DNA of 64,000 bases from Patescibacteria group bacterium (GTDB taxonomy: Bacteria > Patescibacteriota > Minisyncoccia > Phycocordibacterales > UBA1550), in the NCBI GenBank assembly GCA_038062675.1, contig JBBTWP010000003.1, forward strand, positions 37,934 through 101,933. Direction: 5' to 3'. Shown in pieces: positions 1 through 64,000 of the stretch. How positions within the stretch are numbered: the stretch's first letter is position 1; every line of letters starts with the position of its first letter. The notes beneath the pieces are model-generated. The model made no database searches and was not told where the DNA came from. It worked only from the letters and a program-made list of their open reading frames with translations. Both the position numbers and the translations under genes were made by a program.

Positions 1-101
1 GTTCCAAGGGAGACCCCAGACTTTTTCATTCAAAGCGATTTTCCCCGCTTCTTTTCCTTTTGTATTGTAAATAGTTGCTTCCATAATAGTAGTGATAGAG
101 A

Positions 102-719
102 TTATACTGTTTTGATCTCAAGGATTGCTCCCTTGATTCCCGGTACACAGCCCGACACGAGAATTTTCCCGTTCTGTGTATCAATGCCTAACACGCGAAG
201 ACCTTTGACCGACACTCGATCAGAGCCCATGCGGCCTGCCATGCGCATGCCTTTCGCCACACGACCACCGGCGCGTCCTCCGCCTCCGATTGATCCTGCT
301 TCGCGCTCGGAATGCTTTTGTCCGTGCGAACGAGGTCCTCCATGGAATCCATGGCGTTTAACCACACCTTGGAAACCCTTACCTTTTGAGATTCCCGTTA
401 TTGTCACCTCGTCGCCAATGACAAAAAGTGAAGCATCGAGTTTATCTCCTTTTTTCCAAGCAGATGAATCATCAACACGGAACTCACGAATCGCCGCAAA
501 AGAACCAAGGTCTTTGCTGTGACCCTGTACTGCTTTTGAAATATTTTTTACTGGACGCGTACCAAAACCAATCTGTACGGCATCGTACCCTTGCGTGCTT
601 TTATCCTTCACTTGAGTAACGACTGTAGTGCCAAGAACAATAAGCGTTGCCGCCGTACTCAGGCCGTCGTTACCCATAAAGGTAACCATATTTTCTTTTC
701 TTCCTAAGATAAATTTCAT
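102..719 (-). CDS. rplC: 50S ribosomal protein L3
   Basis: Translation shows the L3 signature 'KGKGFQGVVKRHGF'. The N-terminus 'MKFILGRKENMVTF' aligns to the E. coli L3 start. ATG at 719; the ORF-track start at 740 is a TTG. Confidence 0.9.
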   Translation of the reverse strand: MKFILGRKENMVTFMGNDGLSTAATLIVLGTTVVTQVKDKSTQGYDAVQIGFGTRPVKNISKAVQGHSKDLGSFAAIREFRVDDSSAWKKGDKLDASLFVIGDEVTITGISKGKGFQGVVKRHGFHGGPRSHGQKHSEREAGSIGGGGRAGGRVAKGMRMAGRMGSDRVSVKGLRVLGIDTQNGKILVSGCVPGIKGAILEIKTV

Positions 720-777
720 AACGGGAACCATTGCAACCAATTTTCAGGTTGTTGGCATTTTAGAGAAACCTAATAAA

Positions 778-1113
778 TTACATCATCTTCACGTCGATGT
801 TGACGCCGGATGGAAGGCTCATGTTGGTGAGCGCTTCGATCACTTTTGCGCCCGGATTCAAGATGTCAATCAAACGTTTGTGAATGCGCATCTCGAATTG
901 TTCGCGTGCATTTTTGTAAATGAATGCTGAGCGGTTGACAGTGTACTTCTTGATTTCTGTCGGCAAAGGCGTAGGTCCCTGCACTTCTGCATCGTACCGA
1001 AGTGCCGTGTCAATAATTTGTTTTACCGAATTATCGAGCACTTTGTTTTCGTAGGCACGAATACGAATGCGGAGCTTGTTCGTGACCTCTTTATCTTTTA
1101 CCGATTTTGTCAT
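778..1113 (-). CDS. rpsJ: 30S ribosomal protein S10
   Basis: 'LRIRIRAYE...KQIIDTA...GPTPLPT...HKRLIDIL' matches the S10 family. Start placed at the internal ATG 'MTKSVKDKEV' to give a typical ~110-aa length. Confidence 0.85.
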   Translation of the reverse strand: MTKSVKDKEVTNKLRIRIRAYENKVLDNSVKQIIDTALRYDAEVQGPTPLPTEIKKYTVNRSAFIYKNAREQFEMRIHKRLIDILNPGAKVIEALTNMSLPSGVNIDVKMM

Positions 1114-1137
1114 AGATGTAAAAATGAACGGGGTCAA

Positions 1138-2331
1138 TTAAGCGATGATTTTTGTTACCACGCCGGCACCTACAGTACGTCCACCCTCGCGAATAGCAAA
1201 GCGCTGTTCAGCTTCAAGAGCAACTGGAGCAATGAGCTTAACTTTAAGCTTCACCGTATCTCCCGGCATAACCATTTCGGTTCCTGCAGGAATAGTTGCG
1301 TCACCGGTTACGTCCGTTGTACGGATGTAGAACTGAGGTTTGTAACCATTAAAGAATGGCGTGTGGCGACCACCTTCCTCCTTTGTAAGGATGTATACCT
1401 CTGCCTCAAACTCAGTATGAGGAGTAACAGAACCCGGCTTGGTGAGCACCTGACCGCGCGTAATGTCTTCTTTCTTGATACCGCGAACAAGAATACCTGC
1501 ATTGTCGCCGGCGATACCTTCGTTCAAAGACTTGTTGAACATTTCGATACCGGTTACCGTTGTTTTTACCGTATCCTTGATACCAACGATTTCAATTTCT
1601 TCGCCTACTTTAATAGTACCGCGTTCAATACGACCGGTAACCACTGTTCCGCGTCCTTCGATTGAGAATACATCTTCAACAGGCATCAAGAATGGTTTCT
1701 TGATATCGCGTTCTGGAATAGGAATGTATGTGTCGAGAGCACTTGCGAGCTCAAGAATTTTCTTTGCCCATTCATCATCAGCTGACTTTGCCTCAAGAGC
1801 CTTGAGTGCCGAACCGCGGATAACTGGTGCGTTCTTGCCGTCAAAGTGGTATTTTGTCAAAAGATCGCGTACTTCCTCTTCAACGAGGTCGATAAGATCT
1901 TTGTCGTCAACCATGTCGCATTTATTGAGGAAAATGATGATTTTTGGAACACCAATCTGCTCTGCAAGAAGGATGTGCTCTCGTGTCTGAGGCATCACAC
2001 CGTCCGTTGCTGCAACTACGAGGATAGCGCCGTCCATTTGTGCGGCACCCGTAATCATGTTTTTAATGTAGTCGGCGTGGCCCGGAGCGTCGATGTGCGC
2101 GTAGTGACGAGCTGCTGTCGAGTACTCGTTGTGAGAAAGCGCAATAGTAATACCGCGCGCCTTTTCCTCGGGAGCTGAGTCAATCTGGTCAACTGACTTC
2201 ATTTTCACCTGCTGTCCTGAAAGGTGGAGCACGTTCAAAATTGCCGCGGTGAGGGTTGTCTTGCCGTGATCAACGTGACCAATGGTACCTACGTTGACGT
2301 GTGGCTTGGAACGATCAAATGCTTCTGCCAT
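1138..2331 (-). CDS. tuf: Elongation factor Tu
   Basis: '[31 protein letters not shown]' is a canonical EF-Tu G-domain with P-loop 'GHVDHGKTT'. 397 aa from the ATG at 2331. Confidence 0.95.
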
Positions 2332-2541
2332 AATATTGTTGTAGGTTGCGATCAAAAATCCTTACACGAGAGAATCCTCAAAGACTTTTTACCGCAACGC
2401 AAAATTAATAAACTTTAATAAATATGCGCCAAAATGGCACAAAACGAAACAAAAATACCGCACCACGCGATACAGAAGACATCTTACCAAATCGTCAAGA
2501 ATAGTCAAGGGGTGAAGTAGAAACAGGCAGTTCTCTAGATC

Positions 2542-2610
2542 AGAACCCTGCCCCAAAAAGATAAAACACCGCCCAATGGGCGGTGTTTTATCTTTTTGGG
2601 GCAGGGTTCT
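2542..2610. promoter_or_regulatory. 69-bp perfect palindrome in the fusA-tuf intergenic spacer (stem-loop; attenuator/terminator/processing site candidate)
   Basis: Read directly: 'agaaccctgccccaaaaagataaaacaccgccca a tgggcggtgttttatctttttggggcagggttct'. The arms are exact reverse complements (34-bp stem, 1-nt loop). Confidence 0.6.
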
Positions 2611-2622
2611 CTTTTCTAAAAA

Positions 2623-4767
2623 CTACTTCCTTGCCGCAATAATCGTCGTTGCCACGTTTTGGGGAACAATGTCATAGTGGTCAAACTCCATGGTGGATGA
2701 TGCGCGGCCTTCCGTCATGGAACGAAGTGCGGTAACATATCCAAACATTTCAGAAAGTGGAACTTTTGCAGTAATAACTTTCATACCACCTCGCTCTCCC
2801 ATGCCTTCGATTTGTGCGCGCTTTGAAGAAAGGTTGCCGGCAACGTCGCCCATGAATTGCTCTGGCATAACTACTTCTACTTTCATGATGGGTTCAAGGA
2901 TAACGGGACCTGCTTTTTGTGCAGCTTCCTTGAATGCCATGGATGCGGCGATTTTGAAGGCGATTTCTGAGGAGTCGACTTCGTGGAACGAACCGTCGTA
3001 GAGCTCGGCTGAGATGTCTACCACCTTGTACCCAGCTTGAATACCGCGATCCATTGCTTCACGAAGACCTTTTTCAATAGGACTGATGTATTCCTGAGGA
3101 ATGACGCCACCTCTAATCGCATTCACGAATTCGAAGTGATCGCCATCACGCTTGGTGTTCTTTGGAAGATCTTCCTTGTCCACTGTCTTGTCGATTGGTC
3201 GCAGGCGGATCTTTACGTGACCGTACTGACCGCGTCCACCTGTTTGTTTAATATATTTATAATCAGACTCCGCTTCGCGCGTAATAGTCTCTTTGTAAGC
3301 AACCTGTGGTTTTCCGACATTTGCTTCTACATTAAATTCACGCTTCATGCGATCAACGAGAATTTCCAAGTGAAGCTCTCCCATGCCTGAAATGATGGTC
3401 TCCAGTGTTTCCTCGTCAGTTGAGATACGGAATGTTGGATCCTCGTCAGCAAGCTTGCGGAGCGCAAGGCCAATCTTTTCCTGATCTGCTTTTGTTTTTG
3501 GCTCAATACGAAGGGAAATAACTGGCTCTGGAAATTTAATCTGCTCGAGGATAATTGGTTTTTCTTCACTACAAAGTGTGTGTGAGGTTTTGGTGTTTTT
3601 GAGTCCAACCATGGCAGCAATTTCTCCCGCGTATACCTTTTTTACTTCCTCGCGCTGATCAGCCTGAAGGCGCACCATACGGCCTACACGTTCGCGGTCA
3701 CCGGTGGTTGCATTATATACATACGAACCCGCTTCGATAGTACCTGAGTATACACGGAAGAAGGTAAGCTGTCCCACGAATGGGTCTGCTTGAAGCTTAA
3801 ATGCAAGCGCCGCAAATGGCTCTGCGTCTGAAGGAGAGCGTGTGATAGTCTCGCCAGTATGAGGATCGAGTCCGCTTACCGCCGCAATATCGAGCGGTGA
3901 AGGACAGAAATCAACCACAGCATCGAGCACAAGCTGGACACCTTTGTTTTTGAGCGCCGAACCTGCATACACAGGAAAAATCTCGTTTTTGATCACCGCC
4001 TTGCGCATCGTCGCTTTCAAAACATCCATCGGGACTTCCTTCCCGTCGAGATAATCCGCCATGAGTTTTTCGTCATTCTCAACAATGCGCTCAATCAATT
4101 CTGAGCGATATTTTTTTGCATCAGCAAGATATTTCTCAGGAATTTCTTTTTCAATAACTTTGATACCCATATCGCCTTCAAAGAAAAAGGCTTTCATTTT
4201 GAGAAGGTCGATAACACCCTCGAACTCATCTTCGAGTCCGATAGGAATTTGCATACGAACTGCCTTCTTGTTCAAACGATCCAAAATAGATGCGTACGAA
4301 CGCTCGAATGAAGCGCCGGTACGATCAAGCTTGTTAATGAAACAAATGCGAGGAACCTGTGCTTCGTCGGCATAGCGCCAGTTGGTTTCAGACTGTGGCT
4401 CTACTCCGGCAACACCGTCAAACACCACCACAGCACCATCGAGCACACGAAGACTGCGCTTCACTTCAACCGTAAAGTCGATGTGCCCCGGTGTATCAAT
4501 AATATTAAAACGATACATGTTTTCCTTTGCTTTTTCAACATCGGTCTTGTTCCAAAAACAGGTGATCGCGGCGGCAGTAATCGTAATGCCACGCTCACGC
4601 TCCTGCTCCATCCAGTCGGTCACTGTTCCTCCGTCATGCACTTCACCAATCTTATGCGTCATGCCCGTATAAAACAAAATGCGCTCAGACGTTGTCGTCT
4701 TACCGGCATCAATATGCGCAATGATTCCAAAGTTTCTTACTTTTTGAAGGGGGTAGTCTCGTTCCAT
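2623..4767 (-). CDS. fusA: Elongation factor G
   Basis: '[24 protein letters not shown]...[13 protein letters not shown]' is the EF-G G-domain. 714 aa full length. Confidence 0.95.
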
Positions 4768-4996
4768 AAATGTTTAATGAATAAATTATTTTTAAAAATG
4801 GGAAATTAGGGATTCGGTGCGGGGTAAAACTTCTATGAAGGCGGTGACTTGTATAGTACATTATTCTCATCAAAAATAGGTTATTTTTAATGTAGCACGA
4901 GGCGCAAAAATCGCGGAGTGGTGAGCCGTACAAAAGTACGGTGAACCAAAACGTGATTTTTTAGCAACAAAGTGCTACGCAAAAATTACGTATTTT

Positions 4997-5467
4997 TTAG
5001 AAGGCGAAGTGAGCAAAGGCTTTATTCGCCTCCGCCATCTTGTGCACATTCTCACGCTTTTTCACTGCCTCACCCTCATTCTTGCTTGCAGAGAGAATCT
5101 CGTCAGCAAGCTTCATGTGCATGGGGCGGCCCTTTTTGGATTTTGCAGCGTCGATAATCCAGCCCATTGACAATGCGAGGCGACGCTCTGGACGTACTTC
5201 GCGAGGCACTTGGTAGTTTGCACCACCAACGCGTCGTGAGCGCACTTCCATAAGCGGGCCTGTGTTTTTCATTGCCAAATCAAAAACTTCGAGAGCCTCG
5301 ATTTCCTTGTTCTTTTCCTTAATAATATCAAAAGCTCCGTACACGATAGTACGTGCAGTGTTTTTCTTGCCGGATTGCATGACATAGTTAATGAACTTCT
5401 CAACTTTGGTTGAGCCGTACACAAGGTCTGGTCCTACAATATTACGATTTTTTACTTTTCTACGCAT
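4997..5467 (-). CDS. rpsG: 30S ribosomal protein S7
   Basis: 156 aa; 'VMQSGKKNTARTIVYGAFD...MEVRSRRVGGANYQVP' is the S7 family. Confidence 0.9.
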   Translation of the reverse strand: MRRKVKNRNIVGPDLVYGSTKVEKFINYVMQSGKKNTARTIVYGAFDIIKEKNKEIEALEVFDLAMKNTGPLMEVRSRRVGGANYQVPREVRPERRLALSMGWIIDAAKSKKGRPMHMKLADEILSASKNEGEAVKKRENVHKMAEANKAFAHFAF

Positions 5468-5489
5468 GAATTAAATGGATATAAGGGAA

Positions 5490-5921
5490 TTATTTTTTTG
5501 CTGCACCTCCTGCCTTTGGACGCTTGTTACCGTAAAGACTGCGTCCCTTGCGACGACTTTCAACACCAGTAGCATCAAGCACACCACGAACAATGTGATA
5601 GCGTACACCGCCCAAGTCCTTTACGCGTCCTCCACGAATCATCACTACCGAGTGCTCCTGAAGTTTGTGTCCCATACCGGGAATATATGCCGTGACTTCC
5701 ATGCCGTTCGTCAAGCGCACACGGGCGATCTTGCGGAGCGCTGAGTTTGGTTTCTTTGGTGTCGTGGTGGTAACTTTGGTACAAACGCCGCGTTTAAATG
5801 GTGAATTGTGGTACACCGGACGATTTACGAGAGTATTAAAGCTTTTTCCGAGCGCAGCAGAACGAGACTTCTGAATAGGAGTCTTGCGAGCACGTTTTGT
5901 TAATTGACTGATGGTAGGCAT
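5490..5921 (-). CDS. rpsL: 30S ribosomal protein S12
   Basis: '[13 protein letters not shown]...KKPNSALRK...[18 protein letters not shown]'-like S12 signature. Confidence 0.95.
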
Positions 5922-6025
5922 AATTTAAATTAAAACTGTGTCGTCACGCGACAACACAAGGTGCTCCTACTCTACTATGAAGGCAAAAAAAATGCAAGCT
6001 GGTGGCTCGACACCCTCTTATTTTT

Positions 6026-6655
6026 TTACTGGCCGGTCACCGCGCTAAAAAATAAACCTGAAATTGGAAGAATAATATACTGCGCGAAAAAGAATACGAA
6101 AACAAGGAAAACAATCCAATTGCGTTCCATCGTGTCGTGAATAGCCTCAAAACGCTGAGGAAGCAACGAAAAAAGGACTTTTGCGCCATCAAGAGGTGGA
6201 ATAGGAATAAGGTTAAAGACTCCCAAAATAATATTAGTCCACACAATCGTCCCTAATATTTCATAAAATGCGCTTCCCCCAACAATCCCCAACTCCGCAT
6301 GAAAACGAATCATGAGCCCAAAAATAATAGCAATGAGAAAGTTTGCCGCAACTCCTGCCACCCCTACGAGAGTAACCCCAAGACGACCGTGCCGAAGATT
6401 GTACGGATTATACGGTACCGGCTTTGCCCATCCAAACGCAAACGGATGCCCAACAGCACTTGAACCCACAAGCATGAGAGCGGGAAGAATGATTGATCCC
6501 AATGGATCAATGTGGGGTACTGGGTTCAACGTAAGCCTTCCCGCCAAACGTGCCGTTGGATCACCAAGCTGGTCAGCGACAACCCCATGCGCGATCTCAT
6601 GAATAATGATCGAGAAAATAAGGATAACGAGAAAAAAAAGTGTTGCTATTTCCAT
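6026..6655 (-). CDS. Site-2 protease family (M50) zinc metalloprotease, membrane
   Basis: 'HEIAHG' HExxH motif in a TM helix plus downstream 'NLIPIPPLDG' (LDG motif). Multiple TM helices. Confidence 0.75.
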   Translation of the reverse strand: MEIATLFFLVILIFSIIIHEIAHGVVADQLGDPTARLAGRLTLNPVPHIDPLGSIILPALMLVGSSAVGHPFAFGWAKPVPYNPYNLRHGRLGVTLVGVAGVAANFLIAIIFGLMIRFHAELGIVGGSAFYEILGTIVWTNIILGVFNLIPIPPLDGAKVLFSLLPQRFEAIHDTMERNWIVFLVFVFFFAQYIILPISGLFFSAVTGQ

Positions 6656-6771
6656 ATAATATATACTGTATTTATTACGATCAAAGGGACAAAAATGAGT
6701 ATTTTTACTCCCCCGCTTGCATAATGTTCAATTTATGATAGCATAAGCCGACATAGATAAGAAATATCCGT

Positions 6772-6972
6772 ATGGCAAAATCATGTCCAATCTGTAATAA
6801 AGGCACCATCATCGCGGGAGGTTACTCCAACCGCGTGCGTGCAACCAAGTTCAATCCTGTCGGAAAGAACCGCAAATACCCAAATCTTCAGTGGGCACCG
6901 CTCGCCGACGGCTCACGCCTCAAAGTATGCACTCGTTGCATGAAGGCCGGAAAACACTTGGAAATTAAGTAG
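6772..6972 (+). CDS. rpmB: 50S ribosomal protein L28
   Basis: 66 aa; 'CPICNKG...TKFNPV...PNLQ...KVCTRCMKAGK' is the L28 family pattern. Confidence 0.85.
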   Translation: MAKSCPICNKGTIIAGGYSNRVRATKFNPVGKNRKYPNLQWAPLADGSRLKVCTRCMKAGKHLEIK

Positions 6973-7040
6973 TTTATCAACTGCCCCCACAAAGAAAAAG
7001 GAGGTTGCCCTTGGGCAACCTCCTTTTTCTTTGTGGGGGC
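6891..7040 (+). repeat. Direct repeat copy 1 (rpmB 3' end plus terminator, ~150 bp)
   Basis: Near-identical to 7792..7941, with a few substitutions. The substitutions include compensatory changes in the hairpin stem and an inverted loop ('cccttggg' versus 'cccaaggg'). Confidence 0.9.
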
Positions 7041-7042
7041 AG
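6981..7042 (+). terminator. Long GC-rich hairpin terminator after rpmB
   Basis: 'ctgcccccacaaagaaaaaggaggttgccc ttgg gcaacctcctttttctttgtgggggcag' has perfect ~29-bp arms. Confidence 0.6.
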
Positions 7043-7076
7043 TTACCGAGGATCGTCCTTGTCACCAGAAGTAAAA

Positions 7077-7364
7077 CTACGTCAACTGCACACTCTTTCC
7101 TAATGCATGCGCAACACGATTAAGCGTTCCGAGTGAGATGCTGTGCTTTCCGCTCTCAATACGTGCAACAACAGACTGGGGCATTTGCGCCTTTTTTGCA
7201 AAAGTTTCTTGGGTCAACTTCTTTTGAAGGCGGAGATGCTTTATCTCGCTTGCAATTTTTAACCTAAAAAATTCTTCGTCGTATGCTTCTCTAAATTTTG
7301 GAGACTTTAATTGTTTTTTAAGTATTTGTTCAAACGTTTTAGTTTTTGGAAGTTTTTGTGCCAT
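7077..7364 (-). CDS. HTH XRE-family antitoxin (HigA-like)
   Basis: 95 aa; C-terminal HTH 'LTQETFAKKAQMPQSVVARIESGKHSISLGTLNRVAHALG' is XRE type. Lies immediately downstream of the toxin-like ORF. Confidence 0.65.
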   Translation of the reverse strand: MAQKLPKTKTFEQILKKQLKSPKFREAYDEEFFRLKIASEIKHLRLQKKLTQETFAKKAQMPQSVVARIESGKHSISLGTLNRVAHALGKSVQLT

Positions 7365-7416
7365 ATATTTGTGTTCCTATAATTATGAACCTATATTGAA
7401 ATGCGCCTAAATATTT

Positions 7417-7719
7417 TTATTTCATCATTTTATAAACATTCACTGCTCTCTGTATTTCCTGTGGTGGCGTCTTTTGAGTTTTCTTGATAAACCCTGATAC
7501 AAAATAAATTGCATCTTTCTTTACAAAGAAGAGAATTCTGTACCTTTTTACAATCAACTCGCGAATGGGACTTTTAAGCAATTTTGTATAAACATTATCA
7601 AAATTTGTCTCCATCATTTTGATACTTGCTGAGACTTTCGCGCGATCTGTTTCAGGAATTTGCTCAAAAAAGCTCAGTGCGTCATCAAAGAACTTAATGT
7701 TAAATTTCTTCACAACCAT
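7417..7719 (-). CDS. RelE/ParE-superfamily toxin, phage Gp49/HigB-like (DUF891-type)
   Basis: 100 aa; '...RYRILFFVKKDAIYFVSGFIKKTQKTPPQEI' matches the conserved 'hhhhhGFiKKTQKTP' C-terminal signature of Gp49-like addiction-module killers. Toxin-first order with a downstream XRE HTH gives HigBA-like architecture. Confidence 0.55.
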   Translation of the reverse strand: MVVKKFNIKFFDDALSFFEQIPETDRAKVSASIKMMETNFDNVYTKLLKSPIRELIVKRYRILFFVKKDAIYFVSGFIKKTQKTPPQEIQRAVNVYKMMK

Positions 7720-7791
7720 TATTCCTGCAATAATTAATATAATCGACCCAAGTTGAGTATAGCAAAATTGCTATACTCATGTCAAACGAAT

Positions 7792-7941
7792 GTGGGCACC
7801 GCTCGCCGACGGCTCACGCCTCAAAGTATGCACTCGTTGCATGAAGGCCGGAAAACACTTGGAGATTAAATAATTTACCAACTGCCCCCACAAGGAAAAA
7901 GGAGGTTGCCCAAGGGCAACCTCCTTTTTCCTTGTGGGGGC
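7792..7941 (+). repeat. Direct repeat copy 2 (orphan duplicate of rpmB 3' end plus terminator hairpin)
   Basis: Encodes the same C-terminal peptide '...WAPLADGSRLKVCTRCMKAGKHLEIK*' as rpmB but lacks the 5' part of the gene. Hairpin at 7882..7943. Confidence 0.9.
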
Positions 7942-8031
7942 ACAAAACTATTTCAAAATTACACCACAAACCTTTTTCCCCAAGGTCTCACCTCGGGTGT
8001 CCACGAGGACGATCCTTACCATGGGCTATCT

Positions 8032-11000
8032 CTAATACACCTTAAAAATACCTTGAGTCCCATCGACGCCACCGTCGTCGCAATAATTTACAGCTGAGGA
8101 GGAAACGAGTTCAACTCTCTCTATTTTCTCTGTTTGCAACGTGCTGAGTCCTACTCGCTTTAAAATTGCCCTCATTAGTGGGAGTGACGGAACTGTCGGA
8201 TTTCCGGCATGTGCACAGTATCCACTTCCTGCGCCAGGCCATCCAGGGTAACCACTTCGCGCCCATTCACAATACTGACCTTCATATACTTCCGCAAGAT
8301 TGGCATTTTTAGCATAAGAGCACCTAAAATAGAGCGTAATAGGTGTCCGAATCGTCACCGTCACCGATTTTGACACGGTTCTATTATTGCCTCCCAAGCA
8401 TACTAATTTGTAAGTGTGGCTTGAGGTAAGGGACCCTGTATAATAAACCCCACCAGAACTAAACTTAACTCCATCCCAATCCCCCCCACCACCAGACCCT
8501 GTGCAGGAAATAACATCTTTTGACGACCACACGAGGGTTGTCTCCGCCCCAGCATAGGAAACATCGGGACTAGCGGAAGTCAACGTAACCGTCGGGTCCT
8601 TTATCTTTACCGTTATTTTCTTTTCCACAGAACCCGCGGCATTTGTACACGTTAGTGTATATGGAGTGTCCTTATTAATAGGGCTGAGTGTTTGTCCCGT
8701 AACGACAAAACTGGTAATATTTTGATTGTCATTCCACCCTGTAGCAGAGCAAGAATCCGCATTATAGACTGTCCATTCAATTTTTGGTGTCCCATTTAAT
8801 CCGATTTGAAAACAATCTCCATCTGAAGAACTGCAGGGGTTTAGTTTGTTTTCGTCAGCAACATATGTCGACTTGTCATGATTGGCGGTAAAGGATAGTA
8901 TCCCTGGTTTCACCTTTACGGTCACCGATTTCTCAACAAGACCACCGGGACCCGTACAGGTGAGAATGTAATTTGCCGTCTTTTGGAGTCCGGATATCGT
9001 CTGTTGCTTGCTCAATTCCGGCTTGTTTATGTCGTACACTACCCCACTCCACCCCCCAGACGCAGTACACGAAGTTGTGTCGGCAGAAGGATTCCAGAAA
9101 AGAGTGGCCGAGTTATTGTAATCCACGACAATACTAGGGTTACTGCCACTACCACTGCTTACATCAGTTGTGCCATTTACACCCTTTGCAATCAGCGTCC
9201 CCGTAGGAAGCGCAAGGAGCTTCACGGTGACAGGAGTGACAGATTTAGTCCCTCCGGGTCCTGTACAGCTCAAAGTATAAGTCTTGTAGGTGTTAGCAGG
9301 ACGCGTAATAGCCGCGACCGTACTGGTTCCAGAGACAGGCTTTGCTCCACTCCATCCACCACCTGCCGTACACTGTGTTGCATTTTCAATATTCCAGACA
9401 AGTTTGGGTTGTGTCCCAGAAACAATTTCTGTCGCCTCGGCATAAAAATCACCCTTAGGAAGAACTTTGATGGTCACTGACTGTGGTTTGGACTCCCCGC
9501 CGGCACCAGAGCAGGTAAGAACGAGTGCCTGCGTGGTGGTAAACGGACCCACAATCATCGTACCAGAAATCTCCTTTGTGCCACTCCAAGGTTTTGTCAA
9601 ATTCTCACCACCGGATGCAGTACATGAAGTGGCACCCTTTCCTGCTGTCCATGTGATATTGGTCGTCTCGCCGTCTGGCACCTGGTTCGGACTTGCACGC
9701 AAAGCACCTGCTGTCGGAAGGGCAACAACACTCACGCTGACTGATTTTGAAACTGAACCGCCCGCGCCCCGGCAATTTAGACTATACGTTGTTGCGCGAG
9801 TGGTAGGAGCCGGTGTTTCTGAGCCCGAAGATTCTTTCATGCCTGTCCACCCCCCAGATGCGGTACATGAACTCGTTCCCTCAGAAGACCATACGAGTGT
9901 AGGGCTTGTGCCATACGGGATTGATATTGACTCTGCAGAAAACTCCATTGTGGGCTTTACAGAAGGCGATCCCGCCAAAACTTGTGCTTCCACTCTTATG
10001 GTAACTGTCTGCGGAACAGAATCTCCCCCCGGTCCGGTGCAGGTTAAAATATACTTCTGTGTGGCAGTGAGTGGGCCAACAACTTCACTGCCTTCAGCTG
10101 TCTTCATGCCATTCCAAGCTCCGCTTGCCGTACACGAAGCTGCATTACCAGTAGCAGACCACGTGAGTGTTGCGTTGCCATTGTAGGGAACAATATTTGG
10201 CTCCGCAACCAGCGTCCCTTTTGGCACACCGAGCACTCTAACGGTTACCGACTTTGTCGTCACCCCTCCGCGCCCAGTACACTTTAGAACATACGTCTTC
10301 GAGGAGACAAGCGGACCAGTGGATTCCGTTCCTGTGGTTGCTTTTCTTCCACGCCAAGACCCAGAAGCATCACACACCGTCGCATCAGACGAAGACCATG
10401 CAAGGGTAGTGGTGCCTTTATAGGGCACAGGATTTGGCTCTGCAGTCAAACTCCCTGAAGGAAGAGGAATGACACTCACCGTCACCGAAGAAGTTACACT
10501 TCCACCCCGCCCTGTACATTTAAGAAGGTATGTCTTCGTTGACAACAATCCGCTTTCTTTTTGATTCCCCGCTATCTTTTTCTCTCCACTCCATCCCCCT
10601 GATGCGACACACGACTCGGTTTCATTCGACGAAGACCACGTAAGCATAGTGTTGCCATTGTAGGGAATAGGGTTTGGGCTTGCATCTAGTCTTCCTGTAG
10701 GAAGTGGGATAACATTCACCGTAAGAGACTCAACTAAAGACTCACCGTTTTCTCCGGTGCATTTCAGGTCATAGGTACGTGCGGAAGTAAGGGGACCAGT
10801 AGAGAATGTTCCTGAGGTTGCTTGCTTTCCTTCCCAACCGTCGAGAGCAAGACAAGAAGTACTGTTGACGGAAGACCATGAGAGAACTGCTTGGCCATTG
10901 TAAGGAACAATAGTTGAGTCGGCACTGAGCACGGCTTTGGGATAGAGAACCTCAGGTCGAGGTGCAAACGGTGTGGGAAACGGATCCACGAATGCGGTTG

Positions 11001-11112
11001 GTCCGTCTATGGGAGTTTTTGGGGTTGCCACCAAAACATAGGCAATGATTGCCCCCACAAGAACAATGACCACCAGTCCAATAATTTTAAATGCGAGAGG
11101 AATATCTTTCAT
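8032..11112 (-). CDS. Large cell-surface protein with N-terminal TM anchor and ~10 tandem ~85-aa Ig-like repeats
   Basis: Start at 'MKDIPLAFKIIGLVVIVLVGAIIAYVLVA' (hydrophobic anchor). Repeats follow the form 'PYNGxxxLxWSSxNATSCxASGGWSGxK...KTYxLxCTGxGG...VTVxV', each with two conserved Cys. The C-terminal ~100 aa is Cys/Trp-containing and non-repetitive. Confidence 0.7.
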   Translation of the reverse strand: MKDIPLAFKIIGLVVIVLVGAIIAYVLVATPKTPIDGPTAFVDPFPTPFAPRPEVLYPKAVLSADSTIVPYNGQAVLSWSSVNSTSCLALDGWEGKQATSGTFSTGPLTSARTYDLKCTGENGESLVESLTVNVIPLPTGRLDASPNPIPYNGNTMLTWSSSNETESCVASGGWSGEKKIAGNQKESGLLSTKTYLLKCTGRGGSVTSSVTVSVIPLPSGSLTAEPNPVPYKGTTTLAWSSSDATVCDASGSWRGRKATTGTESTGPLVSSKTYVLKCTGRGGVTTKSVTVRVLGVPKGTLVAEPNIVPYNGNATLTWSATGNAASCTASGAWNGMKTAEGSEVVGPLTATQKYILTCTGPGGDSVPQTVTIRVEAQVLAGSPSVKPTMEFSAESISIPYGTSPTLVWSSEGTSSCTASGGWTGMKESSGSETPAPTTRATTYSLNCRGAGGSVSKSVSVSVVALPTAGALRASPNQVPDGETTNITWTAGKGATSCTASGGENLTKPWSGTKEISGTMIVGPFTTTQALVLTCSGAGGESKPQSVTIKVLPKGDFYAEATEIVSGTQPKLVWNIENATQCTAGGGWSGAKPVSGTSTVAAITRPANTYKTYTLSCTGPGGTKSVTPVTVKLLALPTGTLIAKGVNGTTDVSSGSGSNPSIVVDYNNSATLFWNPSADTTSCTASGGWSGVVYDINKPELSKQQTISGLQKTANYILTCTGPGGLVEKSVTVKVKPGILSFTANHDKSTYVADENKLNPCSSSDGDCFQIGLNGTPKIEWTVYNADSCSATGWNDNQNITSFVVTGQTLSPINKDTPYTLTCTNAAGSVEKKITVKIKDPTVTLTSASPDVSYAGAETTLVWSSKDVISCTGSGGGGDWDGVKFSSGGVYYTGSLTSSHTYKLVCLGGNNRTVSKSVTVTIRTPITLYFRCSYAKNANLAEVYEGQYCEWARSGYPGWPGAGSGYCAHAGNPTVPSLPLMRAILKRVGLSTLQTEKIERVELVSSSAVNYCDDGGVDGTQGIFKVY

Positions 11113-11279
11113 GAAGTAATGTTCCGTGTTTACCGTCAATAACAATTGTCAGTAAACCTACCCCCTACAGTATACAAGCATCTTGATTTTTGGGCAATGC
11201 GAAATGTGCAAAACAAAAACCCCCCGAGGCAAAGCCTCGGGGGGTTTTTGTTTTGTTTGCATGCACAACTATATTATTT

Positions 11280-12623
11280 TTACTTCGAAGTAACTGTCTC
11301 AACTGTCTCGATACTTGGGAATCCTTTGCAGGTAAGGTTGAAAATGGCTATTCCAGAAAGTGAAACAGTTGAGAAACTAACCGCTTGTGTTCCTGAGAGA
11401 GCTTTTGCGCCACTCCAGTTGCCTGACGCCGCACATGAAACCGCGCCCACCGTTGACCATGTTACCGTCTTTGCTGGCCTGTTGATACTGAAGTTAACCA
11501 AAGGGGGTATCATGACCGAAGATGGAGCCGAGGTACCTCCAGGTCCAGAACATGTCAGAGAGAATGAAGTTGGGGAACTAATACCCGTGACACCCTGCTG
11601 TCCAGAGAGCCCTTTTCCTCCCGCCCATCCACCGGATGCAGCACAAGAAGTTGCGTTTGCAGATGACCAAGTAAGAGTTGCGTAGTATTTTGTAGTCAGC
11701 TTGCCCGCATTTTTGTACGAAAGGGATGCTGTTGGTGCAGAGATGGTAACGGTTACTGTTTTTGGAACACTTGCGCCGCCGACCCCATTGCACGTTATTG
11801 TGTAATCTCTTGGGGAAGTAGTTATGTTGGAAATCGTTTGATTCCCTGCAGTATCTATAGTTGTCCCCGCCCACGCACCACTAGTCGTGCATGAAGTTGC
11901 ATCAGTCGAGGTCCATGAAAGCACCGTGCTCCCCCCAAGAGAGACAGGGTTTGAACTTGCAGTGAATGATGTTACTGTTGGAACAGGAGGTGGGGAGACA
12001 AAGGGAGCGACAGTAATATTTATTACATCAATATCTATATCAGTAGGTTCAGTGCCCGCTCCTCTTGTACACGTTAAGGTATATGTGGCACTTGTCGTAA
12101 GAGTGCCAAGCGGTAAACTTCCTGAGAGTTCTTGTGGTCCCGACCAAGAAAGGGACTCTCCCCCAGACGCTACGCACAAATCTGCGTTTGTTGATGTCCA
12201 GCGGAGCGTAGTGGACTCTCCCCAAGCAACACTCGCAAGATCTGAATAAAATGTATCAATAGAGACAGGGGGAGAAGGAGGTGTGCCCCCGCCCACTGAT
12301 GGCGTCGTCCAACCTACCCCACTTGAAGTATACTCACCTTTTGCGTTTTGGGTTGGAGCGACAAACGTAAGCACTTGCCCCAGAGCCCCCCCAGGAACAA
12401 CAAGCCCTGTTGTAACCAAAACAGCGGGTTTTGAGGTGTCGCCACTATCAATGACCAAGTTTCCCTTCTTTGTCTGTTGTACACTTCCCGTCGTCAAAGG
12501 CGCATCCGCATTTCCATTGGGTGGTGCAGCAGTAGGAAGAACCCATGCTGAAGCAAAACTAATGCCAAACGATAGGATGACAGCAAGAGCAATGAGTTTA
12601 ACGTTTTGAGCGATGTTTTTCAT
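11280..12623 (-). CDS. Secreted protein with the same Ig-like repeat family (paralogue of 8032..11112)
   Basis: Signal peptide 'MKNIAQNVKLIALAVILSFGISFASA'. Repeats such as 'LxWxSTNAxxCxASGG...TLTC'. Confidence 0.65.
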   Translation of the reverse strand: MKNIAQNVKLIALAVILSFGISFASAWVLPTAAPPNGNADAPLTTGSVQQTKKGNLVIDSGDTSKPAVLVTTGLVVPGGALGQVLTFVAPTQNAKGEYTSSGVGWTTPSVGGGTPPSPPVSIDTFYSDLASVAWGESTTLRWTSTNADLCVASGGESLSWSGPQELSGSLPLGTLTTSATYTLTCTRGAGTEPTDIDIDVINITVAPFVSPPPVPTVTSFTASSNPVSLGGSTVLSWTSTDATSCTTSGAWAGTTIDTAGNQTISNITTSPRDYTITCNGVGGASVPKTVTVTISAPTASLSYKNAGKLTTKYYATLTWSSANATSCAASGGWAGGKGLSGQQGVTGISSPTSFSLTCSGPGGTSAPSSVMIPPLVNFSINRPAKTVTWSTVGAVSCAASGNWSGAKALSGTQAVSFSTVSLSGIAIFNLTCKGFPSIETVETVTSK

Positions 12624-12702
12624 AATATGATAAATGATGATTGATTAGATAATACTTCTTTAGTATATCAGTGTGGAAGCAGGAATACTATGTGGAGGTG
12701 TG

Positions 12703-12724
12703 GATAAGTGAGTTACCGAGGACG
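12703..12724. repeat. Palindromic motif 'TTACCGAGGACGGTCCTCGGTA' (copy A)
   Basis: Perfect palindrome. A near-identical palindrome 'TTACCTAGGACGGTCCTAGGTAA' occurs at 27760..27782. Degenerate halves occur at 7043..7059 and 8008..8025. Confidence 0.7.
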
Positions 12725-12731
12725 GTCCTCG

Positions 12732-12767
12732 GTATGTGGGTAAAAAGATAAGAGGCCTTGCGTGAGC
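12732..12767 (-). terminator. Rho-independent terminator after the lipoprotein gene
   Basis: The minus-strand read gives stem 'aagaggc...gcctctt' followed by a U-run (plus-strand 'aaaaaga'). Confidence 0.5.
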
Positions 12768-12798
12768 AAAGCCTCTTGAAATAAACAAATGTACAAAA

Positions 12799-14619
12799 CT
12801 AAGGGATGATTGCTTGAGTGTTAATGAAGGATCCCTCAAATTCCATTACTCTGATTTGGTTCCCTCCATCAGCATCAGCAATGGCAACCGGTGTATATGA
12901 AGAATCACGAAAGAATGAAGAGAAAAAGAAATCCTGTTGAAAAGATATCCTTCCATCTGATATCCACCGCGGACTGCTTCCCTCACCAATCTCCGTAAAG
13001 CCGGATCCATCTGTATTCACCGTAGCAAGGATTTCCTTTTCGTGCATAAAGGCGAAATCTTGCATCTTTGCAGGACTGCTGTAACCAAAAACCAACTTTT
13101 TTCCATCAGGTGACAGCGACATGCCAAGTTCCTGTCCACCCCAATTGACTATATGCCAATCTGCGCCCGTAATGACTTCCGTAATTGGACCCAGATCTCC
13201 CGTTGCCAGATCGATTGATCGCTTGAAGATACCGCACGCCGGACGACAAGAGGTAAAATATTCTTCCCTGCCATCACCAGAAAAGACCGCACTGTAGTCT
13301 TTGTAAGTATCATTGGTAACCGAACCGACCTGGTTAGGAGAGATGCGTGTAAGCAAAATATCTCTTGTTCCCTCAGAACTTACCCCACTGCAAGCGATTT
13401 CATTCTCACTGGGAGACAAACTCATACCTCCGCGACAATCATTACTTGAAACAATCTGCAACCCCTTGTTACATCCTGCAGACAAAGGAACAACTCCTGC
13501 CATATCGTCAGCTGTGCATCCTGCTCCATCTGTATCCAGAATACCCATCTTCTGGCTATTACTATCATTTGCCTTAAAGACAATCTTACCATTGCGCGAA
13601 ACAATTAAACCTTCACTGTAGCGACTAAGGTGAACAAGTGGCAAATAGGTCAAAATATCCTCTTTGCCTGTCTCCATGTCGAACCGGATGATTTCATCAT
13701 TTCTCACAAAAAACGCTTCCTCTGTTGCAATACGAGCAAAACCAACTTCCAAGGGAAACGTATTGGCAAAGACTATCCTCTGTTCCGTCGAAATATCCTT
13801 TACTTCAGAGATAGTAAAGACAACATCGCGGACGGCATCAGACACACCGAAAGGTGGTATTTCTGAAAAGCTTGCTTCCAAAATAATGGTCGCAACCTCC
13901 TGGTAAATGTAGGAACTAAAATCACCATCCACGCCACCAACTTGCCATAAAAAGCTGGAGACAGGATTACTAAGGATTAGTGATGCCTGTCCATTTACCA
14001 CGGTAGCTGTCACGTACTCCGTAGGATTTCCAAGGAAATCCCATTCATTTCGCGAAGTCCCTCTGGCTCTCACCTCTGTAACATACGGAGCAAGAGCACC
14101 ACTGACAGTCAGCACAACCCCTGAAGATGAAAATTTATTCTCAGGGAAAAAGTTGCACTGCCCAACCTTCACAAATCCTTGCGGTTTGCGAGAGATGAGC
14201 ACCCCAGGACCACACGAAGCAGCGACAGCAATAGGCGGAGGAATTGGCACTACAACAACAACTGACGCACTAACAATACCCTCACCAAGATCCATACACG
14301 TCAAATTAAGCGTATATGTTGTACCCGCATTTAGTCCAGACAAAGTGTAATTACTATTATTAACCGTGTAGCTTTTTTCCCACTCCCACCCGCTTGCTCC
14401 TGAAGCACTGCACGAGCTAACATTTGCTGTTGTCCAGGACAACTTTACACTTGCGGACGAACCAACAATAACTGGGGCACTTGCGACGAGCTCCAAGCTT
14501 GGTGTTGGCACTACTACCGGTGGCGGAGGCCCTGAATCAGACCCTCCCCCACTCTTACAACCAGCAACACCGAGAACCAGAACCGCGAAAAGACAGACTG
14601 CCTTTGAGAGCGTCTTCAT
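12799..14619 (-). CDS. Lipoprotein: one Ig-like repeat plus a TolB/PD40-like beta-propeller region
   Basis: Lipobox 'LVLGVAGC'. One 'LSWTTANVSSCSASGASGWEWEK...TYTLNLTC' repeat, then PD40-like 'SPDGKKLVFGYSS' and 'SVSPDG'-type blades. Confidence 0.6.
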   Translation of the reverse strand: MKTLSKAVCLFAVLVLGVAGCKSGGGSDSGPPPPVVVPTPSLELVASAPVIVGSSASVKLSWTTANVSSCSASGASGWEWEKSYTVNNSNYTLSGLNAGTTYTLNLTCMDLGEGIVSASVVVVVPIPPPIAVAASCGPGVLISRKPQGFVKVGQCNFFPENKFSSSGVVLTVSGALAPYVTEVRARGTSRNEWDFLGNPTEYVTATVVNGQASLILSNPVSSFLWQVGGVDGDFSSYIYQEVATIILEASFSEIPPFGVSDAVRDVVFTISEVKDISTEQRIVFANTFPLEVGFARIATEEAFFVRNDEIIRFDMETGKEDILTYLPLVHLSRYSEGLIVSRNGKIVFKANDSNSQKMGILDTDGAGCTADDMAGVVPLSAGCNKGLQIVSSNDCRGGMSLSPSENEIACSGVSSEGTRDILLTRISPNQVGSVTNDTYKDYSAVFSGDGREEYFTSCRPACGIFKRSIDLATGDLGPITEVITGADWHIVNWGGQELGMSLSPDGKKLVFGYSSPAKMQDFAFMHEKEILATVNTDGSGFTEIGEGSSPRWISDGRISFQQDFFFSSFFRDSSYTPVAIADADGGNQIRVMEFEGSFINTQAIIP

Positions 14620-14837
14620 AGTAAACCTCCAGACACATTGAGTTGAGATGGCACCGTGCCATCATTGATTGACAAGGTACTCTTTCTTCCATATAAGAAA
14701 ATTTCCTTTATGTAGTATATCCAATTACAGATTGTAATCTGAAAGATTATGTTTGTCAAGGGGGGGGTTATCCACAGTGGGGGCTACGCGCTATTTTTAA
14801 CAAACGATAGGGGCGCGACCGTGGGCCGCACCCCCTG

Positions 14838-15710
14838 TCATTTGTGCTCCCCACGCACCGTTTCCCCATCACTCTTAAAAATGAGTGTCCCTTGTTCGGC
14901 AGTGCTCCGCGCAGAAATCTTCAATTCTTCCAAAAGCGCAGTCACTTCTTTGTGTGGGTGCCCATACTTGTTGTCTTTGCCTGCGGAAATGATTGCGTAC
15001 TCTGGATTTACTGCCGAAAGGAATTCACACGAGCTCGATGTGCGCGAGCCGTGGTGCCCCAATTTCAAAACATCAGTTTTAAGTAGACCACCCTCCCTTC
15101 CCACCAGATACTTTTCGATAGCGATGGGCGAATCCCCCGTAAACAAAAAAGAGGTGTTGCCATACGAGAGTCGCGCAACAATTGAACCCATATTGGTTTC
15201 CCACCCTGCAGTACTTTGGGCAGGGAACAAAATTTCAAGCACCACACCCTCGTCGAGAATAATGCGTTCGCCAGTGCGTGCCAAAATCCGCTTCGCATGT
15301 TCGCGCTCGATGGCATTCTCAAACGCAGCATATGCTCCCGTATCCGATGTGTTCTCGGTCGTCACCACACCATCCACACTCAGACGGTCGAGCACTGACG
15401 GCAACCCACCAACATGATCTTGGTCAGGGTGCGTCGCCAGCACGAGATCAAGCGAACGATCAAAAAACGGCATGACACGCCCAAGCGGTCGCAAGATCGC
15501 CCCACTCGACACACCACCATCAATCAGCATTTGATTCCCGTTCGGCGCTTCTATATAAATAGCATCTCCCTGCCCCACACCCAGAAACGCCACCGTCAGC
15601 ACACCATGCCGATCCGCGCGCATCGTCGCAGTCCAAATAAAAATATTGAGTACCAACAAAATGCCGAGCACTGTCCACGATGCATAATGTTTTGAAATTG
15701 TGCGATTCAT
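14838..15710 (-). CDS. Membrane-anchored metallo-beta-lactamase fold protein, ComEC C-terminal-domain-like
   Basis: 'LATHPDQDHVGG' (HxHxDH-type) and 'LKLGHHGSRTSSS' are typical of the ComEC/Rec2 MBL domain. N-terminal TM helix. Start chosen at the 'MNRTIS' ATG to avoid overlap with the divergent gene. Confidence 0.6.
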   Translation of the reverse strand: MNRTISKHYASWTVLGILLVLNIFIWTATMRADRHGVLTVAFLGVGQGDAIYIEAPNGNQMLIDGGVSSGAILRPLGRVMPFFDRSLDLVLATHPDQDHVGGLPSVLDRLSVDGVVTTENTSDTGAYAAFENAIEREHAKRILARTGERIILDEGVVLEILFPAQSTAGWETNMGSIVARLSYGNTSFLFTGDSPIAIEKYLVGREGGLLKTDVLKLGHHGSRTSSSCEFLSAVNPEYAIISAGKDNKYGHPHKEVTALLEELKISARSTAEQGTLIFKSDGETVRGEHK

Positions 15711-15759
15711 AAATCCACCATACTGAATTCTGCCAACATGATATGATGGGTATATTACC

Positions 15760-16353
15760 ATGATTCCCGACACATCCATCGAAACCATTATCGCCTTCGC
15801 AGGTTATGCAGGAATTTTCCTGCTCATGATCGCAAACGGGGCGGTGTCATTTCCATCAAGCCAAATCCTCTACATCATTGTCGGGTACTTCATTGCACAG
15901 GGTGACCTCGCGCTCGTCCCCGCAGCGCTCGCTGGTTCGGCAGGAAACGCCGTGGGTAATGTCATCCTCTATGAACTCGTTCGTGCACGTGGTCGCGCAT
16001 TCGTCGAGCGCATGAAACTTTTCCCCGCACGCGAACTCGCAAAAGTCGAAATCGCATTCAAGAAAAAAGGTGCGTGGTTTGTTTTCATCGGCAAGCTCCT
16101 CCCTGCTATCAAAGTGTTTGTCCCCATTCCCGCCGGACTCGGCAAAATGCACCGCGGATGTTTTGCGAGCATCATGTTTGTCGCATCATTTATTTGGTCG
16201 CTCGGCTTCATCTCCATCGGCTACTTCTTTGGCAAGTCATCTGACCTCTTTGGCAAATACGCCATCGTCCTCGTCATCGTCGCCGCACTTGTCCTCCTCT
16301 TTTTCTACCGCTACATCAACAGCGAAGAAATCGTCCGCGAGGTGGAGAAATAA
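15760..16353 (+). CDS. DedA / VTT-domain (SNARE-associated) membrane protein
   Basis: 197 aa with multiple TM helices and a DedA-like core 'FIGKLLPAIKVFVPIPAGLGKM'. Confidence 0.6.
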   Translation: MIPDTSIETIIAFAGYAGIFLLMIANGAVSFPSSQILYIIVGYFIAQGDLALVPAALAGSAGNAVGNVILYELVRARGRAFVERMKLFPARELAKVEIAFKKKGAWFVFIGKLLPAIKVFVPIPAGLGKMHRGCFASIMFVASFIWSLGFISIGYFFGKSSDLFGKYAIVLVIVAALVLLFFYRYINSEEIVREVEK

Positions 16354-16370
16354 ATTCCACTCTCAAAATC

Positions 16371-18185
16371 CTAAACCTTCAAAACTGCATCCAAAAAATT
16401 TACAATCTTTGGGTATGCATCGAGGCGATTCTTTAATTTTTTCAACCCGTGCCCCTCGTCGGCATACACCAAAAGCTCTGATTTTTTTCCTGATTCAATA
16501 AGTTTTTTGTGCATCTGCTCCGCCTCAGAAAGTGGCACACGCGGATCATTTGCTCCGTGAACGATGAGGAGTGGCGCTTGAATGTCTTCAATAAAATTGA
16601 TGGGCGAGATTGATTGCAAAAATTCGCGGTCGGTCGCAAGTGAGCCGTATTCCGCCTCCCTATTCTCGCGCCGGTATGGCGATGTGTTTTCGAGGAATGA
16701 AACGAAATTTGAAATTCCCACAATATCAACACCCGCTGCCCACAACTCGGGACGAAACGTCAGCCCTGCGAGCACCATGTAGCCACCATAGCTAACGCCC
16801 AAAAGCGCAACCTTCTTCGCATCAAATCTCCCGTCTTGCTCCAAAAACTTGTGAAAATACTCAAGGTCTGTGACGGAGTCCATTCTTTTTTTTACATCAT
16901 CAAGCGCCATATAGGCCTTGCCGTACCCAGAACTCCCGCGTACGTTCGGCAAAACTACCGCATATCCATGATGCACAAAGTATTGAGCAAGAGCATTAAA
17001 CCTGGGGCGGGATTGATCAGTAGGACCACCATGAATGTCAACAATAACGGGAATTTTTTGCCCGCTCGATTGGACTTTTGGCGTATACACAAACACGGGA
17101 ACTTGCAACCCATCAAATGACGGATATTTCACGAGCTCGGGCTCCACAAAAACTTCCTCAGGAACGCGACGCGGACTATGAGTAATTTGCCAATATTTAT
17201 TTTCCTCCTTGGACCACACCCACACGTCGCCATTTTTTGCTCCACTTGCTAAAGAAAAGGCAATGTGGCTCCCATCAGACGACCATGTTGCTCCACTTAT
17301 CATCCCTTTAGGAAAGTTTTGCTTGCTGACCGGTTGCAAATTTTTTGTTTCATAAACCGTAAGCGTGTTGTATCCATCTTTATTGACCATCACCATCAGA
17401 TGTTCCCCATCTCTGGTTATACTAATGCCATCAATGTCATGCTCCGGCACCAGCACATACAAACTCTTTTTGGTGGCAAGATCAAAAAAAGATACTCCAC
17501 AAAAATCCCGACCTCTATTTTGCACAAAAAAGAAACCACGCTCATCAGGAAGCCACCTTGGTGGCCCAATGATACCTTTTTCGTCTTCAGGAGTGAGGAG
17601 CTCAGCAACACCACTTGCAACATCCACAAGGTGCAAATCATTTCTTCCTGCTCCATAATTTTTCGTCACCACCAACTTACTCCCCGTCGGTGAAAAACTA
17701 TAACTCCAACACGAGCCACCCTCACCATAGACCATCCGAGACACCCCCGTTTCAACATCCATTATGTACACATCGACATCTTTCCCGTTCCGAACATTAG
17801 AGTGGTAAGTAATAAATTTTCCATCACGGGACCAGCCACCAAAATTATGAAATGCTGTTGGCTCACTGGTGAGCATGCGCACCGACTTCGAGGCAACATC
17901 AAGTAGAAAAAGTTGCACATTTTCGTTTCCTCCTTTTGCCATACCGAACACAATTTCGTTGTTAATTGGGGAAAATGAAACAGACGAAACAGAATCCTCA
18001 TATGCAGTTAGCTGCTCGGGCTCACCTCCGGTACGAGGCACGACATAAAGCTGGAACACTCCCGTCACGTTGCTCAAAAACGCCACCGTGTTTCCATCAG
18101 GACTGAACGACGGAGCTACCGCAGACTTGATATCCAAAAAATCTTCAATAGTATATTGTGGTTGCATAAATGGTATTTTAATCAA
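16371..18185 (-). CDS. S9 family peptidase (prolyl oligopeptidase / acylaminoacyl-peptidase type): N-terminal beta-propeller plus alpha/beta hydrolase
   Basis: Nucleophile elbow 'GVSYGGYM' (GxSxGG), downstream 'HGANDPRVP' and 'DEGHG' (Asp and His of the triad). PD40-like propeller repeats in the N-terminal half. Confidence 0.75.
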   Translation of the reverse strand: MIKIPFMQPQYTIEDFLDIKSAVAPSFSPDGNTVAFLSNVTGVFQLYVVPRTGGEPEQLTAYEDSVSSVSFSPINNEIVFGMAKGGNENVQLFLLDVASKSVRMLTSEPTAFHNFGGWSRDGKFITYHSNVRNGKDVDVYIMDVETGVSRMVYGEGGSCWSYSFSPTGSKLVVTKNYGAGRNDLHLVDVASGVAELLTPEDEKGIIGPPRWLPDERGFFFVQNRGRDFCGVSFFDLATKKSLYVLVPEHDIDGISITRDGEHLMVMVNKDGYNTLTVYETKNLQPVSKQNFPKGMISGATWSSDGSHIAFSLASGAKNGDVWVWSKEENKYWQITHSPRRVPEEVFVEPELVKYPSFDGLQVPVFVYTPKVQSSGQKIPVIVDIHGGPTDQSRPRFNALAQYFVHHGYAVVLPNVRGSSGYGKAYMALDDVKKRMDSVTDLEYFHKFLEQDGRFDAKKVALLGVSYGGYMVLAGLTFRPELWAAGVDIVGISNFVSFLENTSPYRRENREAEYGSLATDREFLQSISPINFIEDIQAPLLIVHGANDPRVPLSEAEQMHKKLIESGKKSELLVYADEGHGLKKLKNRLDAYPKIVNFLDAVLKV

Positions 18186-18233
18186 GAAAACATTTTTTTG
18201 CTAATTGTTACAAAACTCAACTCACTCTCAAGT

Positions 18234-18263
18234 ATAAAAAATCCCCGCAAAATTCACGGGGAT
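18234..18263 (-). terminator. Rho-independent terminator closing the small-peptide cassette
   Basis: Minus-strand 'atccccg tgaatttt gcggggat' followed by 'tttttat'. Confidence 0.6.
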
Positions 18264-18286
18264 CTTGATCGCATAGTTAGTGTCTA

Positions 18287-18376
18287 CTAACCGTCGCAAT
18301 CACCATCACACCAACTACCGCCAGGACCGCAATCACCACCGCAGCTTTCGGCATACATCTTGTGTGTCGTTTCCAT
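18287..18376 (-). CDS. Small Cys/Gly/Asp-rich peptide 1 (29 aa) 'METTHKMYAESCGGDCGPGGSWCDGDCDG'
   Basis: Hand-translated; too short for the ORF track. SD 'AAGGAG' sits 7 nt upstream of the ATG, with the conserved 39-bp leader repeat immediately upstream. Confidence 0.45.
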   Translation of the reverse strand: METTHKMYAESCGGDCGPGGSWCDGDCDG

Positions 18377-18410
18377 AAAGAAACTCCTTCAGCAAGAAAC
18401 AAAACAAAAC

Positions 18411-18449
18411 AAAACATTAGCGTTATCGAGACCCTCTCGAAGTTGGGCC
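18411..18449. repeat. 39-bp conserved leader element, copy A
   Basis: 'aaaacattagcgttatcgagaccctctcgaagttgggcc' is an exact direct repeat of 18570..18608. It contains the internal hairpin 'cgagaccctctcg'. Confidence 0.85.
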
Positions 18450-18487
18450 GCTAGTGTCAGTAATATTTTTCATCGTCACGGAAGGGG

Positions 18488-18553
18488 TTAAGGGGTATCA
18501 CAACCGCCCTCACACCCATTCACGGGGCATTCACCCTCTGGATGATTACTCAT
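18488..18553 (-). CDS. Small Cys-rich peptide 2 (21 aa) 'MSNHPEGECPVNGCEGGCDTP'
   Basis: Hand-translated. SD 'GGAGG' 6 nt upstream of the ATG; preceded by the second copy of the 39-bp leader repeat. Confidence 0.45.
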   Translation of the reverse strand: MSNHPEGECPVNGCEGGCDTP

Positions 18554-18569
18554 ATCACACCTCCACAAG

Positions 18570-18608
18570 AAACATTAGCGTTATCGAGACCCTCTCGAAG
18601 TTGGGCCA
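18570..18608. repeat. 39-bp conserved leader element, copy B
   Basis: Same sequence as copy A. Each copy sits just 5' (on the minus strand) of a Cys-rich micro-ORF. Confidence 0.85.
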
Positions 18609-18646
18609 CTCATGCTTTCAAATAAAGTACCGCCACACGACTTTGA

Positions 18647-18706
18647 CTAAGGGATGCACCCATCGTCAACTTCGTTTCCACCCTCACAACCACCATCATC
18701 AGTCAT
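18647..18706 (-). CDS. Small Cys-containing peptide 3 (19 aa) 'MTDDGGCEGGNEVDDGCIP'
   Basis: Hand-translated. 'AGAGG' 5 nt upstream of the ATG. Confidence 0.35.
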   Translation of the reverse strand: MTDDGGCEGGNEVDDGCIP

Positions 18707-18734
18707 ATCAACCTCTGCTCGTGATTAACATTGA

Positions 18735-18869
18735 TTAAAACAAATCGCCATCAAATGCTGGCGCGTGCTCAAACTCGTCAAATGACGGTCCTGCACCTTG
18801 GTTACGCATCCCTGCTCGATCAATCTCGACCGGGGAACTCGTAGACCAAGGAAGTTCTGGCGTCTTCAT
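18735..18869 (-). CDS. Small ORF 4 (44 aa, no Cys) 'MKTPELPWSTSSPVEIDRAGMRNQGAGPSFDEFEHAPAFDGDLF'
   Basis: Hand-translated. SD 'GAGGAG' 8 nt upstream. First gene of the same-strand cassette. Confidence 0.35.
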   Translation of the reverse strand: MKTPELPWSTSSPVEIDRAGMRNQGAGPSFDEFEHAPAFDGDLF

Positions 18870-19139
18870 GGCAAAGAACTCCTCTCGTTGAACGAATGCC
18901 TGTAGTTATTGGGCCGATCCCAGAACCAACATTCGTTATTACCTATGCTCATCTTACAAACTACAAAAGTGTTGTCAAAGACTAACAACATGCACGCCAA
19001 ATTCCGCCATGGGTGTCAAAAATTGTCACGACAGGTTGTAAAATAATGCCCATATTTAAAGGTTTATGACTAAAATTAACGACCTGTTGTTGGCAGTTGA
19101 CAACAGTCTCTGTTCCTGTATTCTGTGCAGTAAGGCTAT

Positions 19140-19937
19140 TTGTTAAAAGCTGACAACATGGATATCAACAAAGTATTACAAAATTTTGAATTCTCCGACA
19201 AGGAAATTGCCGTGTATCTTGGCCTGCTTGAGCTCGAAACAGGAACCGCGACACAGATTGCCGACCAGTCACAAATAAACAGAAGCACGGTATATGTCAT
19301 CATTGAAGCACTTCAAAAGAGGGGACTTATTAGCATCAACAAAGAAGAAGCGAGTATCACAAAATACGTCGCATCTCCCCCTGAGCGTCTCTTGCAACTT
19401 GCCGAAGAGGAAACGAAGCGATATCAGACCCTAGTCGGGCAAATTCATTCAGTTCTTCCTGAACTCAAATCTCGCTATCGGGGAAACAAACCTCGACCCA
19501 AAGTAAGACTTTACGAAGGGAAAGAGGGACTAATAAGTGCGTACGAAGACACTCTAACATCAAGTGAGCCAATACGTGCCTACGCATCAATTGAAAACAT
19601 GCACAAAGCTCTCCCTGGATATTTCCCAGATTACTACAAACGACGTGCTGAAAAAGGGATCGCTATACGTTCCGTTCATCCCGACACTGAAGAAGCTCGT
19701 AAAAGAACAATTCACAACTCGGAAGAGCGTCGCGACTCGGCGCTTGTCCCACCAAGCGAGTATAGCTTCTCTCCTGAGATAAATATTTACGATAACAAAA
19801 TTGTCTTTATGTCACTCATCGAAAAATTTTCACTCATCATAGAAAGCAAAGAACTTGCAGATGCACTTAAAAAAGTATTCGAACTTTCGTGGAAGGAGGC
19901 GGTACGACTTGATAATCTCTCAAAAAAGAAAAAATGA
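19140..19937 (+). CDS. TrmB-family transcriptional regulator
   Basis: N-terminal winged HTH 'FSDKEIAVYLGLLELETGTATQIADQSQINRSTVYVIIEALQKRGLI' plus a TrmB-like C-terminal domain. Start is uncertain: TTG at 19140 or ATG at 19158. Confidence 0.6.
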   Translation: MLKADNMDINKVLQNFEFSDKEIAVYLGLLELETGTATQIADQSQINRSTVYVIIEALQKRGLISINKEEASITKYVASPPERLLQLAEEETKRYQTLVGQIHSVLPELKSRYRGNKPRPKVRLYEGKEGLISAYEDTLTSSEPIRAYASIENMHKALPGYFPDYYKRRAEKGIAIRSVHPDTEEARKRTIHNSEERRDSALVPPSEYSFSPEINIYDNKIVFMSLIEKFSLIIESKELADALKKVFELSWKEAVRLDNLSKKKK

Positions 19938-20779
19938 ACACTCCAACACCCATCATAAAAATTGATGCGCTCTCATCCAAATACCCCGATATTCGCATGT
20001 ATATTAAGGACGAGAGTGTAAACCCTTACGGAACAATTAAGGACCGTCGCAATGCACACATCGCAAAAGAGGCTCTTCGCCTTGGTGTCGACAAACTAGC
20101 AATGATCACTTCTGGGAACAACGGGTATAGTCTTTCAAGGCTTGCGAGTGAAACCAATATCAAAGTCACTTGCATTGTAGACAAGACGGTTAGCGAAGAT
20201 GTTCACAAGAAACTTTCTGAGGTTGCATATCAAGTGATTAAAATAAATCTTCAAGATAAAATTTTGCGTACTGAAGAAATTATTTCCTTTGCGCGCGATC
20301 GCGACGATGAGGTCATTTGGGATGTCACCAATGGGTATGAAGAATCGTACGGCATTGTGGTAAACGAAATTCTTGCGCAACTACCACATGTTGATTACAT
20401 TGTAGTCCCCTTGGGGAGCGGTGGGATCTTTGTGGGCATTGCAGAGCAACTTTCCAAATCTAATCACATTGCAAAAGTAATCGGCGTTGGACCCAAAGCA
20501 AACTATCGGAGCTTTGCTGATAAACTTTCGACACCATGGTCCCCATACACGAAAGCAATCGAAGGGTATGAGAAGCGCGGGCACACTGTTATTCGCCTAT
20601 CCGAATCAGAAATACAAAAAACTTATTTACATTGTCGCAACATCTGCAACTGCGAACCTTCGGCGTCGATTGTTTTTGCAGCACTTGAACATTTTAATTT
20701 CAAAAAAGAAGATACGGTTGTTTTTATAAACTCCGGCAATTCTGAGGCGACAAATTTTTTACATCGATCAATTTCCTAA
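19934..20779 (+). CDS. PLP-dependent fold-type II enzyme (threonine synthase / cysteine synthase superfamily)
   Basis: 'KDESVNPYGTIKDRRNAHI' matches the PALP lysine motif (K-x-E-x-x-N-P-x-G-S/T-x-K-D-R). Glycine-rich 'VVPLGSGG'. Start overlaps the TrmB stop (ATGA). Confidence 0.6.
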   Translation: MNTPTPIIKIDALSSKYPDIRMYIKDESVNPYGTIKDRRNAHIAKEALRLGVDKLAMITSGNNGYSLSRLASETNIKVTCIVDKTVSEDVHKKLSEVAYQVIKINLQDKILRTEEIISFARDRDDEVIWDVTNGYEESYGIVVNEILAQLPHVDYIVVPLGSGGIFVGIAEQLSKSNHIAKVIGVGPKANYRSFADKLSTPWSPYTKAIEGYEKRGHTVIRLSESEIQKTYLHCRNICNCEPSASIVFAALEHFNFKKEDTVVFINSGNSEATNFLHRSIS

Positions 20780-22329
20780 AACTCGTGCTCAGATATTTTT
20801 TTGTTTGGTGAAGTTGTGGTGCGGGGGAAATTTTTTACGACGATGTAGCCGAGGGCGACGTATGACAAAATGAGGAGTGTGAGCGGAAATGTTTTCAAGT
20901 GAAGTGAGCCGTACGGAACTTTTGCAAAAAGTTCGACGATGGAAATAATGTACGCAAGAATGATGTAAGAAATGTATCCGAGCATCGCACCCAAGAGCGG
21001 CACCCATGCGAAGCACGCAACAAGAAGTGCAGCGAGCATCGCAAGTGGGACAGCGGGTAAGACAATGAGGTTGGTGATGAGCCCAACCACCGACGCACTG
21101 CCCATGTGGTAGAGAAGAAGTGGCAGTACAAAAATTTGTGTGGCGACAGTGGCAAGAAAAATCTCGCGCATCATGCTTGGTGTCCGTGAGCGTGAAACAC
21201 CAAAAAAATATTTCTCGAGAATAGGGACCAACACAACAAGCGCGAGTGTAGCCACAAACGAGAGTTGAAATGAAACATCATGAAAAAGAATCATGGGGTT
21301 GTGAAGCACCATGAGTGTACCTGCGAGGACGAGTACACGAAGCGCACTACTCTCGCGACCAAGTGCGCGCGCAATGATGACGACGAGCACCATGATGGTC
21401 GCGCGCACCACCGTGGCCCCACCACCGACAAGCATAGCAAACATCACAATGCCGAACGCGCTCATCACAAGGCGAAGCGTAAACGAAAGCGACCCAGCGA
21501 CGCGCGCGAGCGCGCTCGCAACAATGGCGATGTTGTATCCCGAAAGCACGACAATGTGCACCACTCCCGTTTCACGAAATTTCTGTAACAGCTCTTCGCC
21601 GAGTGATTGTTTGGCACCAAGCAAGACTCCGCCCGCAAGCGACGCCTCAGGCTCGGGAATGACGCGGTTAATATTCTTGAGTAGCACATCTTTCAATGCA
21701 AACAATTTCTCATACACCATGTTTCCTTTATGTTGTGAAGCAACCTCAACTACTGGATAGAGCATCTGATAGAAGATATCGTCGCGTGCAAGATATGAAC
21801 GATAGTCGAACATGCGCGTCTCGGTTTCGCTTGTGAAATTTTTTGGCACCAACATCTTGCCCTGCACGCGCACAACATCACCATACTGAAGTCGCGGGTA
21901 CTCTGCCGTACGCACGAGCACGCGCACACGCTCGTCAAGGACATGGATCGACGGTTGTCCAATAGAACTGACCGATACAACTTCAAAGACAACGTTCGTG
22001 TAGGCGTCGCGAGCATCCACTTCGCGCACTACCAATCCCTCGAGCGTCACGGATTTTCCCACCAGCGAATCCAACACGTGCATGTTTCTCAACAGGCGCT
22101 CGTTGTTAAACTCCTGCCGAAAAACTCCGAGAGCACACGATATCAAGATGCATGAAACAAAGAAACGCTTTCGCGCCTCTCGACCAACGCCGTGCATCAC
22201 CAACAACATGCACGCAAGAAGAAGCAAGAAAAAAATGAACGCCGACCCAAAACGAAAGAGTGACTCGAGAGCCACCCCAACAACGAAACTTATTGTGAAA
22301 CCGTAAAAATAATTGTTCCCCATACTCAC
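20776..22329 (-). CDS. comEC: ComEC/Rec2-family DNA internalization channel protein (transmembrane competence domain, no MBL domain)
   Basis: 517 aa polytopic membrane protein with an N-terminal OB-fold-like region 'YGDVVRVQGKMLVPKNFTSETETRMFDYRSYLARDDIFYQM' characteristic of ComEC (DUF4131 plus competence domain). Confidence 0.65.
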   Translation of the reverse strand: MSMGNNYFYGFTISFVVGVALESLFRFGSAFIFFLLLLACMLLVMHGVGREARKRFFVSCILISCALGVFRQEFNNERLLRNMHVLDSLVGKSVTLEGLVVREVDARDAYTNVVFEVVSVSSIGQPSIHVLDERVRVLVRTAEYPRLQYGDVVRVQGKMLVPKNFTSETETRMFDYRSYLARDDIFYQMLYPVVEVASQHKGNMVYEKLFALKDVLLKNINRVIPEPEASLAGGVLLGAKQSLGEELLQKFRETGVVHIVVLSGYNIAIVASALARVAGSLSFTLRLVMSAFGIVMFAMLVGGGATVVRATIMVLVVIIARALGRESSALRVLVLAGTLMVLHNPMILFHDVSFQLSFVATLALVVLVPILEKYFFGVSRSRTPSMMREIFLATVATQIFVLPLLLYHMGSASVVGLITNLIVLPAVPLAMLAALLVACFAWVPLLGAMLGYISYIILAYIISIVELFAKVPYGSLHLKTFPLTLLILSYVALGYIVVKNFPRTTTSPNKKISEHEF

Positions 22330-22351
22330 TTATTCCATCAAAAGGACATGC

Positions 22352-23095
22352 CTATCGGACACCCCATGCGCTCATAATCGCTCGCTCGTCGTCCGCACTC
22401 GTCGACTTTTTGAACTTCGTTCCCGGCACTCCCTTCACCCGCTTCTCACACTCCGCCCACGTAGCATGCTTCATGAGTTTGCCACCGACGAGACTCAAGT
22501 ATGAATATGCCTTCACTCCGGATTTCGATTTTGATTTTGTTTTCTTTGCGGCAAGTTTTTTTGCGTCACCTTCGACTGGAGTGAGGTCAACTTCATACGT
22601 ACTCCGCGCTCCGTCAAAAAGCTGTGGGAACATTTTGTCCGCACACATCGTCGCAATCTCGTCCGCGCGTTCGTTTCCCGGAATGCCCGCGTGTCCCGGT
22701 GCATAGTTCCATGCGATTGTGCATCCACTCATTTTGAGATCAGCTACCGCGAGTACAAGTTCTTCCCACAAGTCGCGATTGATTACGTCTTCTTTTTTAC
22801 TATTTACCCATCCGTTTTTTTGCCACCCAAACACCCACTTCGTGATGCCATTCAAAACATAGCTCGAGTCTGCACGCACATCGATTGAAAATTCGCTCCC
22901 AAGGTCGCGCACAAATGAGAGTCCCGCGATCGCGGCGCGAAGTTCCATGCGATTGTTTGTCGTGCGCTCTTCACCACCGCCGAGCTCGACGACACGCTCA
23001 CGTGTTGCAACAATCGTTCCCCATCCACCCGGCCCCGGATTCCCGCGCGATGACCCATCCGTGTATATTAAAATTTCTGGTTTCTTCATCATCAC
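22352..23095 (-). CDS. rnhA: Ribonuclease HI with a C-terminal hybrid-binding-like extension
   Basis: 'ILIYTDGSSRGNPGPGGWG...TNNRMELRAAI...WVNSKKEDVINRDLWEEL...NERADEIA' is the RNase H catalytic core. The C-terminal 'KAYSYLSLVGGKLMKHATWAECEKRVKGVPGTKFKKSTSADDE' resembles the RNase H1 hybrid-binding (viroplasmin-like) domain. Confidence 0.75.
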   Translation of the reverse strand: MMMKKPEILIYTDGSSRGNPGPGGWGTIVATRERVVELGGGEERTTNNRMELRAAIAGLSFVRDLGSEFSIDVRADSSYVLNGITKWVFGWQKNGWVNSKKEDVINRDLWEELVLAVADLKMSGCTIAWNYAPGHAGIPGNERADEIATMCADKMFPQLFDGARSTYEVDLTPVEGDAKKLAAKKTKSKSKSGVKAYSYLSLVGGKLMKHATWAECEKRVKGVPGTKFKKSTSADDERAIMSAWGVR

Positions 23096-23098
23096 AGT

Positions 23099-24784
23099 TT
23101 AGCTTTTTTTCATCACGTTCACAATTCGAAGTCGAAGCTCGCGCTTCCCACGAAATGTGTTGAGGTCGAATGTTGCAACAAGGTCGACCTTGTCACCCGA
23201 GACCAACGCTTCATATTTTTTATCCGTCGCAAAAAATAAAATGGCGAGCACGCGAACACCACGTGAGTTTTCGAATGCGAGCTCGAGATGCGCGCGCTCT
23301 TTTCCAAAACGTCGCACGTCGGCAAGATGCACCCCCTCGAACAAAAATGTTGGCTTGGGATTTCCAATTCCGAACGGCGCAAACTGTTCGATGATTTTCC
23401 ATGTCGACCAATTCACGTCGTCGAACGAAAGTGTCGCGTCGATAGTCCACTCCGCTTTTTCTTTTTCAAAACGCACCTTCTGGTACGCACGTACAAGCTC
23501 GTCTTCCATCGTGTGCACACCATCTTGAAGAAGCGAAAAACCTCCCGCGAGTGCGTGACCTCCCACGTTCACAAAAAAACCTTCCGTCACACTCGTCATG
23601 AGTTCAACAAGATTCACCGTACCATCGGAACGACACGAACCTTTGATCGTTCCGTCTTCCGCGCGACCCCACACAAACACCGGACGCGCGTACGCTTCGA
23701 CCAAAGATGACGCAACGAGTCCCGCGAGTCCGGGTCGCCACTCTGGATTACCGATCACGATCACTCCGCGCAAATCTTCATTCGTGTTCCGATGCTCGAT
23801 GTGCTTGCGTGCCTCCTTCACCATACTCGCCACCAAACCTTTTCGTGTTTCGTTTAAGTGCGTGAGGTGGTCCGCAAATTCTTCTGCCTCGCGTTCGTCG
23901 GTTGATGCGAGCAGACGAAACGCGTCGATGGGATTTCCCATGCGGCTTGCGGCGTTGATGCGCGGACCGATCATGAACCCAACATCGTCCTCTACAATAT
24001 TCGCCTGTGGCATGTCCATCTTTGCGAGAAGTTTTTTGAGCCCGAGTCGTGGTGACTTGCGGAGCACTTTGAGACCAAAATACGCAATCGCACGATTTTC
24101 ATTTTTGAGTGGCACCATGTCTGCGATTGTTGAGAGACCCGCCATGTCGAGGAGCCATTTCTCCCAACCCACGGGGACACTCCACGCCTCGCGCCTTCGT
24201 GCAAGAAGCGCACACGAAAGTTTCCATGCTACCCCTGCCCCGCAGAGCATGTTGTCGGGATAGGGATCCGTCGCCTGTTTTGAATTGAGAATCGTGTATG
24301 CCCGTGGCACCACGTCTTGTGGCAAGTGGTGGTCGGTAATGATGACATCCATACCGAGTTCATTTGCACGTGCCACTTCATGTACGTCCGTGATACCACA
24401 ATCCACGGTAATCATGAGGGTCACCCCCTCCCCTGCGAGTTTTTCCACTGCCCCCACATTGAGCCCATACCCTTCGTTGTGCCGATGAGGAATGTAGTTT
24501 TGAAAATGTGCGTAGCTTATCTTTTTGAAAAAATCATGAAGCACCACGGAGCCCGGAATCCCATCGCAATCGTAATCGCCATAAATGACGATTTTTTCGT
24601 TCGCGTCCATCGCCTGCAAAATGCGCTCGACTGCCCGCTCCATATTAAGCATAAGAAATGGATCGTAGATATCGCGCTCATAACTTGGATTCAAAAACTT
24701 TTCCGCCGCCTCTTCCGTCAAAATCCCCCTGTTTTTGAGGAGCGTTTGCGCAAGGAGTGGATATTTCGCCAATTCAGGTGACAT
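23099..24784 (-). CDS. recJ: Single-stranded-DNA-specific exonuclease RecJ (DHH/DHHA1)
   Basis: 'IVIYGDYDCDGIPGSVVL' and 'ITDHHLP' are DHH motifs. Start placed at 'MSPELAKYPLL' (ATG 24784) rather than the extended ORF start at 24907. Confidence 0.8.
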   Translation of the reverse strand: MSPELAKYPLLAQTLLKNRGILTEEAAEKFLNPSYERDIYDPFLMLNMERAVERILQAMDANEKIVIYGDYDCDGIPGSVVLHDFFKKISYAHFQNYIPHRHNEGYGLNVGAVEKLAGEGVTLMITVDCGITDVHEVARANELGMDVIITDHHLPQDVVPRAYTILNSKQATDPYPDNMLCGAGVAWKLSCALLARRREAWSVPVGWEKWLLDMAGLSTIADMVPLKNENRAIAYFGLKVLRKSPRLGLKKLLAKMDMPQANIVEDDVGFMIGPRINAASRMGNPIDAFRLLASTDEREAEEFADHLTHLNETRKGLVASMVKEARKHIEHRNTNEDLRGVIVIGNPEWRPGLAGLVASSLVEAYARPVFVWGRAEDGTIKGSCRSDGTVNLVELMTSVTEGFFVNVGGHALAGGFSLLQDGVHTMEDELVRAYQKVRFEKEKAEWTIDATLSFDDVNWSTWKIIEQFAPFGIGNPKPTFLFEGVHLADVRRFGKERAHLELAFENSRGVRVLAILFFATDKKYEALVSGDKVDLVATFDLNTFRGKRELRLRIVNVMKKS

Positions 24785-24812
24785 AATGGGCATTCTACCA
24801 TATACTGTAAAG

Positions 24813-25631
24813 ATGACTGATTGTCTATTTTGCAAAATCATTGCAGGGAACATTCCCACCGAAAAAGTGTACGAGGATGCAGAGTGTTTTGCATTTCTTG
24901 ACATCAACCCCGTAAATATTGGTCATACACTTCTTGTCCCGAAAGCACACCATGCAAACCTCTATGAAACACCGGATGAAATCCTCGCTCACCTAGCACC
25001 CATCATCAAAAAACTTGCCATCGTGGTCAAAAAAGCCGTACTCGCCGACGGCATCAACATCGAAATGAACAACGACTCTGCGGCAAGCCAGCTCATTTTT
25101 CACACCCACATCCACATTATTCCTCGTTTTTTGAATGACGAGGCGCACTACTGGAAACACAAAGGAAAGTATCATGACGGGGAGATGGCAAGCATAGGGA
25201 AAAAGATGCAAGAAAATTTTAAAATTTTTGAGAATCCCCCATTGGACAGATTTGACACATGGAACATGGCCAAGAAAAAACTCCACGAAGAGACAGATGT
25301 TCCTGACAGATTCCCAAAGGAAGGCGAGGTGTGGATGAGCGTGCTCGGGAAAAATATTGGCTACGAACAAAATGGCGGAGGTGATAATTTCTCGAGACCT
25401 TTATTGATTATCAAAAAGTTTAACAATCACATGTTTTGGGCAATACCACTTTCTACCACACAAAAAAGTCTAGATTTTTATTACAACTTTATTGACCCTA
25501 ACCAGAATTCTGTTTCTGCAATCATCGCACAGCTAAAACTTGTGAGCCTAAAAAGGTTAAAAAGAAAACTTTACGACATGCCTCAAGAAAAACTAGAGGA
25601 CATAAAACGTAAAACGACAGAGCTCTTCTAA
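24813..25631 (+). CDS. HIT (histidine triad) domain fused to a C-terminal MazF/PemK-like domain
   Basis: N-terminus 'MTDCLFCKIIAGNIPTEKVYED...HTHIHIIPRF' is a HIT domain with the HxHxHxx triad. C-terminal ~110 aa 'PKEGEVWMSVLGKNIGYEQNGGGDNFSRPLLIIKKFNNHMFWAIPLSTTQKS...' aligns to the MazF/PemK pattern 'GxhhxVxhxPxxGxEQxGxRPxhVhSxxxxNxxxxxhhhhPhTS'. Single uninterrupted frame. Confidence 0.55.
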   Translation: MTDCLFCKIIAGNIPTEKVYEDAECFAFLDINPVNIGHTLLVPKAHHANLYETPDEILAHLAPIIKKLAIVVKKAVLADGINIEMNNDSAASQLIFHTHIHIIPRFLNDEAHYWKHKGKYHDGEMASIGKKMQENFKIFENPPLDRFDTWNMAKKKLHEETDVPDRFPKEGEVWMSVLGKNIGYEQNGGGDNFSRPLLIIKKFNNHMFWAIPLSTTQKSLDFYYNFIDPNQNSVSAIIAQLKLVSLKRLKRKLYDMPQEKLEDIKRKTTELF

Positions 25632-25784
25632 AACTCGAAACCCCGCCAATTGGCGGGGTTTCTCGGAGCCTTACGGCACTTTATAATTTCATCTTATACC
25701 CAACTGTTGAGTAAGTCAAGTTTTTCTGCAATATGTAATACCAAAGCGAAAAGTGCACCCCTTCCATTATTCTGCCCCACCATC

Positions 25785-26933
25785 CTACCTCTTCTTACAC
25801 TTCAAAATCGCGTCAATCCCCGGAAGCTTACCGTCAGCAAGAAAATCGAGTGTTGCACCACCGCCAGTTGAAACAAATGAGAATTTTGCATCCAAACCGA
25901 GTTTGCCCACGACTGCCGCTGTGTCGCCACCACCAATGATTGATGTTGCGCGGGTTTCTGAGATTGCTTTCAAAAGTGAGATTGTTCCTTTATCAAACCC
26001 TTGCTCGTAGTAGCCAAGTGGACCATTCCACACAATAAGTTTTGCTTTCTTTAGAAGCGGTCCAAGGTTACGAATCGTCTCGGGACCGACATCCATAATG
26101 CTTTCACCTGCCCCAACTTCATCTACATTTTTTACGACCGTCTTCTTTGCGCCACCCTGCACCACGACATCTGTTGGTAATATAATCTTGCCGCCTTTCA
26201 AAAGGCGCGTGAGATCTACTTTATGCTTATCCACAAAAGATTTTCCCACTTCAAGTCCCTCATCTTGAAAGAAATCGTTGGCAAGAATACCCCCCACAAA
26301 CACATGGTCAGCAATTTTCAAAAACTTTTTCATAAGTGGCATCTTGGTCTCAAATTTTGCTCCGCCCAAAATAAACAAGAAGGGATGTTTTGGATTGAGT
26401 GCAAGCGAGAGGTTCTTCACTTCGTCGGCAATCAAAAACCCTGCATAGCTCGGCAAATATTTCGTAATTCCTACCACGGAGGCGTGTGCACGGTGCGACA
26501 CAGCAAACGCATCATTCACATAAATATCTCCAAATGAGGCGAGATGTTTTGCAAATGCAGGGTCATTTTGTGTTTCGCGTTCATCCAGACGCAAATTTTC
26601 AAACAAAACTACACCGCCTTCTGGTAAACCATTCACAATGGCTTGTGCGTTCTCAGAACGAAAATCGGGTGCGAATCCAATATCCATAGTCTTGCTTAGG
26701 TAGCGCGCAATCGGTTTAAGAGACGAGGTTGCGTCCTTGCCAATGTGTGAAAAAATAACAATACGCGCTTTTTTCTTGCGTAAATATTCGATAGTAGGAA
26801 TCACGCGATCAATTCGCATCGTTTCCATGATTTTTCCATTTTTCATTGGAACGTTGAAGTCGAGGCGAAGCACCACCCGCTTCCCTTTGATGTTTTTCAA
26901 ATCTTTAATTGTTGGCAGTATTTGTTTGCTCAT
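25785..26933 (-). CDS. pgk: Phosphoglycerate kinase
   Basis: 'RLDFNVPMKNGKI', 'GGGDTAAVV' and 'STGGGA' are PGK signatures. 382 aa. Confidence 0.9.
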   Translation of the reverse strand: MSKQILPTIKDLKNIKGKRVVLRLDFNVPMKNGKIMETMRIDRVIPTIEYLRKKKARIVIFSHIGKDATSSLKPIARYLSKTMDIGFAPDFRSENAQAIVNGLPEGGVVLFENLRLDERETQNDPAFAKHLASFGDIYVNDAFAVSHRAHASVVGITKYLPSYAGFLIADEVKNLSLALNPKHPFLFILGGAKFETKMPLMKKFLKIADHVFVGGILANDFFQDEGLEVGKSFVDKHKVDLTRLLKGGKIILPTDVVVQGGAKKTVVKNVDEVGAGESIMDVGPETIRNLGPLLKKAKLIVWNGPLGYYEQGFDKGTISLLKAISETRATSIIGGGDTAAVVGKLGLDAKFSFVSTGGGATLDFLADGKLPGIDAILKCKKR

Positions 26934-26952
26934 AAATTTATGATATCACACC

Positions 26953-27717
26953 TTAACGAGCCGTCTTCTCCGCACTTTTTAAAATTGCCGCAAACACCTT
27001 CGGGTCCAAACTCGAACGCCCAACGAGAAGCCCTTGTACTTGAGATTTCGCAAGAAAATCTCCTGCGTTTTGTGCATCAACTGAGCCACCGTACAAAACA
27101 GGAATGTTGAAACTCCCTTGCCCATACAAATCGGCAAGTGTTTTGCGGATAAGAATAGTGACTTCAAGTGCGTCGTCTGTTGATGCAGCACGTACAGCAT
27201 TTTTACCAATAGCCCAAATGGGCTCGTAGGCAATTACCACGTTTGCCAAATCCTTTTTAGAAACTCCCTTCAATGCAAAAAGAATTTGTTCACCAATATA
27301 TTTCAAATATTCACCATCAGCGTCCCGAGTGCGTTCTCCCACGCAAAGCACTGCCGTGAGACCGGCTTTGATCGCAGCGTGGACTTTCCTATTTACCAAT
27401 TCATCCGTTTCGCCGAGTGCACGTCGTTCAGAATGTCCGATAATAACGTATGAAACTCCCAATGACATCAACATGTCGGGGGAAACTTCCCCTGTGTATG
27501 CGCCACTTTCTTCAGTCCACGCATTTTGAGCCCCCAAGACGCATCGATGCCCCGTTACCAGCTTTTTCAAATCACCCATATACACAAAGGGCGGGCAAAC
27601 AACTGTTTGTACATTACGAAGAGCCGCCGCTTCTTTTTTGATTGCTGTGAATTTATCGCGCGCCTCTTTTGCACTCACGGGGAACATTTTCCAATTACCA
27701 ATAATCAGTTTCTTCAT
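26953..27717 (-). CDS. tpiA: Triosephosphate isomerase
   Basis: 'VIAYEPIWAIGKN' (AYEPxWAIGTG-type active-site motif) and 'IGHSERR'. 254 aa. Confidence 0.9.
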   Translation of the reverse strand: MKKLIIGNWKMFPVSAKEARDKFTAIKKEAAALRNVQTVVCPPFVYMGDLKKLVTGHRCVLGAQNAWTEESGAYTGEVSPDMLMSLGVSYVIIGHSERRALGETDELVNRKVHAAIKAGLTAVLCVGERTRDADGEYLKYIGEQILFALKGVSKKDLANVVIAYEPIWAIGKNAVRAASTDDALEVTILIRKTLADLYGQGSFNIPVLYGGSVDAQNAGDFLAKSQVQGLLVGRSSLDPKVFAAILKSAEKTAR

Positions 27718-27759
27718 AGCCGTATTGTAGCATACGACACACAGAGGGCAGAAATGAAA

Positions 27760-27782
27760 TTACCTAGGACGGTCCTAGGTAA
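27760..27782. repeat. Palindromic motif 'TTACCTAGGACGGTCCTAGGTAA' (copy B)
   Basis: Perfect palindrome. Differs from copy A (12703) only by compensating A/T versus G/C changes at symmetric positions. Confidence 0.7.
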
Positions 27783-27783
27783 C

Positions 27784-27845
27784 ACGACCCATGGGGTGAG
27801 AAAATGCGCGGGCATGCCCGCGCATTTTCTCACCCCATGGGTCGT
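27784..27845. terminator. 62-bp perfect palindrome (bidirectional terminator / cruciform candidate)
   Basis: 'acgacccatggggtgagaaaatgcgcgggcatg|catgcccgcgcattttctcaccccatgggtcgt' has no loop and is centred on 'GCATGC'. Lies between the pilus cluster 3' end and the tpiA start. Confidence 0.55.
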
Positions 27846-27869
27846 ACTCATTACTGATTTCACCAACAC

Positions 27870-29222
27870 TCACAGAGCCTCGCGCCAATCATACACCACC
27901 CAAGGGGTTAGCACCGCAGGAGGTCCCGCATAAATAAGCATATTTTGGAGATTATTGGTATAATTAATCTTGGCACGATCCTCCATGGTAACTTTATATC
28001 CAACCATATCCGTCATCTGAGCATCGTCTTTTAATTTAACTTCACCATAGGGCGCATACACAATAAGATTTCCAAGCGTGTCATCTTCCACCTCAATCGC
28101 GGTGTTACCACCCCCCGTCGAGGCGCTCGTGTTCCATGAAGCAAGTATGACCTGCGCAAAAGGATTTTGCCCCACATTAAACTCCGCGTCTTGCTCAATA
28201 GTAATTTTCCCTTTTGTCAGACGCAAAAGAGCGGTTCCGGGATCCGCGAGTATTGGCACGCTCTGTGCGCCAAGCGCCAGATCAACATTTACCGAGCCAC
28301 CCGCTTTAATTTCAACATCACCCGTCACCCACACTACTGCACCAAGTGTCAAAGTACTACCGCCATTTATTCGCAAATCGCAATCTATCTTTGTTGGCAC
28401 TGAAATTGTTTCTGATGAACTTACTTGGTATTTCCCTCCTGTGCAGGCTTTCGTGGCTCCGTTCGTGATGACAACGTCTTTCCAACCACCCGAGCCGACC
28501 ATTTGCGTATCTGTTATTGGAAACGCCCTATCTGCAACAGGAGTGAGCAGACTGCACACAGCAGTGACAAGAGGAGACCCCATCTGTGAACTTGGAGCAG
28601 ACCAACAATATGGAACCCCTGTTATAGTTGAATTTGAAATTGTTCCCGCACGCATACTATTAGTCCCCTGATTAATAATTCGAGTAATACTCCCATTCAA
28701 CCCCGTCGTTCCACGAGAAGTCACACTTCCGGTAATAATTGAATTATTTCCCAAAATAGAGCCCCGCGAAAAGACACTCCCATCAATATTCGTACTGCCG
28801 CTCATCGTAAGACCTCCTGCGCCAACATATCCACCGTAGTCAAAAGAAGCTATTGTTGATTGCGTAAGTATCGCAGACGCCTTTCGCACAACATTCCCTG
28901 CAGTTGTCGCCACAGAAGAAACGAGTTTCCCTTCAGGGACATCGGTGATGGTAGTCACCACAGTGTTACCATCAAGGGTGATGGTCTCAGTAGGTCCAAC
29001 CGGAGGTGCGGGTGATTGTTTCAGGCGATACATTGCGTCTTCGAGTCCTGCTTCCGCCAAGTAGTATGCATTTTTTGAAGTCTGGAAATCTCGATATGAC
29101 AAATAGTCACGCATAAATGAAGAGGATGTCCCTAAGACTAAAATCATTGATATGATAACAAAAAAAAGAACGGCAATGAGGACTGCAGCACCACGTTTTT
29201 TTAATATAATATTTTTTTTCAT
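27870..29222 (-). CDS. Type IV pilus-associated large protein, PilX-like N-terminus
   Basis: N-terminal TM 'AAVLIAVLFFVIISMILVLGTSSSF' then 'AYYLAEAGLEDAMYRL' typical of the PilX N-terminal domain. Long Gly/Thr/Ser-rich body. First gene of the minus-strand pilus operon's distal end. Confidence 0.5.
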   Translation of the reverse strand: MKKNIILKKRGAAVLIAVLFFVIISMILVLGTSSSFMRDYLSYRDFQTSKNAYYLAEAGLEDAMYRLKQSPAPPVGPTETITLDGNTVVTTITDVPEGKLVSSVATTAGNVVRKASAILTQSTIASFDYGGYVGAGGLTMSGSTNIDGSVFSRGSILGNNSIITGSVTSRGTTGLNGSITRIINQGTNSMRAGTISNSTITGVPYCWSAPSSQMGSPLVTAVCSLLTPVADRAFPITDTQMVGSGGWKDVVITNGATKACTGGKYQVSSSETISVPTKIDCDLRINGGSTLTLGAVVWVTGDVEIKAGGSVNVDLALGAQSVPILADPGTALLRLTKGKITIEQDAEFNVGQNPFAQVILASWNTSASTGGGNTAIEVEDDTLGNLIVYAPYGEVKLKDDAQMTDMVGYKVTMEDRAKINYTNNLQNMLIYAGPPAVLTPWVVYDWREAL

Positions 29223-29238
29223 AAAATAGATTTAATAA

Positions 29239-29757
29239 TTAATGCGATTGACCCCGCAGTGCAACAATGCCTTGAACTACCGATGTTCCGGTTTCTGGGG
29301 AATATAATCTAAGAGACACTTGGACTGTAAGGATGGTATTACTCAAAACAATAACAGAAAGAGCAACTACCTGCACACCATTCCCCACCAAAACCCCTTT
29401 ATCAACCCCACCCTCTTTCACAATAAGTTCTCCCGCACTGTTCACCGAGAATTCAATGGTGGTGTTTGTCCCTGTTGCTAGATCTTTCTTTAAAAGTACT
29501 AGTTTATGGGGAGGAATATGAAAGTTGCTGTTTGCGTAATCAATACCGTAGGCGTTTCTTGTTTCACGAAGAATACGCTCAATGGCAGTATTCGCAGAAT
29601 GATTGAGTGCGCGCTGGGCGCGGAGTGTATAAAAACCATTAGTAAGAACGAGAAGTGATTGAACTACGAGACCAGAAAAAATAACCATGAACGCAATGTA
29701 AATGAGCGTCTCAACCAATGTAAACCCCTTTTTATTCCCAATGTGTTTTATGAACAT
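29239..29757 (-). CDS. Prepilin-type minor pilin/pseudopilin
   Basis: Class III signal 'KKGFTLVETLIYIAFMVIF' (G|FTLxE cleavage/methylation motif). Confidence 0.65.
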   Translation of the reverse strand: MFIKHIGNKKGFTLVETLIYIAFMVIFSGLVVQSLLVLTNGFYTLRAQRALNHSANTAIERILRETRNAYGIDYANSNFHIPPHKLVLLKKDLATGTNTTIEFSVNSAGELIVKEGGVDKGVLVGNGVQVVALSVIVLSNTILTVQVSLRLYSPETGTSVVQGIVALRGQSH

Positions 29758-29772
29758 GTTTGTACAAAAAAA

Positions 29773-30297
29773 TTACTGGACATTCCAAAAGTTAGTCATA
29801 TAGGTCACCACTGACTTTGTGGTAGTGCCATTTTTGCCAGCCCATGACACTGAAATCGTTACTTTTCGGGTATTTGGGTCATCCGCACCACCCGCAGTCA
29901 CAATGTCTTTTGTTGCCGCATCACGATTCACATAAGCAGTAACGACCTTCCGTTCAAATCTATATCCATCTAAGGTGTACGGCGCGACAATAGACCATCT
30001 GGAACCACTGAAAGAGAGGTAATACGAAACTCCCGGAGTTAACCCAGCAAGACAAAGACCGTTGCAAAGGGAAGTCCACCCCTCTGCGCGCAAAAGCCCA
30101 ACAATTTCAACGCTCGAAGTGAGGGCCAAGTCCGCTTCAACTATTTTTCGATTGAAATTTGAAAGTTCAAGCGTTTTTTGAAAGAAGAAGAAGACGCTCA
30201 GCATGACAAGAGAGATAATCCCCGCGCCGGTAATAATTTCGATTAAACCAAACCCTCGGTTCTGTGGTGCTTGCGAAGATTTAAAGAGTGGCGACAT
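29773..30297 (-). CDS. Prepilin-type minor pilin/pseudopilin
   Basis: 'NRGFGLIEIITGAGIISLVML' prepilin leader motif. Confidence 0.6.
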   Translation of the reverse strand: MSPLFKSSQAPQNRGFGLIEIITGAGIISLVMLSVFFFFQKTLELSNFNRKIVEADLALTSSVEIVGLLRAEGWTSLCNGLCLAGLTPGVSYYLSFSGSRWSIVAPYTLDGYRFERKVVTAYVNRDAATKDIVTAGGADDPNTRKVTISVSWAGKNGTTTKSVVTYMTNFWNVQ

Positions 30298-30339
30298 AGG
30301 AAAATTATACCATATTATAAACTTTTGTTTGCAAAAAAA

Positions 30340-30831
30340 TTAATCCAAATATACAACTCCCGATGGTCGTACTACAATTGTCGAACTTGCCTGAGGTCGC
30401 CCGACGACACTCAGAGTTGTCGTTGCATTGTTTGATGTCGCGCCGGTGAAAAAATCAAACAAAATATCACTTCCGCCACCATTAACCACAATAGAAGAGA
30501 GTGTTAAATGAGAGTCAAGCAAACGCACTTCATTAGTAACAGCTGTCGAACTATAAGATGCTCCCTGAAAAAGGACAATTCTGTCATCCTGCAAATGTAC
30601 ACCATACTGAAGTCCTCCCTTGGAAGCCATGGTTCCGAGGCGTGCCTTATTCAAAGTAGTCACAATATCTTCCGCACCAACACCCAACAATGTCTGTTGT
30701 CGAAATGTCAAAAAAGGAAGTGTGATCACTGACGCAATAATACCAATAATGCCAGCAACAATAACCAACTCGAGCAATGTAAACCCTCGAGAGAGTCTCT
30801 TGCGCTGACACAAATGAGAAAGTGATTGCAT
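30340..30831 (-). CDS. Prepilin-type minor pilin (GspH/FimT-like)
   Basis: 'SRGFTLLELVIVAGIIGIIASV' prepilin leader motif. Confidence 0.65.
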   Translation of the reverse strand: MQSLSHLCQRKRLSRGFTLLELVIVAGIIGIIASVITLPFLTFRQQTLLGVGAEDIVTTLNKARLGTMASKGGLQYGVHLQDDRIVLFQGASYSSTAVTNEVRLLDSHLTLSSIVVNGGGSDILFDFFTGATSNNATTTLSVVGRPQASSTIVVRPSGVVYLD

Positions 30832-30835
30832 ACTA

Positions 30836-32056
30836 TTAAATACCGCTCAAGAGCGAGTACATCGGCGTAATCATCGAGACTGCAAAAAATCCAACGCCAC
30901 CACCGACCACCACCATGAGGAGCGGTTCAATGATTGTGGTCATGTTTTTTGTCGCCGAATCAACTTCATCCTCATAAAAAAGTGCCACATTCATAAGCAT
31001 GTCCGACAATTTCCCCGTTTCTTCGCCCACTTCCACCATTTCTCCCACGAAAAGCGGGTAGATATGTTCGTACTCGGCAAACACCGACGACAGGGTAATA
31101 CCCTTCTGCACACGCTCCCCTGCAACCTTGAGCGCGTCCTTGTAAAAAGAATTCTGAAGCACGTCACGCGTAATCGTAATCGCTTCAAGCATATCGACAC
31201 CCGAAGACAGGAGTGACGAAAGCGTACGTGTGGTGCGTGCCGAATTCGATTGGCGCACCAACGACCCAACTATAGGAAGGTGGAAAAGGGCTTTTTCAAA
31301 AAGACGATGCCCTGTTTTGGTCCCCAGCCACATTTTTACCGCAATAACAGATGCTATCAACAGCACGACACCAAGCAACGCATGATTGTTTAGAAAATCA
31401 CTAATCCAAATGATGACCTTGGTGCTCGTAGGCAACGCAACATTAAGCTCTTTGAAAGTCGCCGTGAGTGTTGGCACCACATACACAAACATCAAAAGAC
31501 CGATGAGTATCATGACGGAAATCACCACCACGGGATAGATAAGCGCGCCTTTTATTTTCTTTTTAAGTAAGTAACTTTTTTCAAGCTGATCTCCCACCAC
31601 TTTGAGCACCTCGGAAAGATTCCCCGACTCTTCTCCTGCACGCACCATTGATACAACAAGGGGTTCAAACACCGTGGGATGCTTCCCCATGCCACTCGAA
31701 AGCGTGTTACCACGATTGATCTCTTGCGCCAAACCCAAAATGGTCTCTTTGAATTTTTTGTTTTTTGTTTGTCGTTCCAAAATAGAGAGCACGCGCGACA
31801 GCGAAAGTCCAGCACTCATCATGATGCTCAGGTTGTGATAGAACACGATAAGCTCGTGCATTTTTACACGTCCAAGAAAGTTGTCGATAAAATCAAGTCC
31901 GGGGATGGTGATGGATTTTGATTCTTCTATAGAGATGATAAATTTCCCCGACCCCTTGAGCTCGGCGGCAAGCGAAAAACGATCGACAGCGGCGGCGATA
32001 CCCGATGTCTCTTCGCCCGTTGCCCCTGCACGAACTTTATATTTAAATTTAGGCAT
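30836..32056 (-). CDS. pilC: Type IV pilus / T2SS inner-membrane platform protein (PilC/GspF family)
   Basis: 406 aa with two GspF-type repeats and three TM segments. Positioned between pilB and the pilins. Confidence 0.75.
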   Translation of the reverse strand: MPKFKYKVRAGATGEETSGIAAAVDRFSLAAELKGSGKFIISIEESKSITIPGLDFIDNFLGRVKMHELIVFYHNLSIMMSAGLSLSRVLSILERQTKNKKFKETILGLAQEINRGNTLSSGMGKHPTVFEPLVVSMVRAGEESGNLSEVLKVVGDQLEKSYLLKKKIKGALIYPVVVISVMILIGLLMFVYVVPTLTATFKELNVALPTSTKVIIWISDFLNNHALLGVVLLIASVIAVKMWLGTKTGHRLFEKALFHLPIVGSLVRQSNSARTTRTLSSLLSSGVDMLEAITITRDVLQNSFYKDALKVAGERVQKGITLSSVFAEYEHIYPLFVGEMVEVGEETGKLSDMLMNVALFYEDEVDSATKNMTTIIEPLLMVVVGGGVGFFAVSMITPMYSLLSGI

Positions 32057-32099
32057 TACTCATTCTATTATCGCGCATTATTTACCAGTCTGCAAGAAA

Positions 32100-33851
32100 T
32101 TATTCAGAAACCACGCGCAACACTTCTTCAATGGTTGTGATTCCTTGTGTCGCCTTCATGATTCCATCTTCAAGCATCGTTGTCATCCCTTCTTTTTTTG
32201 CCTGCTCTTCAATGGCGGAGGCAGTAGCCCCACCAAGAATGAGTGCACGAATCGTTGGTGTCATCTTCAACACTTCATGAATTCCCACACGACCTTTGTA
32301 ACCATCTTCAGACTCGGCCGATTTCTTTGGTCGGAAAAATGGCACTTCGCTCCACGTTGTTCCGGGGCCAACAACTGCCTCGTCTTTCAAAACCTTCATC
32401 ACGCGATCAAGGTCAATTGTCTTCTTGAGCGTCTCAATTTCCGTCTTTGTGAGGAAATATTTTTCTTTCGCCGCCGACAAACGACGCACCAAGCGCTGAC
32501 CAATCATGACATTGACTGTTGATACAATAAGAAACGGTTCAATTCCCATATCGATCAAGCGAGGCATGGTCGCCGCAGCGGAGTTGGTGTGGAGGGTTGA
32601 AAGAACAAGGTGTCCCGTGAGCGCCGCATTCACCGCAAGAGATGCTGTTTCAGTATCACGAATTTCTCCCACCATAATAATATCCGGATCCTGACGCACC
32701 AACGAGCGCATACCGCTCGCAAACGTGAGTCCAATTTCCGGCTTTACTTGCGTTTGATTGACGCGCACCATTTGATATTCAACAGGGTCCTCGATGGTAG
32801 AAATATTTACATCTGGCTGATTTAAAATTTCAAGAATCGTGTAAAGGGTTGTTGATTTACCCGACCCGGTTGGTCCTGTGGTTAAAATCATTCCCACGCG
32901 TTGTTTTGTCGCCGCATAAATGCGCTCGAGCCCAACACCATGAAAGCCAAGTGCTTCGAGCGTAAATCCCTCCACCGCTTCACGAAGTAAGCGCATAACA
33001 GTCTTTTCCCCGTAATACACAGGAAGTGTCGAAACGCGAAATGCAACGTTTTCTCCGCCTTGCTGGACCTTAAAGCGACCGTCCTGTGGCAATCGTTTTT
33101 CATCGAGCTTTAAATTGGCGAGCACTTTAATACGAGCCACAATTCCCGCCGCCGCCGTTTTTGGTAAAATCATCGCATCATGCAAAAGTCCGTCGATACG
33201 ATAACGAATCACCACCTGGGTATCCATCGGTTCAATATGAATATCGGATGCACCTTGCAAAATAGCATGATTGAGGAGCGTATCGACAATTTTTACCACG
33301 GGCAAATCCTCGGCTAACTTCTTGAGCTCTTCTGCACTTTGAGCCTCTCCCCCTCCCTCTCCGACCATCTTGAGTGCCGATGCTTCTTTTTCAATAATAT
33401 CTCCAAACTCCGCCTTGAGACTTTTTTGATATTGGACGAGCGCCGACTTCATTGAATCTTTGTCGGTCAGGCGGGGTAAAATCCTTAATCCAACTTTTTT
33501 CTTTATAAACTCAATGGCTTCAAGATTGTTGGTGTCGAGCATGGCAACCTCAAGTACGGTTGGTGTTTTCTTGAATGCGATAACATTGTACTTGCGCGCG
33601 ATAGGCTCAGGAATCAATGAGAGTACTTCGAAATCAATCTTTTGTCCCTTAAGCCCGATAAAGGGTATGCCCATAATATACGCTTCGGTTCGACGGAGAT
33701 CGTCTTCGGTGAGTTTTCCTTCAGCAACCAACAAATCGCCGAGATAAGATTTCTTTTCTCCTGCACGTTTATTCGCGTCATCAACATCAGCGCGAGCAAT
33801 AAGCTCTGAGTCAACGAGAAATTCTTTCAGCTGTTCATTGTTAATGGTCAT
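32100..33851 (-). CDS. pilB: Type IV pilus assembly ATPase (PilB/GspE family)
   Basis: Walker A 'TGPTGSGKSTTL', Asp box and His box region 'MVGEIRD...STLHTNSAA'. N-terminal GSPII_E_N-like domain. Confidence 0.85.
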   Translation of the reverse strand: MTINNEQLKEFLVDSELIARADVDDANKRAGEKKSYLGDLLVAEGKLTEDDLRRTEAYIMGIPFIGLKGQKIDFEVLSLIPEPIARKYNVIAFKKTPTVLEVAMLDTNNLEAIEFIKKKVGLRILPRLTDKDSMKSALVQYQKSLKAEFGDIIEKEASALKMVGEGGGEAQSAEELKKLAEDLPVVKIVDTLLNHAILQGASDIHIEPMDTQVVIRYRIDGLLHDAMILPKTAAAGIVARIKVLANLKLDEKRLPQDGRFKVQQGGENVAFRVSTLPVYYGEKTVMRLLREAVEGFTLEALGFHGVGLERIYAATKQRVGMILTTGPTGSGKSTTLYTILEILNQPDVNISTIEDPVEYQMVRVNQTQVKPEIGLTFASGMRSLVRQDPDIIMVGEIRDTETASLAVNAALTGHLVLSTLHTNSAAATMPRLIDMGIEPFLIVSTVNVMIGQRLVRRLSAAKEKYFLTKTEIETLKKTIDLDRVMKVLKDEAVVGPGTTWSEVPFFRPKKSAESEDGYKGRVGIHEVLKMTPTIRALILGGATASAIEEQAKKEGMTTMLEDGIMKATQGITTIEEVLRVVSE

Positions 33852-34100
33852 AGGATTTCAAATGTTCTCTATCAGTATACCAAACAGATGACCAGAAAAG
33901 AATGTGTATAACATTTTCTCTGCATTAAAATGATTTACAAACCTTGAATTATAAAACTCGTCGAGGCGCACCATTTTAAGGGGGTTTCGAGCGTGACGAC
34001 GCGAGAACTTCAGGATTTTTTAAGCTTCAAAAAATCCGTACCCTTAAAATGATGTGTCGAGTAAGGAGTTTTGTAATTCAAAGTACAATAACTATCTGCA

Positions 34101-34134
34101 AAAAATACCCTGTGCAAAGGCAGGGTATTTTTTG
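34101..34134. terminator. Bidirectional rho-independent terminator after the major pilin gene
   Basis: 'aaaaaataccctg tgcaaagg cagggtattttttg' has an A-run and a T-run flanking a 9-bp stem. Confidence 0.6.
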
Positions 34135-34328
34135 TTTACTATTTATGTTTGCTTAATCAAGCAGAGGGTTCCGTTCGTCAAAAGAAATTTTTTGTTGCTC
34201 TATTCTACGTTCTTCTTTCATTTCATTCAATTCTCCCATAAGAGTCTCTCCTCTTGGTTGAACAAAAAAACAACTTCTGTGTATTAGTGTACTGCTCATG
34301 GTAGAGAAGTCAAGAAATAGCAAAGATG

Positions 34329-34883
34329 TTATGTAGAAATCTTTATCACCCCCTCCCCTCCTGCTGTTGGCCAAGAGCCATCTCCCCGCATGTTTCCCGT
34401 CGTCAAATCTCCATCATCAAGAATTTTGTCGATCGCCAACAAAACGTCCCGTGGTATTCGTCCACCATTATCACTATCTCCAAGACCTGGTCGATCATCG
34501 TTAAGCACAATTATTGAATCATTTATCCCATCCCCGTCAATATCATACCCGTCGTCTATGCCAAAATGTCCACCCCACGAATGGGCATTATTATAAAGAG
34601 ATCCATAGGGACCTTCCCACCCAGCAACGCCGAGATCAGCAACAAAAGGGTCAGTTAGAATAGTACATACATCCCTGCATGTTGCCGGATAAGTTCCTGT
34701 GTCTGCGTAGTACTTAGCAATAATCTTACTAATTTCCTTTACCTCCAAAACAACTTTTGCAATCTGCGCCCTTTCTCGAGCTTTTGTGACACTCGCCAAA
34801 ACAATCCCCGCCAAAATACCAACAATCGCAATAATAAGAAGGAGCTCAATAAGCGAAAATCCGCGCTGGTAATGTAACTTCAT
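34329..34883 (-). CDS. Type IV major pilin-like protein
   Basis: 'MKLHYQRGFSLIELLLIIAIVGILAGIVL' is a class III prepilin leader plus N-terminal helix. Start placed at this ATG (34883) rather than the longer ORF-track start. Confidence 0.65.
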   Translation of the reverse strand: MKLHYQRGFSLIELLLIIAIVGILAGIVLASVTKARERAQIAKVVLEVKEISKIIAKYYADTGTYPATCRDVCTILTDPFVADLGVAGWEGPYGSLYNNAHSWGGHFGIDDGYDIDGDGINDSIIVLNDDRPGLGDSDNGGRIPRDVLLAIDKILDDGDLTTGNMRGDGSWPTAGGEGVIKIST

Positions 34884-35000
34884 ATTTACATAATCATACC
34901 TTATGCTCGTCGAATCACAAAATAGAAAAACATATACTCTTGCTAACGAAAGAAGCTGCCTGAGAGACAAATCGCTCTAATACGCCATACCACATTCAAT

Positions 35001-35030
35001 TTGACACACCTACCCCAACTTTGGTATACT
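35001..35030 (+). promoter_or_regulatory. Sigma70-like promoter upstream of nusA
   Basis: 'TTGACA' (35001-06), 18-bp spacer, 'TATACT' (35025-30). Confidence 0.45.
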
Positions 35031-35177
35031 TAAAAAGTTAATGTCCGTCTCGAAAACGGGCAATTTTTATTAGCGACGTAGGGCTCGGAACAAGAAAAGA
35101 GCACTTTTCATGTTCCGAGCCGAGGAGCTAATATAAGAATTAGTATCGCTTTTATTAAAAAATCGAAAAAAAACAAC

Positions 35178-36380
35178 ATGTTGGACCTAAAAACCATGGG
35201 CTCGGCGCTTGACCAGCTCGAAGCAGAACGCGGAATTCCCCGCGCAAAAATCATCGAGGCAATAGAGCAGGCGCTCGCTGCCGCCTACAAAAAAGACTAC
35301 GGCAAAAAAGGACAAATTGTTCGTGCGGTTTTTGATATTAACTCCGGAAAAACTGAATTCGTACAGGTCAAAATCGTTGTTGACGAAAAGGCAGTACGCA
35401 TGCCCGAAGACAGCGACGAAGACGCAGAAGCGAAAGAGGAGGAGCTTAACGAAGATGTTCCCGAGGGAGAAGAGGTGACTCTTCGCCGTTTCAATCCTGA
35501 GCACGACCTCATCCTCACCGATGCACGCCGTATTAAAAAAGACGCAGTGTCCGGAGACGAAATCGTCTTTCCTCTTGAAGCGCACGACAACTATGGCCGT
35601 ATTGCTGCACAAACCGCAAAGCAAGTGATCATCCAGCGTATCCGTGAAGCCGAGAAAGTTTCTATTATTGGAGAGTATGGCAAACGCCAAGGTGAAATCG
35701 TTCAAGGAACCGTTCAACGTATGGAGCGCGGCAATATCTTTGTCGACCTCGACAAAACGACAGGGCTCCTCGGTTACGAAGACCAGATCCCGGGCGAACG
35801 CTACAAGCAGGGTGAACGTATTCGCGCATATCTCTACAAAGTAGAAGAAACTCCACGTGGAATCGACGTGCGCCTTTCACGTTCACATCCAAAAATGATC
35901 GAGAAACTTTTCGCACAAGAAGCACCCGAGGTTGCCGCAGGAACCGTCATTATTAAAATGGTTGCGCGCGAAGCAGGATCCCGCTCAAAAGTTGCCGTTG
36001 CTTCATCCGACTCGCACATCGACCCAATCGGCTCATGCGTAGGACAGCGCGGTGTGCGTGTTTCAACGGTCATGAGTGAACTCGGTGGAGAAAAAATTGA
36101 CCTTATTCTCTGGTCTGAAAATACCAAAAAATTCATTGAGGACTCACTCTCTCCTGCAAATGTTATGAGTGTTGAACTCGACGAAGCAAAACACCAAGCA
36201 ACAGTAACCGTTGCCGCCGACCAGCAGTCTCTCGCCATCGGACGCGGCGGACAAAATGTGCGCCTCGCTGCAAAACTCACCGGATGGAAGCTCGACATTG
36301 TAAGCGCAGCGGGCGAAACACTCGCAGAAGCAACCACCGACGGCACCGTCGCAACACCGACAGAGCCAGCAAAAGAGTAA
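35178..36380 (+). CDS. nusA: Transcription termination/antitermination factor NusA
   Basis: NusA N-terminal domain 'LEAERGIPRAKIIEAIEQALAAAYKK', S1-like domain and two KH domains ('GSRSKVAV...DPIGSCVGQRG', 'LAIGRGGQNVRLAAKLTGW'). Acidic insertion near residues 70-100. Confidence 0.85.
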   Translation: MLDLKTMGSALDQLEAERGIPRAKIIEAIEQALAAAYKKDYGKKGQIVRAVFDINSGKTEFVQVKIVVDEKAVRMPEDSDEDAEAKEEELNEDVPEGEEVTLRRFNPEHDLILTDARRIKKDAVSGDEIVFPLEAHDNYGRIAAQTAKQVIIQRIREAEKVSIIGEYGKRQGEIVQGTVQRMERGNIFVDLDKTTGLLGYEDQIPGERYKQGERIRAYLYKVEETPRGIDVRLSRSHPKMIEKLFAQEAPEVAAGTVIIKMVAREAGSRSKVAVASSDSHIDPIGSCVGQRGVRVSTVMSELGGEKIDLILWSENTKKFIEDSLSPANVMSVELDEAKHQATVTVAADQQSLAIGRGGQNVRLAAKLTGWKLDIVSAAGETLAEATTDGTVATPTEPAKE

Positions 36381-36522
36381 CGTTTGATTTAACTCAGGCT
36401 ACGAAACAATTTTGAGGCTGGTCATTTTTGTGGGGCTGGGTAAGGTTTGGCAAGCAAAAATGACCACCGAAAAAAATGTTTCGCAATTCAACATTATCCA
36501 ATCATCTAACTTAAAAAACACC

Positions 36523-37053
36523 ATGAACCTTTGGCATGATATTCCTTTAAGCAAAAAAAGTCCTGCAGAAATCAACGTGATTGTTGAGATTAACAAGGGC
36601 TCAAAAAACAAATACGAAATTGACAAAGAAACCGGTCTCATTGCCCTTGACCGCGCAATGCACACTTCCCAAGACTACCCATTTGACTATGGCTTTGTGC
36701 CACAAACACTCTGGGACGACAACGATGCGCTTGATGTTGTACTCCTCACCACGTACCCGCTTTTCCCTGGTATTCTCGTCTCAGCGCGCCCTGTTGCCAT
36801 CATGCACATGACCGACTGTGGCGAAGACGACGACAAAATAATCGCCGTACCGGTCGGCGACCCGCGCTGGGAAGATGTCAAAGATTTAAAAGACATCAAT
36901 AAGCACACCCTCAAAGAAATCGAGCACTTTTTCATGACCTACAAGAAGATTCAGAAGAAAGAAGTGCATGTTTCGGGCTTTGAGGGAATGGTTGCCGCAC
37001 AAGAAGCAGTCACGCGCAGCATAAAACTCTACAACGAAAAATTCGAGAAGTAG
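36523..37053 (+). CDS. ppa: Inorganic pyrophosphatase (family I)
   Basis: 'DYPFDYGFVPQTLWDDNDALDVVLL' and 'DDKIIAV' are PPase active-site motifs. Start at 'MNLWHDIPL'. Confidence 0.85.
   Translation: MNLWHDIPLSKKSPAEINVIVEINKGSKNKYEIDKETGLIALDRAMHTSQDYPFDYGFVPQTLWDDNDALDVVLLTTYPLFPGILVSARPVAIMHMTDCGEDDDKIIAVPVGDPRWEDVKDLKDINKHTLKEIEHFFMTYKKIQKKEVHVSGFEGMVAAQEAVTRSIKLYNEKFEK
37003..37053 (+). repeat. Direct repeat copy 1 (ppa 3' end, ~51 bp)
   Basis: 'gaagcagtcacgcgcagcataaaactctacaacgaaaaattcgagaagtag' is ~46/51 identical to 48236..48287. Confidence 0.8.
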
Positions 37054-37207
37054 GGAAAAACACCCAGTGATTCACTAGCCCTACTAATTTAACCAGTACC
37101 ACACTGGAATAATTCAATCCCGTGACAAGATGGGTGCAGGTGAATCAAAATCCATGCGACAAAACCCACAGAAAATCGAGTTATAAGAAAAAACCTAATA
37201 TTGGATT

Positions 37208-37660
37208 ATGAAAATTAAACTGCTTTCACGGGTGGTAACCTACGACAAAAATCTTGGAAAAATCCTCCTTGTGAAAAACAAGGGGATGAATTTTTGGTAT
37301 GCTCCAGGCGGTGGTTGGGAGTATGAGAGTGAAAATATTTTAGAGTGCGCAAAACGAGAAGTTCATGAGGAAACAGGCTTACATGTGGATATCAAGAAAA
37401 TGCTTTATGTTCAAGAGTTCCATGAATCATCCGAGTCAATTTTCTTCGAAACATTTTGGCTTGCTGAACCTAGCCATGATCAATCGCTGAACCAAAACCA
37501 TGTCGACCTTGACCCAAATGGAAACGTTGAGGCTGCGCAATGGTTTAATAAAGAAGAACTGCAAGAACTTAAAGTGTTCCCCAAGCGACTAAAAAATACT
37601 TTCTGGGATAACATTGCCTCAGTGCTTGATAGCGAAGATTCATTTATCGGGGTGAATTAG
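37208..37660 (+). CDS. NUDIX hydrolase
   Basis: Nudix box 'GGGWEYESENILECAKREVHEETGL' (Gx5Ex7REUxEExGU). Confidence 0.75.
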   Translation: MKIKLLSRVVTYDKNLGKILLVKNKGMNFWYAPGGGWEYESENILECAKREVHEETGLHVDIKKMLYVQEFHESSESIFFETFWLAEPSHDQSLNQNHVDLDPNGNVEAAQWFNKEELQELKVFPKRLKNTFWDNIASVLDSEDSFIGVN

Positions 37661-37680
37661 CGTTGGTCATATTTTTAATG

Positions 37681-37718
37681 AAAAAGCCTTCTTTGCGTTT
37701 TCGCAAGAAGGCTTTTTG
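37681..37718. terminator. Bidirectional terminator between the NUDIX gene and the converging DUF45 gene
   Basis: 'aaaaagccttctttgcg tttt cgcaagaaggcttttt'. Confidence 0.55.
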
Positions 37719-37894
37719 CAACTAAAGTCCGAGCACCTGTAGTATTCTTCTGTGAATCTCAAGGGGTGACTTGGCGCCGTCAATTACGACCCAATTCCTA
37801 GAAGTGGCAATGGCTACATTCAACTCTGAAATGCAATTTCTCTTTTTGGCAATCAAAGAGATGGCGAGACTGTTGCAGGTTGAAGACTTTATAT

Positions 37895-38617
37895 TTACAC
37901 AGCATACATCTCTAGTTTGTCCTTCACTTTTTCCCATTTTGGGTATTTTTCATCCAAAAATTGTAAGAACTTTTTATCATGGTTTTTATATTTTACATGA
38001 CACAATTCATGAGTAATAACGTAATCAATACAATCTTTAGGCACGTGTATTAATTTGGGGTTAAGGATAATCTTATCCTTATTCACAAAGCTCCCCCACC
38101 GACGTTTCATGTCTAGAAGTTCGAGTTTCGGCATATTTTTGTACTCAAAATTCTCCATTACTTCTTCAAATCGCTCTTGGAATACTCGAGTCGCTTTCTC
38201 TTTGTACCACTCAGAAATAAGTTTCTTAGTATGGTTGCTGTCCGACACAGCTCTTGTTGTGCGCACCAACAACACTCCCCTCAAAAGCGAGACCTCCTCC
38301 TCAAGCGCACGCTTCACAACAAGCTGGTGTTGTCGACCTAGGTAATAAAAACTTTCCCCGGAAACATACTCTTTTTTATGCTCTTTCCGCTGATATTTTC
38401 CAAAAAAAGCTAGTTGTTTTTGCATCCAGAACCACTTTTTTTTTAAAAAAATTTCTATACGATCCTCGCTTGCGCGATAAGGACATTTTACGCATATCCG
38501 CAAGTCTGGCATAATCGTAAGGCTCAATGTTTTTCTATTTTGTTTTACGAGATCATAACAATAGACAAAAGAGCCGTATATAAATTCTTTTCTTTCTGAA
38601 CTAGGAAAAGATTTCAT
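37895..38617 (-). CDS. DUF45/YgjP-like M48-family zinc metallopeptidase (R-M-associated)
   Basis: 'YVITHELCHVKYKNH' HExxH motif in a ~240-aa protein. This family is classically located directly downstream of hsdR. Confidence 0.65.
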   Translation of the reverse strand: MKSFPSSERKEFIYGSFVYCYDLVKQNRKTLSLTIMPDLRICVKCPYRASEDRIEIFLKKKWFWMQKQLAFFGKYQRKEHKKEYVSGESFYYLGRQHQLVVKRALEEEVSLLRGVLLVRTTRAVSDSNHTKKLISEWYKEKATRVFQERFEEVMENFEYKNMPKLELLDMKRRWGSFVNKDKIILNPKLIHVPKDCIDYVITHELCHVKYKNHDKKFLQFLDEKYPKWEKVKDKLEMYAV

Positions 38618-41600
38618 AATTATTTTCAGATAATAACATTACATTAGCGATGATTTTTTTCATATCCTCGTCGGAAAGTTCAATGCCTTTTTGTTTTTTC
38701 ACAACATCATACAGGTAATCATCAATTGTATTTATTATTCGCCTTTTAACATCAGCATTTTTATGCCAATCAACGATCGCTTCATGTTTTACAATGTTGA
38801 AAGTATCAATGATAACAGAAACAAAAACTTCTTCCTTTATTTCGAAACCTTTAAAGTTTCCACGAAGATTGCGGTAGAAAATATCAGATCCTTTGTTTTC
38901 TTGAATAAGTACAGGGATGCTATCGTCTTTCTTTTGAACAACATCATCCTTAGCTAACTTCATTTGCCGTAACGCTTCGACGTCCGCGAGTTTCCCGTCG
39001 CGCATTCTCTGCAATATCTCAGAAATTTTCTTTGAAAAACGATCGTAGAACTCAGGGTCAGTATCCATTTTCTCAGTGATTGTTTTTTGGGTTTGTGCAG
39101 CAATTGCCTCAGCTTTAGATTTATCGGACCCAAGGTCTTCAATTGCCTGTTCGAATTGCTTACGGTCAGTGATATTGATTTGCTTGGTTAAAAGCTCCAC
39201 TCCGCGTGCATCAACATATTTATCAAGAATATTTACAAGCGACTGTTTGTACTCAGAGAGATTAACCCGGTCTGCATATTTAAGGCTGGCGGTCTTGCGA
39301 AGTTCCATAAATTTCTTGAGCTCCATCTTATACATATCAAGATGCTTAAACTCATGCACAAAATCCTGAAGCACGAAACATTCATTAAGATTTCTTATAA
39401 ATGAGTTGAGTGACTTATAAAAAATCTCACGCTTTGGGGCATCATTAAGAAGTCGCAAAAATGCTTCGTCATCAGATGACCCCTTGATCTCCTTGAAAAC
39501 ATCGTGCACTAAGCTATAACTCTGTTCGAGTTCCTGCACCTTTTCAGCAACATCAATAAGTGCCCCCTTAACATCACTTTCATCATAATTCCCAAAAAGC
39601 TTCATCGCCATATTGATGTTCTTTGCATTCTCCGAGTAGTCAACAATATACCCCACCGTCTTTGGAAGTTTTTTATTTTCATAAAGACGATTCACCCTCG
39701 CAATTGCTTGGAGTAAATTGTGATCTTTTAAATCTTTGGCAAGATAAAGGACTGTGTTGCGCGGGGCGTCAAAGCCAGTTAAAAGTTTATCGACGACAAT
39801 AATCATCTCAATACCGTCCTCGTTGTGCTTAAAGCTGTCAATAACATCCTTCTCGTACTTCGCGACACTGCTGTGATGTTTGCGAACCCCATCAAGATAC
39901 CCCACAACTTCCTTTTTGTGTGTGTCTTCTTCGTCACCATCATCATGTTCATCAGAAATAACTACAGCAGTACGAACATTCCCTCGAGTTTCAAAAAACT
40001 TTTGAAACAATATGGCTGAGTATTTAGATGGTGCGACAATCTGCGCCTTGAGCCCGGTATTTTGGAAGTATTCAATGAAATGATTCTCAATATCATACGA
40101 AATTTCAATGATTCGTTGTGGATTATTCTTAATAATCTTCGTCCCCGCATATCTCTGCAATTCTTTTTTCTGCTTATCATTCAAATCCTGAGTAATACGC
40201 TCCATGTGCCGATCAATCTGTTCTTCATTTTGCGTCAAATCAACATATCTCCCTTCATAAATAAGTGGCAAAACAATTTTATCTGCAAGTGCATCGTCAA
40301 TCGTGTATGTATCAATATATCCACCGAACTTTCTCCAGCTTTCTTTCTCGCCTTTCATGAGAGGAGTGCCAGTAAAGCCTATGTAGCACGCATTTGGGAT
40401 AATACGATTCATTTCCAGGCTCGCAATACCACCCTGACTGCGGTGTGCCTCATCTATCAAAACAAATATATTTTGATCAGTATCAACAAGCCCTGTTTTC
40501 TTTTTTGCGGCAGACTCAAATTTATGCACAAGAGTAGTTATCACCGCAAGATTTTTTTCTTTAATAAGATCAAGGAGTTCCTGTCCGCTCATGGCCTGCA
40601 CCACCTCTTTTTTCAAATTACAATTCTTAAAGGTGTCTTTAATCTGTTTATCCAAGTCCTTACGATCAGTGACAATGATTACGCGCGGATTACTAATGTG
40701 TGGATTTTCAATAAGCGCCTTAACAAACATCACCATCGTGAGAGATTTACCAGACCCCTGTGTGTGCCAAACGAGCCCGCCGCGACGGCGAGGGGCACCC
40801 CTAACAACCTCTTTTTCTCCAATCCGCTCCATCATCTTATGAATTGCAAAATACTGTTGATAGCGCGACAGTTTTTTCACTCCTGCATCAAAAAGCGTGT
40901 AGTTTTTAACAAGGTCAAGAAGACGAGCAGGTTCAAAAAGCGCAACGATTCCCCTATCCTGCTCTGTCGGAAGTCGTTCAGTTTTTTGTACATGCCCTTC
41001 CGTATATCCGTTGAGATCAGTCAAAATCTGTTCGTAAACAGACCCATCAATCTTCTTCGCGATTAAAGCAATTACTCGCTTGTTTACGTCTTCCTCCGAA
41101 GTCCCTTTTTCCTTCCATCCCGCATAAAATTTATTCAGCGTCCCTGTTGTCCCATACAGTAGTTCTTTACTATTAGTCCCCACAAGAAGCTGTGCGTAAG
41201 TAAAGAGCTTTGGACAAAATTCGGAACCTTGGTTGCGATTCATTTGGTTCAAAGCTTCAACAACATCAACGCTTGATTTCTTGTTCTCAATAATCGCGAA
41301 CGGAATACCGTTCACAAAACACACAACATCGGGACGAATGTTCTGCTTCCCACTAACAGCAAACTCCGCCGTCACATGAAAAGCGTTGCTTTGGGGATTC
41401 TCAAAATCGATAAAACGGAAATTTTTTGACATTGTTTTTCCTCCCGCACTCACTTTAATGGTCTTGCCTCCGCTTGTCGGCATAATGATGTTAAAAATTT
41501 TCTGCGCGGTATCAATAAGCCCCTCGTATTGAATATGTTCGAGCTCATCAATTGCATCGCGCACATCTTTCTCACTAAATTTATATTCTCTCCCGCGAAC

Positions 41601-41783
41601 CTCATACCCATTGATATCCATGAGCTTTTTCTCGGCAATATCAGCAAGAATGAAATTGCTTGTGTCTCCACCACGCTGACGCAACGTCTCTTCAGCAGAA
41701 ATATATTTGTACCCCATTGCCAAAAGAAGCTCCAGTGCCGGAAGTTGAGATTGTTTTGCTTCGTCGAAGTGTACTTTTTCCAT
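38601..41783 (-). CDS. hsdR: Type I restriction enzyme R subunit
   Basis: 1060 aa with an HsdR_N nuclease region ('VVCFVNGIPFAIIENKKSS'). SF2 helicase motifs 'VWHTQGSGKSLTM' (Walker A) and 'VLIDEAHRSQ' (DEAH). Confidence 0.85.
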   Translation of the reverse strand: MEKVHFDEAKQSQLPALELLLAMGYKYISAEETLRQRGGDTSNFILADIAEKKLMDINGYEVRGREYKFSEKDVRDAIDELEHIQYEGLIDTAQKIFNIIMPTSGGKTIKVSAGGKTMSKNFRFIDFENPQSNAFHVTAEFAVSGKQNIRPDVVCFVNGIPFAIIENKKSSVDVVEALNQMNRNQGSEFCPKLFTYAQLLVGTNSKELLYGTTGTLNKFYAGWKEKGTSEEDVNKRVIALIAKKIDGSVYEQILTDLNGYTEGHVQKTERLPTEQDRGIVALFEPARLLDLVKNYTLFDAGVKKLSRYQQYFAIHKMMERIGEKEVVRGAPRRRGGLVWHTQGSGKSLTMVMFVKALIENPHISNPRVIIVTDRKDLDKQIKDTFKNCNLKKEVVQAMSGQELLDLIKEKNLAVITTLVHKFESAAKKKTGLVDTDQNIFVLIDEAHRSQGGIASLEMNRIIPNACYIGFTGTPLMKGEKESWRKFGGYIDTYTIDDALADKIVLPLIYEGRYVDLTQNEEQIDRHMERITQDLNDKQKKELQRYAGTKIIKNNPQRIIEISYDIENHFIEYFQNTGLKAQIVAPSKYSAILFQKFFETRGNVRTAVVISDEHDDGDEEDTHKKEVVGYLDGVRKHHSSVAKYEKDVIDSFKHNEDGIEMIIVVDKLLTGFDAPRNTVLYLAKDLKDHNLLQAIARVNRLYENKKLPKTVGYIVDYSENAKNINMAMKLFGNYDESDVKGALIDVAEKVQELEQSYSLVHDVFKEIKGSSDDEAFLRLLNDAPKREIFYKSLNSFIRNLNECFVLQDFVHEFKHLDMYKMELKKFMELRKTASLKYADRVNLSEYKQSLVNILDKYVDARGVELLTKQINITDRKQFEQAIEDLGSDKSKAEAIAAQTQKTITEKMDTDPEFYDRFSKKISEILQRMRDGKLADVEALRQMKLAKDDVVQKKDDSIPVLIQENKGSDIFYRNLRGNFKGFEIKEEVFVSVIIDTFNIVKHEAIVDWHKNADVKRRIINTIDDYLYDVVKKQKGIELSDEDMKKIIANVMLLSENNYEIFS

Positions 41784-41787
41784 ACAA

Positions 41788-42627
41788 TTATATTAATTTT
41801 TTCTTGCTTGGTGGTAAATAATTATCACCCGTCACGACCTTTTTACCCGTTTTTTCTTCTAATGCCACCCGCGCGTCTTTTGCAATTTTTCCGCCACGCT
41901 TTGCGGGTATCTTATTTTCCTCAAGACCTTTTGCTTCCATATTCTCCGCAATCTGGCGAGTAGAGAGCTCAGCGAGTGCGGTAAAGATGAGTTCAGCTTC
42001 TGACATATGATCACGTAAATTTGTAGACTTGCCCAAACCTTTTACTTTCTTATGATCTTGCACACCCAGATCGCTCCATTCGTGATGAATAATATTTGTA
42101 AGAATTGCATATCCTTTACCTTCTTCTACTCCGGCATCTTTCCAATAATCGGTAAGCTTGTTGCGAGTTTCCTGCCCCATCATTCTCTGCTGTATCCATT
42201 TATCACTTCGTCCGTGCTTCTTCCAATACTCGCGTGAACGATTGAGGGCAAGCTCTGGGTTCATCATTTCATCGATTCGTTCTTGCCCCACCTTTGCAAG
42301 CCATTGTTTAAACGGTTCTGCTTTTGGTGACGGAATAGATTGAATAATACGAAAAATACTCTGTAGATTAGCCACATCGGTAAGATAGCTTTTACCATCA
42401 AGAGACATCAGTTTCAGTTGTCCGATTTTCTCGGACAACTGACTTCCCTCGTCCTTAAGCTTTCTTTTGAGATCATCCCAGTATTTTCTAGGCCTTTCAC
42501 TTCCTGACAGGACTGCAACAACATCAATCACAGAAAAATACCACTGCTCGTGATGCCATGTTCTACGGACATCTTTTTCTTCAAAAATCGCTGGCGTAAT
42601 ATTCCTTTTTGTTTGTGGTTTTTTCAT
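41788..42627 (-). CDS. DinD / Bro-N-domain family protein (DNA-damage-inducible protein D-like)
   Basis: 'FEEKDVRRTWHHEQWYFSVIDVVAVLSGSERPRKYW...' plus C-terminal '...LRDHMSEAELIFTALAELSTRQ' parallel E. coli DinD ('FEEIRHY...EFWSARELAPLLGY' and 'DHMGSTELAANLFRATQ'). Start set at 'MKKPQTKRNIT' (42627) to avoid overlap with hsdS. Confidence 0.5.
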   Translation of the reverse strand: MKKPQTKRNITPAIFEEKDVRRTWHHEQWYFSVIDVVAVLSGSERPRKYWDDLKRKLKDEGSQLSEKIGQLKLMSLDGKSYLTDVANLQSIFRIIQSIPSPKAEPFKQWLAKVGQERIDEMMNPELALNRSREYWKKHGRSDKWIQQRMMGQETRNKLTDYWKDAGVEEGKGYAILTNIIHHEWSDLGVQDHKKVKGLGKSTNLRDHMSEAELIFTALAELSTRQIAENMEAKGLEENKIPAKRGGKIAKDARVALEEKTGKKVVTGDNYLPPSKKKLI

Positions 42628-42631
42628 AAAG

Positions 42632-43864
42632 TTATTTGTTAATTGATAATGTTTCAGGGGTTCTAATGGTGCCAGTGATGAGATTGTTGAGGAGGTACTT
42701 TTTCTGGTCCTTGAGGAGGGAGAGTTTATTTTCGAGTTTGGAGATTTCATTGTCTGCGGTAGTGAGGATGGTGGCAACTGCGGTTTGTTCCTCTTTTGAC
42801 GTTGGGATTACTATTTCAATTTCTGATAAATCAGTGCAATTTATCGCTGGGTAGTTTGAACCCGTGCACCTATCTATAACTTTATTAACAAATTCATCTG
42901 TATGTAATAAATAATATAAATAACGAGCAGAACCTTTTGCCCTGATTTGCGCATAGCCAGTCGATGCAACATAATCTCCTTTTTTATCAAAAAATAAATT
43001 ATTCTTCTGATAGGGCCTGACCACCTGAAAAATAATGTCTTCGTGCCTCAAAAGCCTCTGGGCTCGGCTAGGAGCTCCGGTTAAATTTATTATATTTTCT
43101 TTTAAAAGATTGCCGCGCTCAACACTTTCAAGGTCAATATATACAAAAGTATTCGGCAAGCTTTCACTTTTAGGATTCATTTCGCAAGCATCACCCAATC
43201 GAATACTCTCCCACTTATCCTTAAGCCAACCCAATCGCTTTTTCCCAGTAAGCAAATCCTGCATCAAACCTTTTTTGATTTCCTTTTTGATTTCAATTTT
43301 CTTCCTCAATTTTTCAATCGCCTTATCCCAAGCCTCCAGCACCGCCACAATCCGATTTTGTTCAGGCGTTGAAGGGAGTTTAATATTTACATGATTAAGT
43401 GAAGTGCCGCTAGTTAACGCTCTTGTTGTATATGAGCTTTTTTCTATTATTTCTTTACGTGCTAAATGAGTTTTGAAGTAATACTTAGAGTAACCAAGAG
43501 TCAGTGACTTTCCTTTTGGTCTTGCACGAAGAACAAAACCGCTAAAAACTGTGTCTTTGAAATCATCAAGTGCTACCGCGGAGAATCCTATTTCTTTAAG
43601 AGTTTCGGAAGTTCTAGTAAAGAACACATCTCCTTTTTTTACATTAAACCTATCGAGCTCGGATTTATTCACGTCAACTCTACCTAGAATAGTATTTGTG
43701 TATAAACCTCCACCTTTATAAACATCCGTATAATTAATTATTGGAGTACCGTGACCAAAGTAGTGTTTCTCTTTATTTAGTCCATTTTTAAATTCAAAAA
43801 TACTCGCAAGTTTTAATTCTTGCCACCCTTCAGGAATATTTTTTTGTAGTTGATTATTTTTCAT
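42632..43864 (-). CDS. hsdS: Type I restriction-modification specificity subunit (two TRDs)
   Basis: 410 aa; N-terminus 'IPEGWQELKLASIFEFKNG' and two TRD plus conserved-repeat units typical of HsdS. Confidence 0.8.
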   Translation of the reverse strand: MKNNQLQKNIPEGWQELKLASIFEFKNGLNKEKHYFGHGTPIINYTDVYKGGGLYTNTILGRVDVNKSELDRFNVKKGDVFFTRTSETLKEIGFSAVALDDFKDTVFSGFVLRARPKGKSLTLGYSKYYFKTHLARKEIIEKSSYTTRALTSGTSLNHVNIKLPSTPEQNRIVAVLEAWDKAIEKLRKKIEIKKEIKKGLMQDLLTGKKRLGWLKDKWESIRLGDACEMNPKSESLPNTFVYIDLESVERGNLLKENIINLTGAPSRAQRLLRHEDIIFQVVRPYQKNNLFFDKKGDYVASTGYAQIRAKGSARYLYYLLHTDEFVNKVIDRCTGSNYPAINCTDLSEIEIVIPTSKEEQTAVATILTTADNEISKLENKLSLLKDQKKYLLNNLITGTIRTPETLSINK

Positions 43865-44468
43865 GTTTTAGTCTCAATCTTTCTGGCAGAAACCAGTCAA
43901 TCTCTTCATCCGACAAAGTAAATTCTTCTCCTTGGACCTCTCCTCTTTTATTTAGTCTTTTCTGTGCTTCGGTATATTCTTTGGGTCCAGTTTGTGGAGC
44001 AAGATCACTGATGACCTGGTACTCTCTTTGCAACAAGTCTCTTCGAGAGATAATTTGGTCCGTGGGGACTGATTCACTCATAACATCTGCAATTAATGAA
44101 CGATAAGCATCTCTAAGTCCCATATACTTAAGAGCTGAGTTTTTATGCATAACTACTCGTTGTTCAAAGCTGAATGTAAGCTGGATGATAAGAAAAATTA
44201 CTTCAGCAACAGTAATCCCAGCACCTATATATGAAAACAAAAGAACTTCTGGCTTAGTAGCTTGGATGATCAATAAAATTAAAACAATAGAAACTAATAC
44301 AATGTTTACTATCTTAATAGTGAATACATTTTTTTCTTGATTTTCTGCAGCAACTTCTTGTACTTTGTGAGTAAAGACTGTACTTGCAAATGATTGTCTA
44401 ATGATTGAAAGATTTTCTTTGTTCATATATTTAAAATTTAGATCCATAAATTTCTCTCCACTTGCCAT
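43854..44468 (-). CDS. SLATT-like 2TM effector protein
   Basis: ~200 aa with exactly two adjacent TM helices ('FTIKIVNIVLVSIVLILLII', 'LLFSYIGAGITVAEVIFLIIQLTF') after a short N-terminal region. Polar C-terminal tail. Sits directly downstream of, and overlapping, the SMODS-like NTase. Start may be an internal ATG (44447 or 44426). Confidence 0.5.
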   Translation of the reverse strand: MASGEKFMDLNFKYMNKENLSIIRQSFASTVFTHKVQEVAAENQEKNVFTIKIVNIVLVSIVLILLIIQATKPEVLLFSYIGAGITVAEVIFLIIQLTFSFEQRVVMHKNSALKYMGLRDAYRSLIADVMSESVPTDQIISRRDLLQREYQVISDLAPQTGPKEYTEAQKRLNKRGEVQGEEFTLSDEEIDWFLPERLRLKHEK

Positions 44469-45321
44469 TAGCTGAGGAAGGCATTTCTCTCACCTCGTAA
44501 TCTATTGCCTCATTTGCAATATTAAAACCACGCAGTGCTTTGAATTGAAAATCTCCTTTCTTGTAAACATATTGACCACTACCTACTGCAAGCCAGTATG
44601 TTTTATCTTTGTCTTGGTTTTTAAGATATTCAAAAAAATCACGAGTCATCCAATCATAATAAAGATAAGAGTCATTTCTCTGAGCCCATGTTTTCAAGAA
44701 CTGGTATGCAAGAGTATCTATCAGTAAACCTCCCATTGGAACATCCCACTTATCTTTCCACGCTCTTGCCATTCTACATAAGTTCTTTAAATTTCCATTG
44801 AGTGTTTCGTTTGTTTTTCGAACCTCTTCAATTTCTGGTTTTGGGTTTGTTGTTTTCCAACTACCGCCATTATTTGAATCAGGATAAGTATAACTTCCAT
44901 TGTCATTCATGAAACAAGGAACAATTTCAAAACTGACACCATCTTCAAATTTAATTGCGACAATTTGTCCATCACCACTTATATGAGTTGTTGAGTAAGT
45001 ATTTTTTAATGAGTCTCTAACTTCCGAAAGCAGGGCAGATTGACCATTCCCTGAATGCTTATTGATTCTTTCATATACGGAATATGGGAGTTGAAATAAA
45101 ACATCAATATCACTAACATGGATATCAGTGTCTCTACCGTAAGATCCGACATACAGACTGTGAGCCGTATTTGATTCTGTGCTCCAAAAATCTTTATTCA
45201 ATTGTTTTGTGATTCTTTTATAGCGATACGAAATATCACCAGCAACACTTGAAGTGATACGGATGCTTGAACAAAAATTTTGGAATTTAGTTGATACACT
45301 CATAATCTTATTTTGAATCAC
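44431..45321 (-). CDS. SMODS / CD-NTase-like nucleotidyltransferase (pol-beta fold)
   Basis: 'LYVGSYGRDTDIHVSDIDVLF' is the [GS]-x(9-13)-DhD nucleotidyltransferase motif. A further acidic 'FEIVPC' strand lies downstream. ~296 aa. Confidence 0.6.
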   Translation of the reverse strand: MIQNKIMSVSTKFQNFCSSIRITSSVAGDISYRYKRITKQLNKDFWSTESNTAHSLYVGSYGRDTDIHVSDIDVLFQLPYSVYERINKHSGNGQSALLSEVRDSLKNTYSTTHISGDGQIVAIKFEDGVSFEIVPCFMNDNGSYTYPDSNNGGSWKTTNPKPEIEEVRKTNETLNGNLKNLCRMARAWKDKWDVPMGGLLIDTLAYQFLKTWAQRNDSYLYYDWMTRDFFEYLKNQDKDKTYWLAVGSGQYVYKKGDFQFKALRGFNIANEAIDYEVREMPSSANGKWREIYGSKF

Positions 45322-46006
45322 GCTTTTCTACCGCATCCTTTGCGCCACCAGGAAGACCATCATAAAAGGAATCTATTTCTTTCAACTCTGTTATCATCTT
45401 TTCAGCAATAAAATTGATGAGGCTGAATAACTTTATTACTCGATCCGTATCCTCGGTCAGATCTAACTCACCTGGGTGGACAGCGTTGTTCCCTGCGATA
45501 CGGAGTGCATCGAGAGATTTCTGAATAGCAGGATTCAATCCCTTCTTTACCAATGAAGCAATATCATCATTTATATTTTGTCCCTTTTCCCCAAGTTGAA
45601 CGCAGAGTTTCTGGAGAGCGAGACGCAAAATAGCAGCCGCTGAGCGAGGCGAATCACTAAGCACATTTGCTGCTTCTAAATAGTCATTCTGAATATCCTC
45701 GTTGAGATCGTTGTTCGGTTGAGCAACTTGAATTGTTCTCGGATAGACAATTGATGTTGCCAACCAGATGACATTACGACCACAATGCTCGCACTTTGAT
45801 ACAGACCATTCTTCATTAAAGTTTCCACTAAATGTGGTCATTCCGTAGATGTTTGACTGACGATTTACACCATACTGATTTCTCTCCGTATAAATATCAT
45901 CCACAGCGCTCAGGTGTGACCATCGCTGTTTTGCATAGACACCACAACGCGGACAGTGGAATTGCCCTTTTGCGTGTATTGGTGGAAAATGTTGTTCTTT
46001 GTTCAT
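45308..46006 (-). CDS. Zn-ribbon plus DUF4145 domain protein (R-M/Abi-associated)
   Basis: N-terminal 'CPRCG...CEHCG' zinc ribbon. C-terminal 'SAAAILRLALQKL...LRIAGNNAVHPGE' matches the DUF4145 helical module commonly appended to or beside type I R-M genes. Confidence 0.55.
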   Translation of the reverse strand: MNKEQHFPPIHAKGQFHCPRCGVYAKQRWSHLSAVDDIYTERNQYGVNRQSNIYGMTTFSGNFNEEWSVSKCEHCGRNVIWLATSIVYPRTIQVAQPNNDLNEDIQNDYLEAANVLSDSPRSAAAILRLALQKLCVQLGEKGQNINDDIASLVKKGLNPAIQKSLDALRIAGNNAVHPGELDLTEDTDRVIKLFSLINFIAEKMITELKEIDSFYDGLPGGAKDAVEKRDSK

Positions 46007-46010
46007 ATAT

Positions 46011-47525
46011 TTATTTAATCCCTAATTCCTTTAAATATTCGACCATTTGTTTTTCGAGTTTCTGAAGCTCGGGTTCGAGAGCTGCAAGCTCCTTTAGATT
46101 TGCTTGAATATCAACAGGAGCTTCCTCCTCGAAAGTATCCACATAGCGAGTGATGTTGAGGTTAAAATCGTTTTCTTCAATTTCTTTGAAATCTACTTTG
46201 CGTGAAAACTTTTCAACATCTTTACGCTTTTTGTAGGTGTCAAAAATCTTGGCAATATTTTCTTCAGTGAGGGTGTTCTTTGCCTTGCCAGATTTGAACT
46301 CTTTTGATGCTTCAATAAAAAGCACGTCCTTTTTCTTCTCGTTCGCACCGCCCTTTTCACGCGAGCGATCAATCACGAGGATAGCGACAGGAATACCTGT
46401 CGTCTGAAAGAGTCCCGCAGGTAGTCCAATCACTGTGTCAATAATATTCTCTTTAAGAAGCTGTGTGCGGATTTTCCCTTCTGAACCACCGCGGAAAAGC
46501 ACGCCGTGCGGTACAATCACCGCGACCCTGCCCGTCTTTGGTTTTGCGGTTTCAATCATGTGCGTAATAAAAGCAAAATCCCCTTTATCCTTTGGCGGAA
46601 CTCCGCGCCAAAAGCGATTGTACTTATCAGCCTCGGCATTTTCTGCACCCCACTTTTTCAAGGAAAATGGAGGGTTCGCCACGATTGTGTCGAAGTGCAT
46701 GAGCTGGTCATTTTCTACCAACCGCGGACTGTTAAGAGTGTCTCCCCATTCAATACGTGCGGAGTCCTTGCCGTGGAGAAACATATTCATACGAGCAAGC
46801 TGAAATGTTGAGCCTGTGGACTCTTGCCCGTAGAGTGCGTAGTTTTTTGAGCCCTGCTTTTCTACTTCTTCCCCAGCGAGGAGAAGGAGGTTCGCCGACC
46901 CGCAACACGGATCACAAATACGATCCCCTTCTTTAGGCTCAGCAAGTTTTGCAACCAATCGCGCAACACTCGTCACCGTGAAGAACTCTCCAGCTTTTTT
47001 ACCAGCATCCGAACCAAACTTTTCAATCATGTACATGTACGCATTTCCAATGACATCATCGCCAACATCCGAGAGGTCTATTTTGGCAAAGTCATTGATG
47101 AGGTGGCGAAGCATCTTGTTGCGTTGCTCAAGTTTCCCAAGTATTGATTCGGAGTTGAAGTCAACACTGAATACCCCTTCAAGCTTTTCTTTGTTCGCAT
47201 CTTCAATACGATGGAGCGCTTTGTTTATTTCCTCACCAATATTGTCTTCTTCAACTTTGCCATATAGATAGTCAAACGATGACTTTGGAGGAAGGTAAAA
47301 GCGGTCGAGCTTCATCTTTTCCTCAATACGCTTTTCGTCATCACCAAAACGCTCTTTGTATTCAGCATGTCTCTTTTTATTTAAATCGCTGAGATACTTC
47401 ATGAAAAGCATCGTCAACGCATAGTCTTTGTAGACACCACCATCCACACTACTACGAGAAGAATCAGCCGCTGCCCAGAGCGTCTTGTTGAGTTCTTCTT
47501 GTGTGTATTTTTTTTGAGTAGGCAT
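46011..47525 (-). CDS. hsdM: Type I restriction-modification N6-adenine DNA methyltransferase subunit
   Basis: Motif I 'DPCCGSANLLL' and motif IV 'IVANPPF'. N-terminal HsdM_N region. Confidence 0.85.
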   Translation of the reverse strand: MPTQKKYTQEELNKTLWAAADSSRSSVDGGVYKDYALTMLFMKYLSDLNKKRHAEYKERFGDDEKRIEEKMKLDRFYLPPKSSFDYLYGKVEEDNIGEEINKALHRIEDANKEKLEGVFSVDFNSESILGKLEQRNKMLRHLINDFAKIDLSDVGDDVIGNAYMYMIEKFGSDAGKKAGEFFTVTSVARLVAKLAEPKEGDRICDPCCGSANLLLLAGEEVEKQGSKNYALYGQESTGSTFQLARMNMFLHGKDSARIEWGDTLNSPRLVENDQLMHFDTIVANPPFSLKKWGAENAEADKYNRFWRGVPPKDKGDFAFITHMIETAKPKTGRVAVIVPHGVLFRGGSEGKIRTQLLKENIIDTVIGLPAGLFQTTGIPVAILVIDRSREKGGANEKKKDVLFIEASKEFKSGKAKNTLTEENIAKIFDTYKKRKDVEKFSRKVDFKEIEENDFNLNITRYVDTFEEEAPVDIQANLKELAALEPELQKLEKQMVEYLKELGIK

Positions 47526-47529
47526 GGAT

Positions 47530-48117
47530 TTATTTGGTGGTTAAATTTTTAAAAGTTGCGCTGATAATGTTTTTTTTGAGGTAGCTTTTTCGCTCAAGTA
47601 TCTCTTCTTGCCTTTTGATATTTTCGTGTAATGCGATGATTGATTTTTGTTTTATCATTGGCGGTATTGGGATATCTATGTCCTCTAAATTCTTTCGGAG
47701 GATACTTTGTATATATGACCCGCCCGTGACAACCTGTGAAATCTTTTTTTGCCCATCATCTGAGTTCAGATACAAAGAAATGTATTTGGGTAATACGGTC
47801 ACATCTTTGATGCGGATAATGTGTACTGATGACGAAGCGATAACATTCGTTTCGTCGAGCGCAAAAACAGTTGCACGAAAAGAGCCCAATCCTGAACCCC
47901 TAGAAACAAGGAGTACGTCGTTGTATTCCAAATATGACATAGCTCGAGGGGGTTCCGAAGAAATCCGAGCGAACTCGCCGGTCTCTGTAATATCCCGCGC
48001 ACTATCCACATTCGTTGCTTGCAGTACGAAAACCTTGCCGTTTGGGTCCTTTTCGACAGGACTGCGGAAAGTGTACCCCGAAATGACCTGAGCGATATCC
48101 TGTACTTTCTTTTGCAT
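47530..48117 (-). CDS. Half-size HsdS-like specificity protein (single TRD)
   Basis: 195 aa; 'IAQVISGYTF' TRD start and the conserved HsdS central/C-terminal helix 'IIALHENIKRQEEILERK'. First gene of the operon. Confidence 0.55.
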   Translation of the reverse strand: MQKKVQDIAQVISGYTFRSPVEKDPNGKVFVLQATNVDSARDITETGEFARISSEPPRAMSYLEYNDVLLVSRGSGLGSFRATVFALDETNVIASSSVHIIRIKDVTVLPKYISLYLNSDDGQKKISQVVTGGSYIQSILRKNLEDIDIPIPPMIKQKSIIALHENIKRQEEILERKSYLKKNIISATFKNLTTK

Positions 48118-48235
48118 GTAGAGAGTATACTGTGTTTTATGTAAAATTGCAACAAGCTGGCGACTTTGAGCAACAAAAAGGGCGAGTGTGTCAATTTTTT
48201 TCTATAGCTCAAGTGTATAAAGTATTCTGTGATTA

Positions 48236-48287
48236 GAAGCCGTCACCCGCAGCATAAAACTCTACAACGAAAAGTTTGGGAAGTAAA
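48236..48287 (+). repeat. Direct repeat copy 2 (orphan remnant of ppa 3' end)
   Basis: 'gaagccgtcacccgcagcataaaactctacaacgaaaagtttgggaagtaa' would encode 'AVTRSIKLYNEKFGK*', against the ppa C-terminus 'AVTRSIKLYNEKFEK*'. Confidence 0.8.
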
Positions 48288-48504
48288 TATTTTTCAAAAT
48301 AGCAAAAAAATACTTAAAACAAAGGGTAAATGGCGCCAAGGATTCGATCCTTGGCGCCATTTATTATTACACCACACCAACCCCCTGTACTCCCAACCTC
48401 ATTGCGATATACTCAATTAAGAGCCTGTCTCGACAGGCTCTTAATTGCAAAAGGCATCATTATGTTTCTTTTGCTACATAACACATTCTAGAATAATAAA
48501 TCTT

Positions 48505-49260
48505 ATGAAAAAAATTATCATCTCAGGTATTGCAGTCGGTATTATGGCAACGTCGTCAGTTGTTTTTGCAACCACTACGGTTGCGACGTCGACTGCAACA
48601 ACCACACCACAAGCGAACACGTGGAAAGATACGCGTGACGAACAAAAAGATTTCCGCAAGGATCTCAAAAACGAAAAGAAGGAACTCCAAAAGGATTTCC
48701 GTAAGGAAGACAAGGAAATGAAGAGGGACGACCGCGAAGACAGAAAAGAACTTCGAGGAGTACTCAAAGAGGAGCGGAAGGAGGCCCGTGAGGGTAAGCG
48801 CTTCCGCACCGCAACAACTACAAGCACGTCTACTGCACAAAGACGAAATGACGCCAATGAGCGAATGGAGGAACGCCGCAAAAAGGCTGGCATTATGCGA
48901 GCAGAATACCTTGTGAAACGCCTCGAGCGCAATGTCGCAATGCTTGAAAACTATGCAGTGAGAATTGAAACGAGACTCGCCACACTCTTTGGGAAGGGTT
49001 TTGACGTCACCAAGGCGCGCACAAACCTTGCCCTTGCACGCACCAAGATTGCTGATGCAAAGAATAAAGTTGCTATCGTAAAGACAGGTGTCACAGCAGC
49101 CACAACAGCACCGAATGTTAACGAGGCACTCAAAGCACTTAAGCCGAAAATAAAAGCTGCTGAGAATGCGACAAAAGACGCACAGCACGCACTCAAAAGC
49201 GCAATGAATCTTCGCTTTGCAGGAATTGCAACTTCAACCGCAACCACGACAGCTCAATAG
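48505..49260 (+). CDS. Secreted Lys/Arg/Glu-rich coiled-coil protein, hypothetical
   Basis: Signal peptide 'MKKIIISGIAVGIMATSSVVFA'. Thr-rich linker then charged repeats 'KDFRKDLKNEKKELQKDFRKEDKEMKRDDREDRKELR'. Confidence 0.5.
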   Translation: MKKIIISGIAVGIMATSSVVFATTTVATSTATTTPQANTWKDTRDEQKDFRKDLKNEKKELQKDFRKEDKEMKRDDREDRKELRGVLKEERKEAREGKRFRTATTTSTSTAQRRNDANERMEERRKKAGIMRAEYLVKRLERNVAMLENYAVRIETRLATLFGKGFDVTKARTNLALARTKIADAKNKVAIVKTGVTAATTAPNVNEALKALKPKIKAAENATKDAQHALKSAMNLRFAGIATSTATTTAQ

Positions 49261-49379
49261 TCAAAAGAAAAAGCTAAAAATATGCAACAAAAAGACGCGC
49301 GGGCGAAGCCCGCGCGTCTTTTTGTCCTACCTTTGCCCCGCCTTGCAAAACACTCTCCAAAACGCTACACTGTGAAACT

Positions 49380-50396
49380 ATGAATGACATCAAAACATCG
49401 TTAAAAAATATCTCAGAAAACGAGATTGAAATTACCTGCGAAATCGCAACTGAAACATTCGAAAAACATCGCGCAAAGGCACTTGAGCGCGTCGCGGAAG
49501 AAGTTTCTCTCCCCGGTTTTCGCAAGGGGCACGTTCCCGAAAATATCCTCATCCAAAAATTCGGCGAGGCCCTTATCCTCGAAGAAATGGCAAATCTCGC
49601 CATTGATAGCGCATACTCGGGCATCATCAAGGAACACAGCATCCGCGCAATCACCACACCTACAGTAACCATCAAGAAGCTCGCCAAGGGAAATCCTTTT
49701 GAATTTACTCTTCTCTACTCGGTCATGCCGGAAATCAAACTCCCTGATTATAAAAAGATTGCGAAGGACGTCATGAAACAAGAAGACATGCTCGAAGTGT
49801 CCGAAGACGACATTACAAAAGCAGTCGACCGCGTACGATCACAGTTCGCAACCAAGGACGCGGATGGCAAAGAAGTGCTCCCTGACCTCACGCTCGAGTT
49901 TGTGGTGAAATTTGGCGCATTCAAAACAGTCGCTGAATTCACCGACAAGGTTCGCGAATCATTGGTGCAAGAAAAGAAGGATCGCGCGCGTGAAAAAAAG
50001 CGAAAAGAAATCGTGGACAACATCGCAAATGAAATCAGCGTAAAACTTCCCCGCATGCTCATCGACGGCGAACTCGAGCACATGAGCAGAGTATTCAAAC
50101 AAGACGTTGAGCGTATGGGCATGAAATTTGAAGACTATCTCACCGCTAGCAAGAAAACTCTCGAGGATATGAAGAAAGAATGGGAAACCGATGCTGAAAA
50201 AAGTGTGAAAATTCAAATCGCATTGAATGAGATTGCAACGGAGGAAAAACTTAAAGTTGAACCCGAAGCCATTGAGCGTGAAACTGCATACCTCCTTGAA
50301 AATGCTAAAGGTGCTGATCCTGCACGTGCGCGTCTCCATGTGGAAAACCTCCTCATGAACGACGCAACCTTCAAATTCTTGGAGGAACAAAAATAG
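49380..50396 (+). CDS. tig: Trigger factor lacking the PPIase domain
   Basis: 'GFRKGHVP' is the TF ribosome-binding signature. The N domain then runs directly into C-domain-like sequence ('LTLEFVVKFGAFKTVAEFTDKVRESL'). 338 aa versus ~430 aa typical. Confidence 0.7.
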   Translation: MNDIKTSLKNISENEIEITCEIATETFEKHRAKALERVAEEVSLPGFRKGHVPENILIQKFGEALILEEMANLAIDSAYSGIIKEHSIRAITTPTVTIKKLAKGNPFEFTLLYSVMPEIKLPDYKKIAKDVMKQEDMLEVSEDDITKAVDRVRSQFATKDADGKEVLPDLTLEFVVKFGAFKTVAEFTDKVRESLVQEKKDRAREKKRKEIVDNIANEISVKLPRMLIDGELEHMSRVFKQDVERMGMKFEDYLTASKKTLEDMKKEWETDAEKSVKIQIALNEIATEEKLKVEPEAIERETAYLLENAKGADPARARLHVENLLMNDATFKFLEEQK

Positions 50397-50529
50397 TATA
50401 GGCGTTGCTGTAATTCAGGCTTGAAAAACTCAGGAACTATTGTTGACATTGCACCCTCTTTCCCCCATACTTCCCTACTAGAAGTATTCTTATCGTTGAC
50501 ATACCAACACAACAAGCATCGGAGGTTTT

Positions 50530-50988
50530 ATGTCCGAAGAATCAGGCACATTATCAACAACTCCCGCCCCCGGAACAAGCACAATGATCGTCGGGATGTT
50601 CTTCATCCTGATATTTGACTTCCAACTCCTTGCGCTGATCACCTCGCTCAACATGAGTAGAGAAGAAGCACTCTCAAGCACTTTTATGTGTGTTGTTCTC
50701 TGGGCAAACACTGCTTGTTGCGCAGTCCTTGCCCTCGAGGGAATTTGGGACTCGCTTACCAACACAGGAATCAAAGCGGACAACAAAGACATCGTCACAT
50801 TCTCTCTAAACAAAAAGGAAGATGACGCCGACTCCAACATTGGCGAGATTTTCGTATTCGTCTTTCTTGCCATGTTTTCAATCCTTGGATTAAATAGTGT
50901 CGCCATAATGTCTTTCTCCCTTTTGATCAGCACCGTGCTATGGGCAGTTGCATGCTTCATTCCCTTCATTCCCACCGAAAAAGAGTAG
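50530..50988 (+). CDS. Small polytopic membrane protein, hypothetical
   Basis: 152 aa, ~4 TM helices. 'GGAGG' SD 5 nt before the ATG. Possible promoter 'TTGACA'-17-'CATACT' at 50444..50472. Confidence 0.5.
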   Translation: MSEESGTLSTTPAPGTSTMIVGMFFILIFDFQLLALITSLNMSREEALSSTFMCVVLWANTACCAVLALEGIWDSLTNTGIKADNKDIVTFSLNKKEDDADSNIGEIFVFVFLAMFSILGLNSVAIMSFSLLISTVLWAVACFIPFIPTEKE

Positions 50989-51128
50989 CATCGCAACATA
51001 CATGGCGCTATCAACCTGATAGCGCCATTTCTTTTGCAAGCAATTGATAAACAACGAGCAATTTGCTATGCTCACAAAAGACGCTGGCTCCCCAACCAAC
51101 AAGCTCACGCTGAAACTGGAGACATATT

Positions 51129-51584
51129 ATGAATGCACCGACCGTCAAAGAGTTGGTATATGTTGCAACATCCCTAAATTTCGCCTCTCGTGCCCTGCTC
51201 ATCATCATGACAGGAACCGGAGCAGTACTGATCCTTTCGCTCATCTCTGAAATGCTGGCGGGGGTAGGCCGCGCGATGATTGTCGCAACCTTTGTGTCTG
51301 CTCCATTCTTTTGGGCATTTCTCACCATCGACAGTTGGAGAGAAGCAACAAAACAGGGCGCCTCGGGTCATACATGGCGACTCTTTTTGTTTCTTGCCAC
51401 ACTCACACTCCTCTCAGCAATCAGTTTGATGCCAGCAAAAAGCACATCGTACACCTACTACATCCCCTTGGGATTTACATTCTTTTTAAGTGTAATAGCT
51501 CCCGTGATACTGTTCTTTGTGCTTGGTGTCGCCTTGTTTAAAGTAGGGGCTCTCAAAAAGTATTTTGGCTTGACGGATGACTGA
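51129..51584 (+). CDS. Small polytopic membrane protein, hypothetical
   Basis: 151 aa, ~4 TM helices. Confidence 0.45.
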   Translation: MNAPTVKELVYVATSLNFASRALLIIMTGTGAVLILSLISEMLAGVGRAMIVATFVSAPFFWAFLTIDSWREATKQGASGHTWRLFLFLATLTLLSAISLMPAKSTSYTYYIPLGFTFFLSVIAPVILFFVLGVALFKVGALKKYFGLTDD

Positions 51585-51756
51585 CCAATCTGTGTAGCGG
51601 AACCAACGCGCGCCTTCCCTCTTGCTCCCAGAAGAGGGAAGGCGCGCGTTTTCTTTTATACTTTATACACATTGTGAAACAACGAAAAACCTGTTAGTCT
51701 AAGCACGGGACGAAGCGTAGTACATTTTAAAAAATCCACAAAAGGAGGAGGTTGGA

Positions 51757-52152
51757 ATGGGTATAGATAATAAAATCTATGGAATTTTCTGGAGAAGCAT
51801 CGTCAGCATCGGGCATACCTTGGTTATTATCCTGTATTTACTACTAATGATACTGGAGGTACGTCTTCCCTTCGCAAACTATTCACCAACGACCGTCGAC
51901 CTACTCATGGGGATTGGCGCACTTCTGTGGGTAATTTTTGTGTTTGACCCACTCGTCACGCAAACAAAACACTGGGCAGCACCAATATATCTATCGGTGA
52001 TAATCTTGACGCTCATTTCAGTTGTGGCAGTATTCCTCGACGACACTAACCCACTAACCCAGTTGGCACGTTGGCTAAACGCAGGAATATCGGTCGTTCT
52101 TTTCTTCATCTGTTCGTACCGAATCCACAAAAGTCAAATGGAGTATCTATAA
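51757..52152 (+). CDS. Small polytopic membrane protein, hypothetical
   Basis: 131 aa, ~4 TM helices. Preceded by 'aaaaggaggagg' SD. Confidence 0.5.
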   Translation: MGIDNKIYGIFWRSIVSIGHTLVIILYLLLMILEVRLPFANYSPTTVDLLMGIGALLWVIFVFDPLVTQTKHWAAPIYLSVIILTLISVVAVFLDDTNPLTQLARWLNAGISVVLFFICSYRIHKSQMEYL

Positions 52153-52160
52153 AACTCAAA

Positions 52161-52190
52161 CCGGCACCCCTTACAAGGTGCCGGTTTTTT
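52161..52190 (+). terminator. Rho-independent terminator
   Basis: 'ccggcacc ccttacaa ggtgccgg tttttt'. Confidence 0.7.
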
Positions 52191-52302
52191 AATGTCACAA
52201 GACTACTCTTCAAAAAATCCTCGCAATAATGACGCTTTCTTCCCTGCACAATTTTTACATCCGCGTTGTGGAGCGAGCTTGCCTTGCGTGAACAGATCAA
52301 CA

Positions 52303-53550
52303 TTAAAACGACGCCGAACCTGGCATTGCCTCTATTTCTACTACTACTACCGGCTTCTCCATAACTTCGCCTGACAAGGCGTAGATGTAATACGTTTGTG
52401 CCGTCTTGCGCATCCCCGGAATGCGCAAAAGATCTAAAGCGAAATGACCTCGCACTGCGCCGTCACTGCCTACTGCGCTGTAGCTCGGCGCGTACACCGT
52501 AAAGCGAGTGACAAATCCGTCGATGCTTCCAAGTATTACCAGCGTAATTGGGATCACTGAGCTTGGTGCAGCCTCAAGTTGTTTTAACTTCTCGTCACGA
52601 TTCGTTTGCAGCCAAGCTTGTACATTTTTGTCGTCACGACTCTGCGCCTCGATGCGCGCGCGCCAGGCATCCGGCGTTAACTGCTCGGATACGAGTGGTT
52701 TCAAACAAAACGCGCCGTAAAGCGGAATAGCCGTATCGTTGCGTAGTGTGTTTGTGAGTGCGACGGTGAGCGCAATGCCAAGCGCGCTCGGCGATGATGG
52801 AGATTCCTTCAACGCCCGGTAATTCGGCAGCGGATCACCCGGCAATGGACTCATGAGTTGCGACATTGCTCCCGCATTTGCCGCACGTCCAGATTGGTCC
52901 GCACCCGTTCCTTTCGGAAAAGTGATTTCCGTGTTGAGCGGACCAAATATCTGGTCCTGCAGCGCAACGTAAAATGAATAGCGACCGGCCCGCCAGGGAA
53001 AGCCCAATCGAGTGCGAGCGTCGAAGACCTCGTACTTGGCATAACTCCCCTCGGGAGTCTCCAGCGGTTCACCCGGCAATGATACCGGTGCTCTCGCGAC
53101 ATAGTTGTCCTCTTGTTCGATCGCTTTATTCGCATAGGCAATATTTCGTTCGTGATCGATACCGATCACCGTCGCATGTTTTGCGAAATTCGCTTTGCCG
53201 CCCTGGTCGAAGGTTCTGTGTTCAACCGCAAGTATCGGCAAACGGTCACGCAAAACACCGTCAACTTTTTTTGGTGCGTCGATGAAAATTCCGAGTATAT
53301 TTTTGTCCGACAATACATCTCCTATTGCTTCGGCTTCATCCGAGAAATCTCGATAGTATTGATCGTCGGAGATGTTGATAATTTTGCTCGTCATGGGTGT
53401 ATTGCCTCCTGCATCGGCAAATTCGTTTTTATCTGCTCTGTTCTCACACACACTCCACGCTGCGCCCAAAACAAGAATGCTCGTAAGCACAATTCCGCGC
53501 CACAGACGCAATCGCACTGGTTTTTGTTGCAAGCTCAGCTGAATTCGCAT
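52303..53550 (-). CDS. Secreted hypothetical protein (GC-richer than surroundings)
   Basis: 415 aa with an N-terminal signal/TM 'LRLWRGIVLTSILVLGAAWSV'. No motif I recognise. Sequence is visibly more GC-rich than neighbours. Confidence 0.45.
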   Translation of the reverse strand: MRIQLSLQQKPVRLRLWRGIVLTSILVLGAAWSVCENRADKNEFADAGGNTPMTSKIINISDDQYYRDFSDEAEAIGDVLSDKNILGIFIDAPKKVDGVLRDRLPILAVEHRTFDQGGKANFAKHATVIGIDHERNIAYANKAIEQEDNYVARAPVSLPGEPLETPEGSYAKYEVFDARTRLGFPWRAGRYSFYVALQDQIFGPLNTEITFPKGTGADQSGRAANAGAMSQLMSPLPGDPLPNYRALKESPSSPSALGIALTVALTNTLRNDTAIPLYGAFCLKPLVSEQLTPDAWRARIEAQSRDDKNVQAWLQTNRDEKLKQLEAAPSSVIPITLVILGSIDGFVTRFTVYAPSYSAVGSDGAVRGHFALDLLRIPGMRKTAQTYYIYALSGEVMEKPVVVVEIEAMPGSASF

Positions 53551-53861
53551 TGTGATGGTTCTTACGCATCTTTAGCATCACAACCATCCACCCGGGCACT
53601 CCGTTGACATAGTACGCCCCTGACAGCATATGATAAGTAGTGATTGGTTAAATAATACTCTTTAGTATTATAACAGAGGGAGTAAGTGATTACCATGGAA
53701 GAATGTTGATAAGTGGAGCGCAGAGGGTCATCCTCGGCGCTCTGGGTAAAATTCATTCCAAAAAATTCTTCTAAACTAAGAAAGCTCTGTATGGAAAACA
53801 TATGTTTGCAAACCCTCAAAAATCTGCTACGATACGAACATCACGTAACCAATACAATTTT

Positions 53862-54458
53862 ATGTCATATCTTATACCAACCGTTATTGAGAAATCCCAG
53901 TCAGGTGAGCGCGCCTACGATATTTACTCGCGCCTTTTGAAGGAGCGCATTATTTTCCTATCAGGAACCATCGACGACGATACAGCAAACATCACCATCG
54001 CACAGCTCCTCTTCCTTGAATCCGAAGACCCAAAGAAAGATATTTATTTGTATATCAACTCCCCGGGTGGATCTGTATCCGCTGGAATGGCACTCTACGA
54101 CACCATGCAACACGTGAAGCCCGATGTCTCAACCATCTGTGTGGGTATGGCAGCGTCAATGGGTGCAGTACTCCTCTCTGCGGGTGCAAAAGGTAAACGC
54201 TTCATTCTCCCCAACGCCGAGGTGATGATTCACCAACCACTCGGTGGAACCGAAGGACAAGCATCCGACATTGCCATCACCGCAAAGCATATTTTGAAAA
54301 TAAAAGAGAACCTCAACAAGATTCTCGCAAAGAACACCGGCAAACCTTTGGCGCAAATAGAAAAAGACACTGACCGCGACTTCTTTATGTCCGCCGACGA
54401 GGCAAAAAAATACGGCATCATCGACGAAATCTACAAACCAAAGAATCCGAGAAGTTAG
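53862..54458 (+). CDS. clpP: ATP-dependent Clp protease proteolytic subunit
   Basis: '[18 protein letters not shown]', '[19 protein letters not shown]' and '[11 protein letters not shown]' (Ser) / 'MIHQP' (His) are catalytic motifs. Start at 'MSYLIPTV'. Confidence 0.9.
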
Positions 54459-54654
54459 CCAAACCCTACTTAAAACAAAGCCTCCGCAAAAATCCGCCCG
54501 CAAGGCGGATTTTGGCTAGAGCTCGACAGAACCCAAAATCAAAGGTAGTATGAGAGTGGTTCACATTACATTATATTTGACACATTATTATAGAGGCTAG
54601 TCACCCTTTTGATTCGGAGAAAATGCTTGATTTTCAAGAATTACTGGGTTTTAT

Positions 54655-56187
54655 ATGGACATAAATATTGCACTTACGCTTGGAGGCGTGATGGCGATTC
54701 TGGTTGGCGCAACTCTTGGCTACTTGTTACGTTGGTTCATTTCTGTGAGCCAGCGCGGGTCAGTCGAGATTGAAATAAAGCAAATGCTGCTCTCTGCGAA
54801 AGAGGAAGCACAAAAAATTATTGAAAATGCCGACAAGAAAGCCGCAACGCGAGAAAAAGAACTTAAAGAAGAGGAAAAAGAAAGCGAGGAACGATTCAAG
54901 AAAACAGAAAACCGCCTTATAAAAAAGGAAGAGTTGTTGGACAATCGACAGCTCGACATCGACCACGAGAGCGAGCGATTGAAAGAAAAAGAAGAGGAAG
55001 TAAAAACCATTCGAGAGCAGACTCTCAAAGAGAAAAATTCTGCAATAGAGGAACTGGAGCGAATCGCACGTCTCAATGAATCAGCTGCGAAAGAAGAGTT
55101 GCTTAAACATGTTGAAAAAAATCATGCTGAGGATTTTTTGGTGCGCATGAGAAAACTTGAACTTGAAGGAGTAGCGCGTCTCGACCGCACCGCGCGCGAC
55201 ATCCTCGCAACGTCAATTCAACGCCTTGCCACATCAACCGCATCTGAAATGATGGCCACAACGGTTCCTATCCCCTCAGATGAAGTTAAGGGGAAAATTA
55301 TCGGCAAAGAAGGGAGAAATATCCGAGCATTTGAACGCGCGGCAGGAGTCGAAGTAGTTATCGACGACACACCGGGATCAATTCTGATATCTTCATTCGA
55401 CCCGATTCGCCGACAAATCGCCCGTGTAGCACTTGAAGCCCTCATCACCGACGGACGTATCCAACCGCTCAAAATAGAAGAGGCTGTCGCAAAGGCAACG
55501 GAGGATATTGGGAAAATTACCAAGGAAAAAGGCGAGCAAGCGGCATATGAATGTGGCGTGTTCAACCTCGACCCGCGCATCATCGCCATTCTCGGCAGAC
55601 TCCATTTTCGTACGAGCTACGGTCAAAATGTTCTCCAGCATTCTATCGAAATGGCACACATTTCCGGAATCATCGCCGAGGAACTTGGCGCAAATGTTGC
55701 GGTTGCAAAAGCGGGAGCACTTCTCCACGACCTCGGCAAAGCGGTTGACCACGAAGTCGAGGGAACGCATGTGGAAATCGGTCGCCGAATCCTCCAAAAG
55801 TTTGGTGTGGACACCCAGATCATCCAAGCGATGCAATCGCACCACGAAGAATATCCGTACGAAACACTCGAATCGATTATTGTACAGACAGCGGACTCGA
55901 TTTCTGGCGGTCGCCCCGGCGCACGTCGCGATTCAGTCGAGAGCTATGTAAAACGCTTAAAAGATCTTGAGGGGATTGCTAAATCTTTCTCCGCAGTCGA
56001 GAAAACCTATGCAATTCAGGCAGGGCGAGAGCTTCGTGTGTTTGTAAAACCTCAGGAAATTACGGATATAGAGGCACAACATCTTGCACGTGAAATCGCC
56101 GTCCGAATCGAGAAAGAGCTAAAATACCCAGGAGAAATAAGGGTTGCGGTCATTCGTGAGTCTCGCGCTATTGAATACGCACGTTAA
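54655..56187 (+). CDS. rny: Ribonuclease Y
   Basis: N-terminal TM, coiled coil, KH domain 'KGKIIGKEGRNIRAFE', HD domain 'LLHDLGKAVDHE...H'. Confidence 0.85.
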   Translation: MDINIALTLGGVMAILVGATLGYLLRWFISVSQRGSVEIEIKQMLLSAKEEAQKIIENADKKAATREKELKEEEKESEERFKKTENRLIKKEELLDNRQLDIDHESERLKEKEEEVKTIREQTLKEKNSAIEELERIARLNESAAKEELLKHVEKNHAEDFLVRMRKLELEGVARLDRTARDILATSIQRLATSTASEMMATTVPIPSDEVKGKIIGKEGRNIRAFERAAGVEVVIDDTPGSILISSFDPIRRQIARVALEALITDGRIQPLKIEEAVAKATEDIGKITKEKGEQAAYECGVFNLDPRIIAILGRLHFRTSYGQNVLQHSIEMAHISGIIAEELGANVAVAKAGALLHDLGKAVDHEVEGTHVEIGRRILQKFGVDTQIIQAMQSHHEEYPYETLESIIVQTADSISGGRPGARRDSVESYVKRLKDLEGIAKSFSAVEKTYAIQAGRELRVFVKPQEITDIEAQHLAREIAVRIEKELKYPGEIRVAVIRESRAIEYAR

Positions 56188-56423
56188 AAATCGTTCTTTT
56201 GTAGCATGCCGGAGAAAATACAAAAAATAGGGTTGTAATTATGCAACATGTTAAATTCTTTTGCAAATTACTTAAATACCCTTATTGCTATTGCGTAAAA
56301 AATACCATGGGGTATAATACTCAACAAGGGGGTCTGGGCGATTAAAGACTTCGCAGGAAGGCCGCAAGGTCACAACAAGAGGTAATCTTGTTTTCGTATT
56401 AAAAGGTTAATTAGATAATTATT

Positions 56424-56696
56424 ATGAATAAATCAGCTATCGTTGAAGTTCTCCACGAGAAAGTAGGTGGCACCAAAGTAGGAGCAGAGCAAGCATTTGA
56501 CGCAATCCTCGAAGCAATGGTAAACACATTGAAGAAAGGTGAAGAAGTTTCAATCGCAGGACTCGGCATCTTTTCTGTAAAACCTCGCGCAGCTCGCACA
56601 GCTCGCAACCCAAAGACTGGCGAAGCAATTCAGGTTCCTGCTACCAAGGTTCCTAAATTCCGCGCAGCGAAGGCACTCAAAGACGCAGTAAAATAA
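56424..56696 (+). CDS. hup: HU-family DNA-binding protein
   Basis: 90 aa; '...AGLGIFSVKPRAARTARNPKTGEAIQVPATKVPKFRAAKALKDAV' is the HU/IHF arm. Confidence 0.9.
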   Translation: MNKSAIVEVLHEKVGGTKVGAEQAFDAILEAMVNTLKKGEEVSIAGLGIFSVKPRAARTARNPKTGEAIQVPATKVPKFRAAKALKDAVK

Positions 56697-56707
56697 TTCG
56701 CGCAAGT

Positions 56708-56765
56708 GTAACACCAGCAAAAGAAAATCGCCCCGTAGGGGGCGATTTTCTTTTGCTGGTGTTAC
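56708..56765. terminator. 58-bp perfect palindrome shared by converging hup and PAS genes
   Basis: 'gtaacaccagcaaaagaaaatcgcccc gtag ggggcgattttcttttgctggtgttac'. Confidence 0.65.
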
Positions 56766-57310
56766 GCCTTATGTCCAGATTTACATTCCGCAAGCTCAAC
56801 CTCCATCTTTTTCATTTTCTCTTTGATCTCCACCATCTTCAACTCTCGGTCAACCATAAGCCTGTTCAATTTTTCTGTTTCTTCGATGCGATTATTTATT
56901 TCTTTTTCAGCCAACTTCTTTTCCGTTATCAGCAACCGAACCGCGACATATTTTTCTATTTTCCCATCAGCATCAAAAATCGGAGAGATTGTTGCATCCA
57001 CCCAATACGGTGTTCCATCTTTAGCTCTATTCTTCACATCCCCTCTCCACATCCTTCCTTCCGAGATTGTTTTCCACATATCGGCATACAGCTCACGAAA
57101 TTCATCTCCCCATTTTAAGATACGGTGATTTTGCCCCAAAAGTTCATAAAAAGAATATTGAGAGACCTCAACAAATTTTTTATTAACATAAATAATATCC
57201 CCCTTAGCGTCTGTTATAGCGACAAGTGCACTTTGATCAAGTGCGGCTAAAAGCGCGTTGAGGTCATTCTCCGTAAGTTTATAGAGTGTTTGTTGGTTTG
57301 TATCATTCAT
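56762..57310 (-). CDS. PAS-domain protein with C-terminal coiled coil
   Basis: 'LVAITDAKGDIIYVNKKFVEVSQYSFYELLGQNHRILKWG...DGTPYWVDATISPIFDADGKIEKYVAV' is the PAS fold. The start at 'MNDTNQQ' overlaps the upstream gene by 8 nt. Confidence 0.65.
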   Translation of the reverse strand: MNDTNQQTLYKLTENDLNALLAALDQSALVAITDAKGDIIYVNKKFVEVSQYSFYELLGQNHRILKWGDEFRELYADMWKTISEGRMWRGDVKNRAKDGTPYWVDATISPIFDADGKIEKYVAVRLLITEKKLAEKEINNRIEETEKLNRLMVDRELKMVEIKEKMKKMEVELAECKSGHKA

Positions 57311-57995
57311 AGCCAGTAAATTCTTCTGCGCGCACCTGTGCATCCAGTATACCAAGATTATGCAATTCTTGCATTACGCGAGAAACCATCCCCGGCGGTC
57401 CTGCAACATAATAAAGTGCTTCCTTTGAGTTTTCTCCATCAACTATCAAGTGCTTTTGCTCCACTGAACCCAAAATATAACGCACTGAAATAAGATTATT
57501 TTGTCGCGAAAGTTCATCGAGCGCTCCACGATATGCCGTACTTTCTAAGGTGCTGTTAAAGTATACAAACGTAATGTGATAAGGGGTCTGGTTTTCCACA
57601 GCAAAACGCATCATGCTTAAAAATGGAGCAACGCCAACACCACCGGCAATAAGCACCAAAGAAGCTGGGATGGGCTCAGGAAGAGTAAATACACCCTTTG
57701 GCCCCTCTATGGTGACCATAGCGCCCACAGGGAGACTTATCAATGCTGTCTTAAAAATACTTTTTGAAACACGAAAAACAATCGCAATACTATCTTTGTA
57801 GCTTGGTGAAGATGCGATTGAGAAATCATGAAATTTATCCATAATACGCTCCCCTTCAAGCCCTGGGAGTGTAATGCTCACATATTGTCCAGCGGTGAAG
57901 GAAAAATTGCTTTCAGGAATACCAAAGACGACCTCAAGAGTATTTTCTGCAACGATTATTTTGGCCAAGATTGGCGCATGAATAGTGTGTCTCAT
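57303..57995 (-). CDS. FAD/NAD(P)-binding oxidoreductase (ferredoxin-NADP reductase-like)
   Basis: FAD-binding beta-barrel 'FTAGQYVSITLP...FSIASSP' and NAD-binding 'LVLIAGGVGVAPFLSMM' (GGxGxxP). Confidence 0.65.
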   Translation of the reverse strand: MRHTIHAPILAKIIVAENTLEVVFGIPESNFSFTAGQYVSITLPGLEGERIMDKFHDFSIASSPSYKDSIAIVFRVSKSIFKTALISLPVGAMVTIEGPKGVFTLPEPIPASLVLIAGGVGVAPFLSMMRFAVENQTPYHITFVYFNSTLESTAYRGALDELSRQNNLISVRYILGSVEQKHLIVDGENSKEALYYVAGPPGMVSRVMQELHNLGILDAQVRAEEFTGYE

Positions 57996-58041
57996 CTCGC
58001 AATCTTAACACCTTGCAGGCTGTCGCGCAAAAGAAAAGAAA

Positions 58042-58085
58042 GGCGCCTTGCTCATCCCGCATTCGCTCGCTTTGTGCGGGATGGG
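58042..58085. repeat. Partial duplicate of the region spanning the tRNA-Gly 3' end
   Basis: 'ggcgccttgctcatcccgca' and 'tgtgcgggatgggag' recur at 58219..58238 and 58271..58285. The second block is the tRNA-Gly 3' acceptor/T-stem. Confidence 0.7.
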
Positions 58086-58227
58086 AGTTCGGTCACGAGT
58101 TACTAGGTGTGCTCGGGCGGTTACACCCTGCGCGCGCCAAGTACTCTCGACCCCGCCTCATAGTTTTTGAGTACAAAAACATATTCCGGCTTTCGATTCC
58201 CCACGCAAGGCGCGCAGGCGCCTTGCT

Positions 58228-58285
58228 CATCCCGCACAAAATGAAAACTCCCAAGCCGAAAGGCTTGGGAGTTTTCATTTTGTGC
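58228..58285 (-). terminator. Perfect 28-bp stem / GAAA-tetraloop hairpin immediately 3' of tRNA-Gly
   Basis: 'tcccgcacaaaatgaaaactcccaagcc gaaa ggcttgggagttttcattttgtgcggga'. The outer part of the stem is formed by the tRNA 3' end itself. Confidence 0.5.
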
Positions 58286-58343
58286 GGGATGGGAGAATCG
58301 AACTCCCGATTTCAGTTTGGAAAACTGAAGTTATACCATTTAA
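58273..58343 (-). tRNA. tRNA-Gly (anticodon TCC)
   Basis: Hand-folded: acceptor GCGGGAT/ATCCCGC, D-arm GTTA-AATGGTA-TAAC, anticodon arm TCAGT-TTTCCAA-ACTGA, T-arm GGGAG-TTCGATT-CTCCC, discriminator A. CCA is not encoded. Confidence 0.8.
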
Positions 58344-58530
58344 CTAATCCCGCCCCATATATGCCTCACGAGAAGCAAGACCTATACTTCGGCCCTAAAG
58401 TGGGGTGTGCAGGAAAACCCGCTCACCTTATCCACTCCGGAGCAAAAAAGAACGTCTTGGGCTATCATAGCAGGACTGCGAATATTTCGCAATTCAAAAT
58501 ATCCAAAAATAAAGATTGAATTAGTTCACT

Positions 58531-59409
58531 CTAGCCGACAACCGAATGTACCTTCTCCACAATTTCATCAAGTGTAAAGTTTGCCTTGACCATGAAGTCT
58601 TGAGCACCAAGTGATTTTGCACGATCTACGTCTTCTTTTTGCCCCAAATTACTCAAAATAATAACGGGGATATCGGCGGTTGCCTGATCAGCCTTAACGC
58701 GTGCAAGGATATCGAAGCCACTTACTCCCGGCAAAATAAGATCCAAAAGAATGATGTCTGGTTTTTTGTCTTTCAAAATAGCAAAAGCTCCTTCAGCGTC
58801 AATGGCACTTTCAACGGTAAATTTTTCTGCCAAAAGTTTTCTTACCAAAAGTTCACGCAAAAATTTATCGTCCTCAACCACCAATACGAAAATATTTGCA
58901 CCTGTTGAAACAACAACCTTAGGAGATGGAGCCTTCTCCTCCACTGGAGGAAGTCCAACTTTTTGCACCATATCTCCTCCCGGCAAAATTCCTGCCCCGC
59001 TATCCAAAACCCATTTCAACTTTTCAATCACTTCATCAGGATTAAAAAGTTCTTTAATCAAAAACTCTTGAACACCCATTTCCTTTGCGCGATCAATCTC
59101 ACTTGCCTGACTTGAACTTGCAATCATAACCACGGGAATCTTTTTGAGTTCAGGATCTAGGGCAAGTTCTTCGAGAATTTCTATGCCACTTTTTCTTGGA
59201 GTAAGGAGCTCAAGAAGAATTACCTGCGGTTTGGTAACCCGAATTTTCTCCATAGCCACAACTCCGTTTCCCGCATAGTCAACATGGTAACCTCCCGACT
59301 CAATCTTTCTAACAAGGATGTCCCGAAGGGTCGTGTCATGCTCAACCACCATGATTCTCTTTTTGTCATCCATAAGTATTTTTATTATATCACAAACATT
59401 TTTATCCAT
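58531..59409 (-). CDS. Response regulator with two tandem receiver domains and no output domain
   Basis: REC1 'RIMVVEHDTTLRD...PQVILLELLTPRKSG', REC2 'IFVLVVEDDKFLRE...PDIILLDLILPGVSG'. Both carry the phospho-acceptor Asp context. Confidence 0.75.
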   Translation of the reverse strand: MDKNVCDIIKILMDDKKRIMVVEHDTTLRDILVRKIESGGYHVDYAGNGVVAMEKIRVTKPQVILLELLTPRKSGIEILEELALDPELKKIPVVMIASSSQASEIDRAKEMGVQEFLIKELFNPDEVIEKLKWVLDSGAGILPGGDMVQKVGLPPVEEKAPSPKVVVSTGANIFVLVVEDDKFLRELLVRKLLAEKFTVESAIDAEGAFAILKDKKPDIILLDLILPGVSGFDILARVKADQATADIPVIILSNLGQKEDVDRAKSLGAQDFMVKANFTLDEIVEKVHSVVG

Positions 59410-59442
59410 CCACCTATATCGTGCAAACGCCCCGAACGAATT

Positions 59443-61356
59443 TTAAATAACAGTCCCCACTGCATGACCCAAGCCACCCACACCCCCTTTCCACCCACCC
59501 TCTTCTTTGGGGATTAGGTTCTCAAGAAGTGGTACGGTCATAGTGAACGTAGTCCCTTTTCCTTCAACAGAACTCACGGATATTTGTCCTCCATGGCGCA
59601 AAATAATGCTTTTTGCGATAAACAGACCCAATCCCGACCCTTCGGTTTGAAGATGTATTACATTCACCGCGCGGAAGAATTTTGCAAAAAGTTTTGGTAT
59701 CTCATCTTTAGGAATGCCGACTCCGGTATCACTCACCTTTACTTCAAGATAATCTCCTTGCTGCTCCATAGTAACGATGACGCTCCCTCCGGGAAGGGTG
59801 TATTTTATTGCATTATCGACAATATTCTGAAACGCAATAAGGAGTTTTTCGGCATCAAAAACAAATGGTGCAACTCCGCGAGCACGGTTATCGAAACGTA
59901 AATTGATATTATGTTCCTTGCAAGTAAGCTCTGAATTATATATTAGCGTTTCCATGAATTTTTGTATGTCATTACGCTCAAGCTTGTATCCAAACTTTCC
60001 ATTCTCGATACGTGATACGTTCAAAAGTCCGTCTACCAGTTCTGCCATTTTCTCACTGGTCTCATGTCCGCGCTTAAGCATCTCGCGTTGATCTTCGGAC
60101 AGCTGCCCCAAATCCTCATCAAGCAAGAGCTTGAACACCCACCGGATCCCCGAGAGTGGCGTACGCAGCTGGTGTGCCGCCACGGAAAGGAACCCTGATT
60201 TCATACGATCAAATTCACGCAAGTTTGCCAGCATGGAATTGAAGACGTCACCAAAGCGACCGATTTCATCATTTGAGACATGCTCCACTGTTTGATTAAA
60301 GTCTCCATCAGCAACACGTTGTGCAATGAGAGAATATTTCTTGATGGGATCGGTAACTTTTTTACGCAAAACAATAGCGAGAATGATGACGATGAGTATC
60401 GTAAAAACAACCTGAATAATCGCGAGGCGCATCTTGAGTGTTTCTATTTTGTCCTTATATGCAGAAGTTGAGACCTGTGTTTCAAAAACCCCAATATGCT
60501 TCACCTTGCCTCCGGAGGCTATGCTGAGTGGCAATACACGAACAAGCACCTCCTGCTCGCCATCAATGCGCGAATAAGTAGCATCAGGGATTTTACCCGA
60601 AAGCACATCTTCGCGATACTGTTGGTATTCAGATACGACCTCCTGCGTCTTACCCTCTAATGGTTCGTTGCTTGCCAACATCCCCAAACGACTGTTAAAA
60701 ACAGTGGCTGTACGAAGAAAACCTATATTTTGTATGTTCGCCATTGTGCCAACTACCGTATCAAAATTTTTCTGAATATCTTCCACGAGTGGCCGGATAT
60801 TTTGATTTACACTTGCCACTACTAAATTTAAAATCTCTTGAGCCTGTCGCAAATCATTGGGTTCTTTTGAATTTGTCGTCACTTGCACCTTGGCAACATT
60901 CACTGAATCAGGTCGACCATCCTCTCCTTTCACGATAACGGGAATACGTTCTTCAAACTCGAAAAAAGTTTTTTGATTATTCACCGCGGACGCCTTCCCA
61001 TTTTTTATCGCCGAGAGAAGTAAAGCATTTTCTTTCTCCGTAGCTCGCGTCCCCACAAGTGCAGTTCTGGAGGAAGTCACATAAAAACCAGTTGAGCTCA
61101 GCACGCTCACCTCGGTAACATTGCTGATTTTTGCAAGTTCAGCAACTGCAATACGAAGACGCTCCTGCTTTGGGTACGCTTGCCCAAGAGTTCGTTCAAT
61201 ATCAGAACGCAAGATATCAGTGACCGCATCAGCGTCAGTTAAAATCTGTCGTTCAATCCCCCGAGAATCCACAAGCGTTGAAACAAAGAAGCCCAGCGAG
61301 AGAACCACTGCCGTGATTGCAACAAGCATCAGATTAATCTTCGTGCCAAGATTCAT
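59443..61356 (-). CDS. Sensor histidine kinase (TM, extracytoplasmic domain, HAMP, HisKA, HATPase_c)
   Basis: H-box 'SVAAHQLRTPLSGI', N-box 'FQNIVDNAIKYT', G-boxes 'DTGVGIPKDE' and 'GSGLGLFIAKSII'. Two TM helices flank a ~270-aa external domain. Confidence 0.8.
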   Translation of the reverse strand: MNLGTKINLMLVAITAVVLSLGFFVSTLVDSRGIERQILTDADAVTDILRSDIERTLGQAYPKQERLRIAVAELAKISNVTEVSVLSSTGFYVTSSRTALVGTRATEKENALLLSAIKNGKASAVNNQKTFFEFEERIPVIVKGEDGRPDSVNVAKVQVTTNSKEPNDLRQAQEILNLVVASVNQNIRPLVEDIQKNFDTVVGTMANIQNIGFLRTATVFNSRLGMLASNEPLEGKTQEVVSEYQQYREDVLSGKIPDATYSRIDGEQEVLVRVLPLSIASGGKVKHIGVFETQVSTSAYKDKIETLKMRLAIIQVVFTILIVIILAIVLRKKVTDPIKKYSLIAQRVADGDFNQTVEHVSNDEIGRFGDVFNSMLANLREFDRMKSGFLSVAAHQLRTPLSGIRWVFKLLLDEDLGQLSEDQREMLKRGHETSEKMAELVDGLLNVSRIENGKFGYKLERNDIQKFMETLIYNSELTCKEHNINLRFDNRARGVAPFVFDAEKLLIAFQNIVDNAIKYTLPGGSVIVTMEQQGDYLEVKVSDTGVGIPKDEIPKLFAKFFRAVNVIHLQTEGSGLGLFIAKSIILRHGGQISVSSVEGKGTTFTMTVPLLENLIPKEEGGWKGGVGGLGHAVGTVI

Positions 61357-61416
61357 ATCTTCTTATTATACACTGAAATAAACAAAATTGAGATAGCAAA
61401 AACTGCGCGTTCCGTA

Positions 61417-62250
61417 CTACACAAGAAAAACAATACCGACAACCATCAATACAAACGCAACAACTTTTACAATGAAACGTTTTTCCTTAAAAAATACATT
61501 TCCTGAAAGAATTGACCACAGCACCTCCCCAGATCGTTTAATAGTGGTGATAATCGAAGCTGACGCAAGGTTGTAGGCGAAACTTACCAACACCCCGCCC
61601 GCGCCACGCAGAACTGACTGAGCAAGTAGTTTTTTATTCCCAAATGCACGAAATGGGTTTTCTTTGCTTATAAATATCGCCATAAACAGGAAGTACGCTA
61701 CAAGAATTACGAATACTCCGATTTGCTCTGCTGCAACTGAATTGTAATGTGTAATATCGTATTTGTAGAGCGAAATTGTTGCAACAGCGTTTATAGCACC
61801 AAAAAGCACGAGACCACTCCCCTTTTTCCTAATCCCGTGATTTATAAACAAGAAAATAAACGCAAAGACAATAAAACCAACGCCGATCACTTGGTGTACG
61901 GTGAGCGCATAACCCAAGATTGCGTCGACCAAAAGGAGGAGTGGTAGTGTCAACACACGAAGAAAACCCTGTGTACTCCTATCTGCTTCAGAAAGTGCCA
62001 TCATGGCGGCGTAAGCCTGCAATATCTCCAAAAACGAACGCAGTGCAAACGTAGGGAGCGACGCGGAAGAAAAAATAAACTCTTGGTTAAAGAAAATGAC
62101 CGAACCGCACAAAATAAGTGCGCCAAACAACGTGTTGAGGAAGCCAATAGTATAAACACTCGCAACCCGAGCAAGAATATGCTGCTTTGCAAACGATGCA
62201 CCCAGTTCTTCAAAAAACCCACCAATTACAGTTACTAACAAGGGAATCAT
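61417..62250 (-). CDS. Polytopic membrane protein (DMT/EamA-like, tentative)
   Basis: 277 aa with ~8-9 TM helices. Weak resemblance to EamA-type duplicated 4-5 TM units. Confidence 0.35.
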   Translation of the reverse strand: MIPLLVTVIGGFFEELGASFAKQHILARVASVYTIGFLNTLFGALILCGSVIFFNQEFIFSSASLPTFALRSFLEILQAYAAMMALSEADRSTQGFLRVLTLPLLLLVDAILGYALTVHQVIGVGFIVFAFIFLFINHGIRKKGSGLVLFGAINAVATISLYKYDITHYNSVAAEQIGVFVILVAYFLFMAIFISKENPFRAFGNKKLLAQSVLRGAGGVLVSFAYNLASASIITTIKRSGEVLWSILSGNVFFKEKRFIVKVVAFVLMVVGIVFLV

Positions 62251-62309
62251 AGGTTTTTACAGTATATCACGCAACTAAAAACTTGCCGAAAAAGAATATT
62301 GCTCGTTTG

Positions 62310-62381
62310 TGCGCCCGCGAGGAATTGAACCTCGATCTCAGCCTTCGGAGGGCTGTGTTCTATCCGTTGTACTACGGGCGC
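62310..62381 (-). tRNA. tRNA-Arg (anticodon CCG)
   Basis: Hand-folded: acceptor GCGCCCG/CGGGCGC, anticodon arm CAGCC-CTCCGAA-GGCTG, T-arm CGAGG-TTCAATT-CCTCG, discriminator A. One D-stem mismatch. Confidence 0.75.
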
Positions 62382-62399
62382 AATTTTTCAAAAATAACC

Positions 62400-63443
62400 T
62401 TAATTGATTTCGATATCAATATGCCGCACCGTGGGCATATCTTTTTTAATACGCGCTTCAAGCTCATCAATGCGTGTACCTATTACACGTGGCACACGAT
62501 CAGTAAACTCAACACAAAAACGCACAAATTCACTATAATCCCCTTTTACCGCCTCATAATCATCCTTTAGCATTGCTCCATTAGAAACTTCCTTAAAGAG
62601 TGCCGAGCCGTTTACTTCTACTTCACATTTTGCACGATATTTCCCCAGCTCCACCACTGATGACTTAAAATCATAGACGCGCTCTATCATGGGATCGGCC
62701 AAAAGTAGCTCTATAATTCGCTCTTTCACATCCTCTGGTATCGACTTTTCAACCAAAAAACGCTTATTTTTCAATATCAAAACTATAGCAACCCACGCCA
62801 AGAGTACGCCAATAACAATAGAACCTATTGAATCCCAAACGGGGTTTCCGGTTAGGTATGAAAGCCCCACAGACATCAATGCAACAAGCACACCAAACAC
62901 AGCAACCCCATCCTCGTACACCACTGCTAAAACGGTTGGGTCCCCGTCTCGAAGGGTTTCACTAAGACTTGCACCAACTTCCCTCCCGCTCCAAAGCTCA
63001 CGAAACGCGATTGAAAGCGTAGCAAACTCAACAACAAAGGAAATAATGAGGATAATGAATACTTCTGGCCTGAAGATGAGCTCCCCCGGATGAAGAAGTG
63101 TTGTAACTCCATGATAGACAGTAACACCCGCACCAACAAAAAACACGCCACATGCAGAAATTAAGGCCCAAAAAAATCGTTCGAGCCCATAACCATATGA
63201 AGAATCTTCGTCAGGAGCTCGCCGACTTTTCATAATGCCCACCATAAGGAGTGCCTGATTCGCCGTATCAGCAAGACTATGTATCGCCTCGGAAAAAAGT
63301 GAACTTGAACCCGAAAGTATAAATCCGATGGTTTTTAAGATCGTAATAGCAAAGTTCCCTGCAAGTGCTGAAACGACTGAAACAAAACCAGGCTCGCGTT
63401 TGCGGGCAAATACCTTGCTGTCAAATTTTTCTATGTTGTTCAT
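62400..63443 (-). CDS. Cation diffusion facilitator family transporter
   Basis: 'ALAGNFAITILKTIGFILSGSSSLFSEAIHSLADT' is the CDF signature in TM1-2. Six TM helices plus a cytoplasmic C-terminal domain. Confidence 0.8.
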   Translation of the reverse strand: MNNIEKFDSKVFARKREPGFVSVVSALAGNFAITILKTIGFILSGSSSLFSEAIHSLADTANQALLMVGIMKSRRAPDEDSSYGYGLERFFWALISACGVFFVGAGVTVYHGVTTLLHPGELIFRPEVFIILIISFVVEFATLSIAFRELWSGREVGASLSETLRDGDPTVLAVVYEDGVAVFGVLVALMSVGLSYLTGNPVWDSIGSIVIGVLLAWVAIVLILKNKRFLVEKSIPEDVKERIIELLLADPMIERVYDFKSSVVELGKYRAKCEVEVNGSALFKEVSNGAMLKDDYEAVKGDYSEFVRFCVEFTDRVPRVIGTRIDELEARIKKDMPTVRHIDIEIN

Positions 63444-63479
63444 AAAGCGCTCTTCTGTAGAGCTTTAATCAAAAACTAT

Positions 63480-63513
63480 GTCGGGGCGCCGAGAATCGAA
63501 CTCGGTCTATCTA
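63480..63513 (-). repeat. Duplicated 3' half of tRNA-Pro (T-arm plus acceptor), att-like fragment
   Basis: 'gtcggggcgccgagaatcgaactcggtctatct' is identical to 63568..63600, as is the preceding 'agcttta'. A further fragment of the tRNA 5' end ('tactacgccccgac') recurs at 63686..63699. Confidence 0.7.
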
Positions 63514-63569
63514 AATTTCTTATTGAAATTTCCACGGAAGTGTTTAGACACTTCCGGTTAAAGCTTTAG

Positions 63570-63640
63570 TCGGGGCGCCGAGAATCGAACTCGGTCTATC
63601 TGCTCCCAAAGCAGACGTACTACCGGTATACTACGCCCCG
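63570..63640 (-). tRNA. tRNA-Pro (anticodon TGG)
   Basis: Hand-folded: C1-G72 acceptor (CGGGGCG/CGCCCCG, typical of bacterial tRNA-Pro), anticodon arm TCTGC-TTTGGGA-GCAGA, T-arm CCGAG-TTCGATT-CTCGG, discriminator A. Confidence 0.75.
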
Positions 63641-64000
63641 ACTAAAGCTTCAACCCCACGCAGATGTACCACCACAGCATACTACGCCCCGACATAAATT
63701 TCGACAAACCAACAACACCCCCCCCACTCACATTACTCAAACAACGTTTCATGCGAAACAATAAAAGAATAGTAGCACAACGAATGATTTTTACAAAATA
63801 AGGTTTTCAAGAAACTTTACTCGTGCCCGCCTTGTAGTTATGTTGATTTGCACGGTTATGGCGTGGAATTCCCAAATAGGCTCATTCAGGGGAAACTTTT
63901 CCAATAAATACGCTTGAATTGTTCGTGCTAGCCGTTTAAGCTTTTGTGGGTGAATATTGTCCTCTGGACGATGATCATCCGTTACACGGGAAACATTTTC

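Follow-up and report, generated by a model that had tools for sequence, protein, structure and literature searches.

Behind the ribosomal protein gene rpmB of a Patescibacteria contig, a small HigB/HigA cassette lies between two copies of the rpmB 3' end. Relatives with this kind of arrangement suggest that ordinary recombination, with no specialised integration enzyme, brings such cassettes in from related lineages. The cassette was found in a 64,000-nt stretch of DNA, referred to here as the window (Table 1). Judged from its sequence, the insert is a minimal type II toxin-antitoxin (TA) cassette of about 710 bp that carries no recombinase and whose toxin is presumed to be active. As to its arrival, we lean towards import from a related lineage through a homologous anchor in the conserved gene end and one illegitimate joint.

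Table 1. Features of the rpmB locus, in positions of the 64,000-nt window.
Feature	Position	Strand	Basis
rpmB (ribosomal protein L28, 66 aa, stop TAG; anchor gene)	6772..6972	+	ORF list, weak Pfam match, synteny
Direct repeat copy 1 (functional rpmB 3' end and predicted terminator)	6891..7041	+	repeat search
Predicted terminator hairpin 1 (perfect palindrome, 32-nt arms, loop TT)	6979..7044		palindrome search and folding
Spacer, 35 nt, from repeat copy 1 to the antitoxin stop codon	7042..7076		outside cassette homology
higA-like antitoxin gene (95 aa, XRE/Cro-type HTH)	7077..7364	-	Pfam
Mobile unit proper (promoter, higB, higA)	7083..7791	-	DNA homology to cassettes in unrelated contexts
higB-like toxin gene (100 aa, Gp49 family, RelE/ParE fold)	7417..7719	-	Pfam, PDB match, model
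Cassette promoter and putative operator	7754..7785	-	consensus match, palindrome search
Direct repeat copy 2 (orphan rpmB 3' end, codons 41-66, with its own predicted terminator)	7792..7942	+	repeat search
Predicted terminator hairpin 2 (perfect palindrome, 29-nt arms, loop AA)	7883..7942		palindrome search and folding
Convergent gene for a 1037-aa repeat protein	8032..11145	-	ORF list; no Pfam family

The rpmB product matches the Pfam family Ribosomal_L28 weakly (E = 0.0076, under the gathering score). L28 proteins 77-87% identical to it occupy the syntenic position in relatives, adjoining the M50 peptidase and rpsL genes, and the assignment rests on both observations. The region 3' of rpmB is hypervariable across the 16 relatives examined. 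In 13 of the 16, whose L28 proteins are only 71-87% identical to that of the window, the rpmB 3' end is single, and in most of these rpmB is followed at once by a palindromic terminator and then a gene in convergent orientation. The gene for the 1037-aa protein is not conserved beside rpmB in relatives; in the uninterrupted locus, it would have stood next to rpmB and shared its terminator. The original prediction had pointed to related genomes and metagenomic reads as places to find empty sites. In these data no strain-level, near-identical empty allele of rpmB was found, either by exact-protein look-ups or in metagenome unitigs; look-ups with L28, M50 and S12 returned only contigs of identical structure or unitigs that break at the repeat. 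In one scan each of metagenome and genome contigs, the best relatives by M50 protein reached at most 74% identity. The M50 and rpmB ends of other genomes were too diverged to polarise copy 1 against copy 2 and name donors.

The two repeat copies are 95% identical over 151 nt, with 8 differences and a spacing of 901. Copy 1 begins at the last base of rpmB codon 40, and the repeat spans the last 26 codons of the gene together with its perfectly palindromic, predicted bidirectional terminator, flanking a 750-bp HigB/HigA cassette. The peptide encoded by copy 2 is 100% identical to the L28 end over 26 aa and terminates at TAA (7871-7873). A search of the window found the repeat exactly twice; it is not a multicopy element. 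The alignment places the differences at 6963, 6969, 6972, 6977, 6993, 7011, 7012 and 7030, so that none fall in 6891-6962 (72 nt) and all 8 fall in 6963-7041 (79 nt; Fisher P = 0.007). Those in the coding part, read from copy 1 to copy 2, are all silent (GAA to GAG, AAG to AAA and TAG to TAA). The spacer behind copy 1 is not conserved in homologous cassettes elsewhere, where homology stops at 7083-7084.

Each copy holds a hairpin of high predicted stability. Fold energies are -61 kcal/mol (+) and -63.5 kcal/mol (-) for hairpin 1 and -59.4 and -58.3 kcal/mol for hairpin 2, with a stability z of about -11 to -12 on both strands. A GC-rich inner stem (GGAGGUUGCCC/GGGCAACCUCC) is followed by a U-tract (UUUUUCUUUG) on both strands. 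The hairpins were overlooked by a simple terminator scanner because of their 2-nt loop and long stem. Terminators in this clade are generally long, perfect palindromes. Hairpin 1 is predicted to terminate the transcripts of rpmB (+) and higBA (-). Hairpin 2 is predicted to terminate the transcript that arrives from the convergent 1037-aa gene, which would keep it out of the higBA promoter. The two hairpins differ by one paired change from A/T to G/C (6993/7030) and by a loop flip from TT to AA (7011-7012). The hairpin core occurs 2 times in the window, with 0 occurrences expected by chance; its presence at the two copies only rules out a dispersed REP-like repeat. Comparison with known RNA families gave only sub-threshold matches to generic hairpins (miRNA).

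The toxin matches the Pfam family Gp49 (PF05973; 1.3e-13, 51.3 bits against a cut-off of 23.9) and, by sequence, HigB in PDB entry 6af3 (E = 7e-4). Its AlphaFold model (pLDDT 91.7) has HigB 6af3/6af4 as the best Foldseek matches (TM 0.74-0.80, E down to 3e-7), followed by Mycobacterium tuberculosis HigB1 and then by RelE, ParE and YoeB. The antitoxin matches HTH_3 (4.2e-14, 52.8 bits) and HTH_31 (1.2e-9). The genes stand in reversed order on the same strand, toxin first and antitoxin second, 52 nt apart. Their promoter agrees with the consensus at 11 of 12 positions (-35 box TTGACA at 7785-7780, an 18-nt spacer, -10 box TATACT at 7761-7756). A palindrome, TGAGTATAGCAA/TTGCTATACTCA (7754-7779), overlaps the -10 box and the promoter spacer and stops 1 nt before the -35 box. 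All nine homologous cassettes that were read have the core of this putative operator, TATAGCAATTTTGCTATA, 5' of the toxin gene, altered by no more than one substitution, and the HigBA promoter is putatively autoregulated through it. The original prediction of a direct repeat behind rpmB, with a real gene end in copy 1, an orphan encoding the identical 26 residues in copy 2 (stops TAG and TAA), a paired stem change with a flipped loop, a HigB-like toxin of RelE/ParE fold and an XRE-type antitoxin agrees with these results. At 151 nt, the repeat is slightly longer than the 150 bp given there.

Homology at the DNA level delimits the unit that moves. It spans 7785/7791 to 7083/7084 in L187 (84% identity), L183 (75%) and L186 (68%), while the cassette in L188 is 83% identical in an alignment covering 7775 to 7272 only. 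The homology begins at the -35 box, with ragged left ends (7775-7791), and reaches as far as the stop codon of the antitoxin gene. Homologous cassettes stand in seven other contexts, among them tsaD, histidine kinase, rpsR/efp, SDR, patatin and SEC-C genes. The antitoxin follows the toxin in every homologous locus that includes the antitoxin; in L189 the contig ends ahead of the antitoxin gene. Judged by this homology, the HigBA cassette is a discrete mobile unit, and its GC content of about 31-33% compares with 45-50% in the flanks. No direct repeats were found round the homologous cassettes in L172, L179 and L183, so not every cassette of the family is repeat-bounded. A repeat search found no inverted repeats at 7042/7791. 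An IS, transposon or MITE was rejected, as the sole nearby inverted pair (7049-7062, 8003-8016) does not bound the cassette. A phage or plasmid vector was rejected as well: the cassette DNA has no match in plasmid or phage collections, and viral contigs give only distant Gp49 relatives (at most 53% identity, partial matches).

The same architecture is seen at other gene ends. Behind rpmB, HicBA cargo is bounded by a repeat of 106 nt in L090 and of 64 nt in L091. Behind tsaD in L186, a homologous HigBA cassette with the convergent polarity of the window is bounded by a 74-nt repeat, and repeats of the M50 peptidase gene measure 140 nt in L084 and 67 nt in L088. In L088, three different M50-end alleles separate two cargo units, 76% identical to each other, in a stacked array. 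Within the window, 51 nt of the ppa 3' end recur at the border of an 11.2-kb RM/SMODS-SLATT defence island that holds a type I restriction-modification (RM) system. The repeats stop at the stop codon and exclude the hairpin in six of seven cases (L090, L091, L186, L084, L088 and ppa), as would be anticipated if the copies are orthologous alleles that have diverged until the DNA between genes can no longer be aligned. The start of the rpmB repeat varies among genomes (codons 35, 40 and 49). Cargo boundaries are very tight throughout, lying 6 nt from the -35 box in the window and 6-30 nt from the cargo genes elsewhere. Two side observations may be recorded here. The window also contains a duplicated 3' half of tRNA-Pro, and a 10-mer, TCACCAGAAG, occurs in both the window spacer (7062-7071) and the orphan copy of L186, probably by chance.

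Across seven repeat pairs, including the third M50-end copy of L088, 45 codon differences between orphan and functional gene ends are silent and 8 are not. Six pairs were tested statistically (39 silent against 7 non-silent), giving P <= 1e-7 for duplication in place followed by neutral drift of the orphan, and the silent bias is incompatible with such a history. Its weight comes from relatives, mostly MAG contigs; the window alone supplies 3 of 3. One arginine codon has changed from AGA to CGT with arginine kept. Because the differences are almost only silent, the copies would have diverged as working gene ends in different lineages. Taken together, the 39:7 bias and the repeats that end at the stop codon suggest that the copies behave as diverged alleles and not as duplicates of one target. 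The hairpin differences most likely arose before the two copies came together, since the silent-biased divergence fits alleles that diverged in separate lineages. From the paired stem change, the original prediction had concluded that selection kept both terminators after duplication, a conclusion that the bias of 39 against 7 does not support. In quasipalindrome correction, a single template switch within a palindrome can yield both a paired change and a loop flip. The locus also advises caution in taking paired stem changes between duplicated hairpins for evidence of selection after duplication.

How would two such alleles come to flank a cassette? In the import that we favour, the donor would be a related Patescibacteria lineage with the cassette already behind rpmB. 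The incoming DNA would probably be taken up by ComEC and the type IV pilus machinery; the window encodes ComEC, an MBL-fold protein, RecJ, PilB, PilC and pilins, and in Saccharibacteria both natural competence and homologous recombination of the DNA taken up have been demonstrated (PMC10633639). The DNA would then pair with the resident chromosome via the conserved rpmB 3' end. A homologous crossover near 6963 is proposed because 72 identical nucleotides are followed there by all 8 differences. The other end of the fragment, lying immediately 5' of the -35 box of the cassette, would be joined illegitimately within the resident rpmB, at codon 40/41. As a result, rpmB would now end in the imported allele and the imported terminator, and copy 1 would be a chimera, resident to about 6962 and imported from about 6963. 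The resident gene end and terminator would be displaced 901 bp downstream as the orphan, leaving copy 2 entirely resident. After such an event, copy 1 would terminate rpmB and higBA, and copy 2 would terminate the 1037-aa gene and insulate the toxin promoter. In a close variant, a circular intermediate of gene end and cassette would be integrated by a single RecA crossover. No integrase, transposase or recombinase domain was found in the 60 ORFs of the window, and no recombinase gene in any of the seven cargos.

We infer uptake by transformation, terminator function and toxin activity, and likewise the direction of import and the illegitimate joint, as neither a strain-level empty site nor a donor allele was recovered. 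Some observations sit less easily with import. The tight cargo boundaries weigh against it; they are not obviously expected of random fragment ends and need either strong streamlining or a more precise mechanism. The presence of the same cassette family at different anchor genes is left unaccounted for. A relative roughly 90-96% identical, L169, seems to have the repeat start of the window, and if the insertion is as old as the split from L169, the 72-nt block of identity would need gene conversion.

A ready repeat-flanked unit could instead have spread by double crossover after DNA uptake, with one crossover to the left, in rpmB, and the other to the right, in either the orphan copy or the flank beyond it, so that no new joint was made in the window genome. 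Such spread would account for tight boundaries as inherited and fits the apparent repeat start of the diverged relative L169, the identical repeat-flanked structure in L001 and L002 and the presence of competence genes. We nevertheless consider it unlikely. The joints differ for the same cargo and anchor gene (L084 and L088) and among the three rpmB cases, from which it follows that new joints are made often. The origin of the first joint is not explained, and double crossover would predict differences towards the left of the repeat or along its whole length, whereas its left block is identical.

Site-specific integration, with the repeats as attL and attR of an element that targets the rpmB 3' end, seems similarly improbable. 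The cassette could then be the addiction module that survives from a decayed element, or a CIME-like non-autonomous element with an integrase encoded elsewhere. A direct repeat that lies over the 3' end of a gene and restores the gene is what att sites classically look like, and a gene end carried by an element would likewise evolve under coding constraint. The 72-nt identical block can be read as a core, the duplicated tRNA-Pro half lies in the same window, and the stacked units of L088 resemble tandem accretion at att sites. Against this, the seven cargos and the 60 window ORFs lack a recombinase, and no att-like core motif common to the repeats of different targets was found. Repeat starts vary at rpmB, as do repeat lengths at M50 (140 and 67 nt), one cassette family with ragged ends occupies unrelated targets, and all cargos are minimal and free of decay debris. 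The original prediction had drawn the ppa island into comparison with rpmB and suggested a shared integration mechanism. The ppa island does bear the same signature, a copied gene end without an integrase. A shared mechanism is plausible, but not one of the integrase type, given the missing recombinase, the missing core and the varying repeat start.

Less likely still is a long target duplication made in place, by staggered breaks with fill-in or by local tandem duplication, followed by divergence with both hairpins under selection. [quoted passage not shown] However, orphans made in this way would drift neutrally, contrary to the 39 silent changes among 46, and the window differences all lie in the 3' half of the repeat. 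The six repeats listed above end at the stop codon, and beyond it the intergenic DNA is wholly different, which is not what copying a continuous piece of the target would give; single template-switch events could explain the paired change and the loop flip. An assembly artefact of collapsed or mis-joined strain variants, raised in the original prediction, is highly improbable despite the metagenome source and one assembly whose contig ends within copy 2: the cassette is present on six contigs that come from different Hainich H41 samples and size fractions, L001 and L002, the pair compared as DNA, are 100% identical over 2.4 kb, the identical stretch of 72 nt is below an assumed typical read of 150 nt, Logan unitigs from several runs break off after precisely 30 nt of the repeat, the position expected for a k = 31 branch at a true repeat, and unrelated MAGs show the same architecture.

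If import is correct, it offers a simple, testable route of gene gain for Patescibacteria. Their genomes are tiny and hold few classical mobile elements. Many genomic islands have been reported in them (PMC12455944). Import would also explain the mechanistically unresolved "long target duplication" class of RM systems, and orphan gene ends would become markers of donor and recipient lineages. More tentatively, and with somewhat less confidence than in import at rpmB itself, it is possible that Patescibacteria build recombinase-free "gene-end arrays," in which cassettes are captured serially behind housekeeping genes by homology-anchored transformation. The cargo would be TA pairs, RM or defence islands and other two-gene units, and the anchors rpmB, ppa, tsaD and M50. 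Each capture would swap in the gene end of the donor and move the former end downstream. Each orphan end would then be a fossil that can be dated and traced to a donor lineage, and the arrays would be a general route of gene gain for streamlined, integrase-poor genomes.

Several known systems resemble parts of this locus. The cassette is like HigBA of Streptococcus pneumoniae (PDB 6AF3/6AF4) and M. tuberculosis (HigB1, 7NBU) in its toxin-first order, Gp49/RelE-fold toxin, XRE-type antitoxin and palindromic putative operator overlapping the promoter. In contrast to these, its toxin is only 18-27% identical in sequence to the solved HigB structures, and the cassette, lacking its own terminator, would borrow that of the neighbouring gene. 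Integrons also hold small, promoter-poor cassettes, often TA, stacked and separated by a repeated hairpin-forming element. Here, however, the repeated element is the coding end of a neighbouring gene and the repeat mostly excludes the hairpin; no IntI or attI was found, nor any integrase in the 64-kb window. Integrative elements are known at the 3' ends of tRNA and protein genes, for example those with dusA-specific integrases (PMC4482086). Like these and CIMEs, the repeats lie over a gene end, the gene is restored by element-borne sequence and tandem accretion is possible. Unlike them, the cargos and the 64-kb window hold no integrase, there is no fixed core or boundary, and the same cargo family occurs at unrelated genes.

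Cassettes of the minimal mobile elements of Neisseria include TA and RM systems. These elements (PMC3787668, PMC8627216) form hot spots between conserved genes with alternative cassettes per strain, as here, and are thought to move by transformation and homologous recombination. They differ in being swapped by double crossover in both flanking genes, which leaves no duplicated gene end. Homology-facilitated illegitimate recombination during natural transformation has been described in Acinetobacter, S. pneumoniae and Pseudomonas stutzeri (PMC3240628), as have transformation-generated merodiploids (PMC3784515). Like the proposed import, it combines one homologous anchor with one illegitimate joint, uses no dedicated recombinase, needs DNA uptake and RecA and can create duplications. 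Its published outcomes are mostly laboratory insertion-deletions. In the window, where this process is deduced from sequence, the joint would instead lie upstream of the anchor end and the resident end would be kept as an orphan.

The closest precedent is the long target duplication of RM gene units (Nobusato et al., 2000, Gene 259:99; Furuta et al., 2010, PMC2853133), in which a small selfish or defence unit without mobility genes is flanked by long, variable direct repeats. Their repeats measure 46-423 bp, are unique in the genome and often overlap gene 3' ends; they occur mostly in naturally competent species, and the mechanism was left open (PMC2853133). The rpmB locus shares the direct repeats of more than 30 bp (151 nt, 95% identity), the lack of mobility genes (60 ORFs) and a repeat that is not multicopy (two copies). 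In a full-text literature search, no report was found of TA cassettes inserted with long target duplication, nor in the literature of repeat-bounded islands in Patescibacteria. The ppa island, with its type I RM system, fits the class directly, while the rpmB cargo differs from it in being a TA pair in a CPR bacterium. Unlike a true target duplication, the window repeats appear to be a pair of alleles that have diverged, in their coding part, by silent changes only, and this favours import anchored by homology.

The 3' end of rpmB is present twice, as a direct repeat of 151 nt (95% identity, spacing 901 nt) around a toxin-antitoxin cassette. A 66-aa ORF ends in copy 1, and copy 2 is an orphan, a detached extra gene end. 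The Pfam match of the ORF to Ribosomal_L28 is weak (E=0.0076, under the gathering score); its assignment to rpmB is supported by relatives, whose L28 proteins at the syntenic position are 77-87% identical. The 26 C-terminal residues are the same in both copies, which differ at eight positions (6963, 6969, 6972, 6977, 6993, 7011, 7012 and 7030). From copy 1 to copy 2, three differences are silent changes in the final codons (GAA to GAG, AAG to AAA, and the stop TAG to TAA), one falls after the stop codon and ahead of the stem, one paired change turns A/T into G/C in the outer stem, and a loop flip from TT to AA accounts for two. The two-copy end with different stop codons, the paired stem change and the inverted loop of the original prediction were all recovered when the differences were mapped onto the copies. 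An assembly artefact was rejected, as the structure holds across independent contigs: in Hainich H41 groundwater the cassette is present on six contigs from different samples, two of which, compared as DNA, are 100% identical to the window across 2.4 kb, and Logan unitigs from several runs break exactly 30 nt into the repeat, as predicted for a true repeat at k=31.

The 100-aa toxin ORF matches Pfam Gp49 (PF05973, 1.3e-13) and, by sequence, S. pneumoniae HigB (6af3, E=7e-4). Its confident model (pLDDT 91.7) superposes best on HigB 6af3/6af4 (TM 0.74-0.80) and also matches M. tuberculosis HigB1, followed by RelE, ParE and YoeB toxins, in agreement with the HigB-like toxin proposed earlier, which a lack of RelE/ParE-fold similarity would have refuted. 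Downstream, a 95-aa ORF encodes the antitoxin, an XRE-type HTH protein. The pair appears to be an ordinary HigBA member. It has no terminator of its own, and a near-consensus promoter (TTGACA, 18-nt spacer, TATACT) overlaps a palindrome 5' of the toxin. The GC content of the cassette is 31-33%, against 45-50% in its flanks.

Toxin homologues (44-87% identical) are found nearly all on Patescibacteria-type contigs. Among the contigs of other genomes and metagenomes compared (L-numbers), DNA similarity of the cassettes is limited to the stretch from the -35 box (7785/7791) through the antitoxin stop codon (7083/7084), with identities to the window of 84% (L187), 75% (L183) and 68% (L186). The L188 cassette is 83% identical; its aligned part begins at 7775 and stops at 7272, and it has no -35 box. 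The operator core TATAGCAATTTTGCTATA was found again, with at most one substitution, in the nine homologous cassettes read. The neighbours are wholly different by locus (tsaD, histidine kinase, rpsR/efp, SDR, patatin and SEC-C genes). Judged from these comparisons, the HigBA cassette is a discrete, mobile unit; searches of viral contigs and of phage and plasmid records gave no close relative. In L188, the SDR promoter and the first ~66 nt of the SDR gene precede the cassette; in L185 and L187, an intact SDR gene lies downstream of it. Here the 5' end of a gene may have been duplicated in an analogous way. Elsewhere in the window, one 298-aa ORF encodes both a HIT-family domain (residues 38-132) and, joined in frame at the C-terminus, a PemK/MazF-like toxin domain (residues 195-295); it has no evident adjacent antitoxin, and a hairpin terminator follows it.

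Inserts bounded by a repeated 3' end of an anchor gene recur at other loci.

Repeat-bounded inserts and codon differences between functional and orphan gene ends
Locus	Anchor	Repeat	Cargo	Silent	Non-silent
Window	rpmB	151 nt, 95%	HigBA	3	0
Window	ppa	51 nt, 90%	11.2-kb island: type I RM, SMODS plus SLATT, NUDIX, YgjP	5	1
L090	rpmB	106 nt, 97% (ungapped)	HicB/HicA, then ParE-type pair	3	0
L091	rpmB	64 nt, 100%	HicB/HicA		
L186	tsaD	74 nt, 92%	HigBA, toxin 62% identical to the window's, convergent polarity as in the window	2	3
L084	M50 peptidase	140 nt, 86%	two-gene unit without Pfam match	17	3
L088 (c1 vs c2)	M50 peptidase	67 nt, 87%	two copies of L084-type two-gene unit	9	0
L088 (c1 vs third copy)	M50 peptidase			6	1

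The ppa island had been noted earlier as carrying the same signature as rpmB, and ppa (PF00719) is indeed followed by 11.2 kb bounded by a copy of its 3' end. The island encodes NUDIX, a YgjP-like peptidase, HsdR, two HsdS, HsdM, Bro-N, SLATT_4 plus SMODS and DUF4145, and no integrase. A resident-looking terminator follows the orphan copy. In L088, two cargo units, 76% identical, are kept apart by three different M50-end alleles, and together these form a stacked array ("gene-end array"). The M50 alleles of L088 and L084 differ almost entirely by silent changes, and their cargo is a Cys-containing protein of 150-220 aa plus a membrane protein, both lacking a Pfam match. No recombinase was found in the cargos of the repeat-bounded loci; the screen of this genome covered 64 kb, whose 60 larger ORFs are all free of integrase and transposase domains. 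No core motif common to the repeats of different targets was found, and the rpmB repeat starts at codon 35, 40 or 49 depending on the genome. An integrase-type element, an integron cassette and a transposon were each considered for the rpmB-HigBA locus, which fails the defining tests of each. Every cargo is strikingly tightly bounded, which calls for strong streamlining or a process more precise than random fragment ends.

Every codon difference between functional and orphan copies was classed as silent or non-silent. Over six pairs, leaving out the third-copy pair of L088, 39 differences are silent and seven are not; in one case an Arg codon changed from AGA to CGT and still encodes Arg. Under duplication in place followed by neutral drift of the orphan, ~37-47% of differences would be expected to be silent, and the probability of the observed share is then at most 1e-7. 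The copies therefore seem to have diverged as working gene ends in different lineages, and are best read as alleles, not duplicates, one of which probably arrived with the cargo. The window locus alone contributes 3/3 silent changes, and the statistical weight comes mostly from the relatives' MAG contigs. Six of the seven repeats end at the stop codon or within a few bases of it, which the allelic reading explains, since orthologous coding DNA still aligns and intergenic DNA does not; the donor in the window was presumably close enough for the terminator still to align.

The window repeat has no differences in its first 72 nt and eight in its last 79 nt (Fisher P=0.007); for the coding part alone the counts are 0/72 and 3/10 (P=0.001). 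This pattern is expected if copy 2 is wholly resident and copy 1 is resident, then imported from ~6963, and we infer this direction. The incoming DNA would have consisted of the rpmB 3' end, terminator, higA, higB and promoter. It would have entered by homologous recombination within rpmB, with a crossover near 6963, and its far end by an illegitimate joint at 7791|7792, in codon 40/41 of resident rpmB. In a close and possible variant, a circular intermediate would have been integrated by a single RecA crossover, and the identical block would reflect heteroduplex repair. In a relative ~90-96% identical, the repeat apparently starts where it does in the window. In that case, and without gene conversion, the insertion would have a greater age than the identical 72 nt imply. 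The genome encodes ComEC (Competence plus DUF4131), a separate MBL-fold protein, RNase H, RecJ, PilB (T2SSE), PilC (T2SSF) and several pilins. Cultivated Saccharibacteria have been shown to combine natural competence with homologous recombination (PMC10633639).

Each copy is closed by a perfect palindrome (arms of 32 nt and 29 nt, 2-nt centre), with a predicted stability of ~ -60 kcal/mol on either strand (z ~ -11). On both strands the inner stem GGAGGUUGCCC/GGGCAACCUCC runs into a U-tract, which makes either hairpin a plausible bidirectional terminator. After the insertion, rpmB and higBA transcripts would stop at the hairpin of copy 1, and those of the convergent 1037-aa gene at the hairpin of copy 2, which would also protect the toxin promoter, so that both copies would be useful. 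In a perfect palindrome, a paired change or a loop flip can each come from a single template-switch event. The original prediction had taken these changes as evidence of selection after duplication; its observation stands, and its interpretation is supported only in part. The changes do not demonstrate such selection because the alleles would have separate-lineage origins, because one template switch could make each, and because perfect palindromic terminators lie behind rpmB in most relatives, with sequences unrelated between genomes, and are present elsewhere in the window. Three further long perfect palindromes of the window (arms 30-34 nt, centre 0-4 nt) carry an A-tract/T-tract inside the stem in the style of the rpmB terminator, and the one at 58228-58291 overlaps the 3' end of tRNA-Gly. 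A ~20-nt motif, AGGATCGTCCTnGT..CACC, occurs just right of copy 1 and, inverted, in the gap that separates copy 2 from the 1037-aa gene's stop codon; two occurrences in so small a region are unlikely by chance.

Window features, with the arrays and cassette on other contigs
Feature	Position	Strand
rpmB ORF	6772-6972	
rpmB repeat, copies 1 and 2	6891-7041; 7792-7942	
AGGATCGTCCTnGT..CACC motif	7049-7066	+
AGGATCGTCCTnGT..CACC motif, inverted	8003-8022	-
Antitoxin	7077-7364	-
Toxin	7417-7719	-
Promoter palindrome	7754-7779	
1037-aa and 447-aa proteins	8032-12623	-
DNA-uptake/processing kit	14838-15788; 20776-24907; 29239-34970	
ComEC	20776-22329	
Small Cys/Gly/Asp-rich ORFs	18270-18740	-
41-nt elements	18412-18452; 18570-18610	
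HIT fusion ORF	24735-25631	+
Its terminator	~25637-25660	
ppa island	36412-48365	
ppa repeat copies	37002-37052; 48235-48285	
Terminator after ppa orphan	~48326-48365	
Further palindromes	2542-2610; 27784-27845; 58228-58291	
tRNA-Gly	58282-58353	
tRNA-Pro region	63480-63700	-
tRNA-Pro	63569-63640	-
Copy of its 3' 33 nt	63480-63512	-
tRNA-Pro-like 5' fragment	~63650-63700	-
M50 array, L088 (JAKANJ010000014), three alleles	4835-7831	
M50 array, L084 (MHUY01000039), two alleles	6487-8124	
SDR 5' end at the cassette, L188 (Logan SRR22387949)	~1060-1245	

A single rpmB end is present in 13/16 relatives, most of which have a perfect palindromic terminator of their own and a convergent gene directly behind rpmB. 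This neighbour is highly variable (ComEC-like genes, pilins, an IS3 element, another TA pair), and the region behind rpmB is an insertion hot spot in the clade. Neither a strain-level empty site nor a donor allele was found. Apparent IS3-family transposase ORFs, their translations judged by eye, lie directly behind rpmB in L007/L101 (Ca. Yonathbacteria CG17). In L085, a ParE/RHH pair ~80% identical to that of L090 lies ~1.1 kb behind rpmB with no repeat. In the window, the 1037-aa protein and its 447-aa neighbour have no Pfam match and contain about eight repeats ~240 nt apart (~80 aa each); a possible identity is surface proteins bearing Ig-like repeats. The 3' 33 nt of tRNA-Pro recur without a mismatch 56 nt downstream of the gene, and a tRNA-Pro-like 5' fragment is found just upstream of it; both resemble scars left where DNA had inserted earlier at this tRNA gene. 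Two to three very small Cys/Gly/Asp-rich peptide ORFs are each preceded by a nearly identical 41-nt element (98% identity), and the 94-aa ORF opposite them has no Pfam match.

The window locus and its relatives are of interest as a clue to recombinase-free gene capture in CPR bacteria. Full-text literature searches turned up neither a toxin-antitoxin case of 'insertion with long target duplication' nor a description of Patescibacteria islands bounded by repeats. The rpmB-HigBA architecture fits this type of insertion, which has been described for restriction-modification units without mobility genes, the majority of them from naturally competent bacteria, with the mechanism left open (PMC2853133, citing Nobusato et al. 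2000). The proposed import mechanism would resemble homology-facilitated illegitimate recombination (PMC3240628) and transformation-generated merodiploidy (PMC3784515).

Follow-up and report, generated by a model that had tools for sequence, protein, structure and literature searches.

Three adjacent Patescibacteria envelope proteins built on a shared two-cysteine Ig-like repeat as candidate fibrillar-adhesin-like surface fibres

In a Patescibacteria MAG, apparently from groundwater, we found three adjacent genes whose products would display the same Ig-like stalk at the cell envelope in 10, 4 and 1 copies, and we consider it probable (roughly 60%) that these three proteins, each presumably transcribed on its own, form fibrillar-adhesin-like surface fibres, a reading in which adhesion itself is deduced from architecture and conservation. 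Tandem Ig-like surface proteins are an ordinary, expected kind of protein, and the stalk domain is widespread but uncatalogued; new here are the pattern of conserved proximal and variable distal parts, the Parcubacteria-wide leader of the second protein and the diverged allelic cassette of the third. Host recognition and attachment in CPR/Patescibacteria are little known beyond type IV pili, and the locus supplies three candidate surface proteins with distal parts that differ between relatives. Two sizeable families without a Pfam or NCBIfam model come to light here as well, the stalk domain (>1000 proteins in several phyla) and the leader (1663 clusters across the Parcubacteria in an exhaustive search); models for both would improve the annotation of many 'hypothetical' surface proteins.

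The window, i.e. the whole 64-kb stretch analysed, contains three neighbouring minus-strand ORFs (8032-11145, 11280-12623 and 12799-14619), which correspond to the following genes:

8032..11112, minus strand: gene A (MEK7538631.1, AAB552_02200), 1026 aa, predicted N-terminal signal-anchor, 10 Ig-like repeats and a 105-aa tip
11280..12623, minus strand: gene B (MEK7538632.1), 447 aa, 4 Ig-like repeats behind a Parcubacteria-type leader module
12799..14619, minus strand: gene C (MEK7538633.1), 606-aa predicted lipoprotein, 1 Ig-like repeat and a ~480-aa beta-rich region

A profile built from a single repeat found ten copies in A (aa 73-932), four in B (aa 125-447) and one in C (aa 45-124; i-E 7.6e-8), and matched none of the other ORFs among all 794 six-frame ORFs of the window, in agreement with the first-pass annotation, which had counted 10, 4 and 1 copies in these neighbours. 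Its repeat length of ~85 aa is likewise fair, the core measuring 74 aa and successive starts lying 237-267 nt (79-89 aa) apart. W18, C27, W33 and C58 are invariant in 15/15 copies of the locus, neither cysteine is missing from any homologous copy (1110/1110 have both), and the signature reads L-x-W-S..NAT-x-C-x-A-S-G-x-W-x-G ... Y-x-L-x-C-x-G-x-G-G. The Ig-like fold anticipated at first reading was borne out: AlphaFold confidently gives a 7-strand beta-sandwich of two sheets (pLDDT 93), within the ~70-100 aa and seven strands usual for Ig-like domains, and the model matches solved Ig, fn3 and PKD domains. The invariant Cys pair probably forms an intradomain disulfide. No catalogued Ig-like family (e.g. 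PKD, Big) reaches its Pfam gathering threshold in A, B or C, and NCBIfam yields no Ig-like family match in them; fn3 (PF00041) scores 13.3 bits against a cut-off of 25, in C only, and the remaining Pfam matches are to DUF6970, NOMO1-like_9th, DUF4249 and PD40 (maximum E-value 1). Against PDB sequences the repeat profile gave only marginal fn3 matches, and a literature search for the locus motifs returned nothing relevant.

Scanning genomes with a consensus repeat gave matches; a single actual repeat gave none, its 8-mers being too specific. The supposition that the module is specific to CPR did not survive, since free-living Proteobacteria, Planctomycetota and Acidobacteriota commonly carry it and phages have it too. 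Often it is a spacer adjoining glycoside hydrolases, with homologous repeat arrays lying N-terminal to apiosidase-like, GH5 and GH26 domains. Because it mostly accompanies hydrolases in free-living bacteria elsewhere, the module itself is uninformative on adhesion; it is a general-purpose extracellular spacer across phyla and phages. In its ~75-90-aa beta-sandwich, its tandem spacer use, its hydrolase neighbours and faint fn3 sequence echoes it resembles the fn3/PKD/Big spacers of extracellular glycoside hydrolases, but it stays under every Pfam gathering threshold and has its own signature with the invariant Cys pair. Such company is a point for a nutrient-acquisition scaffold, in which the Ig-like modules would be plain spacers and the distal parts, namely the PD40-like region of C and the tip of A, would serve the uptake of peptides or polysaccharides by binding or processing them, and not host attachment; against this, A, B and C have no detectable catalytic or known substrate-binding domain.

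Fibrillar adhesins consist of a stalk, an adhesive domain and an anchor, and contain multiple tandem stalk domains (Monzon et al. 2021, PMC8286594). A and B carry such tandem arrays (10 and 4 copies, gaps under 35 aa), joined by short Pro-rich linkers; surface-anchor features are predicted from sequence as an N-terminal hydrophobic segment in A and a lipobox in C, and the distal element is distinct and fast-evolving. Unlike fibrillar adhesins, A-C have no adhesive domain recognised by Pfam, their stalk lies outside the catalogued Pfam stalk families, and instead of LPxTG, a T9SS signal or an autotransporter, A would use an N-terminal membrane segment. The same authors (PMC8286594) also constructed the stalk family DUF5979 (PF19407), which at E<1 matches none of A, B and C, and among the homologs gives faint partial summed matches to the first half of its 104-position model, with 0 stretches passing. 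The name 'trimeric autotransporter adhesin', given by JGI to many homologs, was rejected for A-C, in which Pfam finds no YadA-type domain.

The best Foldseek matches are to the stem of the grappling-hook protein GhpA from Aureispira (PDB 9g8b, 9fls, 9flp; TM 0.65-0.71, 20-25% identity). GhpA is a 5898-aa heptameric T9SS substrate of the outer membrane, in which Ig-like repeats that differ slightly from one another follow in long runs as a rigid stalk for a distal binding module, and disulfides join neighbouring domains (bioRxiv 10.1101/2024.01.29.577165). A shares with it the long run of varying Ig-like repeats, a distal element and cysteines (putative disulfides), but the match is weak (E 5e-3) and has no sequence-profile counterpart, A-C are 447-1026 aa long and lack a T9SS signal (no Por_Secre_tail or other T9SS match in Pfam), and their Cys pair lies within one domain. 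The gene neighbours are also unrelated to a GhpA-type system with its PorP/PorE-like partners.

Further fold matches include the Deinococcus HPI S-layer protein and an archaeal S-layer PKD domain, and CPR cells have been reported to carry S-layer-like envelopes. Both points would suit a structural role, with the Ig-like arrays forming or decorating a protective surface lattice that has no specific partner. We think this improbable: three anchoring modes and a membrane-anchored 10-domain rod are unlike a self-assembling lattice protein, the A and C families are rare and lineage-restricted, and variable distal ends argue for interaction over packing.

Within gene A we located the following features:

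11026..11091, minus strand: sole hydrophobic segment (FKIIGLVVIVLVGAIIAYVLVA), Kyte-Doolittle maximum 3.19
8350..10929, minus strand: 10-repeat two-Cys Ig-like array
10711-10929, 10471-10689, 10234-10449, minus strand: repeats r1, r2, r3
9991-10212, 9727-9942, 9463-9702, minus strand: repeats r4, r5, r6
9217-9447, 8911-9144, 8602-8823, 8350-8583, minus strand: repeats r7, r8, r9, r10
8035..8349, minus strand: distal 105-aa Cys/aromatic-rich tip

The maximal ORF starts at TTG 11145 (1037 aa), but both the NCBI record and the orthologs P0004 and P0005 use ATG 11112 (1026 aa), which is most likely the true start. The orthologs have no conserved AxA site, and the hydrophobic segment is predicted to be an uncleaved signal-anchor that would place the remainder of A on the outside. 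An Ig domain is usually ~4 nm long, so that ten of them should make A a rod of roughly 35-40 nm. At its end, the Cys/Trp-rich domain listed as unassigned by the first-pass annotation keeps that status: searches of Pfam, PDB and PHROG gave no match, and no homologue is detectable. At the same position P0004 carries an 11th repeat, divergent and interrupted by insertions, and P0005 gives only fragmentary repeat matches; by position, as in P0004, the tip is plausibly a divergent 11th repeat, which the profile does not detect (score -0.5). A frameshift origin of the odd C-terminus was discarded, as no alternative frame resembles the ortholog tails and the independent assembly L093 carries the same sequence. 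Two metagenome scans returned no further A orthologs.

The first-pass annotation had also proposed that tandem repeats at the DNA level generate long spurious antisense ORFs and feed copy-number variation. TRF finds 0 tandem repeats, and between DNA copies identity is only 60-79%, over stretches of no more than 109 nt. The antisense ORF at 9467-10186 does exist, but long antisense ORFs are not commoner here than in other genes: the longest stop-free antisense stretch in A spans 0.24 of the gene, a low value within the 0.20-0.57 of 16 other window genes, so that the repeats do not explain it. For repeats r1-r7, identity is 60-78% to the copy at the same position in the orthologs and at most 58% to paralogous copies; the repeats are thus positionally orthologous and show no concerted evolution. 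Repeat number is 10 in P0005 and 11 in P0004, with the extra copy at the C-terminal tip, and in an independent, 99.98%-identical assembly the gene lengths are identical, so that nothing points to copy-number variation. Despite the repetitive protein architecture, a contingency locus, i.e. tandem DNA repeats that change in number between strains by slippage or recombination, is effectively refuted by these results.

What does vary is the distal end. In A, B and C, compared with two A orthologs, two C homologs and a handful of relatives for B, the parts next to the cell are conserved and those further out have diverged or been exchanged. This proximal conservation with distal divergence makes a fibrillar-adhesin-like function the most likely one. 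The stalk would hold a distal element off the cell, in A the 105-aa tip, in B the end of the protein and in C the ~480-aa beta-rich region, and distal ends in contact with a variable partner outside would be expected to show such a pattern; the surface topology of the three proteins is predicted, and any partner putative. Three routes to the surface are predicted, the N-terminal membrane anchor for A, a Sec signal with a Parcubacteria-specific conserved N-terminal module for B and a lipid anchor for C. The N-termini fit the TM-anchored protein, secreted protein and lipoprotein of the first reading: A has one strongly hydrophobic N-terminal segment, B a signal peptide of AxA type and C the lipobox VAGC.

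In gene B the leader precedes the array:

12294..12623, minus strand: leader module, signal peptide aa 1-26 (...SFASA/W) and conserved mature N-terminus
11283..12251, minus strand: four Ig-like repeats (12024-12251, 11742-11966, 11505-11717, 11283-11495)

The mature N-terminus reads WVLPTAAPPNGNADAPLTTGS..QTKKGNL...GQVLT...W, and the leader family combines a signal peptide with the near-invariant motif WTAPTxxPPxGNxxAPxNTG...QxKxGxL. A word-indexed search with the 121-aa leader of B gave almost no matches, and it was the exhaustive search that revealed the family; the leader has no match in Pfam, NCBIfam or PDB. On other proteins B-type leaders carry YadA-head or tail-fibre domains, and the distal cargo of B is swapped between relatives. 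Specialised conserved signal peptides of surface proteins are known as YSIRK, KxYKxGKxW and ESPR. Like these, the B leader joins a signal peptide to a mature N-terminus, both strongly conserved, and recurs within one lineage on many surface proteins that otherwise have nothing in common; unlike these, its sequence is unrelated, its conservation reaches ~35-80 aa into the mature protein, and no sorting machinery is known for it.

Gene C contains the following parts:

14557..14619, minus strand: signal peptide and lipobox (LGVAG/C, Cys21), identical in homologue P0123
14248..14487, minus strand: single Ig-like repeat, aa 45-124
12802..14247, minus strand: variable C-terminal region, aa 125-606
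12865-13461, minus strand: PD40-like blade motifs, aa 387-585

Its N-terminus (...VLVLGVAG/C21) fits the lipobox pattern [LVI][ASTVI][GAS]C, and a similar 'ILAGC' occurs in the L095 homologue. PD40 scores 20.0 bits with the whole protein and 23.5 bits with the C-terminal fragment against a cut-off of 20.9, for one repeat only. With TIGR02800 C scores 25 bits against the TolB equivalog cut-off of 343, and it is therefore not TolB itself. An AF2 model of whole C with its only homologue (pLDDT 38.5) was unusable and was kept out of the fold search; from sequence motifs, the ~480-aa region is putatively PD40-propeller-like. In the comparison with P0123 the flanks are closely similar, and aa 125-606 between them form a deeply diverged allelic cassette. 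Four PD40/TolB-like blade motifs of C align to the propeller of an S9 peptidase encoded 1.7 kb upstream, with a probability of just 3.8% (hhalign), a further point for the nutrient scaffold. That scaffold nevertheless seems unlikely to us, as the cassette of C and the cargo swapping of B are unusual for housekeeping uptake proteins and the leader family of B carries adhesin-head and tail-fibre domains.

Beyond fibrillar-adhesin-like fibres as such, we tentatively entertain a Parcubacteria-specific surface-fibre display system, in which the leader would act as a sorting or attachment signal for interchangeable cargo (two-Cys Ig stalks, YadA heads, tail-fibre modules, glycine-rich domains), and lipoprotein C and rod A would swap or hyper-diversify their distal cassettes between close relatives. 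If true, it would represent an episymbiont host-recognition toolkit that evolves by cassette swapping.

The flanks of the genes contain the following signals:

14731..14759, minus strand: promoter-like site upstream of gene C, TTGACA-17-TACAAT, 11/12 matches, a consensus match only
12750..12777, minus strand: terminator-like hairpin 3' of gene C, -19.4 kcal/mol, position and sequence kept in L002
11220..11244, minus strand: strong GC hairpin with A and T runs alongside, 3' of gene B

The last of these, at -35.3 kcal/mol for a 44-nt segment, is likely a bidirectional terminator.

As judged from sequence, the three adjacent minus-strand genes A, B and C probably encode fibrillar-adhesin-like surface proteins (we put the probability at about 0.6). 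Each protein would combine a means of anchoring (membrane segment, lipid or conserved leader module), a stalk of disulfide-braced Ig-like domains separated by short Pro-rich linkers, and a variable distal element that would make contact with something outside the cell.

Features of the window discussed here
7077-7719, Gp49-like/HTH_3 toxin-antitoxin pair, just downstream of gene A
8032-11145, minus strand, gene A, 1037 aa counted from the first TTG (11145)
11280-12623, minus strand, gene B, 447 aa
12799-14619, minus strand, gene C, 606 aa, with a VAGC lipobox, a single repeat and a region of ~480 aa
38601-41783, minus strand, 1060-aa ORF in a low-GC region, carrying a 334-aa antisense ORF

With a profile built iteratively from a single repeat as seed, we found 10 copies in A (aa 73-932) and four in B (aa 125-447), with i-E values of 1e-19 to 1e-32 for these two proteins, and one in C (aa 45-124, i-E 7.6e-8); no other ORF scored among the 794 six-frame ORFs of the whole window. 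The ORF coordinates and repeat counts (10, 4 and 1) of the first-pass annotation are thus right. The repeat core comprises 74 aa, with a start-to-start spacing of 79-89 aa, and although pairwise identity among the 15 copies is 24-58%, W18, C27, W33 and C58 are invariant in all of them. The cysteine pair is complete in 1110 of 1110 repeat instances covering both columns (121 homologous proteins; median of 9 copies per protein, maximum 17), and from this conservation we infer a disulfide between them. In some 65-69% of 1119 copies from homologs, an N-A-T sequon (profile positions 22-24) stands just before the first cysteine; it may serve as a structural turn or be glycosylated.

Matching the earlier expectation of an Ig-like fold, a confident AlphaFold2 model of the repeat based on the 15-copy alignment (mean pLDDT 93.2) has seven beta-strands, and Foldseek searches of the PDB return Ig-type sandwiches only. 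The top matches are Ig-like domains from the stem of GhpA, the grappling-hook protein of Aureispira (E 5e-3, TM 0.65-0.71, 20-25% identity), followed by ICAM-1 D1, PKD domains of collagenase and the S-layer protein HPI of Deinococcus; the predicted fold is generic Ig-like, with no one structural family favoured. That A, B and C are S-layer or envelope structural proteins seems improbable to us. In principle, A-C are like the stalk of GhpA (10.1101/2024.01.29.577165), a rigid stem made from a run of Ig-like repeats, but they are unlike GhpA in secretion and assembly. Fibrillar adhesins are defined by a stalk, an anchor and a recognised adhesive domain (PMC8286594); A-C would fit in the stalk and in their putative anchors, but have no recognised adhesive domain.

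The repeat module is not a known catalogued family, but a widespread member of a familiar class. The possibility of a known annotated domain family, raised earlier against the adhesin proposal, finds no support, since for none of the three proteins does the repeat have a significant match in Pfam or NCBIfam; searching PDB sequences with a profile yields marginal fn3 matches only. Labels such as 'DUF5979' and 'DUF4249' on homologs reflect summed faint partial matches, none of which passes as a domain-level stretch. The repeat profile matched more than 1076 proteins (8000 candidates scored), and a genome scan with the consensus repeat as query confirmed the module at at least 201 loci. The majority of these lie in free-living Gammaproteobacteria (Steroidobacteraceae, Chromatiales, Methylococcales, SAR86) and Burkholderiales, including a cultured Duganella; further loci belong to Planctomycetota, Acidobacteriaceae, Gemmatimonadales and Bdellovibrionales, to the CPR groups Taylor-, Nomura-, Colwell- and Kaiserbacteria and Saccharibacteria, and to one Aenigmatarchaeota genome. 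With most loci in free-living bacteria, specificity of the module for CPR does not hold; it is a spacer or stalk of general extracellular use and by itself uninformative on episymbiosis. Part of the array in A (aa 283-563, window ~9457-10297) matches the PHROG families phrog_2155 (E 1.2e-23) and phrog_29022, annotated 'virion structural protein', and the module was confirmed on 11 IMG/VR viral contigs; phages may be spreaders of the module between phyla. In other organisms the array lies upstream of apiosidase-like, GH5 or GH26 catalytic domains, PG_binding_1 or DUF11. Such catalytic partners would suit nutrient-acquisition scaffolds, a possible but doubtful reading of A-C; in A the array is followed by a 105-aa tail rich in Cys and aromatics, which has no match in Pfam or PDB.

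For the adhesin-like reading, A, B and C have in common that the cell-proximal part is kept and the distal part is not. The start of A is most likely the ATG at 11112 (MKDIPL...), giving 1026 rather than 1037 aa, as in NCBI record MEK7538631.1 and in the two orthologs, P0004 and P0005; its single strongly hydrophobic segment is N-terminal. Identity between A and P0005 is 62-76% at aa 51-650, falls to 30-46% at aa 650-925 and reaches ~20% over the final 110 aa; the flanking M50 peptidase, S12 and S7 are 80-89% identical. The tail itself gets no score from the repeat profile; at its position P0004 carries an 11th repeat, divergent and with insertions, and P0005 shows fragmentary repeat matches only. 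A frameshift as source of the tail was ruled out by frame comparison, and the near-identical independent assembly L093 has the same tail.

In B, the leader module (window 12294-12623, minus strand) comprises the signal peptide and the first ~35-80 mature residues, with the consensus MKNITQxLKIIALAxVLSFGxSYVYA|WTAPTxxPPxGNxxAPxNTGxxxQxKxGxL. An exhaustive HMMER search places it at the N-terminus of 1663 representative clusters, always at residue 1, with named members in Nomurabacteria, Yonathbacteria and the Parcubacteria group, and it has no match in Pfam, NCBIfam or PDB: a large, uncatalogued family. Its C-terminal cargo varies between two-Cys Ig repeats, Gly_rich_2, fn3, YadA_head repeats, EPTP-like repeats and Peptidase_S74 (tail-fibre chaperone domains). 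The order of B-type and A-type genes recurs in the syntenic contig L001, where, upstream of the A ortholog, a gene combines the leader of B (66% identity, aa 1-50) with tail-fibre-like cargo and no Ig repeats; in another contig, a C-type lipoprotein (32% identity, full length) is followed by two leader-family genes. A, B and C each have their own terminator-like hairpin and promoter-like site and look like linked yet separate transcription units.

The ~480-aa region of C has one homologue only in the word-indexed database (42% identity). Its signals for PD40 and TolB do not exceed the threshold, and an AlphaFold2 model from two sequences reaches pLDDT 38.5. Of the TolB-like propeller proposed earlier, TolB itself is ruled out (25 bits, where the cut-off is 343), while a PD40-like propeller is plausible but unproven, four 'S-x-S-P-D-G-x-x-(I/L/V)' blade motifs aligning in a weak profile alignment to the propeller of an S9 peptidase whose gene lies upstream. 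Compared with its homologue P0123 (window 12750-14712 against contig L002, 1-1979; one comparison sequence), 93 nt upstream and codons 1-128 are 88-95% identical in nucleotides with few synonymous changes, whereas codons 129-606 show ~40% protein identity with saturated third positions (0.26-0.50); similarity returns directly past the stop codon and continues through the terminator. This is the pattern of an allelic cassette that is deeply diverged between flanks that are closely related, and points to replacement or hyper-divergence between close relatives. The mosaic lipoprotein allele and the leader family of Parcubacteria, whose cargo is swappable, both by-products, are more interesting leads than the A-B-C locus itself, which is of modest interest as a familiar class of proteins.

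The first-pass annotation had also proposed DNA-level tandem repeats that generate long antisense ORFs and promote copy-number variation. TRF finds no tandem repeats, and the best-matching DNA repeat families reach 60-79% identity along stretches of 109 nt or less. In A, the antisense strand stays free of stops for at most 0.24 of gene length, compared with 0.20-0.57 for 16 further genes in the window. Antisense ORFs are many, and the long ones are not owed to the repeats. Repeats r1-r7 of A are 60-78% identical to the same-position repeat in P0004 and P0005, but at most 58% to any other repeat of the window; the array is thus older than the lineage split and was not homogenised. P0005 has 10 repeats and P0004 has 11, the extra copy lying at the C-terminal tip. 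L093 (ENA sample ERZ1292630) is 99.98% identical over 9038 nt, with the same gene order and identical lengths (606, 447 and 1026 aa). Copy-number variation is therefore unsupported, and a contingency locus, in which repeat number would vary between strains, is highly improbable. The only two differences in these 9038 nt (9175 and 9189, 14 nt apart) are both nonsynonymous (A->S, N->K) and lie in the linker before repeat 8 of A, where its divergence from the orthologs sets in.

The toxin-antitoxin pair is flanked by a 142-nt direct repeat (6900-7041 and 7801-7942, 94% identical), each copy ending in a perfect palindrome with a 29-32-bp stem (6979-7044, 7883-7942); the pair is missing from L001, which suggests an inserted cassette, and the L093 assembly breaks at this repeat. 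Upstream of the cluster (14838-18185) lie genes for a membrane-associated MBL-fold protein, a VTT/DedA-family protein and the S9 prolyl-oligopeptidase, whose PD40 beta-propeller is clear; in L093, too, the genes for the MBL and VTT proteins adjoin the cluster. The region around the 1060-aa ORF (~38000-46000) has a GC content of 0.37-0.42, compared with 0.44-0.51 elsewhere.

Follow-up and report, generated by a model that had tools for sequence, protein, structure and literature searches.

The window analysed here, a stretch of 64,000 nucleotides from a 385,468-bp contig of a Patescibacteria group bacterium, contains a short palindrome at two places, copy 1 and copy 2 (Table 1). Both are intergenic by public gene calls, and the surrounding genes are all on the minus strand. 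Copy 1 is situated between a gene for a 606-aa protein, which ends in an intrinsic-terminator-like hairpin, and a gene for a secreted 447-aa protein, which is preceded by a promoter-like site. Copy 2 abuts the presumed terminator of a gene for a 450-aa protein and lies upstream of tpiA and pgk. A 1037-aa ORF on the minus strand (8032-11145) contains many similar segments of ~85 residues ('...LxWSSxxATSCxASGGWSGxK...') and has no Pfam match; it probably encodes a repetitive surface protein. An Rfam scan of the window at gathering thresholds returned three tRNAs only and no match at the motif.

Table 1. Palindrome copies and adjoining features in the window, and selected copies in loci of related genomes (locus:position)
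Feature	Position	Strand	Remarks
Credible decayed REP-like copy	7044..7064	.	TACCGAGGATCGTCCTTGTCA; begins exactly at the end of the first rpmB terminator hairpin
Doubtful relic	8006..8020	.	AGGACGATCCTTACC; resemblance limited to an 11-nt core
Promoter-like site of the 447-aa secreted-protein gene (11280-12623, minus strand)	12649..12677	-	first hexamer 36 nt downstream of copy 1
REP-like palindrome copy 1	12713..12735	.	TTACCGAGGAC-G-GTCCTCGGTAt; 10-bp arms; G..C variant; singlet
Intrinsic-terminator-like hairpin of the 606-aa gene (12799-14619, minus strand)	12750..12777	-	copy 1 ~15 nt downstream
pgk	25785-26933		after tpiA; Pfam PGK
tpiA	26953..27717	-	Pfam TIM; start codon 42 nt downstream of copy 2
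REP-like palindrome copy 2	27760..27782	.	TTACCTAGGAC-G-GTCCTAGGTAA; 11-bp arms; rare T..A variant; singlet
62-bp perfect palindrome, presumed terminator of the 450-aa gene (27870-29222, minus strand)	27784..27845	.	abuts copy 2
Internal copies in RAYT-like genes	L006:1201, L037:1994, L047:5614, L057:10166, L061:10184 and others		own genome's repeat variant
Example intragenic copies	L044:1897 (folP), L042:5847 (tsaD), L021:7267/7289 (miaA), L022:744, L028:3033, L033:879 (fmt)

A 21-mer pattern, TACC(G/T)AGGACNGTCCT(C/A)GGTA, spans both window variants. An earlier note, made from the sequence of the window, had described the two copies as exact palindromes; it placed copy 2 correctly, and copy 1 had to be moved by 10 nt. 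Exact in the strict sense they are not: the length is odd, and the centre base therefore cannot be self-complementary. In copy 1, moreover, the outer T/T is mismatched, which reduces its arms to 10 complementary bp. What does stand is that the copies differ at symmetric positions only, i.e., at 5 and 17, which are G..C in one and T..A in the other. In 100 shuffles of the window, 0.00 chance matches to the pattern were expected at up to three mismatches. A match at position 18782 was rejected as a chance resemblance of the core within other sequence.

As single-stranded DNA, both copies fold into a hairpin with a stem of 9-10 bp and a loop of 3 nt, with −8.7 kcal/mol (z −4.26) for copy 1 and −8.3 kcal/mol (z about −4.3) for copy 2. 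They are, like REP sequences, short palindromes capable of forming a stem-loop. The terminator scan gives copy 2 a terminator-like score on the minus strand, to which a T-rich tail contributes; copy 1 has no T-run and is placed 3' of a complete terminator. Many long terminator hairpins of the window lack the motif, which is therefore a separate element. That it might be a component of every long terminator hairpin was considered and rejected, as hairpins without it exist.

The site of copy 2 can be compared between genomes. In a relative with a TpiA 95% identical (L063), the same repeat is present at the same site with its centre base flipped; in another with a TpiA 87% identical (L062), neither the repeat nor the 62-bp palindrome is present, and the proximal tpiA promoter with its TACAAT is retained despite the absent repeat. 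The flip (G at 27771 of the window versus C at position 31 of L063, in gene orientation) amounts to an inversion of the palindrome. Contigs from the same population add no useful variation at the tpiA site; all they show is an N-gap in the adjoining palindrome. For copy 1, the nearest homologue of the 447-aa protein is only 41% identical; a close orthologue to compare is lacking, and this site is therefore not comparable between genomes.

Degenerate versions of the motif had been noted on either side of a toxin-antitoxin insertion at rpmB. They deserve to be treated separately. The one at 7044-7064 deviates from the family consensus in 3 of the 18 specified positions (about 0.35 matches at up to four mismatches are expected per shuffled window) and no longer forms a hairpin on DNA folding; it is a credible decayed copy. 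The other, at 8006-8020, has a core with one mismatch, of which ~0.5 are met per window by chance; against the full motif, 7 of 18 positions are mismatched, and a full-motif search of the window at up to four mismatches missed it. It is notable only for a core that, read as the reverse complement, matches the one at 7049-7059 exactly. Of the alleged bracketing, the left-hand half is a credible relic and the right-hand half a doubtful one.

The 3' end of rpmB together with its terminator hairpin is duplicated (6891-7042 and 7791-7942). The decayed copy is part of a 30-nt stretch that is present after the hairpin of rpmB copy A and missing after that of copy B. Its position would be compatible with a former REP insertion there. 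Between the duplicates lie two minus-strand genes, at 7417-7719 for a Gp49/HigB-like toxin and at 7077-7364 for an HTH antitoxin. The rpmB hairpins themselves show compensatory changes in their arms and an inverted loop, TT versus AA. The further idea that the motif marks hotspots of insertion or recombination is unproven: there is one convincing relic only, the duplication ends at 7042 and 7942 and not at the second motif, and no island is found next to either of the full copies. Nor is a link between the motif and the toxin-antitoxin insertion around rpmB, for which one degenerate copy can be quoted, established.

Scanning 185,579 species, each represented by one genome, with TACCNAGGACNGTCCTNGGTA yielded 47 loci, all of them in Patescibacteria (Kaiserbacteria, Adlerbacteria, Paceibacteria and some labelled Saccharibacteria); from the information content of the pattern we estimate ~17 chance matches for the 596 Gb. 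Viral contigs were scanned as well and contained no match. The hosts beyond the window are related ultra-small groundwater bacteria. Within the loci fetched, exact or near-exact copies (up to two mismatches) amount to 15 in PFBM01, 9 in MFKT01 and 8 in JAUSHX01. A logo of 76 copies shows a unit of 21 bp with sharp edges, extended weakly by T/A; beyond the palindrome of 21-23 bp no position is conserved, and a GT(A/G)G head is absent. Adjacent pairs, 20-45 bp apart and with opposite centre bases, are common. Most adjacent pairs are opposite in centre base or orientation and thus form inverted, REPIN-like doublets (L002, L005, L021, L045, L054, L061). Copies are also found in spacers between convergent ORFs (L009, L012, L017, L040; orientation according to a crude ORF caller).

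Both window copies are intergenic; in the relatives, 20 of 61 exact copies are in frame within Pfam-supported ORFs, and the family is, in this respect, not extragenic. The count was restricted to Pfam-supported ORFs because, in GC-rich loci, the crude ORF caller assigns copies to genes too readily. The genes concerned are miaA (two genomes), fmt (three genomes), prepilin peptidase, purL, alaS, topA, uvrB, tsaD, folP, an nth-like gene, an ATP-grasp gene, an O-antigen-ligase-like gene and the gene of the presumptive transposase discussed below. The common variants are free of stop codons in all frames and encode peptides such as YQGxSLV, TKDxPW and PRTVLG. In folP a doublet accounts for 13 extra residues in comparison with solved DHPS structures; in tsaD a doublet is located within an insertion of ~36 residues relative to E. 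coli TsaD. In fmt seven codons are overwritten without a change in length, LPRTVLG standing where a relative has LPKEILD, and across the three genomes the motif varies at synonymous positions only. Such a replacement of equal length is something that simple cut-and-paste insertion would not predict. In the literature searched, no report was found of REP-like repeats that are present in frame in essential genes as well as around and within the gene of their presumptive enzyme, as is seen here.

An enzyme resembling a REP-associated tyrosine transposase (RAYT), as is to be looked for if the palindromes are REP-like, is encoded beside the motif in related genomes. By tblastn, a gene for a Y1 transposase adjoins the motif in 8 of the 47 loci, and 5 further loci, fetched later as homologues, have the same arrangement, each with the variant of its own genome. 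A RAYT-like gene with repeats next to it is thus found in 13 related loci. In eight of them both flanks carry repeats (L004, L047, L027, L034, L055, L059, L060, L061); in four the repeats are upstream and inside only (L006, L037, L054, L057), and in L032 a repeat is seen downstream of a RAYT-like gene that is cut. The upstream copies are 16-60 nt away from the start codon, others at or after the stop codon. In L006 three copies precede and one is located within an ORF that bears the motifs Y-H-V-F-N-R-G, P-N-H-F-H and Y-V-H-L-N-P. Apart from the centre base, copy 1 of the window is the very sequence that flanks, and is also contained in, the gene of L047 and flanks that of L004. PFBM01 has the 21-mer that flanks the gene of L006 on 5 further contigs as well (L001, L002 on same contig, L005/L045, L023, L041), and also in MFKT01 and JAUSHX01 the flanking sequence recurs elsewhere in the genome.

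The protein, ~230-260 aa long, exceeds the Pfam gathering score of 23 for Y1_Tnp (PF01797) in five of five cases tested (28-31.5 bits); it misses the equivalog cut-off of the NCBIfam model REP_Tyr_transpos (NF047646) with 36.3 versus 80 bits. It is a distant relative of the curated NCBIfam RAYT family. Homologues number 681 at E ≤ 1e-5, some of them labelled RayT by JGI. Seven aligned proteins all have the N-H-x-H of P-N-H-F-H, together with Y and N of the motif Y-V-H-L-N-P. An alignment of 30 sequences confirms L, N and both H of L-x-P-N-H-F-H as invariant, P and F as nearly so, and Y, H, L and N of the second motif as invariant, V as nearly so, while its final P is not listed as conserved. 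The conserved tyrosine we take to be the catalytic residue, by comparison with E. coli YafM. Searches of the PDB by sequence, with the protein or its profile, gave nothing significant, and a fold search was needed. The AlphaFold model (pLDDT 78) has as its top match 4er8_A (probability 1.00, E 2e-3), i.e., the REP-associated transposase of E. coli bound to a REP hairpin, which outranks the TnpA structures of IS608 and ISDra2. The Y1/HUH fold, the H-hydrophobic-H motif and the conserved tyrosine of a RAYT are all found.

The gene shares its neighbourhood in L054, L057, L059, L060 and L061: in four of the five, rplJ and rplL follow on its 3' side, and recA and ftsK are on the 5' side in L054 and L061. 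In these syntenic loci no match to a TnpB domain is on record among the neighbouring genes, and the multiple gene copies typical of an insertion sequence are not seen in any of the loci. RAYT genes are known to be flanked by inverted REPs, whose 16-mers abound genome-wide, to occur in about one copy per genome and to be inherited vertically, not on IS-like units (PMC2817692; PMC5581495). The window itself contains no RAYT gene by tblastn, and a profile HMM run over its six frames gave a best E of 1.7; the genes of the syntenic neighbourhood are absent from it as well, and none of the best 120 of the 681 homologues is located on a contig as long as that of the window. The genome of the window would nevertheless be expected to encode such an enzyme.

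Enzyme and repeat also co-vary. A further copy of the repeat inside the RAYT ORF encodes Y-x-G-x-S-x-V, ~30 residues before the HUH motif. Among 92 homologues, residues 2 and 6 of this peptide pair as reverse-complement codons: Q-L 27 times, K-F 24, R-S 8, G-S 4, E-F 3 and P-W 2. Compatible pairs are seen in 72 of the 92, versus 38.8 ± 3.5 after shuffling, with a maximum of 51 in 5000 shuffles. The prediction that the flanking repeats resemble the internal 21-mer held in nine of nine loci, in which the two are equal or differ at a few positions. In L061, for instance, TACAAAGGAGAGTCCTTTGTA is identical at four places, two upstream, one internal and one at the stop codon. L057 has the variant GACGAAGGAGAGTCCTTCGTC, L059 has TATCCAGGACCGTCCTGGATC, and L054 has CCCAGAGGACAGGTCTCTGGG in the form of inverted pairs. 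The repeats of L060 are of the TATGGAGG-CGGTCCTCCAT type with 3-4 mismatches among copies, and L006, L037, L047 and L055 have canonical and G variants.

The symmetry of the repeat is preserved when its sequence changes. Of 76 copies, 70 have complementary bases at positions 5 and 17, versus 63 ± 2.5 under a null of within-genome permutation (P ~0.006). At an orthologous site in nth, one genome has the canonical motif and another has TACAGAGGACAGTCCTCTGTA, again a perfect palindrome reached by paired changes. Together with the codon co-variation of the internal copy, these data corroborate the selection on dyad symmetry that had been postulated for the window copies, or else a mechanism that preserves symmetry. 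On sequence grounds, such paired changes would argue for recognition of a structure or for a palindrome-correcting mechanism, not for a simple operator.

How, then, are the two palindromes to be explained? The repeats that bracket a Y1/HUH gene in related genomes and vary together with it support a REP/RAYT reading, and we put the probability that both are solo copies of a RAYT-served, REP-type repeat family common to a clade of Patescibacteria at about 80%. The earlier note had offered a REP-like element and the site of a dimeric protein side by side. The former option is the one that prevails, since the same 21-mer and its variants flank the Y1/HUH gene; the latter fits poorly. As the operator of a dimeric transcription factor, the motif would define a regulon of tpiA-pgk, the surface protein and the transposase gene. 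The perfect dyad symmetry, the location of the window copies 42 and 90 nt before the start codons of genes, the copies 16-60 nt before the RAYT start codon and a sequence conserved across families, as is often seen with regulon operators, would be in line with this. An operator, however, is expected at the promoters of a coherent set of genes, and the copies are also found in ORFs, 3' of stop codons, those of RAYT genes included, and in convergent spacers, where a promoter is unexpected; about a third are inside unrelated housekeeping genes. The variants within a genome stay palindromic by paired changes, which fits the recognition of a structure better than that of a fixed half-site. Finally, the tpiA promoter is kept without the site in the 87% relative, and no recurrent gene for a DNA-binding regulator was noted beside the copies. 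We consider an operator quite improbable.

Nor does a role as extra terminators or mRNA-stabilising hairpins under local selection, with a merely historical likeness to the RAYT-linked repeats, fare any better; this we regard as very improbable. True, copy 2, which has a T-rich tail, is accepted by the minus-strand terminator scan, both copies adjoin terminators, and long terminator hairpins abound in the window. Terminators, however, do not conserve their sequence, yet the 21-mer is common to many genomes, and copy 1 lacks a T-run, a complete terminator being present upstream of it. This reading concerns a local effect and is therefore compatible with a REP origin. The least probable proposal, in our view a very remote one, is a DNA uptake or other genome-signature sequence (USS/DUS, parS-like), spread by biased uptake or selection and not by transposition. 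These bacteria would be expected to carry competence genes, the motif is limited to one clade, it occurs in coding and non-coding DNA, and in fmt it takes the place of a peptide that resembles it anyway (LPKEILD to LPRTVLG), with the length unchanged. Uptake sequences, however, occur about once per kb, and the density of the motif is far below that: 2-3 per 64 kb in the window and, for any one genome, no more than 15 copies, exact or near-exact, among the loci fetched. The copies in folP and tsaD are true insertions of 13 and ~36 residues, and the bracketing of a Y1 gene as well as the co-variation of repeats and internal copy would remain unexplained.

If the REP/RAYT reading is correct, the events may be envisaged as follows. 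The 21-nt unit, when exposed on single-stranded DNA, would form its hairpin of 9-10 bp with a loop of 3 nt. This would be recognised by the cognate, presumably vertically inherited Y1/HUH nuclease, whose own gene is bracketed by the repeats and has one copy inside. The enzyme would cut near the hairpin, and copies would thereby spread and be maintained, mainly as inverted doublets. The unit equals 7 codons, and none of its common variants introduces a stop codon, whatever the frame; copies could therefore persist in genes as well as in spacers. In the window, each of the two lies in a short spacer that separates the terminator of a minus-strand gene from the promoter of the gene after it. Probably they are passengers; their role would at most be that of an additional hairpin for termination or insulation. 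Among the points against this explanation is the situation in the window: it contains no RAYT gene, two good copies and one decayed copy per 64 kb are a low density, and all are singlets. The NCBIfam score below the cut-off, the PDB searches by sequence, the missing head, the intragenic third of the copies and the equal-length replacement in fmt count against it as well. Under the REPIN model, as we interpret it, singlets are remnants of doublets and not active elements (PMC3337134).

One may go further and imagine a domesticated hairpin-nuclease system that writes stop-free palindromes of 7 codons into genes, the internal copy being a self-recognition, autoregulatory or master site and the repeats long-lived functional features instead of junk. 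We mention this tentatively, as a possibility that falls somewhat short of being probable.

REPIN-RAYT systems are on record for Gammaproteobacteria (PMC2817692) and, more broadly, for fully sequenced genomes (PMC5581495). In the literature searched, an incomplete collection, no paper linked REP-RAYT to the candidate phyla radiation; the system would be new for Patescibacteria, and its very short, near-perfect palindrome, the intragenic copies in frame and the copy in the ORF of the enzyme are unusual. With the gammaproteobacterial examples (E. coli yafM with its BIMEs, the REPINs of Pseudomonas and Stenotrophomonas) it has in common the dispersed hairpin palindromes, often as inverted doublets, and a repeat-flanked Y1/HUH gene that co-varies with the repeat (PMC2817692, PMC5581495). 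Also the conserved locus of the enzyme gene, devoid of IS features in the loci seen, and the maintenance of palindromy by paired changes are shared. Classical REPs, however, have a conserved GT(A/G)G head beside the stem (PMC2817692), which is missing from the almost perfectly palindromic 21-bp unit of these Patescibacteria. Further differences are that one variant is common to genomes with proteins only 50-60% identical, that copies are counted in tens, not in hundreds, that a third of them are intragenic and in frame, one even inside the RAYT ORF, and that the protein of ~230-260 aa stays below the NCBIfam cut-off for RAYT.

The TnpA enzymes of the IS200/IS605 family recognise hairpins on single-stranded DNA. 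IS608 and ISDra2 share with the present protein the Y1/HUH fold and motifs (Pfam Y1_Tnp; fold matches 2a6m and 2xqc). In contrast to IS200/IS605, no TnpB match is on record among the neighbours, the loci seen contain no multiple IS-like copies, the gene is syntenic, and the hairpins are dispersed alone and are not the ends of an element. The palindromic elements of Rickettsia (RPEs) come to mind because they, too, are palindromic repeats in frame that add peptide to conserved proteins; they are mentioned in PMC1779305 and PMC10969869. The unit described here differs from them in its 21 bp (42-45 bp as a doublet), in its tie to a Y1 enzyme and in fmt, where codons are replaced with no length added. 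RPEs measure ~100-150 bp and have no known cognate transposase. Like USS/DUS, finally, the motif is short, clade-specific, present in coding and non-coding DNA and sometimes arranged in inverted pairs near gene ends; unlike these far denser sequences, it is palindromic and physically and evolutionarily tied to a transposase gene.

Within bacterial genomes, REPIN-RAYT systems are regarded as "replicators" that persist for a long time and are inherited vertically. Their occurrence in highly streamlined genomes of ~1 Mb bears on the question of whether such a repeat is a tolerated parasite or useful. The internal copy in the enzyme ORF offers a direct read-out, at the sequence level, of the co-evolution of enzyme and repeat, and the in-frame copies in essential genes make these bacteria a second lineage, besides Rickettsia, in which palindromic repeats reshape proteins. 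A more practical aspect is that the palindromes and the long hairpins next to them break metagenome assemblies.

Some minor observations on the window may be added. The 62-bp palindrome near tpiA is the site of a break or an N-gap in public assemblies from the same population. Very long perfect hairpins with arms of 22-34 nt are found directly 3' of genes at 2542-2610, 6979-7044, 7883-7942, 11209-11255, 27784-27845, 56708-56765 and 58228-58291. One arm of the last of these, a hairpin with arms of 30 nt, overlaps the end of tRNA-Gly(tcc) (58282-58353, minus strand) by ~10 nt. Between 38000 and 46000 the GC content dips to 0.37-0.38, versus 0.44-0.50 elsewhere, and this part may be foreign or atypical DNA.
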